IMG/VR virus record: IMGVR_UViG_3300008448_000586 | Coordinates: 1 to 25,017 of that record | Reading direction: 5' to 3' (one strand) | Source of the DNA: a virus | Taxonomy: Duplodnaviria; Caudoviricetes | DNA length: 25,017 nt | Shown here: positions 1-25,017 of the stretch, in pieces | How the letters are laid out: each line of letters opens with the position of its first letter | How positions within the stretch are numbered: the first letter of the stretch is position 1 | Notes under the pieces: model-generated | What the model was told of the DNA's origin: nothing | Database searches by the model: none | Seen by the model: the letters and a program-made list of their open reading frames with translations, nothing else | Translations under genes and position numbers: made by a program

Positions 1-1
1 T

Positions 2-3000
2 CCCGGTGGTAAGGCCGACACTTCCCAGTTCGGAATGCGTGCCATTGGCGGTGCTGTTACTGGACTTGCTCAGGAAGTCGCGACGGCTCCGTTTTTGGGC
101 GCTGGTCCGATCATCAGGGAACTGACGACCAGCGCCGACAAGACACTGACTCCAGAGCGGATGATGGCGCTTGGAGAAGCCAGTGCTCAGGAGTTCGCAG
201 ATCGGTCATCTGGCGGGTTCATGTCGCAGGCGCTGTACGGCGCAACGACATCGTTGACCGGCAAGGCTGCTGCGATCGTGCGCGGTACGAGCATGGTCGC
301 TCCCGGCACTGGATTCGAGGCATTTGCTCGTGGAGCACAGGAAGTCGCGGCTCCTCGCCTTGATACGGTGACGACGAATGTCGCGTCTGCTGTCACGCAG
401 GGAGCGGCAAGTGTTGGCACTTACGCAATTGCTGGGCCGTGGGCGACTGCTGTGTCCACATTTGCCGAGGGTGCTGGTGCCCAGATGTACCAGTACGAGC
501 AGGAATATCTGGCCGGTGGTCTTGCCAAGCAGAAGGCGGGAGACGAACTCGACAGGTTCGATCAGTACCGATCCGCACTGCTGTCCGGTGTTGTGACATC
601 GGCATTCGAGACTTATGGCGGCAAGATGATCACTGGAACTGTTGGCCGTGCAGTTCGCAAGATGGATCTCAAGGTTGCCAATCCAGTCTGGCAGTTCACG
701 AAGCCATTTATTGGCGGCGCTGGAATTGAAGCGTTCGAGGAAGCCGGAACGCAATTGGTGTCCGAGCAGGCCATTCCGCTTGTAACCAAGCAGAAGCGTC
801 CAACGATCAATGAGTCCGCGTACAACGCCATGATCGCAGGTCTGTACGGCGCTGTCGGCGGCATTGGAGGCACCGCAGCCGCTCTGCCGGGAGCCATCGC
901 TGGTAGGCAGCAGCAGATTGCGCAACTGAACGATCGCCTGCGTAAGAGCAACACCGAGTACGCGCAGGATGATTTCTGGGACAAGGTGGCTCCAGCAAAG
1001 GTTCAGTCCATGATGGGCATGAACCAGCAGGAGCGCGAGGCCGAGATTGAGGCTACGCGAGAAGCCGCACTTCAGGCGATTCAGGCTCGCGAAACGCTGA
1101 AGCAGCAGGCCGCTATGGTTCAGAACGAGCGACGCGCTGCCGAACAGGATCTTGCCAAGGCGCGTCGCAAGAAGAAGGCCGATCTCGTTACTGCGGCAGA
1201 AACCAAGATTGCTGATCTGACTACCCAACTGGATGCGATGCAGCAGCCTCTTGCCGTTGCGGCTGCTGATGCGGCTGCGGCTGAACTCGCATACGACGCA
1301 TCGGTTGCATTTATGGCGCGTAATGCCGCGCCAGTTACGACAACCGTCGATGATTCTCTGCGCACGCAGAATGCGACCGCTGCACAGGCAAAGACCGACG
1401 CGGACAACAAGGCGCTCACCGAACTGACGAACCTTGGGTTTGATGTCCAGTTCTTCGAGGGCGGCAATCCAAACGCACCCGCCTATTACGACCCCGCAGT
1501 CCCAAACACCTTGTTTGTTCGCAACGGAACCACGAATGTTGCCGAGGTGATGGGCATCGCTTACGAAGAAGCACTGCATGGAATCCAATACTCTGATGGT
1601 CGCCTTTGGTCAGAACTCCGCCAGATGCCGGATGAGAGCGGCGTGGTGGAGTCCGCAGCCCGTTACTTCAACGAACAAGCCAATCCAGAAGATATCGCGG
1701 CTCGCGAGGCTCTGGAGAATGTTGCGAATCCGACCGGTGTGTCTGCCACTCCGGGTCAGGCTGTCACGCGCCGGTACGGGTCTGCACTCAATGTCAGCGA
1801 AGGCACCGCAAACGAACTGCGAGATGGCATCGAGACCTTGTTCCGAACCGGCGAGGCTCCCGGTCTTCTGGGATCTGTCATTGCGCGTATGGGATTGCGC
1901 GGCAGGCAGGCGGCAACGGCGTTCCGCATCCGGCAGAAGATGCTTGCGGCGAAATCCACACGACAGCGAACCGGCCTGTCGAAGTTCGGCACACAACTCG
2001 TCGAAGCGAAGACTGGTATTCAGGCGCGTGAAGAACTGAAGGCAGAAGCGCAGCGTCGCATGGCTGCAACATCGACCACCACCGCACCGGCTGCACCTGC
2101 GGCTCCGGCTACGCCATCGACTCCTGCTGGTCCAGTGTCTCCAGCACGCGCCCGACGCAGCGACATTGGTCACAAGCGCGAGAAGGCGACTGGTCGATAT
2201 GTCGGCGCTCCAGATTGGGTTGGTGGAGACCCAGCCAAACTGAAGCAGTTGCGAAAGAAGTTGCGCCAACTCGCTACGGAGGGCGAGGCTGGACGAATGT
2301 GGTACGAGAACTCCAGCAGGGCGATTCTGAAGATCGCCGGTGGAGACATCGACGAGGCTGAGAAGATCGTCGCACTGATTGCGATCTACTCGCCAAACGC
2401 CACTGTTCCAGCCAACACCTCTATGGCATTGACGGCCTACTTCCAGTGGAAGGCTGGTCAGGCGATCAACGCAGGATTCAGCAAGGCGGACGCGAAGGCT
2501 GAGGCTGTGCTTCGCAAGAACGAAGGCTGGAGCGGAGTGAAGACCAACTCGTTCTATCAGAACCTGATGGTTGAAATTGATCCGAAGCGCCTCGACGAAG
2601 GCGTTGCGACGATGGACATGTGGATGGCGCTGGCCTTTGACTACGGAGACAAGGCGCTCGATCAGGGTCCGAAGTATCGATTCTCAGAGCGCGAGATCCA
2701 GCGTCTGGCAGATGAACTTGGCTGGAAGGCGCATCAGGTTCAGGCGGCTATCTGGACGGCCATGAAGGGTCGCATTGATCCCATTCGCCCTGCACTGCGT
2801 GAAGAGGAACTCAAGCGCGGCATTGGCCGAATGGTCGAGAAGACCGATCCGAAGACCGGCAAGACGACGGAAGTGTATGAGATCGCTGCCGATCGACGGT
2901 ACGACCACTTCAAGTTGGCGCACCAGATGGGCATGGAGTATGCCCTGAACACGCAGGACATTGAGTCCAGCAAGTACGACTTCAGCGATGCGATCGAAGA

Positions 3001-6000
3001 GCGAATGGCTCAGATGTCGTGGGAGACCACACCGAGCACCGCGACTGGACGATCTCTCCCCGGCATTCACCGTGCGACTTTGGCGCAGAAGCAGGAGTAC
3101 CTGCGTGCGATGCTGGATGCGACGACCGTCAATGGCAAGGATGCCATTGCAGACATGGTCGGTCTGCCGCAGGAGTACAGGATCGAAGGGTTCAGCGCAT
3201 GGGATTCGGTCATCGGCGCAGGAATGCAGTCGATGTATCCGGTTGCGCTTGAGGGTGCGAAGGCCAAGCGAACTATCAAACCAGCGGCGAAGGAAGTACT
3301 GGAACTGATTGCTTCAATTCGCGGCTTTGTTTATGAGCAGGACGCTGTCCCATATCACACGCCGATCTGGGATGATTCCAAGATCCGGCATAACGGTGTT
3401 CAGATCACATCTTCACGGCCATTTACGGCTGATGAAATGCAGATGCTGTACGACGGTTTGATCAAGCAGTTCGGAACGAACCAACTTGCGCCGGGTTACC
3501 GGCTTGATGGTGTTCGCGTACTGAACTTCGTTGATAATCTTTCCAACAAGGATTTCCAAAACGGCATCAAACTTGTCGTAGATTCCTTGCCAGATGACTT
3601 CGGCGGTGGCATGCTTACCGTTGGATCGTTCCGAAGCGAAGGCGACTACATCTACAACGACTGGACAAAGGATTCCAATGGCGAAGGCTACATACAGAGA
3701 ATTACCTCCCGACGACCCGATCTTCTCACAAGGGTCAACGATCTTCGTGCCGTGGTCGAGCGCGTCAATTCCGACTTCGCGTCGCGATATGGTTGGGGAC
3801 CAGTCACCTCTTACCGAGGACAGCGAACCGGAACTGTTGTCTCCGGGTCCAGAGGATCTCGCAGCGCACAGGCAGTATTTGCAAGCAATCTCCGCATCGC
3901 GTCGGAATACGGCACGGCGATCGAAGGATCAAGCAGGCCAATCCGAGCAATCCACTTCTCAGCCCAGCCCAGAACAGCCCTAAAGAGCCGGTTCTATGGC
4001 ACCGGAATGCCGGGAGAGGAGCGGTCCTATGTTCGCATCAAGGACCGTGTGTACTTCTATGTCGATGAGGGCAATGGCGTTGTTCCTGAAGACATGGTCG
4101 GAGCACATGCGCACGGAGTGATTCTGCGTAATGTGTATTCGACCAGCACGGATCCACTTGGTCTCTACAGCGCCGCAGACGACAAGCATGACGATGATCG
4201 CACGATGTGGAACGCATTTGAGCGTTCCGTCGTTCGTGCCGGATTTGATGGCATCTATGTCAAGTCAGCGCAAGATGAGCAGGGCGTTGTGGTACTGCTT
4301 GGAAACCACACGGTAACGCCTGATTACTTCGGCATGGAGCGAGATTTGCGCGGCAAGAGTCGCGCACAGAAGCGTCCAATCTCTGCCGATTGGCAGGCCG
4401 TTGATGTTGCCTCATATGCGCGAGAGCGAACCGATACGCCAGAGTTCAAGGCATGGTTCAAGGACAGCAAGGTTGTCACTGCATTGGGCACACCGCGTGT
4501 CGTGTTTCACGGAACATCGAAGGATGTCGATTTCAAGTCATTCCGCGTTGGCGCTCGCGGCGCGTGGTTCACAACCGATGCTGAAGATGCCGGTTTCTAT
4601 GCTCACGAGAACGACAGCAAAAGTACGAAACTTGAGTGGGACGCAACTCGCGGTCGTTTGATCGGCAGAGACATCAATACGGCTTCTCGAATCTTCCCCG
4701 TCTACTTGTCTATTCAGAACCCGGCAACTATCACTGATCAGGAAACGAACGAAATGCGTATGGCCGAGAATTACCCGGCTGTGCAGCGTCGAGTATTTGA
4801 GAAGTATCGTCTTGCCGGTCACGACGGTATCGAACTTCCGTTCCCCGGAGGATCTGTCTGGGTTGCCTTCAAGCCAACCCAGATCAAGTCCATCTTCAAT
4901 CGCGGAACCTTCGATGTTTCTCAGACCAATGTGTCGTATGCCCGCCAGCGCGACGAAACTGCGCCGCCTGCACAGTTCCTCTCCGCTCTGAGAGAAGCAA
5001 TTAGGTCCGCACAGCCGGTCACTGGGACTTCACAGATGTGGTCGCAGTGGCTTCGCAGCATGGTGAACAAGGGTGTTGTCAAGCAGGACGAACTGTTCTG
5101 GTCTGGCATTGAACAGTGGATCAATCTGACTCCGCGCAAGATCAGCAAGGCAGATCTGTATGACTTCCTGAACAAGCAGGGAATGCAGATCACTACACGC
5201 AGCCTTCTCACCAAGCAGGATGTGCCATCAAATCAAGCGGTTGATTCGCGAGATCTGGCGCGGTATGGACCTGATTTGTTCCCGACTCAGACGCTGACAG
5301 CGTATCCGTTCTCGAATTACCGCGAGCACATCATGGTGATTCCGCAGCGGCGCGTTGATGGAGGAGTTACCACCGGGGAACAATTTCAGAAGCAGGGGGC
5401 CACGGTTGACATCATCGATTGGAACCCAGAAACGAAGAAGGCTAAGTTCAACATCTATTTCAACAATAGGATGGACTTCTACGGTGATGGCAATGTCGAT
5501 CCGATTTTTGAGTCAGAGCCGACAGAACTAGACATTCTGAATCGCTATGCGTTACGAATTGCTGGAACGCAGCGCGTAAGTCCTTCGGAGCAATTCACAT
5601 CCAGTCATCACGAATTTACTTCCACACCGGGTCAGGTGGTCGTTCATTACCGAACAACCGATCGCGAGATTGATGGCAAGTCATACCTGTTCGTCGAGGA
5701 ACTTCAAAGCGATTGGGCAGAAAAGGGTCGCTCCCTTGGCTTTAGAACTGGCACAGAGAAGCAAGAACTCAAGCGTGCCAGAGATGCCCAGTCTCAAACA
5801 CGGCGCATTTTGGATACCGCTCTGACCCAGCAGTTCTATAACGCGATCGATAAGTTGCAAGCCGCAATTCTCAAGTCAACGGCAAGTCAAATGGGAGAGA
5901 TCCCGCAAGACGATGGCTTCAATCGAGTACAGCGATTCAAAGCAACACTCAGAAACGACATCTTCGATGTCCTGACGCAGTTCAACAACAACAACTGGTA

Positions 6001-9000
6001 TCAACTGACACGACTATTGCAAGAGCGTGCCGGTCGAAACGCCGAGTACATCTTCGAGCAGGAACGCATTGGCGGATACTTCGATCTTCCAGATTTGAAG
6101 TCGTTTTTCACACCGCGTGAAACAGACATCATTCGTCGATATGCGTTTACGCAGAGCACATACGCTGGACGGTTCGAGACAACCGAGAAGATTCAAAAAC
6201 GACTTCCATCTGGACCATTCGTCAAGTCCACGGATCAGTGGGTCACACTGGGACTCAAGCAGATCATCATGCAAGCCGTCAACGAAGGTTACGACGGCGT
6301 GGCGTTCATCAACGGTGCGCAGTCTGCTAGTAGAAACGAAGCACGCGGAGAAGCGGAATCGGTTTCGTATGCACCGGCACGCACTCCTCAAGGCGATGTA
6401 ATTCCGAACAAGTATGAAATTGTCAGCATGGTTCTGGGTATGCCAACTGGTCCGGCTCAGAATCTGAGCATTGAACAGATCAGTGTCGCATTCGGCCCCG
6501 ATGTCGTGCAGATGATTCAGGCTGGGAGCGGTGCGCAATCGGCTGCCAATGCAGATGCAAAGATTCTGGGTAGGCCAGAAGGCTTTACAACGCGCATGGT
6601 CGGTGGATCACAGTGGTTTGACTACTACGACAAGATCGTTCGTCTCAATGCCCAGAAGTTGCTGCGGAAGATCGATGGCCCAGAGATCAAGACCGTGACT
6701 TTGAACGGAGCGTATGCACGAGATACGCAGATGGCGTTCGATATCACGAATGCGATGGAAACGAAGGTGCGTCGCGGCCTGACGATGTTTGCCCGCGCCC
6801 GTCGCGGTCAGGAGTCACTCGCGTTCCAGATGGGTCGCAGGAGTGGGCAGGTCGCTGGCATGATGCGTGGTCGCGAACAGGGCATCCGCGAGGGTGTCAC
6901 GCGCCAGAAGGCCGTCGAACTTGCAAAGCGTCGTGAGATGCGTGCCAAGTTTGCCCAGCGTGTGCAGCGTTTCGAGGATCGCATTGAACAGGACAGTGAC
7001 AAGATCGCTGGGTTGCGAGATCGCATGCGCGAGATGCGTGAACTGGCTCTTGATACGCGGATTCGCGACAGGACAGCGGCGCTTGACGCTGCGCGTCGGA
7101 AGGTGCTGAAGGCATGGTTTGCCGGTCAGTCCAAGGGAAGTCAGCAAGGTTTCAATCAGGCAAAGCGTGAGATGGTCGAGATGCGCCGAGACGCACTGGA
7201 AATCATCAAGATGCTGCCGAAGTCGATGCGATCGAATTACCTGAATGCGCTTACTGAAATGCGTACGGTTACTGGCATCTCAAAGATCGCACAGCGCGTT
7301 GTTCAGGATCTGGCTACGGCAGACGCTCTAGATGTCGTGAATCAGATTGGTGGCATGACAAAGCGCGTTCGGAAGGCTGGGCTGCGAAACGATACCCGCG
7401 ATGACATCAATGGATTGCTGGATTCTGCTCGGTCGTTGCTGGTGACTGGTCAGAAGAGACTGCTTCCGTTCACGACCACAGTGGATCTTCGCAATCGCAC
7501 TGCGGCAGCAATTGATTTGGTCGAGCAGGCTATTGGCATGTATGAGTCGGAGCGTCAGGAGTTCCGTGATTCGCGTGATGCTCGATCGATGGAGTTCGAT
7601 CAGGATGCTGGTGATCTTGCTACGACTCTTGCTGGTCAGCGTGGTCTTCCGAATGAGCGTTTGGCTAGCGAAGCGCCACGCCCCGGACTCGCTCGCCAAA
7701 TCATCTCTGGTATCGGAAACCTTGACATCTACTCGCTGATGCAGAGGCTGGAAGGATCCGAGACTGGCGTGCTTGGCAAGATCTGGTCGGGCCTGATTGC
7801 AGGCAAGGATGCCATGACCAAGCAGCGCCGTCGCATTGACAGTCGGATTGATGCCGCCCTGCGCCGCGCAGGATTCGATGGCTATGACGGGTATGCGGCA
7901 AGTGCTGCGGGCTTGTACGGAGATGCGACTGCTGAGACTGTCGAGGTTCAGATTGCCGGTGAAATGCGCCGCATTACCGTTGACCAGATGATGCATCTGG
8001 CTGCGCTTGATGATGAGACCGTTGCTGGTCTGCGCGATGAGTCTGATCCAGAAACACCGGCCAGCCCAATCGTCTTCGCCACCTATCGGTACGAAGATCC
8101 GATGTATCTGACCAAGCAGGAGCAGGCTGCAATCGTCGCCGGTCTGTCACCAGAACAGCGCACCCTGATCGCGGAGTTGAAGCAACTGCTGGAAACTGAG
8201 ATCCAGCCGACGCTGTTTGAGGTGCACTTCCAGAATGTCGGCAAGCAACCTGATCGCGTGGTCAACTACTTCCCGCGTCAGCGACTCGGCGACGAGGTAG
8301 CCGGTGAACTGGTGGATGTGAATCTCCAGCCGGGTCAGGTCGTTACCGGCATGCTTCAGAACGCAGGAATGCTCCAGACCCGTGTTGCTAGCCGTGCTCC
8401 GCTGGTGATCGGCGGGATGGTTCGCACGCTCGACGGGCACATCGACGAGGCTCTGCGGGTCATTCATCTGTCTGCACCATTGCGTCATGCTGTGACTGTG
8501 CTGCGTCGGCGTGGTGTGCGAGCGAACATCGAGCGCATCCTTGGCCGTGGCGCGAACGACGCGATCCGCAAGTTGGTGATGAACGGCGCTGGTATGAGTG
8601 GACGACCGACCGGCGACATCGTCGAGACGATCAACAGCAACATCAGCGGCGCTGTCCTGACCATGAATCCCAAGACTTGGATCAGGCAGTTGGGTGGCGC
8701 ATTCCGTTTGATGAGCGAGTTCCCGATGCAGCACTGGGCTGCTGGCATGGCGCGAACTATCGCGCTGTTGCCGTCTGACCGTGCTCGTCAGATTCGCGAA
8801 ATCGAAGATCGAAACGGGTACTTCTACGAGCGGCACCGTCGATCACAGGTTGGTCTGTTCGCGAATGTTCTTGGTGATCCAAAGGCAGGACGCGAGAAGT
8901 GGTCGGCTGCAATTGCGGCGATCGGTCGTGCTCTTTCGACGGCTGGTCAAGACATCGCGGCTGGACAGTGGATGCGAGCCGCCACCGATGTGAAGCAGGG

Positions 9001-9892
9001 AACGATGGCAGTCGGTCGCCTGATGCGATCCATCGATTCGGTCCTGCGTGGAGTCGATCGCCAGATCATGCTGGTCGCATACAACGCGGCACTGAGTCAG
9101 TTGGAGCAGTCTGGTGCCACCGGCACTGCGCTGCTGGATGCGGCTGGCAAACTGGCTGAACGGTCTTTCCGTCACACGCAGAATGTCAGCGATCCTCTGG
9201 ACGATACGGTGTTCGCTGCAAACCAGAAGTTCAACCGTGGTATGGCTCGCGTGATGTTCCCATTCAGCAGCGATCCACTCAAGGCATTCAACCAGATGCG
9301 ACAGGCTTTCGGTTCTGGTGATGTCTCTCAGGTCGCTTCGACCAGCGGTGCGGTTGCAGCCAATATCGTGTGGAGTGCGGCGGTCAATCCGATCTGGACG
9401 GCAGCGGCGCTTGGCATTGCGGCGGCGTTCGATCCGGGCGATGATGACGAGGCAACTATCGAACTGCTGAGGAAGCGCGAAGGCGATGCAATGATCCGTC
9501 GTATGGCCGCTGATGCAGCCGGTGTGTCGGCTGGCTATGTTGGATTGCTGGCCTCTGGGATCATGGAAGCCATGATGTCTAACCCCCTGTACGCTTCGGA
9601 TGCTGGAGAGCCTCTTGCTATCCGTGCGATGGGAGACCTAGCGGTTGCTGTCGGAAGCGGCAAGTACGGTTCGGCACTGGCTACATCGCTGCAAATGGCT
9701 GGCGTGCCGGTGATCACTCCGGGTGGTCAGATCATCTCAACGATTGCGGCAGTAAGGCCGGATCGCGACAAGTTGCTCAGCCAGTATCGGTTGATGAAGA
9801 AGGAAGGCCGAATCACGCCGGAACAAGAGGACAGGTTGGCGGAACTCTTGCAAGAACAACGACTTGCGAAGTTGGCCGAGCAAGCCAAGTAA
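2..9892 (+). CDS. Giant phage internal-virion/ejection-type 'polyvalent' protein (>3285 aa, probably 5'-truncated by the window edge)
   Basis: The frame is open from base 2 (PGGKADTSQFG-M35) to TAA 9890-9892. It has an Ala/Gly-rich hydrophobic N-terminus, coiled coils, a zincin-like segment (EEALH), a WYE..SP..GxKTNSFYxNL..TMDMW..QVQAAIW domain, two ART-like domains (HFS.., VFHGT..WFT..VYL..GHDGI..PTQIKS), an EELQSDW domain and a helical C-terminal region typical of large virion proteins. Confidence 0.85.
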   Translation, partial: PGGKADTSQFGMRAIGGAVTGLAQEVATAPFLGAGPIIRELTTSADKTLTPERMMALGEASAQEFADRSSGGFMSQALYGATTSLTGKAAAIVRGTSMVAPGTGFEAFARGAQEVAAPRLDTVTTNVASAVTQGAASVGTYAIAGPWATAVSTFAEGAGAQMYQYEQEYLAGGLAKQKAGDELDRFDQYRSALLSGVVTSAFETYGGKMITGTVGRAVRKMDLKVANPVWQFTKPFIGGAGIEAFEEAGTQLVSEQAIPLVTKQKRPTINESAYNAMIAGLYGAVGGIGGTAAALPGAIAGRQQQIAQLNDRLRKSNTEYAQDDFWDKVAPAKVQSMMGMNQQEREAEIEATREAALQAIQARETLKQQAAMVQNERRAAEQDLAKARRKKKADLVTAAETKIADLTTQLDAMQQPLAVAAADAAAAELAYDASVAFMARNAAPVTTTVDDSLRTQNATAAQAKTDADNKALTELTNLGFDVQFFEGGNPNAPAYYDPAVPNTLFVRNGTTNVAEVMGIAYEEALHGIQYSDGRLWSELRQMPDESGVVESAARYFNEQANPEDIAAREALENVANPTGVSATPGQAVTRRYGSALNVSEGTANELRDGIETLFRTGEAPGLLGSVIARMGLRGRQAATAFRIRQKMLAAKSTRQRTGLSKFGTQLVEAKTGIQAREELKAEAQRRMAATSTTTAPAAPAAPATPSTPAGPVSPARARRSDIGHKREKATGRYVGAPDWVGGDPAKLKQLRKKLRQLATEGEAGRMWYENSSRAILKIAGGDIDEAEKIVALIAIYSPNATVPANTSMALTAYFQWKAGQAINAGFSKADAKAEAVLRKNEGWSGVKTNSFYQNLMVEIDPKRLDEGVATMDMWMALAFDYGDKALDQGPKYRFSEREIQRLADELGWKAHQVQAAIWTAMKGRIDPIRPALREEELKRGIGRMVEKTDPKTGKTTEVYEIAADRRYDHFKLAHQMGMEYALNTQDIESSKYDFSDAIEERMAQMSWETTPSTATGRSLPGIHRATLAQKQEYLRAMLDATTVNGKDAIADMVGLPQEYRIEGFSAWDSVIGAGMQSMYPVALEGAKAKRTIKPAAKEVLELIASIRGFVYEQDAVPYHTPIWDDSKIRHNGVQITSSRPFTADEMQMLYDGLIKQFGTNQLAPGYRLDGVRVLNFVDNLSNKDFQNGIKLVVDSLPDDFGGGMLTVGSFRSEGDYIYNDWTKDSNGEGYIQRITSRRPDLLTRVNDLRAVVERVNSDFASRYGWGPVTSYRGQRTGTVVSGSRGSRSAQAVFASNLRIASEYGTAIEGSSRPIRAIHFSAQPRTALKSRFYGTGMPGEERSYVRIKDRVYFYVDEGNGVVPEDMVGAHAHGVILRNVYSTSTDPLGLYSAADDKHDDDRTMWNAFERSVVRAGFDGIYVKSAQDEQGVVVLLGNHTVTPDYFGMERDLRGKSRAQKRPISADWQAVDVASYARERTDTPEFKAWFKDSKVVTALGTPRVVFHGTSKDVDFKSFRVGARGAWFTTDAEDAGFYAHENDSKSTKLEWDATRGRLIGRDINTASRIFPVYLSIQNPATITDQETNEMRMAENYPAVQRRVFEKYRLAGHDGIELPFPGGSVWVAFKPTQIKSIFNRGTFDVSQTNVSYARQRDETAPPAQFLSALREAIRSAQPVTGTSQMWSQWLRSMVNKGVVKQDELFWSGIEQWINLTPRKISKADLYDFLNKQGMQITTRSLLTKQDVPSNQAVDSRDLARYGPDLFPTQTLTAYPFSNYREHIMVIPQRRVDGGVTTGEQFQKQGATVDIIDWNPETKKAKFNIYFNNRMDFYGDGNVDPIFESEPTELDILNRYALRIAGTQRVSPSEQFTSSHHEFTSTPGQVVVHYRTTDREIDGKSYLFVEELQSDWAEKGRSLGFRTGTEKQELKRARDAQSQTRRILDTALTQQFYNAIDKLQAAILKSTASQMGEIPQDDGFNRVQRFKATLRNDIFDVLTQFNNNNWYQLTRLLQERAGRNAEYIFEQERIGGYFDLPDLKSFFTPRETDIIRRYAFTQSTYAGRFETTEKIQKRLPSGPFVKSTDQWVTLGLKQIIMQAVNEGYDGVAFINGAQSASRNEARGEAESVSYAPARTPQGDVIPNKYEIVSMVLGMPTGPAQNLSIEQISVAFGPDVVQMIQAGSGAQSAANADAKILGRPEGFTTRMVGGSQWFDYYDKIVRLNAQKLLRKIDGPEIKTVTLNGAYARDTQMAFDITNAMETKVRRGLTMFARARRGQESLAFQMGRRSGQVAGMMRGREQGIREGVTRQKAVELAKRREMRAKFAQRVQRFEDRIEQDSDKIAGLRDRMREMRELALDTRIRDRTAALDAARRKVLKAWFAGQSKGSQQGFNQAKREMVEMRRDALEIIKMLPKSMRSNYLNALTEMRTVTGISKIAQRVVQDLATADALDVVNQIGGMTKRVRKAGLRNDTRDDINGLLDSARSLLVTGQKRLLPFTTTVDLRNRTAAAIDLVEQAIGMYESERQEFRDSRDARSMEFDQDAGDLATTLAGQRGLPNERLASEAPRPGLARQIISGIGNLDIYSLMQRLEGSETGVLGKIWSGLIAGKDAMTKQRRRIDSRIDAALRRAGFDGYDGYAASAAGLYGDATAETVEVQIAGEMRRITVDQMMHLAALDDETVAGLRDESDPETPASPIVFATYRYEDPMYLTKQEQAAIVAGLSPEQRTLIAELKQLLETEIQPTLFEVHFQNVGKQPDRVVNYFPRQRLGDEVAGELVDVNLQPGQVVTGMLQNAGMLQTRVASRAPLVIGGMVRTLDGHIDEALRVIHLSAPLRHAVTVLRRRGVRANIERILGRGANDAIRKLVMNGAGMSGRPTGDIVETINSNISGAVLTMNPKTWIRQLGGAFRLMSEFPMQHWAAGMARTIALLPSDRARQIREIEDRNGYFYERHRRSQVGLFANVLGDPKAGREKWSAAIAAIGRALSTAGQDIAAGQWMRAATDVKQGTMAVGRLMRSIDSVLRGVDRQIMLVAYNAALSQLEQSGATGTALLDAAGKLAERSFRHTQNVSDPLDDTVFAANQKFNRGMARVMFPFSSDPLKAFNQMRQAFGSGDVSQVASTSGAVAANIVWSAAVNPIWTAAALGIAAAFDPGDDDEATIELLRKREGDAMIRRMAADAAGVSAGYVGLLASGIMEAMMSNPLYASDAGEPLAIRAMGDLAVAVGSGKYGSALATSLQMAGVPVITPGGQIISTIAAVRPDRDKLLSQYRLMKKEGRITPEQEDRLAELLQEQRLAKLAEQAK

Positions 9893-9893
9893 G

Positions 9894-9930
9894 CGTGAGG
9901 ATCCGTGAGGATCCGTGAGGATCCGTGAGG
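9894..9930. repeat. 10-bp tandem repeat (CGTGAGGATC)x3.7
   Basis: Read directly: cgtgaggatc cgtgaggatc cgtgaggatc cgtgagg, immediately after the stop of the giant ORF. Confidence 0.95.
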
Positions 9931-9957
9931 CTCTGCAAGAAATTTGATGATGCATTC

Positions 9958-9988
9958 TTGCATGTACGATACAAGTGTGTATGATGCA
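9958..9988 (+). promoter_or_regulatory. Sigma70-like promoter of the RHH gene with tandem TGTA-N3-TACA operators
   Basis: TTGCAT(9958-63)-16 bp-TATGAT(9980-85), ATG 7 nt downstream. TGTACGATACA at 9963-73 and TGTATGATGCA at 9978-88. Confidence 0.65.
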
Positions 9989-9992
9989 CACC

Positions 9993-10241
9993 ATGAGCAA
10001 GCGCAAGAAGAGTCAGGTTCCAGTGCACCGCAACACGCCGTTCGTTTATCTGGCGGTGCATAAGACCGTGGCAGACCGCATTCGATCTGCCGCATCAGCC
10101 AGCAAGACTCGCATATGCAATCTGCTGGAAGATTGGTGCAACAAGCAATTGCCTGCCGATGAACCGGGCACCGACGAACCGATCGTTGTGACGGGTCAAG
10201 GCGACTACCAGACTGTGATTCGACCCAGTGATCTCGCGTGA
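9993..10241 (+). CDS. Ribbon-helix-helix (Arc/MetJ/CopG-like) DNA-binding protein, 82 aa
   Basis: Basic N-terminus, then a strand FVYLAV, helix KTVADRIRSAASAS and helix RICNLLEDWCNKQL, the RHH pattern. Start taken at ATG 9993, just behind the -10 box. Confidence 0.6.
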   Translation: MSKRKKSQVPVHRNTPFVYLAVHKTVADRIRSAASASKTRICNLLEDWCNKQLPADEPGTDEPIVVTGQGDYQTVIRPSDLA

Positions 10242-10308
10242 GACGCTGAAATAAACAGGCCGCGCCAGCATGGTCGATGCGGACGCGGCCCGAAATTGGA
10301 GCATAATC

Positions 10309-11166
10309 GTGAACGAGTTTGAACCCACATATCCATGCGTGGTGCATGGACTTCCGGCATCAGTATACCACGGCATTGACGCAATGTCGTACAGCCGTCT
10401 CAAGACGCTGGATCAGGCGACACCGTCGCACCTGACCTACAACCTTGCAAATCCGTCAGACAGTGACGACTTTGTCGTCGGACGCGCATTGCATGCTTAT
10501 GTTCTTGAGCGGTCGAATTTCAACCATGAATTCGCCGTCGCGCCGCAGGTCGATCGACGCACCAAGGATGGGAAGGCCGCGTACGAAGCGTTCGTTTCCG
10601 CATCGCAGAACAAGACGGTGCTCAGTGCCGATCAGTTTGCAATGGTCGAGGACATGGCAGCGAGCGTGATGCAGCACGCTGACGCATATGCATTCGCGCA
10701 CACATTCCCCGGCAAGGCGGAAGTCAGTGCGTTTGCGATGATCAACGGCATCAAGACGAAGAGCCGGTTCGATCGTCTGGTCAATCTGGATGGCGAGGAT
10801 GTGATCGTGGACATCAAGACGACTCGCGACTTGGCAAGTCGTGAAGAGTTCGAGAACTCGATCTGGCGATATGGGTACGGAACGCAGTGCAACCTGTACC
10901 TTCAGATGGCTCGTGCAGTTGGCCTGAACCCGCGCCATTTCGTGTTCATCGTGATCGAGAAGAAGAAGCCACACAAGGTTGCTGTGTATAGAATGAGCGA
11001 CGAAGTCATCGAGATGTTTGATGGTCGCGTTCGTGAAATGACGAACAAGTACAAGGTGTTCCTCGATCATCCAGATCGTGGGTATGAGGGCATCTGCGAA
11101 ATTGGAGTCCCATCGTGGGCACTCCGTCGCCTTGAGAATGAGATTGGAGAATCCATCAATGTCTGA
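10309..11166 (+). CDS. RecE/exonuclease VIII-like PD-(D/E)XK exonuclease (DUF3799-type)
   Basis: Motifs YHGIDAMSYSRLK, GRALHAYVLE, KSRFDRL, IVDIKTT, YGTQCNLY, FVFIVIEK. GTG 10309 follows the RBS GAAATTGGAG. Confidence 0.88.
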   Translation: MNEFEPTYPCVVHGLPASVYHGIDAMSYSRLKTLDQATPSHLTYNLANPSDSDDFVVGRALHAYVLERSNFNHEFAVAPQVDRRTKDGKAAYEAFVSASQNKTVLSADQFAMVEDMAASVMQHADAYAFAHTFPGKAEVSAFAMINGIKTKSRFDRLVNLDGEDVIVDIKTTRDLASREEFENSIWRYGYGTQCNLYLQMARAVGLNPRHFVFIVIEKKKPHKVAVYRMSDEVIEMFDGRVREMTNKYKVFLDHPDRGYEGICEIGVPSWALRRLENEIGESINV

Positions 11167-12169
11167 GATTCAGAAAGTGCAGATGGCGAGCGCCATCGAG
11201 CAGGTCGTGATCGGCGGAGATCTGAGCCGACTCAACCCGGATCAGCGTGTGTCGTACTTCCGCACGGTGTGCGACTCGCTGGGCCTGAACCCGGCGACGA
11301 AGCCGTTCGAGTACATCACCCTGAACGGCAAACTGACGCTGTATGCAACTCGCGCAGCGAGCGAGCAACTTCGCAAGATCAATGGCGTTAGCATCGCTCC
11401 TCTGGAGCGCACGATGTTGTCTGACGCTGGGCTTTATCAGGTGGTTGCCCGTGGTCGTGATGCCACTGGCCGCGAAGACGAGGCCAGCGGTGTGGTCACC
11501 ATCGGTGGCTTGAAGGGCGAGGCTCTGGCGAACGCCATGCTCAAGTGCGAGACGAAGGCAAAGAGGCGCTTGACCCTCTCGATCTGTGGGCTTGGCTTCC
11601 TCGACGAGACGGAAGTCTCAGACATCCCGGGCGCAGTCCACGCGCCAATGTCTGCCATGCCAGCCGCGCTGCCCGCAAAGGTGGAGCCGAAGCCCGTGGT
11701 CGCTGAGGCCACTGTGGTGGACGGAGACAGCCCGCTGGAGCGTTTGCGCCGGAAGGCTGGGGCGGTTGTTACAATGCCAGAGGAGTCGCCCGCTGCGTCG
11801 GAGCAGCCAGCCGCGACACCAATCCCCCGGAAGGGTCGGGGTGCCCCTGCTAGACAGGAGAGCGCCCCGACCTCCCCGGATGGGGAGTTCAAGAGGGTCA
11901 AGTTCCGTTACCTCGATGTGAAGACCACCAAGACTGGTCAGGGTTACCTGAGCATGAAGACCCACGAGAACGATCAGTTCAACTGCTGGGATACTGCGCT
12001 CTGCACGGTGCTGGAAGAGATTGGTGTTGACACGGAAGTTGACATCCTCGTGCAGAATCCTCCGGCGAATGCTCCACAGGCTGCGCGTCCGAAGGTTGTT
12101 GAGGTTCGTCGCGTGAAGTCTGAGGATGGCGAAGTTGTTGAGGCCGGAGCAGACGGCATCCCATTCTGA
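11159..12169 (+). CDS. Single-strand annealing protein (RecT/Redbeta-like) with Pro/Ala linker, putative OB-like C-domain and SSB-type DGIPF tail
   Basis: GDLSRLNPDQRVSYFRTVCDSLGLNP..ANAMLKCETKAKRRLTLSICGLGFLDETE. Sits directly after and overlaps the exonuclease (ATGTCTGA). RBS ATTGGAGA. Confidence 0.75.
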   Translation: MSEIQKVQMASAIEQVVIGGDLSRLNPDQRVSYFRTVCDSLGLNPATKPFEYITLNGKLTLYATRAASEQLRKINGVSIAPLERTMLSDAGLYQVVARGRDATGREDEASGVVTIGGLKGEALANAMLKCETKAKRRLTLSICGLGFLDETEVSDIPGAVHAPMSAMPAALPAKVEPKPVVAEATVVDGDSPLERLRRKAGAVVTMPEESPAASEQPAATPIPRKGRGAPARQESAPTSPDGEFKRVKFRYLDVKTTKTGQGYLSMKTHENDQFNCWDTALCTVLEEIGVDTEVDILVQNPPANAPQAARPKVVEVRRVKSEDGEVVEAGADGIPF

Positions 12170-12179
12170 CCAACGCATT

Positions 12180-12219
12180 GGGGGGTGAGGCTCGACGGTG
12201 CCTCACCCCCCTTTCATTT
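12180..12219 (+). terminator. Rho-independent terminator
   Basis: 12-bp stem GGGGGGTGAGGC/GCCTCACCCCCC, 8-nt loop, followed by TTTCATTT, 10 nt after the annealase stop. Confidence 0.8.
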
Positions 12220-12272
12220 GGACAGGGGTAAAGGTTACGATCCGCGCATGCGACGCTGTTGCATCAACCACG

Positions 12273-13241
12273 ATGCCTAAGCGACCGGCCACCAACCGTG
12301 CACGCTTTACCGTCGATCACCGGGGTCGCCAAATTCATCTCGTCGATGTGCGATGGCCGTCACTGACCAATGCGGAGCAGTGGATTCTGCTGCGTTCCGA
12401 TGCACACCACGACTCGAAGTATTGCCTTCGACAGTTGGAGTTGAAGCATCTGAAGGAAGCGATCGATCGCGATGCGCTGGTGCTCGATCTTGGCGATTGC
12501 CTTGATTTGATGCAGGGAGTGTCGGACAGGCGATCATCTAAATCGAGTTTGCGCAGTAACTTGCTATCAACAAACTACTTCGACAGGGTGATCGAAGAGG
12601 CGGCAGAATTCTACAGCCAGTCGTACAACGGGAAACAACTTGCTGACCAGTTTGTTGTGATCGGTCAGGGCAACCACGAATCGGCTTGGCTCAAGTTCCA
12701 CGAGGTTTGCCCAACTCAAAACCTAGTCAGAGCGATCAAGGGGCGATCACCGAATTCGCAGGTAGGTGCCGGTGCGTACGGCGGGTATGTGCATCTCAAG
12801 ATCAATGTATTCAACACGAGCCGGTCGTTCACCATTCGCTACGCCCACGGCGCTTCCAATGGCGGAGCGATGACGATGGGTGCTCTCGACATCCGCCGCA
12901 TGGGTTCGTGGATCGTCGATGCTGACATGATCGCGATCGGACACACGCACGATTCAATGGTCGCTCCTATCGTTCGCGAGCGGTTCGTTACGCAGAACGG
13001 CGACTATCGAATCAAGTACCCAGAGACCATGTTCGTTCGGTGCGGTACCTACAAGGACGAATTTGGCCAGACAGAGGGCATGGGATGGGCCGTCGAAAAG
13101 GGCGGAGGACCGAAGCCCATCTGCGCCAAGTGGGTTCGCCTGTATCCGGTGTGGGAGTGGACGAAGGGTGGCAAGATGGGCGGAAAGAGTCGCGGTCGTG
13201 GAGTGTGGACACTCGGCTGCGATATCTTCGATGCAAAATGA
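12273..13241 (+). CDS. Calcineurin-like metallophosphoesterase
   Basis: Complete motif set SDAH, LGDCLD, GNHE, HG, GHTH. The upstream start at 12198 lies inside the terminator, so ATG 12273 is preferred. Confidence 0.85.
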   Translation: MPKRPATNRARFTVDHRGRQIHLVDVRWPSLTNAEQWILLRSDAHHDSKYCLRQLELKHLKEAIDRDALVLDLGDCLDLMQGVSDRRSSKSSLRSNLLSTNYFDRVIEEAAEFYSQSYNGKQLADQFVVIGQGNHESAWLKFHEVCPTQNLVRAIKGRSPNSQVGAGAYGGYVHLKINVFNTSRSFTIRYAHGASNGGAMTMGALDIRRMGSWIVDADMIAIGHTHDSMVAPIVRERFVTQNGDYRIKYPETMFVRCGTYKDEFGQTEGMGWAVEKGGGPKPICAKWVRLYPVWEWTKGGKMGGKSRGRGVWTLGCDIFDAK

Positions 13242-13597
13242 TCGACAAGTTTCCATGCACTGGGTGCGGAGCCTGTTGCCGCCGCGTTGGAATCATTCGC
13301 AAGCAATTGGCAACTAGCGGTATCCAAGTCCGCGAGGATGGATCCTGCGAGCACCTGACGGCGCAGAATCAGTGTGCGATTTATGAAACACGACCTTCGG
13401 TCTGCCGCGTGGGTAATGCGAAGCCACCCGAAATGCCGATGTGGGAGTATTGGGAATTGACTGCTCGCATTTGCAACATCTGGCAACGGCAGGATGGACT
13501 GCCTGTGCAACTGCGGGTTGATGAGGATCTCATACGGAGTCTCCGGCATGCACAGCGGGTGGAACAAGACCAAGGCGAAGAGCGAAACTCAGCGTGA
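13238..13597 (+). CDS. YkgJ-family cysteine-cluster (CxxCxxCC) Zn/Fe-chelating protein
   Basis: FPCTGCGACCR..CEHL...CAIYETRPSVCR. ATGA overlap with the upstream gene. Confidence 0.85.
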   Translation: MIDKFPCTGCGACCRRVGIIRKQLATSGIQVREDGSCEHLTAQNQCAIYETRPSVCRVGNAKPPEMPMWEYWELTARICNIWQRQDGLPVQLRVDEDLIRSLRHAQRVEQDQGEERNSA

Positions 13598-13877
13598 CCG
13601 GGAGTTGCGGGAGATGAGTCCTGACCATGTACGGAAGTGGGCGCTGGAGGAGGTTCACCTTGCGCTTCAGAGGGAATCAGTGCGTGCGCATCATGCTTGC
13701 CGCATGGACGATTGCCTGCGCAGTTTCATGTCGCGTATGCTGGAACTTGTTCAGGCTGCTGAGATCTCATCTCAACTGCGAGCCAAGTTCGTCAAATCCA
13801 TCATTTCCCACGAGCGCATGTGGAGAAATGCGACCGAAGACCTACCAGATGTAAAGTCGGGACGGTTCGATGATTGA
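13548..13877 (+). CDS. Hypothetical protein, 109 aa
   Basis: GGAG RBS before ATG 13548. Fills the gap in the operon and overlaps both neighbours. Confidence 0.6.
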   Translation: MHSGWNKTKAKSETQRDRELREMSPDHVRKWALEEVHLALQRESVRAHHACRMDDCLRSFMSRMLELVQAAEISSQLRAKFVKSIISHERMWRNATEDLPDVKSGRFDD

Positions 13878-14313
13878 GTTTGCACCAGTAGCATCGACGG
13901 CAGTGGACCACCTGCGGATCATCCTGCCCCTGCCCAGCATCGAAGGATCGAACAGTCGATCGCACTGGTGCGTTCGTCAGCGTTCAGCGAAACTGGACCG
14001 GTTCGCCGCCGCCGTCGAGGCAAGGATCAAGGGCGTTCCATGCCCACTAACTAATCCAGTAGTTGTTGTGGACTGGTACTGCAAGACCAAGCGAATGCTG
14101 GACTGCGACAACGCCCTGTCTCGGTGCAAATCCTACATCGATGGCCTGACCGATGCCGGTTGGTGGATCGACGACAAACAGATCAAGACGATGATCGTTT
14201 CTGTTTACGCCCCCGGAGAGGGGGCTGGGTTCAAGGGCCGAGTCGTCATCACCGCAATCGAGAGGCCACCAAAGTCGTCAGGATTGCTCAGGATCGATCC
14301 GTCGTTTGGATGA
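13870..14313 (+). CDS. rusA: RusA-like Holliday junction resolvase
   Basis: LPLPS..N..HW at the N-terminus and DCDNALSRCKSYIDGLTDAGWWIDDKQI, matching the RusA DxDN..K..D..DD catalytic pattern. Confidence 0.8.
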   Translation: MIEFAPVASTAVDHLRIILPLPSIEGSNSRSHWCVRQRSAKLDRFAAAVEARIKGVPCPLTNPVVVVDWYCKTKRMLDCDNALSRCKSYIDGLTDAGWWIDDKQIKTMIVSVYAPGEGAGFKGRVVITAIERPPKSSGLLRIDPSFG

Positions 14314-14317
14314 CCCT

Positions 14318-15052
14318 TCAGGACATCCTGCCTGCGATCTTCGATCCTGAAGCCTTCTGCTTCGTCTTGTTCATCCGATAGCGCACAACGGACTGTGGCT
14401 CACGAGCCGATGCGGTGTTGTCGGTCAGGGTCTTGGCTGTGTCGGATGGTCGAATGCCCTTCCGGCCCCACTGGTCGCACGCATAGCGCCATGCATCACG
14501 AATGGTGGCATCATCGCATCCGACCTTAGACAACTTGCTGACCAGATACTTGCGCTGCCGTTCGACGACATCGGCCAGCGAATGCGCAGGCTCGCGGTCA
14601 GCGATCCGTTGCATCGCCGCCTCTGAAATCAAACCCTCCCCCACCCCCTCCCCGACAGGGGAGGTTGTAGTTGTGGTTGTAGTTGTGGTTGTGGCACAGT
14701 CACTGTCACAGTCACTGTGGCTGTTACTGCGACGGTCATTGACCCGTTGAATGTGGGCGCGGCGCTTCTCAGCGATCTGATTACTGCGTGCCTTCTCGGC
14801 CAGCAGCCGGGGGTGTGCCCAGCCATCAGAGTGGCGAACGAGACGGCGCATGATGCACTCCCAATCCACGCCAACAGACCCGCCAGCGATTCGATCTCTG
14901 GATGCGGCATCGTCGGGAATAAATCCACTCAGCCACTGGTGACTGAGCAGTCGGATGTATGCGCCAGCCGTAGCGGGCGACATGTCCAGCGTGCTAGCGA
15001 GGAAATCGCCGGGGTAGAACGCAAACCACGGCAGTCGATTCGGTATACTCAT
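14318..15052 (-). CDS. Phage replication initiator, DUF1376/YdaU-type N-terminal domain
   Basis: LPWFAFYPGDFLASTLDMSPATAGAYIRLLSHQW..IPDD, then HPRL..EK, a low-complexity linker (SDCDSDC, poly-Thr) and a helical C-domain. Confidence 0.78.
   Translation of the reverse strand: MSIPNRLPWFAFYPGDFLASTLDMSPATAGAYIRLLSHQWLSGFIPDDAASRDRIAGGSVGVDWECIMRRLVRHSDGWAHPRLLAEKARSNQIAEKRRAHIQRVNDRRSNSHSDCDSDCATTTTTTTTTTSPVGEGVGEGLISEAAMQRIADREPAHSLADVVERQRKYLVSKLSKVGCDDATIRDAWRYACDQWGRKGIRPSDTAKTLTDNTASAREPQSVVRYRMNKTKQKASGSKIAGRMS
14664..14718. repeat. Short tandem repeats inside the initiator gene: (GTTGTR)x5 and (CACAGTCACTGT)x2
   Basis: Read directly at 14664-14693 and 14695-14718. Confidence 0.85.
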
Positions 15053-15138
15053 GTTCTTCCAGTGGTCCCTAGACCATTCGTGAATCCAGACAACGCCGTG
15101 CCACGAGCACGGCGTTTGTCTTTCAGTCGTAGTTCCAT
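15049..15138 (-). CDS. Possible 29-aa coupling ORF (MELRLKDKRR...)
   Basis: Bridges the upstream gene and the initiator (ATGA overlap at 15049-52). No clear RBS. Confidence 0.35.
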   Translation of the reverse strand: MELRLKDKRRARGTALSGFTNGLGTTGRT

Positions 15139-15449
15139 GTGAGAATGTTGCTGCATCGCCTGCGCGGCCTGCCTTCTGGCAGTGTCTGACGCATGCGCCG
15201 GGGCTTGTCTGCCTGCAATTGGGTTGCAGTCAGTGCTCCTGCCCCGCCCGGGAATGTTTCCCATCCGTAGCCGGTCCACAGGTTATCGTTCACCCGCATT
15301 GCTCCGCCGGTGTCCCAGTAGAACGCTTCAGTCCCAACCAGTACCACACGGTTGTTGACGGCCAGCGTGTTCGAGAACGCGAGCAGACTGTCCGCGTGCG
15401 AAACAGACGCAACGAACGAAACGAACGCAATGCTACAGAAACAACGCAT
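15123..15449 (-). CDS. Hypothetical exported protein, 108 aa
   Basis: Strong GGAGGT RBS. The N-terminus MRCFCSIAFVSFVASVSHA-DS resembles a signal peptide. Confidence 0.6.
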   Translation of the reverse strand: MRCFCSIAFVSFVASVSHADSLLAFSNTLAVNNRVVLVGTEAFYWDTGGAMRVNDNLWTGYGWETFPGGAGALTATQLQADKPRRMRQTLPEGRPRRRCSNILTWNYD

Positions 15450-15669
15450 GTGCCACCTCCAGCGCCCACTTGGCTTCATCACGGTTGCGTGCCGGTGGCA
15501 GTGCCTGCCTGATCTTGCGGAAGATCTTCCGCTCGATGCACATGACCTCGTCGCGAGTGATTCCAAGAATCTCAGCAACCTCTGATGGAGTGCGCAATGG
15601 CTTGATTCCGCACCATCGTGGATCGGATTGCCGGTGCATCCATGTAGGGGTCATTTTCATCTGCGCCAT
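15433..15669 (-). CDS. Small HTH protein resembling sigma70 region 4, 78 aa
   Basis: PLRTPSEVAEILGITRDEVMCIERKIFRKIR. AAGGAG RBS. Confidence 0.7.
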   Translation of the reverse strand: MAQMKMTPTWMHRQSDPRWCGIKPLRTPSEVAEILGITRDEVMCIERKIFRKIRQALPPARNRDEAKWALEVAHALFL

Positions 15670-15854
15670 TTGCGGAACTCCTTGTGTTCCTGATAGCAGC
15701 AGTCGCACAGAAGAACGCCGCGACGCTCGATCTTGGAACCAGTTTCAGGATGGACCCATGTGTACGGTTCAGACTCAACCCACTGATTGTGCTGCGACTG
15801 TCGGCAGCACTCGCACAGGTCGAGGAAGTGCGGAAGTACAACGGTGTTCGTCAT
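15657..15854 (-). CDS. Small Cys-rich putative zinc-binding protein, 65 aa
   Basis: CECC...CDCC motifs. GGAGGA RBS before ATG 15854. Confidence 0.65.
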   Translation of the reverse strand: MTNTVVLPHFLDLCECCRQSQHNQWVESEPYTWVHPETGSKIERRGVLLCDCCYQEHKEFRKWRR

Positions 15855-15855
15855 G

Positions 15856-16110
15856 TCAATCCTCCAATCTTCGGATGCGTTCACGAAGTCCGTCGGTCTC
15901 GACGACCAGCATCGTGTTTCGTTTCGCAAGCATGTCAGAAAGCCACGCTTCGTGCTTCGCTCGCTCTTCCCAGTGTTCTGCACGCTCGGTCAGCATCGCG
16001 TTGCACGCCTTCATCGTATTCAATTGCGTTCGCAGTGCGCCGATCTCGACCTGAGCCTTGATCAGTTTGCCAGTCAGCGAGTCGATCGTTTCGCTTGGTT
16101 TGTCAGTCAC
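15856..16110 (-). CDS. Hypothetical coiled-coil protein, 84 aa
   Basis: GGAG RBS, GTGA overlap with the upstream gene, heptad-like sequence. Confidence 0.65.
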   Translation of the reverse strand: MTDKPSETIDSLTGKLIKAQVEIGALRTQLNTMKACNAMLTERAEHWEERAKHEAWLSDMLAKRNTMLVVETDGLRERIRRLED

Positions 16111-16364
16111 TTGCTGGTCTCCGTTAGATAATCCCAGCCACGCTGCTTGATTTCCTTCTCTAGTTCAACCCAAGAACACCGTTCCTTGACCCACAACAAG
16201 ACCTCACGCCTTGCCGCATCGCGCTCCGCAACCAATTCGTTTCGCTCACGAAGCAACTGAGCGTGCTCCAGATGCAGTGCATCAAGTTGGTTGTGCAGTT
16301 CGGTGTATGTGCGCGAAGCCTGATCGGCCCACATCTTGACCTGATTGATCTCGCCCATGCTCAT
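16107..16364 (-). CDS. Hypothetical coiled-coil protein, 85 aa
   Basis: GAGGTG RBS, ATGA overlap, ERNELVAERDAARRE heptads. Confidence 0.7.
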   Translation of the reverse strand: MSMGEINQVKMWADQASRTYTELHNQLDALHLEHAQLLRERNELVAERDAARREVLLWVKERCSWVELEKEIKQRGWDYLTETSK

Positions 16365-16795
16365 TCGTCACCTCGCGTCGCTGGATGGCAGCGGTTCTGA
16401 TCTGTCTGGGTCAGTGACGAGAACGCCTCGTCGAAGTCTGACCAGTCTCCAGTATCTCGTGCAGTCCACGCGCTCGCGATCACATCTCGCAGGCGGTCTG
16501 CACGAGACTTCTGTGGAGTCCGAAACAGGTTTCCGGGAGGAGCGAGGACATACACCGCCGCCTTGTACCCGGCTCGTGTCTCGCGCTTCGTGCGGGTGCG
16601 CATCAGCACGCCGCGCAGCGTGAGCGCCGTGAACACTGGGCTGGCGCTCTGATGCGGGATGCCGGTGCGGGCGATGAATTCGTCGCAGGTGATTCCGTCC
16701 GACCCGACCCGCGTGATCATGTCGATCAGTCGGTCCTCGTTCGATTCGATCTTCGCACCGGCGTACGCCTGCCTGCTGGTTTCTCGGTAGGTCAT
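16361..16795 (-). CDS. Winged-helix DNA-binding protein, 144 aa
   Basis: TSRQAY..GITCDEFIARTGIPHQSASPVFTALTLRGVLMRT..RETRAGYKAAVY is a common phage wHTH pattern. ATGA overlap at 16792-95. Confidence 0.72.
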   Translation of the reverse strand: MTYRETSRQAYAGAKIESNEDRLIDMITRVGSDGITCDEFIARTGIPHQSASPVFTALTLRGVLMRTRTKRETRAGYKAAVYVLAPPGNLFRTPQKSRADRLRDVIASAWTARDTGDWSDFDEAFSSLTQTDQNRCHPATRGDE

Positions 16796-17001
16796 CCCAG
16801 CACCCCCGACATGATGATCAGCGCGAAGATGGCGATGGCGATGATGCCGCCGGTGTACATGCCACGGAAGAACCAGTCCGCCGCGCTCTCGATCTTCCGC
16901 TCCTGCGGATCTGCGACCTTCACGAAACGGATCACTTCGTCCTCGAACGCCAGATACTGGTTGTCCAATTTGCTGCGGGTTTTGCTGTAGTGGTTGGTCA
17001 T
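16792..17001 (-). CDS. Small membrane protein, 69 aa
   Basis: C-terminal hydrophobic helix GMYTGGIIAIAIFALIIMSGVLG. GAGGA RBS. Confidence 0.7.
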   Translation of the reverse strand: MTNHYSKTRSKLDNQYLAFEDEVIRFVKVADPQERKIESAADWFFRGMYTGGIIAIAIFALIIMSGVLG

Positions 17002-17015
17002 GGTTTCCTCTTCGG

Positions 17016-17393
17016 TCAAGCGGCCAGTTCAAGTTGAGAAATCAGCCCCATCTTTCGGCCACGAGCCGTGATGGTCACTTCGACTGCGTGCCGGTCATTC
17101 ATCCCGTTGTCGAGGTGCAGAATCCAGACGGTTCCGTAGCCCTTGGCCTTCGGCATGCGCGATGTCGGTGCCCAGAATGAACATGGGAACTTCCATTCCT
17201 TGCACAGCATCTTGGATGTCTTCGATGGCATGCGGAAACGGAAGTCGATCGAGAACTTCTCGTCGATGTCATCGCTCGAATGCCCGAACCACTCGCGATC
17301 GATGCGGATCCAACCGGCATCGACCAGCAGCGTGATCATGTCCTCGGATACGGATCGAATGTCTTCGATCAGGTTCAGCGAACTTAGTGGCAT
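17016..17393 (-). CDS. Hypothetical early protein, 125 aa
   Basis: ATG 17393 lies 5 nt after the conserved AGAAATTGGAGA leader. Confidence 0.75.
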   Translation of the reverse strand: MPLSSLNLIEDIRSVSEDMITLLVDAGWIRIDREWFGHSSDDIDEKFSIDFRFRMPSKTSKMLCKEWKFPCSFWAPTSRMPKAKGYGTVWILHLDNGMNDRHAVEVTITARGRKMGLISQLELAA

Positions 17394-17398
17394 GGTTC

Positions 17399-17456
17399 TC
17401 TCCAATTTCTGCCGGGTTGACCGGCTACAGGTTAGTGCATCCCGCGACGGTGCGGG
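17399..17456 (-). promoter_or_regulatory. Conserved early-gene leader, copy A
   Basis: Sense strand: CCCGC-ACCGTC-GCGGG ATGCACTAACCTGTA GCCGG-TCAAC-CCGGC AGAAATTGGAGA. Confidence 0.8.
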
Positions 17457-17491
17457 GCAGGCCAGCCCTTAGGCTGGCGAGCCGGGAACCG

Positions 17492-17695
17492 TCAGGACCA
17501 TGTGCTCACGATCATTCCCGTGTTCGTGATCGCACGCTGGAGGCGCTTGATCGAGATGACCCAGCCATGAGGCTTCCACGCCCATGCCTGCCTGATCGCG
17601 TCGTCCTCGTCGATCGCCCAGCAGTAGAACATCTCGCTGCGAGGCGAACCGTCCGACCCGATGATCAACCTGAATTCGTTCTTCTTGTCGTCCAC
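17492..17695 (-). CDS. Hypothetical early protein, 67 aa
   Basis: GTG 17695 lies 5 nt after GAAATTGGAGA. Confidence 0.7.
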   Translation of the reverse strand: MDDKKNEFRLIIGSDGSPRSEMFYCWAIDEDDAIRQAWAWKPHGWVISIKRLQRAITNTGMIVSTWS

Positions 17696-17700
17696 TGTGA

Positions 17701-17739
17701 TCTCCAATTTCGAGTTGCTGAATCCTGCAACGGCGCAGG
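17701..17739 (-). promoter_or_regulatory. Conserved early-gene leader, copy B (lacks the second hairpin)
   Basis: Sense strand: CCTGC-GCCGTT-GCAGG ATTCAGCAACTC GAAATTGGAGA. Confidence 0.72.
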
Positions 17740-17742
17740 CTA

Positions 17743-17766
17743 GGTGGCCCTCCGAAGAGGACCACC
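17743..17766 (-). other. Stable cUUCGg stem-loop after the DUF932 stop (no U-tract)
   Basis: Sense strand GGTGGTCCTC-TTCG-GAGGGCCACC. Confidence 0.6.
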
Positions 17767-17779
17767 GTAGCCAGCGTCG

Positions 17780-18784
17780 TCAAGCGACGAGCGCAGCAGC
17801 CGCCTCGTATGCGGCCTTGTTGAGATCTCCGGCGGTGCCGAAGAGCACACTGTCCAACCTACGCGAAGCGTCCTGCTTCTCGTTGCGCACCGTGCGCTCG
17901 TGGTTGGCGTCCTGCGTGACCGCGTTGAGCGCCGCCCAGACCGAGCCGCTCGTGCTCACGCCGGTCTGGCGCTTGTCGTCGCGGAAGTTCGCCAGCCACT
18001 GGGACACCTCACCGGCGTACTTCTGGGCACGGCGGCTCTTGGGGTTCTTGATGTCCTCGTCGGTCAGGCGACCGTTCGCACGCTGCCACACACTCGTGAA
18101 GAACGCCTGCAACTGCGCCTCAGTGATGCCCTGTTCGGCCATGCGGATGGCCGTCGCGCCGTACGCCTTGATCGACGCGGTCGGACCGGCCAGCCACTCG
18201 CGCACCTTCGCCAGACGCTGCTCTGCGCTGGCCGTGTGCTTGATCTTCACGCAATCGCCGTTCATCTCGCGCATCGCGATGGCGTGCGTGTTCGCGCAGA
18301 CGACGCGGGTCGCGATCGCCCCGATGGTCAGGCTCATGCTCAGGTCGTGCCCGCCGCCGATGAACAGATAGGGCTTGATCTTGTCGTCCGCAGCCGCGTA
18401 GATCGTGCCCATGTCCACGAGGAACCACACCTTGCGGCCACCGCGCAGAGACCCGGCGGTCTCGACTGCGCGATCGCTGAAGTTGCTGATCTCGTACGCC
18501 AGATCCGCGATCTCGGCATTCTGGATCGGCTGGTAGCCGTCCTTGCACGCCGCGAACGCCTCGCCGGTGTCGCTGCGGACCACCAGCCGGTTGTCGCCGC
18601 CGTCCACCGTGCGGCCATCGGTCAGGGTCGCGGTGACCGGGGCCACCTCGACCGTCCACTCCAGCCGCGCCGTCTTCAGCGCGGTGATCGCGTCGGTGCG
18701 GGTCGGGAGCACGGTGCCGAGACCGTGCCAAGCCTTGGTTCCGGCGAGCATGAGGTGGTCAGTGGCTTCGATGTGATGTGCCAT
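17780..18784 (-). CDS. DUF932 family phage/plasmid protein, 334 aa
   Basis: AWHGLG..ARLEWTV..RSDTG..YQPIQN..ETAGSLRGGRKVW..HD.S..RVVCANT..KHT..WAALNAVT. ATG 18784 follows the conserved leader. Confidence 0.88.
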   Translation of the reverse strand: MAHHIEATDHLMLAGTKAWHGLGTVLPTRTDAITALKTARLEWTVEVAPVTATLTDGRTVDGGDNRLVVRSDTGEAFAACKDGYQPIQNAEIADLAYEISNFSDRAVETAGSLRGGRKVWFLVDMGTIYAAADDKIKPYLFIGGGHDLSMSLTIGAIATRVVCANTHAIAMREMNGDCVKIKHTASAEQRLAKVREWLAGPTASIKAYGATAIRMAEQGITEAQLQAFFTSVWQRANGRLTDEDIKNPKSRRAQKYAGEVSQWLANFRDDKRQTGVSTSGSVWAALNAVTQDANHERTVRNEKQDASRRLDSVLFGTAGDLNKAAYEAAAALVA

Positions 18785-18791
18785 GTGAGTG

Positions 18792-18854
18792 TCTCCAATT
18801 TCTGGCCCTGAGGGCCGGGGTTGAGTGAGGTCGAGACTCGACGGTGAGCCTCGA
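18792..18854 (-). promoter_or_regulatory. Conserved early-gene leader, copy C
   Basis: Sense strand: TCGAGGCTC-ACCGTC-GAGTCTCGA CCTCACTCAACCCC GGCCC-TCA-GGGCC AGAAATTGGAGA. Confidence 0.82.
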
Positions 18855-18857
18855 TGC

Positions 18858-18889
18858 TGTACGGTACACCATGTATCGTACAGAGTCAA
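18858..18889 (-). promoter_or_regulatory. Sigma70-like early promoter with two TGTA-N3-TACA operators
   Basis: TTGACT(18889-84)-17 bp-TACCGT(18866-61). Palindromes TGTACGGTACA 18858-68 and TGTATCGTACA 18872-82. Confidence 0.75.
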
Positions 18890-18918
18890 GAACTATCTGG
18901 ACAATTTCCAGACGGATT

Positions 18919-18952
18919 CTTGGGAGGCCACCCCTAAGGGTGGCGACCCAAG
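18919..18952 (-). terminator. GC-rich stem-loop, possible terminator or processing stem
   Basis: CTTGGG-AG-GCCACCC-CTAA-GGGTGGC-GA-CCCAAG, 10 nt after the stop at 18963. No U-tract. Confidence 0.45.
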
Positions 18953-18962
18953 CCCCCGCCGG

Positions 18963-19346
18963 TCAGGCAGGCTGGGACTGCACTCCGAAACGGTGGTAGC
19001 ACAGGCGCTTCAGGACATCGCGCAAGGTGCGGGTGTTCTCGTCGATCCGCTGCTTCAGGTGCTTGATCTGATCATGCAGCCAGAGTTCCGATTCGCGCTC
19101 CGCATCGTGCATGAGCGCCATAGCCGCCTTCGCGTGCGTCAGGCTCACTGCGGCGTTGCGGAAGGTGGGGTACAGGTCGTCGTCCACCTGCGATCGGTCT
19201 TCCCCGACCATCAGGTCGAAGGTGCTGCCCACGAACATGAGCACGGTGGACTGGCGATCTTCCTTGCTGGGGATGAGAGCGATGTTCTCGATGATGCAGA
19301 TGATCTGCTCGATGCGGGCGAGGTTGTAGTTCTGGGGCAGTGACAT
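18963..19346 (-). CDS. Hypothetical early protein, 127 aa
   Basis: ATG 19346 (MSLPQNY...) follows the conserved leader. Confidence 0.75.
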   Translation of the reverse strand: MSLPQNYNLARIEQIICIIENIALIPSKEDRQSTVLMFVGSTFDLMVGEDRSQVDDDLYPTFRNAAVSLTHAKAAMALMHDAERESELWLHDQIKHLKQRIDENTRTLRDVLKRLCYHRFGVQSQPA

Positions 19347-19351
19347 GGGTG

Positions 19352-19407
19352 TCTCCAATTCTGGGCCGGTGGCCCTTGGGTTGAGTGTCATCCTGCGACG
19401 GTGCAGG
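19352..19407 (-). promoter_or_regulatory. Conserved early-gene leader, copy D
   Basis: Sense strand: CCTGC-ACCGTC-GCAGG ATGACACTCAACCCAA GGGCC-ACC-GGCCC AGAATTGGAGA. Confidence 0.82.
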
Positions 19408-19449
19408 GGATCGGGGCGCGACTGCCGTGCGCCCGTCACCCTTGAATCG

Positions 19450-19827
19450 TCAGGCAGCGGCCACCTTGGGCTTGCTGTACCGCACTGCGGCCAGCGCGTC
19501 ACGCTCGATCTGCTTCGCGATGCCGGAGAGCCACTTGGTGCGGGTCTGGGCTGGGAAGACATTCGTCTCCAGACCCATGTGGGCCTCCAGCACCTCGCGG
19601 GTGAGCGCCTCGGACATCTCCGGCTGCTCGTCGAGCCGGTTGAGCACGGCGAGGCGGAACTGCCACTCGTCGATGTTCTTCGGGGTGATCGTGCCCATGC
19701 CGACCGCCATCGTCAGCCAGATCAGGTTGTGGGTGGTTCCGCGCAGTTCATCCACCCCGGGTTCAACTTCGCGCAGGCAGACGGTGCGGTAGTCAGCGAT
19801 CTTCGACAGGTTCCAGTTCAGGCTCAT
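19450..19827 (-). CDS. Hypothetical early protein, 125 aa
   Basis: MSLNWNLSKI..LIWLTMAVGMGTITPKNIDEW..R..HMGLETNV. Follows the conserved leader and a promoter. Confidence 0.8.
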   Translation of the reverse strand: MSLNWNLSKIADYRTVCLREVEPGVDELRGTTHNLIWLTMAVGMGTITPKNIDEWQFRLAVLNRLDEQPEMSEALTREVLEAHMGLETNVFPAQTRTKWLSGIAKQIERDALAAVRYSKPKVAAA

Positions 19828-19833
19828 GTGAGT

Positions 19834-19870
19834 TCTCCAATTCTGCCCCTGTGGGGCTTCGGGTTGAGTG
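19834..19870 (-). promoter_or_regulatory. Conserved early-gene leader, copy E (starts directly at a promoter, no ACCGUC hairpin)
   Basis: Sense strand: CACTCAACCCGAA GCCCC-ACA-GGGGC AGAATTGGAGA. Confidence 0.8.
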
Positions 19871-19902
19871 TGTATTGTACAGAGTGATCAGTGAGTTGTC
19901 AA
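19871..19902 (-). promoter_or_regulatory. Near-consensus sigma70 promoter with one operator over the -10 box
   Basis: TTGACA(19902-897)-17 bp-TACAAT(19879-74). TGTATTGTACA at 19871-81. Confidence 0.85.
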
Positions 19903-19930
19903 GTACCTGATTCCTGAGTTGCTGCGTGGG

Positions 19931-20158
19931 TCAGTTCCACTCGATGATGTTGTTCACGATGCTGACGGTGTAGTCGCGACCGTCCTCGACGCGGCGCTGA
20001 TGAGCGACGCGGGCGGAGTCTTCGTGGTGGGTCTTCAGGATCACTTCCTCGTTGCCGTATGTGTCGCGGGCGACGACCCAGAACGGGGCGCGGTTCTTGA
20101 TCGTGCGGCACTGCACGGGCTTGCTGCGGCCACCCCAGATGATCGATGCGTTCTTCAT
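19931..20158 (-). CDS. Hypothetical early protein, 75 aa
   Basis: ATG 20158 lies 5 nt after the conserved leader. Confidence 0.72.
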   Translation of the reverse strand: MKNASIIWGGRSKPVQCRTIKNRAPFWVVARDTYGNEEVILKTHHEDSARVAHQRRVEDGRDYTVSIVNNIIEWN

Positions 20159-20163
20159 GGCTG

Positions 20164-20217
20164 TCTCCAATTTCTGCCCCTGTGGGGCTGTGTTGCGTTG
20201 TCCTGCGACGGTGCAGG
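20164..20217 (-). promoter_or_regulatory. Conserved early-gene leader, copy F
   Basis: Sense strand: CCTGC-ACCGTC-GCAGG ACAACGCAACACA GCCCC-ACA-GGGGC AGAAATTGGAGA. Confidence 0.82.
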
Positions 20218-20254
20218 CCGTCCCGCCCCCGGAGGGGCGGTGGGGCGCGATCCG

Positions 20255-20338
20255 TCAGGGACGCGAGGCTGCGTAGATGGCGAGGGGGATTCCGACGAAC
20301 ACGAGCAGGATCGCGATGGTGGTGATGGTGGGCATCAT
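20255..20338 (-). CDS. 27-aa single-pass membrane peptide (not in the ORF track)
   Basis: AGAAAGGA RBS, 7 nt, then MMPTITTIAILLVFVGIPLAIYAASRP*. Fills the gap between two early genes. Confidence 0.65.
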   Translation of the reverse strand: MMPTITTIAILLVFVGIPLAIYAASRP

Positions 20339-20356
20339 GGTGTGGTCCTTTCTGGT

Positions 20357-20728
20357 TCAGGAGATGCGGGTAGACACGATCGGTGCCTTGGCCTTGATTA
20401 GCGTGTTGCGAATGCCGTCCAAGGTCTCGTTGCCGTTGCGGCGGAACATGTTCAAGTCCTCAGCGTCCGCTGCGCAGCATTGTTCGGCAATGTGCTTGAG
20501 TGCCTCGATGTGGTACAGCAGGGACGCAGCCGTGGTTCCGGTGATGATCTCGAAAGCCTTGGCCCAGACGGTCGCCACCTTCATCTGGTTGATTTCATTC
20601 CAGATGTCGGATGAACCTCGAAGGGCACAATCCTCTGACCAGTTGTGGCTGATGTTGAACATGCGATACTCAAGGTTCTTCGACAGAATCTCAATCTGGC
20701 TGCTTGCGAACTGGTTCTTGGTCTTCAC
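20357..20728 (-). CDS. Hypothetical early protein, 123 aa (first gene of the leftward module)
   Basis: GTG 20728 lies 5 nt after the conserved leader. Confidence 0.72.
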   Translation of the reverse strand: MKTKNQFASSQIEILSKNLEYRMFNISHNWSEDCALRGSSDIWNEINQMKVATVWAKAFEIITGTTAASLLYHIEALKHIAEQCCAADAEDLNMFRRNGNETLDGIRNTLIKAKAPIVSTRIS

Positions 20729-20733
20729 TGGTG

Positions 20734-20790
20734 TCTCCAATTTCTGCTGGCCTTGCCAGCCCTTGTTGCGTTGCCAGCCACGCGGCTGAC
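20734..20790 (-). promoter_or_regulatory. Conserved early-gene leader, copy G
   Basis: Sense strand: GTCAGCC-GCGT-GGCTGGC AACGCAACAAGG GCTGGC-AAG-GCCAGC AGAAATTGGAGA. Confidence 0.78.
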
Positions 20791-20793
20791 ATG

Positions 20794-20824
20794 AGTACTG
20801 TACACCCTGTATCGTACTTGTCAA
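20794..20824 (-). promoter_or_regulatory. Sigma70-like early promoter with two operators
   Basis: TTGACA(20824-19)-16 bp-TACAGT(20802-797). AGTACTGTACA 20794-804 and TGTATCGTACT 20808-18. Confidence 0.78.
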
Positions 20825-20963
20825 ATCAATTACTTCAACAAACCAACCAGATTGTTGGCAATAAAGTCGCAAGTGCAGCATTTACCTATGTTTCTGGAGC
20901 CGAGAAATTTCTGAGCATGTGCCCAGATGACACCGGCCACAGGGTTCTGGTAGGGTTGAAACC

Positions 20964-21428
20964 ATGAGCGAAGCACAGCAGCCAGTGAAGCGTGGACGAG
21001 GCAGACCACGCAAGGAACAGGCACACGAAATTGCGGCATGTAAAGAGCGGTGGTTGCAGGAGTTCCGTGCTCATGGCTGGAACCGTGCTTGCGAGATCGT
21101 TGGCATCAGCACGCACACTCCCTCGTCGTGGCGCGGCAGCGACCCGGCCTTCCGCGCTGCGCACGATGCCCTGAACCCGCTCATCGCCGACGGGCTGGAG
21201 CGCATGATCGAAGAGGTGCTGACAGGCAAGCGCCAGATGGACAAGGTGCAGATGACCCTGCTGATCTTCCGGCTGAAGGCGCTGCGACCGGCCCTGTACC
21301 GCGAGCGGTGGAGTGTCGAGCACAGCGGCCCAGACGGCCAGCCCATCAAGGTCGAGACCAACGGCGACCAGCAGCGCGGCATGGATCTGCTCCAGCAGTG
21401 GGGCGGTCGGCTCGCTGGCAAGAACTGA
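20964..21428 (+). CDS. terS: Terminase small subunit
   Basis: AT-hook-like GRGRPRK, HTH (RACEIVGISTHTPSSWRGSDPAF), LLIFRLKALRPALYRE and EHSGPDGQPI. Directly upstream of TerL. Confidence 0.8.
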   Translation: MSEAQQPVKRGRGRPRKEQAHEIAACKERWLQEFRAHGWNRACEIVGISTHTPSSWRGSDPAFRAAHDALNPLIADGLERMIEEVLTGKRQMDKVQMTLLIFRLKALRPALYRERWSVEHSGPDGQPIKVETNGDQQRGMDLLQQWGGRLAGKN

Positions 21429-21454
21429 ACAACCCAGCAGCACCCCTCCCCCCT

Positions 21455-23194
21455 GTGACCAAGCAGCCCCGACCGGAAGCACGCTCGCTCGTCACGATGC
21501 GAGAGCGGGTGCTGCGGGCTACACCAGCCGAACAGGCCCACCTGCGTGCGGCGTTTGCAGCGTCATTCCCCGCATGGTGCGAGGCCACGGCGTGGACCTA
21601 CCGTGTCAAGAACATCGACCCAGAGACGGGGCGCGAGATCCCAGCAGCGCAGATGCATGTGCCCTTCACCCTGTGGCCCTGCCAAGTCGAGGCCAGCGAG
21701 GCCATCATCGACGCGATCAGCAAGGGCGAAGACTGCGTGATCCGCAAGAGCCGAGACATGGGTGCATCGTGGCTCCTCGTGGGAATCGCAGCGTGGGGCT
21801 GGCTCTTCCACGGCTGGCAGTCCCTGCTGGTCAGCCGCGTCGAAGACCTCGTGGACCGCACCGGCGACCCAGACACGCTCTTCTGGAAGGTGGACTACCT
21901 GCTCGCCTCCCAGCCGGAGTGGCTGCTACCGGCCACGCCCAAGGCGCTGGAGAAGGGCGGCGAACTGCGGCAGCACATGATGCTCCGGCACCCCACGAGT
22001 GGGGCGACCATCGCAGGCCAAGCCAGCACGGAGCACATCGGGCGCGGTGGTCGTCGCACGCTGGTGATCTTCGACGAGTTCGCTGCCCTCGACCATGCCG
22101 ACGCAGCGTGGCGCAGCGCAGCCGACTGCACCTCGTGCCGCATCGCCAACAGCACGCCCATCGGGGCAGGCACGGAGTACGCCCGCCTCGTCAGCACAGC
22201 CCGGACGCAGGGATCGCCCCGGCTGGTGGAACTGATGTACTGGCAGCACCCAGAGAAGGGCGCAGGCCAGCAGGACCGCGAAGACACGGACGGTGCCATC
22301 ACCGGCATGGCAGGGGCGCAGTACATCTGGACCCCGTGGTTGCAGGACCAGTTGAAGCGCCGCGACCGGATCGACCTGTGCCAGAATGTCTTCGCCGAGT
22401 CGATCGGCAGCGGGCAGGCGTTCTTCAGCAGCCACGCCGTCACCCAGCACCGGGAGGACCACGCCAAGCCTGCGGTGCGGTGCGAGTTCAGCCGGGGCAA
22501 GATGGTGCCCAGTCCCAGCGGCAGGTGGCGGGTATACCAGCAGCCGACACGGGCGGCGGAGTATGTCTGCTTCATGGACCCGGCGTACGGTACAGGCGCA
22601 GCCAACAGCGCCGTGTGCATCATGGACGCTGAGACCCGCACGGTGGTGGCCGAGTTCATCGACCCCAACATCGCCACCTACGACCTTGCCTTGGAGGTCG
22701 CCCAGATCCTGCGGCGCGTCTACAGGGGGCGGAGGGAGGCTCTGGTGGGGTGGGAGACCAACGGACCCGGCGCTGCCCTCCAGCACGACTTCGAGCGGGC
22801 CAACTACAAGACGATCTACCGGCAGCGTCAGACTGGCACCAAGCAGGAGGAGAAGACCATGCGGGTGGGCTGGACCAGCACCAAGCGCACCAAGCGGGTG
22901 TTGCTAGGTGGACTGGCGCGTGCACTGGCGCAGGGTGAAGTGGTCATCTCCAGCGCGGACTGCCTCGACGAGATGCTGGAGTACATCGTGCTGGACGACG
23001 GGAGCATCGAGGCTGGTTCAAGGCGAGACGATTCGAGCGGCGCACGAGAATCTCATGGCGACCGCGTCATAGCCACCGCTGGAGCACTTATGCTATGCGA
23101 CGAGGGTGTTGGTGAGCCAGCGTCGGCCCCCCTGTACGAAGAGAACACTCTTGGTGCTATCTTGAACCACGAGGAGATCATGCGTGGCGACTAA
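21455..23194 (+). CDS. terL: Terminase large subunit (start uncertain: GTG 21398, GTG 21455 or ATG 21497)
   Basis: LWPCQ adenine motif, Walker A KSRDMGASW, GRGGR..VIFDEFA Walker B, STPIG coupling motif, nuclease motifs FMDPAYGTG, WETNGPG and HGDRVIA. Confidence 0.92.
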   Translation: MTKQPRPEARSLVTMRERVLRATPAEQAHLRAAFAASFPAWCEATAWTYRVKNIDPETGREIPAAQMHVPFTLWPCQVEASEAIIDAISKGEDCVIRKSRDMGASWLLVGIAAWGWLFHGWQSLLVSRVEDLVDRTGDPDTLFWKVDYLLASQPEWLLPATPKALEKGGELRQHMMLRHPTSGATIAGQASTEHIGRGGRRTLVIFDEFAALDHADAAWRSAADCTSCRIANSTPIGAGTEYARLVSTARTQGSPRLVELMYWQHPEKGAGQQDREDTDGAITGMAGAQYIWTPWLQDQLKRRDRIDLCQNVFAESIGSGQAFFSSHAVTQHREDHAKPAVRCEFSRGKMVPSPSGRWRVYQQPTRAAEYVCFMDPAYGTGAANSAVCIMDAETRTVVAEFIDPNIATYDLALEVAQILRRVYRGRREALVGWETNGPGAALQHDFERANYKTIYRQRQTGTKQEEKTMRVGWTSTKRTKRVLLGGLARALAQGEVVISSADCLDEMLEYIVLDDGSIEAGSRRDDSSGARESHGDRVIATAGALMLCDEGVGEPASAPLYEENTLGAILNHEEIMRGD

Positions 23195-23423
23195 GAGAAA
23201 GCGTGGCCCCAGTCTTTCGGTGGGCCGTGGAGAGAAACTGTCGGTGAAGGCGGGCGGTGGGCTGACGGCGAAGGGTCGGGCCAAGTACAACCGGGCAACC
23301 GGGTCGAACCTCAAGGCACCGACGAAGGACAAGAACAACCCGCGCCACAAGTCGTTCTGTTCGCGAAGCAAGTCATGGAGTGGTCCGCGAGGCAAGGCCG
23401 CACGCAAAAGGTGGGGATGCTGA
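23184..23423 (+). CDS. Small basic phage protein (resembles DUF6321), 79 aa
   Basis: GGLTAKGRAKYNRATGSNLKAP..KSFCSR..AARKRWGC. GAGGAG RBS, overlaps the TerL stop. Confidence 0.75.
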   Translation: MATKRKRGPSLSVGRGEKLSVKAGGGLTAKGRAKYNRATGSNLKAPTKDKNNPRHKSFCSRSKSWSGPRGKAARKRWGC

Positions 23424-23424
23424 T

Positions 23425-23553
23425 ATGAAGAACTCTCTGGTTGGCAACATCAATCGTCGCAAGAAGTTGGGTATCAGCCGTCCCAAGTCGAAGTCCACGG
23501 TGAGCAAGAAGTCTTATGCCGCAATGAAGCGCGGCTGGAAGAAGAGCAAGTAA
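23425..23553 (+). CDS. Lys-rich peptide, 42 aa
   Basis: MKNSLVGNINRRKKLGISRPKSKSTVSKKSYAAMKRGWKKSK*. Starts 1 nt after the previous stop. Confidence 0.7.
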   Translation: MKNSLVGNINRRKKLGISRPKSKSTVSKKSYAAMKRGWKKSK

Positions 23554-23663
23554 TGCCGAAGGTAGGAAAGAAGAAGTTCCCGTACACGAAGAAGGGCAAG
23601 GCTGCTGCCAAGTCCTACGCAAAGAAGACTGGCAAGAAGATGTCCAAGAGGATGGGCTACTGA
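23553..23663 (+). CDS. Lys-rich peptide, 36 aa
   Basis: MPKVGKKKFPYTKKGKAAAKSYAKKTGKKMSKRMGY*. TAATG coupling. Confidence 0.75.
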   Translation: MPKVGKKKFPYTKKGKAAAKSYAKKTGKKMSKRMGY

Positions 23664-23797
23664 TGCCATTCAAGAGCAAGGCACAGCAGGGCTTTATGTT
23701 CGCCACCATGCCGAAGACGGCAAAGAAGATGGCGAAGAAGACGAAGAACATGAAGCGTCTCCCGGCGCGAGTCAAGAAGAAGGGAGGTCGCAAGTGA
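23663..23797 (+). CDS. Lys-rich peptide, 44 aa
   Basis: MPFKSKAQQGFMFATMPKTAKKMAKKTKNMKRLPARVKKKGGRK*. TGATG coupling. Confidence 0.75.
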   Translation: MPFKSKAQQGFMFATMPKTAKKMAKKTKNMKRLPARVKKKGGRK

Positions 23798-23832
23798 AGA
23801 AGGGCAAGAAGAAGGGCGGCAAGAAGTGCTGA
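23794..23832 (+). CDS. 12-aa Lys/Gly micro-peptide MKKGKKKGGKKC
   Basis: GGAGGT RBS at 23783-88 and GTGA overlap with the upstream stop. Confidence 0.5.
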   Translation: MKKGKKKGGKKC

Positions 23833-24029
23833 TCCGCTGCAACGGCGACATCCTGATCCCACTGTCCCGCATTTCCAAGTGCGAGGACAAGGGGTCTGAG
23901 GTGTTGATCTGGGCGGATGGCTGTTCGTACCACGCCACCGGCGAGAATGCAAAGGTCGTGCAGGCGATGGTTGGGAAGATCCAGAAGACAGGAAAGAAGG
24001 CAACCAATGAAGGCCAAGAAGGCAAGTAA
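23826..24029 (+). CDS. Hypothetical protein, 67 aa
   Basis: GTG start overlapping the micro-peptide stop. Fits the operon. Confidence 0.6.
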   Translation: MLIRCNGDILIPLSRISKCEDKGSEVLIWADGCSYHATGENAKVVQAMVGKIQKTGKKATNEGQEGK

Positions 24030-24144
24030 GAAGGGCGGTTCTGCAAAGAGTCGTCGCGGCATCCACAACCATGACAGGGGTGCAAAGGGTGGAGGCAAGG
24101 GCGGCGGAATGGGTGGTGGAATGGGTGGCGGCTACAGGCGCTGA
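24007..24144 (+). CDS. Lys/Gly-rich peptide, 45 aa
   Basis: MKAKKASKKGGSAKSRRGIHNHDRGAKGGGKGGGMGGGMGGGYRR*. AAGAAGG RBS, ends 3 nt before the portal ATG. Confidence 0.6.
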   Translation: MKAKKASKKGGSAKSRRGIHNHDRGAKGGGKGGGMGGGMGGGYRR

Positions 24145-24147
24145 ACC

Positions 24148-25017
24148 ATGCTGAAACTCGACCTCGCAACTCTTCGGGATGAGATCAATCAGGCGGAGAA
24201 GTTCCGCGACGCTCATCTCACTGAGTGGGAACGAACTGTGGAGCGATTCCACGGGCCTGCATATCGCACCGATGCAACATCGAGTGGCGACTATGACGAT
24301 CCAGAGAACTTCGTCCACGAGTACATCGCGCTGATCCTTCCGCGCATTGTGCACGATTCCCCGAAGGTTCGAGTCAAGTCATCCCGCCCAATCACGCAGG
24401 GTCTGGCCGGTAGCGTCATGCAACTGGCCCTGAACCGCTGGTGCAAGATGACCAAGGTTCGGAACACGCTGGAGCGGATTGCGACAGACATGCTGCTTGG
24501 GTTTGGAGTTGGCATGATCGTCAACGAGCCGACCAAGGGTTACCGAGCCACCGACGATGCGGACCCGTATCTGCCCCGTCTGTACCGAATCAGCCCGGAT
24601 CGTTTCTTCATCGATCCCGCCGCGACGAATCAGGAAGATGCCCGGTTCATGGGCCACTGCTGGATCGTCGATCGTGAGGATCTGCTGGAACGAGCCAAGA
24701 CAGAGGATGGCTGGAACAAGGATGTGATCGAGCGGATCGCGGCCAATACCGGCATCGAGGAACTGCGGGGCAGTTTCGACAAGGGCCGAAACATCCCAGA
24801 CCGCAAGGAACTGGTTCTGTACGAGGTGTGGGTGCCTGAACTGCGTGACGAGGATCGCGAGAAGATCGACGAGGCCACCGGCTTGCAGATGTTCAACGGC
24901 ACGATCTACACCGTACTGAAGGGCCAGAATGCCAACGACGACGCGGAAAGCGAATTCGTTCGTGAGCCGCGCCCGTATTGGGGTCCGCGATCCGGCCCGT
25001 ACACGATGTTCGGCGTG
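24148..25017 (+). CDS. Portal (head-tail connector) protein, 3'-truncated; absent from the ORF track
   Basis: Open from ATG 24148 to the window end: MLKLDLATLRDEI..PENFVHEYIALILPRIVHDSPKVRVKS..DMLLGFGVG..RISPDRFFIDPAA..LYEVW. This is a podovirus-type portal pattern in the expected position after TerL. Confidence 0.8.
   Translation, partial: MLKLDLATLRDEINQAEKFRDAHLTEWERTVERFHGPAYRTDATSSGDYDDPENFVHEYIALILPRIVHDSPKVRVKSSRPITQGLAGSVMQLALNRWCKMTKVRNTLERIATDMLLGFGVGMIVNEPTKGYRATDDADPYLPRLYRISPDRFFIDPAATNQEDARFMGHCWIVDREDLLERAKTEDGWNKDVIERIAANTGIEELRGSFDKGRNIPDRKELVLYEVWVPELRDEDREKIDEATGLQMFNGTIYTVLKGQNANDDAESEFVREPRPYWGPRSGPYTMFGV

Follow-up and report, generated by a model that had tools for sequence, protein, structure and literature searches.

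Hairpin cassettes separating early genes in an uncultured phage and their possible processing by RNase III

In an uncultured phage, seven early genes carry related leaders, which form the last portion of a larger folded RNA unit situated between these genes. The leaders lie within positions 17399-20790 of a 25,017-nucleotide stretch of DNA (IMGVR_UViG_3300008448_000586:1-25017), referred to here as the window. The deeply conserved part of the leader is an upstream hairpin, P2, and not P3, the hairpin that abuts the ribosome-binding site (RBS). We propose that the cassettes might serve as T7-style RNase III sites, at which a cut would release a 5'-terminal protective hairpin, and we consider this proposal evenly poised between right and wrong. 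Because the conserved unit comprises P2 and a long hairpin, X, processing and stabilisation of the message are favoured over enhancement of translation.

The seven leaders, P3 and the RBS word

The original prediction that seven early genes share a modular leader is borne out. All seven sites lie on the minus strand, where TTGGAG is followed by a start codon (20740, 20170, 19840, 19358, 18798, 17707 and 17405), and an open frame of 67-334 amino acids lies downstream of each. The word AATTGGAG occurs in 7/7 leaders versus 0.03 copies expected from base composition (17300-20900), and P3 occurs in 6/7. The cassettes act as separators in an array of eight small, fast-turnover early ORFs on the minus strand (G, F2, F, E, D, DUF932, B and A; 17016..20728). 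A host-takeover role for these genes, which had also been put forward, was not substantiated, in that only DUF932 has a family match above the curated cut-off. A scan of eight proteins for defence families gave no match.

Three of the seven cassettes (G, E and C) have a sigma70-type promoter, and F, D, B and A have none of their own. All of the following coordinates are on the minus strand. Cassette G (20726..20824) consists of a promoter (20824-20797) with a candidate operator 5' half (20817-20808), P2 with a GCGU loop at about +1 (20790-20773), an A/C linker, P3 (20760-20746), the RBS and a GTG start at 20728. Cassette C (18782..18889) has the promoter TTGACT-17-TACCGT (18889-18861; candidate operator 5' half at 18881-18872), a 9-bp P2 with an ACCGUC loop that begins 6 nt past the -10 box (18854-18831), a linker, P3 (18816-18804), the RBS and ATG 18784 of the DUF932/TIGR03299 gene. 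In cassette E (19825..19902), which lacks P2, the strong promoter TTGACA-17-TACAAT (19902-19874) is followed by a linker, P3 (19857-19845), the RBS and ATG 19827.

The four internal cassettes each begin at a stop codon. Cassette F (20156..20257) begins at the in-frame stop of a 28-amino-acid ORF (20341-20255), and its P2, with loop ACCGUC (20217-20202), is predicted to be buried in a long irregular X, with a linker, P3 (20188-20176), the RBS and ATG 20158 further on. Cassettes D (19344..19452, from the gene E stop to ATG 19346) and A (17391..17494, from the gene B stop to ATG 17393) have the same order of X, P2, linker, P3 and RBS, with predicted hairpins at 19407-19392 (P2) and 19375-19363 (P3) in D, and at 17456-17441 (P2) and 17425-17411 (P3) in A. 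Cassette B (17693..17782) begins at the DUF932 stop and has an X with a UUCG loop, P2 with loop GCCGUU (17739-17724), the RBS and GTG 17695, and no P3. Directly past the gene D stop, folding predicts a fifth X-type hairpin of 7+6+5 bp with two 2x2 loops (18905..18965) that lacks a P2 alternative. The P2 hairpin, the X hairpin, the three promoters and the operator were overlooked in the original prediction.

P3 is a perfect 5-6 bp hairpin that ends 3-4 nt before ATTGGAG in six of the seven leaders and is absent in B, as originally claimed. The stems are likewise those given before (GCCGG/CCGGC, GGCCC/GGGCC, GGGCC/GGCCC, GCCCC/GGGGC twice, and GCUGGC/GCCAGC), although they represent three sequence types and not six, with E and F being identical and C and D being near mirror images. 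Such hairpins occur at 331 of 7138 window positions (4.6%), and at 0.1-3% in shuffles of the six leaders. The loops are unconstrained (ACA, GCA, TCA, AAG, ACC, AAGA, AAAA), and two further genes have TTGGAG without P3 (11144, plus strand; 15867, minus strand). Among related loci, P3 precedes 22 of 47 ATTGGA-type RBSs versus 2 of 67 CTGGAG and 2 of 36 CCGGAG RBSs, the latter two words being used by distant relatives in the same leaders. P3 is therefore lineage-restricted and confined to the closest relatives, which we term the near sub-clade.

The RBS word AGAAA-UU-GGAG can pair with a typical 16S tail, which may differ from that of the host, through 5 bp, a 2-nt bulge and 4 bp (-7.5 to -8.2 kcal/mol); nine of 11-12 positions are paired, and the UU bulge is not. 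As a stand-in for the host's own tail, we used tails of eight genomes, out of 16 that matched when 41 members of the phylum of Gemmatimonas were sampled. The sole link to Gemmatimonas, a 2.5-kb contig in a metagenome-assembled genome with 56% terminase identity, is too weak to assign it as the host. The RBS slot of relatives holds AGAUUGGAG, AGAAAUGAG or plain AGAAGGAG. The conservation beyond the Shine-Dalgarno (SD) sequence that was originally noted may largely be accounted for by pairing with an ordinary 16S tail, and the word differs among relatives. Compared with shuffled P3, predicted SD accessibility is higher in three of the six leaders and lower in the other three, and P3 is therefore unsupported as an insulator of the RBS.

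P2 and the long hairpin X

P2 is a hairpin of 5-7 bp (9 bp in C) with a variable stem and the loop R(N)YGU(Y), and it is present in six of the seven window copies. Hairpins of this type are found in 8/8 records, and P2 extends to phages with terminase identity as low as ~53%. It starts near +1 after sigma70 promoters. We regard P2 as real because two non-circular tests agree. The loop motif is present in 14/20 promoter-proximal hairpins versus 305/11336 in the background, and it lies inside a stem in 30 of 161 structure-blind leaders versus 2.5 (maximum 8) in shuffles. Beneath the fixed loop the stems vary freely, with double changes at 7/7 pairs, and loop length ranges from 4 to 6 nt (4-5 nt in most of the distant copies). 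Part of the loop bias may reflect a general loop preference, because one orthologous terminator carries such loops in 3/7 variants. No U-tract lies 3' of P2 in 63/63 copies, and terminator prediction across 17300-20900 made no call.

In a set of 34 internal cassettes chosen by eye, X is predicted to be an irregular hairpin of 14-26 bp (median 19) that extends from the upstream stop codon through P1 into the P2 loop, which it reaches in 32. It starts within 12 nt of the ORF stop in 31 of the 34. The distance from the P1 loop to the start of P2 is 10-16 nt, and P1 loops include UUCG, UACG, UCCG and GCGA. Every X has 1-5 interruptions, only one contains an unbroken 11-bp helix (median longest helix, 8 bp), and 529 of 666 pairs are G-C (79%). 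These cassette counts do not represent independent events because the copies are related.

P2 is predicted to form in 6/34 intact internal cassettes versus 33/34 once the upstream arm is removed, although the count for intact cassettes varies with the folding window (9/34 in one run and 6/34 in another). It is predicted to form in 28/29 promoter-proximal copies. X and the P1+P2 fold are mostly a few kcal/mol apart by prediction, and neither hides the RBS. Pairing of the upstream arm with its cognate P2 half is worth -11.7 kcal/mol versus -7.3 kcal/mol when permuted (0/20000 permutations, 22 dereplicated cassettes), an effect absent in 23 promoter controls, although just 5/22 rows have the cognate half as their best partner. 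The helix between the stop arm and the loop also shows one G-C / A.C / A-U series among seven orthologues.

A search of the window against Rfam 15 at E<=5 gave one chance match located elsewhere in the window, and 18 related stretches (284 kb, with L305 set aside) gave none. Covariance model R1 held no base pairs. Model R2 (31 positions) was weak, with a best window E-value of 0.16, chance matches mixed with true copies, and matches in relatives that were largely training members. Genome-wide mapping of the motif with an in-house ORF caller gave too much noise for sites to be assigned to intergenic regions. No close cultured phage was found, nor was a description of the element in a literature search that covered few subscription papers. 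The leader therefore stands as a structured, modular cis-RNA lacking an Rfam match, as first proposed, with its conserved core in P2 and X and not in P3 and the RBS word.

Candidate processing of the early message and its alternatives

In the proposed pathway, host sigma70 RNA polymerase would initiate from the promoters of cassettes G, E and C. P2 would lie at the 5' end of the G and C transcripts, where it may shield them from 5'-end-dependent decay, and read-through would reach the promoter-less genes F, D, B and A. The intergenic RNA is predicted, with covariation, to fold as the ~19-bp irregular X, which would run from the upstream stop codon, take in P1, end at the P2 loop and hide P2. 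Host RNase III might then nick the 3' strand of X by an internal loop, ~10-16 nt from the apical loop. The upstream message would retain a 3' hairpin, and the downstream piece would refold so as to begin with P2, matching the primary transcripts. Initiation would be made efficient by the G-poor linker together with an extended SD, and P3 would be a local add-on. The repeated linker-P3-RBS may double as a crossover point for swapping genes, which is consistent with one chimeric cassette.

The T7 early region has the RNase III signal R1.1 between genes 1.0 and 1.1 (PMC6121014, PMC1540722), and single nicks at internal loops leave protective 3' hairpins (PMC1540722). Like R1.1, the internal cassettes are predicted to form long irregular hairpins in the gaps separating early genes. 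At 14-26 bp these span about two helical turns, and their internal loops or bulges, predicted in 34/34 X hairpins, could restrict cutting to one strand and leave the upstream message with a 3' hairpin. In contrast to R1.1, the 3' strand can adopt an alternative, covarying fold (P2) of the same kind as the hairpin at primary 5' ends, the stems are 79% G-C and more interrupted, internal promoters are present, and cleavage is only inferred. The helix of R1.1 is also interrupted. The E. coli enzyme favours an 11-bp helix with A-U pairs at proximal-box positions 2-4 (PMC1540722), whereas 11-bp helices are rare in X and its stems are G-C-rich, although this rule may not hold for the host enzyme. In the 5' UTR of S. 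aureus cspA, RNase III cleaves a long hairpin, which leaves the message with a shorter hairpin at its 5' end, raises its stability and improves its translation (PMC3386247). The proposed cut would likewise yield a 5'-terminal hairpin, but cspA is one individual gene of a host, whose hairpin is long and regular, and the cassette is a repeated, intercistronic phage element.

RNase III cutting of early phage messages has long been known from T7, and the cassette would most likely be a variant of it. If so, T7-style punctuation would extend to a large uncultured clade of high-GC phages, with the added feature that one sequence would have two uses, first as the lower stem of the processing site and then, once the message is cut, as the hairpin protecting the 5' end. 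Processed and primary messages would thus have the same 5' structure, and small early genes could be swapped without loss of expression. The processing reading does not account for the same P2 loop in promoter-proximal copies that lack an upstream arm. The absence of P2 from copy E also counts against it.

The G-C-rich, interrupted stems and the unexplained conservation of the loop leave some probability for a P2 that is gated by ribosomes or bound by a protein, although we consider it unlikely. The P2 loop would be the site for a host or phage protein (a translation activator, repressor or antiterminator), exposed after promoters and held in X until a terminating ribosome melts the upstream arm, so that genes are coupled across 60-100-nt gaps with no cut. 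The loop is kept while stems vary, even where there is no upstream arm, and in 22/34 cassettes X begins 1-3 nt past the stop codon's first base. Aca1 RNA motifs likewise lie just past the start site, and Aca motifs are also found between genes (PMC13551039). Against such gating, neither fold hides the RBS, loop length varies from 4 to 6 nt, the orthologous terminator noted above has similar loops, and no early protein or regulator of the window is common to all P2-bearing phages. A broader form, to which we give equally little credence, is that P2 is an uncatalogued protein-recognised hairpin and clade-wide early-expression tag, whose intergenic anti-P2 stem is opened by ribosome termination or RNase III, giving a two-state switch that couples genes over long gaps. 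A protein-binding P2 loop would be a new regulatory motif.

Cassettes C and G resemble the Aca1/Aca2 5' UTR motifs and the ribbon-helix-helix (RHH) protein Aca14 in having an operator over the promoter and a hairpin just past the start site (PMC13551039). As described there, Aca1 RNA motifs end ~20 nt before the start codon, copies lie between genes, and Aca14 is an RHH regulator lacking an RNA motif. The cassettes likewise have intergenic copies and an RHH ORF in the vicinity. Unlike these systems, which were compared by description and not by motif sequence, no acr or HTH aca gene was identified here, and the RHH is in one of eight records versus P2-type hairpins in all eight. ANTAR target RNAs have small hairpins with hexaloops bearing A1 and G4 (PMC3369931), as do the four ACCGUC copies, but not B or G. 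Unlike ANTAR targets, in which two such hairpins are spaced 5-12 nt apart, the cassettes have a single such hairpin, whose P1 and P3 neighbours have other loops, together with loops of 4-6 nt and no overlapping terminator.

It is more doubtful that there is neither switch nor cut, in which case P1 would be a pause or 3'-protective hairpin lacking a U-tract, P2 and P3 would be generic stabilisers, and the copies would be alike through duplication and recombination. T4-type phages do shuffle genes through such PeSL cassettes of promoter, stem-loop and SD (PMC2839356). Both systems have repeated intergenic modules around variable ORFans, with crossovers between the -10 box and ATG in PeSL (PMC2839356, PMC4122927), and gene gain, loss or swapping is seen at the cassettes as in PeSL. 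Among 13 relatives, tblastn gives no match to gene G, F2 or B, while the cassettes persist; an F-type cassette leads into the E gene in L090; and the P3 identity between E and F in the window is not found in L091. Unlike PeSL, four of the seven cassettes lack a promoter, the P2 loop is constrained with an alternative fold, and terminator activity is not indicated. This reading would not lead one to expect that the upstream arm changes together with the P2 half in cassettes that have diverged, or that P1 and P2 lie within such a narrow range of distances, and stem divergence between copies is too great for homology alone.

A self-cleaving RNA or type I hammerhead relic, with CUGACGA at the 5' end and GUC in the P2 loop, is very improbable. 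Two intact type I hammerheads precede RBSs in L041, a phage unrelated to this one. One of them has CUGACGA, an 8-nt stretch and the ACCGUC/GCGGG junction in common with cassette A, and its predicted 3' product folds as a 5'-terminal hairpin; however, L041 was retrieved with a pattern in which most of these common letters were fixed. Neither the GAAA core nor a conserved stem I is present in the window copies, all three stems occur in only 1/44 pattern matches, no clade locus among the 307 loci scanned has a hammerhead, CUGA.GA is missing from distant cassettes, and there is no Rfam match.

The original view of P3 and AGAAAUUGGAGA as a dedicated translation enhancer or protein-binding leader is the least credible. 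P3 does keep its pairing through different sequences and ends 16-19 nt before the start codon in 6/6, but it is found in the near sub-clade only, has unconstrained loops and brings no predicted gain in SD access, and the RBS can largely be explained by 16S pairing. The SAS of cluster K mycobacteriophages is a fixed 13-mer and the ESAS a fixed 17-bp inverted repeat (PMC3203893). Both systems place a conserved word at the RBS of non-structural genes and, in a subset of them, an inverted repeat upstream. In the leaders, however, the stems go on pairing as their sequences change, and the word varies between relatives. Readings as attC-like elements or DNA-hairpin promoters were rejected, as the outer arms lack covariation and UNCG loops occur on the sense strand. 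The non-canonical cells of P2 stems on the sense strand (2 G-U versus 7 A-C) count against this rejection.

The operator, the RHH ORF and the exonuclease leader

On the plus strand, a region at 9958..10241 holds the promoter TTGCAT-16-TATGAT with a third operator half (9964-9973) and an RHH-like ORF of 83 amino acids (9990-10241). This protein is probably an autoregulated repressor of promoters C and G. Beyond the one record of the eight, the RHH is also found in L205, and a diverged homologue could escape the search. The candidate operator and RHH occur only in the near sub-clade, and P2 is more widely distributed. Mimicry of the operator by the P2 loop was rejected, as the middle bases of the operator 3' half vary (CCG, CAG, TCG, TGG and ATG) and P2 also occurs without an operator.

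The leader of the exonuclease VIII-like gene follows on this strand (10226..10311; GTG 10309). It was correctly noted before that a related stem (10258-10290) and word (GAAATTGGAG, 10292-10301) precede this gene. The leader also has a P2-like hairpin with a GCGU loop over the RHH stop (10232-10243), followed by an A-rich linker, and in the G042 orthologue this loop sits on a stem of 10 bp.

Structured leaders in a leftward gene array

The 25-kb window derives from a tailed phage, is about 64% complete and carries terminase (20964-23194), portal (from 24148), exonuclease VIII-like (near 10.3 kb) and RusA-like genes. No close cultured phage was found, the best matches having ~33% identity or less. 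The cassettes lie among eight small leftward ORFs that form an array adjoining the small terminase gene, and DUF932/TIGR03299 is the only family match in this array above its curated cut-off. Strong sigma70-type promoters and gene content suggest that the array genes are early. Elsewhere, an ORF of more than 3290 aa (2-9892, plus strand; 5' end open) has no NCBIfam match and presumably encodes a large protein of the virion or of the ejected polyvalent type; directly 3' of its stop codon lies a short tandem repeat (9893-9931, plus strand) in which a 12-nt unit occurs ~3.5 times. Very small lysine-rich ORFs cluster between the terminase and portal genes (23184-24144, plus strand), and a DUF1376 primosomal-type protein (ORF 14318-15052, minus strand) carries a poly-Thr stretch and short Asp/Ser/Cys repeats (region 14730-14680).

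The original prediction, that seven early genes share a leader composed of a hairpin and a ribosome-binding site (RBS) word, is borne out. The word AATTGGAG occurs at seven minus-strand sites, each ahead of a start codon (0.03 expected), and six of these seven leaders (cassettes A through G) contain a perfect hairpin of 5-6 bp, P3, whose 3' end lies 3-4 nt ahead of ATTGGAG (background, 331 of 7138 positions). The structured leader likewise proposed for the exonuclease gene is also present in the sequence. In related loci, P3 is found upstream of 22 of 47 ATTGGA-type RBSs, compared with 2 of 67 CTGGAG and 2 of 36 CCGGAG RBSs, which are the words of phages at 53-72% terminase identity. The relatives' RBS words after P3 are AGAAGGAG or AGAAAUGAG, and gene F2 of the same array has the unbulged AGAAAGGA. 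With a typical 16S tail, taken from a stand-in phylum that may not be the host's and identical in 6 of 8 loci of that phylum, AGAAA-UU-GGAG would form two helices, of 5 and 4 bp, separated by a 2-nt bulge (-7.5 to -8.2 kcal/mol). Shuffling P3 did not consistently lower predicted SD access.

Hairpin P2 and its loop

A repeat search of the window revealed a second repeat family upstream of four copies, corresponding to a hairpin, P2, whose loop reads ACCGUC in cassettes A, C, D and F, GCCGUU in B and GCGU in G; cassette E is without P2. Sigma70-type promoters precede C, E and G. No promoter precedes the internal cassettes A, B, D and F. Each opens precisely with the in-frame UGA that ends the gene upstream; a GC-rich stem, P1, comes next, ahead of P2.

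Relatives were sampled as loci fetched via DUF932, terminase and DNA patterns, plus eight longer records. When sites were chosen by promoter, 20 of 37 dereplicated promoters (105 loci) had a hairpin starting 3-12 nt, mostly 5-9 nt, past the -10 box, and P2 is located at the predicted +1. R(N)YGU(Y) loops, a motif defined after some of the tested copies were known, cap 14 of these 20 hairpins versus 305 of 11336 among all hairpins. The corresponding values for 89 loci from unrelated DUF932 phages are 5 of 12 (one family supplying four) versus 120 of 7393. When leaders were instead chosen by RBS and G-poor linker, 66 of 161 carried the loop word, and 30 carried it with at least four of five flanking pairs versus 2.5 (maximum 8) in 300 shuffles. 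Among 32 aligned pentaloop copies, double changes occur at all seven pairs (63 cells; score 0.72 versus 0.17 shuffled), which is evidence of stem diversity rather than of pairing because the rows were selected for pairing. The P2 stem covaries and its loop is biased; among relatives P2 is general and P3 is local. None of 63 copies has a U-tract after P2.

The exact P2 of D and F recurs in other phage contigs (L011, L015, L016), where it is followed by an RBS and a start codon and the upstream stems differ. Unrelated DUF932 phages (L174, L175, L214, L231, L234) have a hairpin at ~+1 downstream of early promoters, in many cases capped by an A...GU loop, and promoter-proximal P2 may therefore be far more widespread. 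A strong intrinsic terminator 3' of the recombinase-like gene (12180-12211, plus strand) carries the P2-loop complement in its loop and, read on the minus strand, resembles the P2 hairpin of cassette C; loop-loop contact with the early leaders is conceivable.

Alternative predicted folds of the internal leaders

Each of the four internal window cassettes is predicted to fold as one long irregular hairpin, X (z -2.6 to -4.1), in which the sequence following the stop codon pairs with the P2 loop and 5' strand. Without the upstream arm, the same RNAs are predicted to form P2 (in F, in the centroid only, the minimum-energy fold being different). From relatives, 33 internal and 28 promoter-proximal copies were picked by eye from 92 rows, omitting duplicate, coding, opposite-strand and unassignable rows, and window cassettes A and G were added. 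Across the 34 internal copies, X is 14-26 bp with 1-5 interruptions, starts within 12 nt of an ORF stop in 31 and extends as far as the P2 loop in 32; P2 starts 10-16 nt downstream of the P1 loop. With 60 nt of upstream sequence, P2 is predicted in 6 of 34 internal copies; shortening this sequence to 2 nt raises the number to 33 of 34. A wider folding window gives 9 of 34, window A among them. Promoter-proximal copies yield P2 in 28 of 29 with either length.

The upstream arm covaries with P2. After dereplication at 60% identity, which left 22 copies, it pairs with its cognate P2 half at -11.7 kcal/mol versus -7.3 kcal/mol for permuted halves (0 of 20000 permutations); the P1 base is included in this test. 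Only 5 of the 22 arms have their cognate half as the top-ranking partner. No cognate-half effect was seen in 23 promoter controls. The narrower duplex between stop arm and loop gives -6.2 versus -4.9 permuted (0 of 2000; 33 copies, not dereplicated). In seven orthologous D cassettes, one position is G-C (four), A.C (two) or A-U (one), and P1 has two compensated pairs.

Possible processing, regulation and known systems

RNase III might nick X, after which the downstream piece would refold to place P2 at its 5' terminus, a proposal to which we assign an even chance. It fits known behaviour: in T7, an interrupted hairpin, R1.1, separates early genes (PMC6121014); internal loops in RNase III substrates confine cutting to one strand, and protective 3' hairpins are left (PMC1540722); cutting of the S. 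aureus cspA leader by RNase III makes the message more stable and leaves it with a short hairpin at its 5' end (PMC3386247); and B. subtilis RppH requires unpaired 5' bases (PMC3997798). RNase III sites are also noted in the SPO1 host-takeover module (PMC3896407). Counting against RNase III, G-C accounts for 529 of 666 X pairs, and an unbroken 11-bp helix occurs in just 1 of 34 copies; the E. coli enzyme favours A-U in the proximal box (PMC1540722; PMC6212723). The RNase III model does not account for the loop bias at promoters. Its main rival, in which P2 is a protein-bound hairpin gated by the terminating ribosome, is judged less likely. No phage protein tracks P2, and any binder would therefore be host-derived or very diverged.

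The array genes appear to be shuffled among relatives. Genes G, F2 and B have no match in 13 relatives, several of them partial, whose terminases do match; genes D and E each match in one. In locus L090, an F-type cassette leads into the E gene, with the join inside P3/RBS.

A 23-bp operator, built from two GTA-NNN-TAC half-sites, overlaps the early promoters of C and G (18859-18881 and 20795-20817, minus strand). A further copy of its 5' half lies in the promoter of a ribbon-helix-helix (RHH)-like ORF of 83 aa (promoter and ORF together, 9958-10241, plus strand). This ORF scores 0.94 to RHH clusters in the atlas and gives a low-confidence beta-alpha-alpha model. It is probably an autoregulated repressor of early genes, like Aca14. 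Cassettes C and G match the Aca arrangement (PMC13551039), but RHH and operator, found together in G042 and L205, are confined to the near sub-clade.

The cassette element is real; it has no Rfam match, and a literature search found no description of it. In its proposed mode of action, it resembles a T7 early processing signal, here joined to a shuffling cassette like the PeSLs, but it departs from PeSLs in their defining promoter and terminator features (PMC2839356 and PMC4122927). SAS/ESAS conserve sequence, not pairing (PMC3203893). The cassettes lack the hammerhead core, and also the dual hairpin of ANTAR targets (PMC3369931). In an unrelated phage, L041, intact type I hammerheads precede RBSs at two sites (1506 and 2553, minus strand), below Rfam gathering scores; the 3' product predicted for either one folds so that a hairpin occupies its 5' terminus, the logic proposed for the window cassettes.

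Follow-up and report, generated by a model that had tools for sequence, protein, structure and literature searches.

Why should a small hairpin with the loop ACCGUC recur five times in a leftward cassette of small phage genes? An initial annotation of the window, by which we mean the whole 25,017-nt stretch analysed here, had described a conserved ACCGUC loop on freely varying stems and proposed a loop-specific protein or nuclease site, acting in N/nut-like antitermination, in cutting the early transcript or in 5'-end protection. All five hairpins are present on the minus (coding) strand (Table 1), and neither strand of the window holds a further RCCGTY-loop hairpin with a stem of at least 5 pairs. 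The number expected by chance is 0.1 rather than 5: over 1000 resamples from a first-order Markov model, 17000-21000 held 0.10 on average (maximum 2) and the whole window 0.54 (maximum 4). Other details of that description also held, namely the compensatory U-A to C-G change, a G-U pair that functions on the coding strand only (-14.0 against -11.1 kcal/mol), the four post-stop GC stem-loops, none followed by a U-tract, and the placing of the fifth copy at a predicted transcription start, 6 nt past a -35/-10 pair as checked on the 100%-identical locus L183. Two hairpins in the table, the second promoter-proximal one and the terminator-like one, were absent from it. The cassette, which we take to be early from its sigma-70-type promoters, has a AATTGGAGA Shine-Dalgarno sequence at seven gene starts, and upstream of each stands a predicted promoter or one of the elements described below.

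Table 1. Features of the window, in window positions; the small hairpins with ACCGUC-type loops are given under the element to which they belong.
Feature	Position	Strand	Details
Full element 1	20202..20259	-	Small hairpin 20202-17; stop 20255-57; model R2 55 bits; 5' arm a 20251-55; J 20247-50; P2/P3 hairpin 20217-46 (UNCG loop); b 20213-16; loop 20207-12; b' 20202-06; between 27-aa ORF (20255-20338) and 75-aa ORF (19931-20158)
Full element 2	19392..19454	-	Small hairpin 19392-407; stop 19450-52; loop 19397-402; R2 45 bits; 125-aa ORF ends at its stop; 127-aa ORF (18963-19346) downstream
Full element 3	17724..17784	-	Small hairpin 17724-39; stop 17780-82 of DUF932 gene; R2 34 bits; loop GCCGUU; P3 UUCG-capped
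Full element 4	17441..17496	-	Small hairpin 17441-56; stop 17492-94; loop 17446-51; R2 43 bits; ahead of 125-aa ORF (17016-17393)
Promoter-proximal hairpin, B form only	18831..18854	-	9 bp; loop ACCGUC; ahead of DUF932 gene
Second promoter-proximal hairpin	20773..20790	-	Loop GCGU; closing pair C-G
P2/P3-type post-stop hairpin without b/b'	18913..18965	-	Gene downstream with separate promoter and 5' hairpin
Terminator-like 12-bp hairpin	12180..12211	+	After putative single-strand annealing protein gene (ORF ends 12169); loop UCGACGGU
Small-gene cassette, leftward	17016..20728	-	Divergent from terminase genes
DUF932 gene	17780-18784	-	Within the leftward cassette
Predicted sigma-70-type cassette promoter	20797..20824	-	GTACGATACA box at 20808-17
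Predicted sigma-70-type promoter	18861..18889	-	-35 18884-89; -10 18861-66; GTACGATACA box in spacer; consensus match only, score under the promoter-scan threshold
Predicted sigma-70-type promoter	19874..19902	-	Ahead of 125-aa ORF; no 5' hairpin after it

In four of the five cases the hairpin merely closes, on the 3' side, a larger element of about 60 nt that starts at the upstream stop codon. Because the hairpin loop is complementary to bases at that stop codon, the post-stop stem-loop and the small hairpin form a single element with two folds. The two predicted folds are mutually exclusive, fold A being a long irregular hairpin in which the loop is buried against the stop-codon bases, and fold B the small hairpin. 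In fold A of element 4 the loop is fully paired with the 5' arm, and in element 3 the U-A to C-G change is matched in the 5' partner. The family set comprises 50 distinct elements from 27 phage records, with some counts made on 53 or 55 elements. Positions 2-5 of the B stem are paired in 51, 52, 46 and 45 of 53 elements (0 of 2000 shuffles each), in related sequences whose registers the parser sets by pairing, which biases the H1, P2 and B counts towards structure. For fold A, 80.1% of the cells of a MAFFT alignment of related sequences (n=50) are paired against 65.0 when shuffled and 40-46% when slid, with 119 two-sided changes against 53.6. The b strand also covaries with a second partner (J3, 39 of 53, 0 of 2000 shuffles), and since it covaries with two partners the folds are mutually exclusive. 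Fold A was predicted for 41 of the 50 uncut elements and fold B for 4, a modelled cut 5 nt before the loop gave fold B in 50/50, and B was favored over A in 16/50 when the stop codon was taken as the start of the folded RNA.

Identity among the elements drops to 53% while compensatory changes preserve the structure, and the P3 loops are of GNRA/UNCG type in 30/50 on the coding strand as compared with 5/50 on the antisense strand, a bias from which we argue that the element probably acts as RNA on the coding strand. Both observations bear on the proposal that the elements are only recombination joints for early-gene swapping, similar to PeSLs and with no RNA role. In its favor, the genes that come after one and the same element differ between the window and the related record G001, and stop and Shine-Dalgarno contexts are common to all spacers; however, preservation of structure at 53% identity is the opposite of what homologous recombination needs, the tetraloops are RNA-type and coding-strand biased, and we regard this proposal as scarcely probable. 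The PeSL cassettes of T4-like phages do resemble the present case in being repeated intergenic modules beside variable small early genes, but a PeSL is a terminator stem-loop joined to a promoter (PMC4122927; see also PMC2839356). No promoter match was found inside the four window elements and no terminator-like site in 17000-21000. The family also lacks the U-tract of an intrinsic terminator, the 10 nt that follow B holding 0-4 U in 50/50 elements.

With some reserve, we favor the explanation that the elements are T7-like RNase III sites, at which a cut leaves a 3' hairpin on the upstream message and a 5' hairpin on the downstream one. Of the functions first proposed, early-transcript processing with 5'-end protection fits best and is retained in conditional form. 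From the sequence, the position, the covariation of both folds and the distribution across the family, together with the predicted folds, we infer the cut, the enzyme, the cut position and the protection as follows. Fold A would form first on the element at the stop codon, burying the ACCGUC loop, and close to the conserved mismatch its 3' arm would then be nicked by a double-strand ribonuclease of the host, RNase III being the likeliest. The upstream message would be left with the GC-rich P2/P3 hairpin as its 3' end, and the downstream message would refold to hairpin B at its new 5' end, where the hairpin would protect the end and may be read by a host factor. Messages born at promoters would carry the same hairpin type from the start, so that most cassette genes would have a C[R..YGU]G-type hairpin at the 5' end.

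The elements lie between genes of a polycistronic region, early as judged above, and the fold A arm (24-32 nt, median 27, with mismatches and bulges, one position being unpaired in 45/50) spans about two helical turns, as in RNase III substrates. In the window, P2/P3 is retained and b/b' dropped (18913-65) ahead of a gene with a promoter of its own, and G001 and G005 have a counterpart of this hairpin in the corresponding position. P2/P3 and B are present and a clear 5' arm absent in three elements (L229:7578, L230:7928, L240:3711), and three other elements retain B despite a promoter downstream. According to PMC1540722, internal loops confine cleavage to one strand, leaving a protective 3' hairpin, and E. 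coli RNase III favors A-U in the proximal box; positions between double cuts are paired in about 90% of sites (PMC6212723). In the lower arm an A-U pair is conserved in 41/50 elements and a U-A pair in 34/50, and the P2 side is almost all G-C/C-G. Against the model, a G-C-rich P2 side would be disfavored by the E. coli proximal-box rules, if these hold for the assumed host RNase III, and the pairing between double cuts in most sites also speaks against it. Several mismatches in the lower stem count against it too, as do the elements noted above that lack a clear 5' arm or retain B ahead of a promoter, the 16/50 in which B was favored over A, and conservation of the loop sequence, which a plain protective hairpin leaves unexplained.

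The early RNase III sites of T7, of the R1.1 type, provide the closest comparison. They too are irregular hairpins between early genes with an upper stem, an internal loop and a lower stem, and 2 of the 4 T7 post-gene hairpins also begin at the stop codon of the preceding gene. Cut once, such a T7 site leaves a 3' hairpin (PMC1540722, PMC8708148), and the RNA past the R1.1 cut, whose position we took from PMC8708148, folds into a 5' hairpin of predicted -6.8 kcal/mol. The T7 lower stems are AU-rich, whereas those of the elements described here are GC-rich; the 3' arm of the elements has a second covarying partner that gives a defined 5' hairpin, their loop motif recurs at promoters, and their cleavage is predicted. 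In S. aureus, RNase III cuts a long hairpin in the 5' UTR of cspA, after which the RNA on the downstream side folds a shorter, stable hairpin at its 5' end and lives longer (PMC3386247), as in our model; that case differs in being a single chromosomal leader with a double cut, with no intergenic repeats and no tie to a stop codon. The early mRNA of phage SP82 in B. subtilis, mentioned in PMC4838370, is another phage mRNA cut by host RNase III. If the RNase III model is true, one cut would yield two protected ends, processed messages would receive the same 5' hairpin as promoter-born ones, and the phage would have a compact means of tuning its early genes one by one. A predicted cut region and a set of natural compensatory variants both come from the 50-member alignment.

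The same two folds could also operate without any cutting, as a translation-coupled switch in which the terminating ribosome unzips the 5' arm, B forms and the loop is displayed, a host factor then reading it as a sign that the upstream gene is translated and conferring stabilization or protection from Rho-type termination. In 45/55 elements the 5' arm begins where the stop codon ends, give or take 1 nt (-1 to +1). When such a ribosome is mimicked by masking the stop and a further 6 or 9 nt, the prediction changes to fold B in 45/50 and 47/50 respectively; little energy separates the folds (median -2.1 kcal/mol), and promoters keep the loop motif. However, no output of such a switch was found: only 3/48 show a shift in Shine-Dalgarno accessibility above 0.2, the gap from the end of B to the Shine-Dalgarno sequence is 9-37 nt, and no U-tract follows. 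Several copies, among them orthologues of window element 3, have their stop 6-9 nt farther upstream, and hairpins abutting stop codons also occur in T7. We consider this alternative rather unlikely; direct control of ribosome binding was discarded because Shine-Dalgarno access is unchanged.

Conservation of the ACCGUC loop on freely varying stems stood only for the nearest clade; among relatives found through the terminase there are 15 loop forms of 4-8 nt (55 elements; consensus C[RYNG(U)]G). Matches to model R2 sit, by coordinates, in leftward small-gene cassettes, with one weak match inside a gene. Since the element is also present in phages with hardly any proteins in common with the window phage, such as G003, where 1 of 92 ORFs matches any other record, a host factor is indicated. 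In phage lambda the N/nut boxB is a small hairpin with a partly fixed loop in the early transcript, and sites of this kind for a phage N-like antiterminator would account for a small hairpin with an invariant closing pair and a partly conserved loop, one copy of which directly follows a promoter. Unlike boxB, the loop is of variable length and not near-invariant, it is buried in fold A in 4 of the 5 copies, and there are several elements per operon. The 10 small proteins of the 25-kb window fragment have at most 4 Arg per 12 residues, which leaves no Arg-rich partner among them, no protein is common to all element-bearing phages, and the most widely shared ORFs are absent from G003 and G008. 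Given this variation in the loop and the lack of a shared N-like protein, the antitermination part of the initial annotation was dropped, and we judge it very unlikely. DUF932 as the cognate factor was likewise discarded, for the complete genome G012 has elements and lacks it. A hairpin promoter for a virion RNA polymerase was also rejected, as the 3285-aa protein matches ART-PolyVal and DUF7178 rather than a polymerase.

The elements could also be small self-cleaving ribozymes of a new kind, severing the polycistronic message unaided, since they are multi-copy, intergenic, phage-borne and structured. In 14000-21500, however, no Rfam match was found beyond three chance ones (E 1.8-3), and the 50 sequences have one invariant and six near-invariant columns, nearly all in helices. 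A pseudoknot was ruled out because its would-be helices share nucleotides and 4-nt loops exist. Taken together, a ribozyme appears highly improbable.

A hand-written descriptor proved unspecific (1420 matches against 1319 in reversed controls) and covariance models were used instead, and a gapped pattern scan of viral contigs gave 86 stretches, mostly chance, with a stem of at least 5 in 6 of 76 distinct matches. Two spacers had no blastn match among cultured phages. In the search for a host, GTDB genomes yielded no terminase relative, cultured phages reached at most 33% identity, and an 18-nt pattern matched 77 stretches in GTDB, none convincing (best R2 score 27.8 bits). A literature search found no description of the element, which the supplementary motif tables of large phage-RNA surveys could hold.

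The loop-specific role first proposed survives in part. The loop covaries with the 5' strand that it pairs with at the stop codon, and in uncut RNA it should lie buried according to the fold predictions. Yet the closing C-G pair is invariant (53/53), and a YGU loop persists in partner-less promoter-proximal hairpins whose stems are quite unlike one another (25 of 30, hand-picked), so that the loop seems to be selected in its own right. The ACCGUC loop of the hairpin at 18831..18854 recurs at the same gene on a different stem in G005 and G009. This promoter-kept loop, together with its complement after the annealing-protein gene, hints at a reader of 5' hairpins. A kissing contact in trans, in which the hairpin after the annealing-protein gene pairs with the element loops and the rightward recombination transcript tunes or shuts off the leftward early messages, could add to processing. 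The nearest relatives keep the exact complementary loop after this gene, which the RNase III model leaves unexplained. The loop of that hairpin complements the ACCGUC(G) loops over 7-9 nt (free-duplex energies of -16.6 to -19.5 kcal/mol, loop constraints ignored), its G-U pairs function on the sense strand, and a CGACGG-containing loop occurs on different stems in the window, G001, G005, G011/G012, G014 and G015. On the other hand, a hairpin with a complementary loop was found at only 6 of 75 annealing-protein loci and in 0 of 12 other element-family records (the G025 reading being unreliable), while G014 and G015 retain the loop without the element or a convincing partner hairpin, and we think this contact quite unlikely. 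Similarly doubtful is the broader reading that the loop is a conditional badge, buried in uncut or untranslated RNA, displayed only on mature 5' ends, whether these arise by promoter, cut or terminating ribosome, and read in trans; in the nearest clade the reader would be the hairpin that ends the exonuclease/annealing-protein transcript, by way of its complementary loop. If true, one RNA end would address all early messages, an RNA-only early-to-middle phage switch.

All five small hairpins with an ACCGUC-type loop described in the initial annotation are present, against chance means of 0.10 (region) and 0.54 (window), and none of 1000 resamples reached five; Rfam contained no match. The element is larger than the hairpin first described: each of the four copies away from a promoter has a loop complementary to bases at the stop codon upstream of it. 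Folded from the stop, the RNA is predicted to form one long irregular hairpin (fold A) consisting, in order, of a 5′ arm (a), a J segment of 4-5 nt, P2, a small loop and a tetraloop-capped P3. Fold B, the small hairpin, uses strand b and the loop, which in fold A face J and pair with a, respectively.

The exact 16-nt pattern retrieved 49 viral stretches, among which, besides close kin, seven loci of unrelated phages carry the whole anatomy. To avoid motif-based selection, 64 loci were fetched via terminase kinship, and spacers were read in 46 of them. From 63 hand-picked and six motif-found candidates, seven were excluded before parsing (six CCGAUA-loop copies misread by the parser, and L192:7682), one was unparsed and six were duplicates, leaving 55; pair counts use 53 of these, and energies and the alignment (A5) use 50 from 27 records, five mis-parses having been removed. 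Across 1.03 Mb of phage records, a model derived from A5 gave 77 matches, which concentrate in small-gene cassettes and score higher on the coding strand; records G013-G016 contain none, and additional copies were found on metagenome contigs. The CCGAUA-loop copies, outside all counts, apparently follow the same logic with a different sequence.

The loop takes 15 forms of 4-8 nt with the consensus C[RYNG(U)]G. Positions 1-5 of the B stem are paired in 53, 51, 52, 46 and 45 of 53 elements, counts that, like those below, are biased towards structure because pairing decided the register and the elements are related in sequence; at most five pair types occur per position, and 0 of 2000 shuffles did as well at positions 2-5. 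Pairing of loop with 5′ arm is found at positions 1-5 in 45, 44, 29, 51 and 49 of 53, the third being a frequent mismatch and the second no better than shuffles because it is nearly invariant. J3 pairs with b in 39/53 (shuffles 0/2000), J having played no part in register setting, and J4 is unpaired in 47/53. On a MAFFT alignment, 80.1% of fold A is paired versus 65.0% when shuffled and 40-46% when slid. Literature searches covering main texts found no published description of the element; the contribution here is three-way covariation across 50 elements, the loop motif common to elements and promoter-born hairpins, and a complementary loop in the oppositely directed operon.

Fold A is predicted in 41/50 elements and B in four when the folded RNA takes in 6 nt of sequence before the stop. 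Fold B is predicted in 45/50 when the stop and 6 nt are masked, in 47/50 with 9 nt masked, and in 50/50 after a modelled cut 5 nt before the loop; when folding begins at the stop itself, B is the more stable in 16/50. In these models the switch would leave Shine-Dalgarno access unaltered (shifts above 0.2 in just 3/48). None of the 50 elements is followed by a U-tract. GNRA or UNCG loops cap P3 in 30/50 on the coding strand versus 5/50 on the antisense, which argues that the element acts as RNA.

We favour, with moderate confidence, the reading that the element is a T7-like RNase III processing site. RNase III would cut near the conserved mismatch, so that the downstream RNA would begin at b and carry fold B at its 5′ end. 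The arm length of fold A fits such processing, and internal loops are reported to restrict cleavage to one strand, leaving a protective 3′ hairpin (PMC1540722). At the window site where the following 5′ end comes from a promoter, P2 and P3 are kept and B is absent, although B is kept before a promoter in three copies of relatives. In T7, two of four post-gene hairpins likewise begin at the stop codon, and the RNA after the R1.1 cut at position 5887 (PMC8708148) is predicted to fold a 5′ hairpin; S. aureus cspA (PMC3386247) is a tested precedent for processing with a 5′ hairpin. Against RNase III, the G-C-rich P2 conflicts with the box preferences of the E. coli enzyme, double cuts in vivo mostly flank paired positions (PMC6212723), no register was found for the +3 G contact (PMC9291653), and three elements lack the 5′ arm. 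That a terminating ribosome at the stop instead flips A to B without cutting is rather unlikely: the -1 to +1 spacing of the arm from the stop codon in 45/55 fits this reading, but such a switch has no visible output.

A hairpin follows 37 of 44 promoter matches. By manual tally, 17 of 22 picked as distinct have a YGU-containing loop and five do not; eight more chosen by hand, window 20773-20790 among them, all do. Promoter-proximal hairpins lack a 5′ partner. In related records G005 and G009, the hairpin ahead of DUF932 retains ACCGUC on an entirely different stem, two pairs of which fit the template strand better. Judging from these sequences, the loop would matter in its own right, besides its pairing in fold A. 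The proposed loop-specific recognition therefore survives in a looser form, with YGU usually kept where there is no partner but ACCGUC not fixed among the 15 forms. A phage-encoded reader is unlikely, because G003 shares 1 of its 92 ORFs with any other record, DUF932 is absent from G012, and none of the window proteins examined is rich in arginine.

Features of the window and of compared loci (L numbers)
Feature	Position	Strand	Remarks
3285-aa polyvalent protein	35-9892	+	ART-PolyVal and DUF7178 domains; weak PHROG endolysin match
Four tandem 10-nt units	9894-9933	+	Directly after 3285-aa gene stop, ahead of a promoter; possibly iterons or binding array
GTACGATACA box	9964-9973; 18872-18881; 20808-20817	+; -; -	In spacers of three putative sigma-70-type promoters; G001, G005, G009 have it too; likely a common operator
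82-aa ORF	9993-10241		Directly behind first GTACGATACA promoter; homologues in G005, G011, G012; candidate regulator
Terminator-like hairpin after annealing-protein gene	12180-12211	+	Loop UCGACGGU, complementary to ACCGUC loops
Leftward small-gene cassette with elements	17016-20728	-	Divergent from terminase genes
CACU(C/A)A(A/C)C motif	17430-37; 18820-27; 19380-87; 19863-70	-	Then short GC hairpin and Shine-Dalgarno; second repeated leader module
17-bp palindrome	18896-18912		Directly upstream of DUF932 promoter; related ones in G001, G005
27-aa hydrophobic ORF	20255-20338	-	Its stop codon starts element 1; possible small membrane protein
CCGAUA-loop subfamily	L210:8252, 7673, 7022; L211:4257, 3679, 3045	-	Divergent; AUCG partner after stop
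Longer post-DUF932 variant	L237:5110; L244:4120; L246:5850	-	Alternative hairpin overlaps 3′ strand of lower stem
RNA 3′ of R1.1 cut	L521 (T7 record) 5887-5927		Predicted 7-bp 5′ hairpin

The loop of the hairpin after the annealing-protein gene suggests a kissing contact with the ACCGUC loops, possible on sequence complementarity yet quite improbable. A CGACGG-containing loop is kept on differing, covarying stems in the nearest relatives (G001, G005, G011/G012, G014, G015), with G-U pairs that work on the sense strand. The contact is not general, however: the complementary loop occurs in 6 of 75 annealing-protein loci with a readable stop among the matches listed (79 examined, from 80 of 181 confirmed) and in 0/12 other element-family records, and it persists in G014 and G015, both without the element. 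A 14-nt complementarity to the promoter-proximal hairpin 18831-54 is confined to the window.

The window, a 25-kb piece of an uncultured tailed phage, otherwise encodes an exonuclease VIII-like gene, the putative annealing protein (so called for its location and C-terminal tail, with no family match), RusA and a DUF1376 gene, followed by the terminase and portal genes. Searches of cultured phages and GTDB genomes found no cultured relative or host. Seven starts in the small-gene cassette have the Shine-Dalgarno sequence AATTGGAGA in common.
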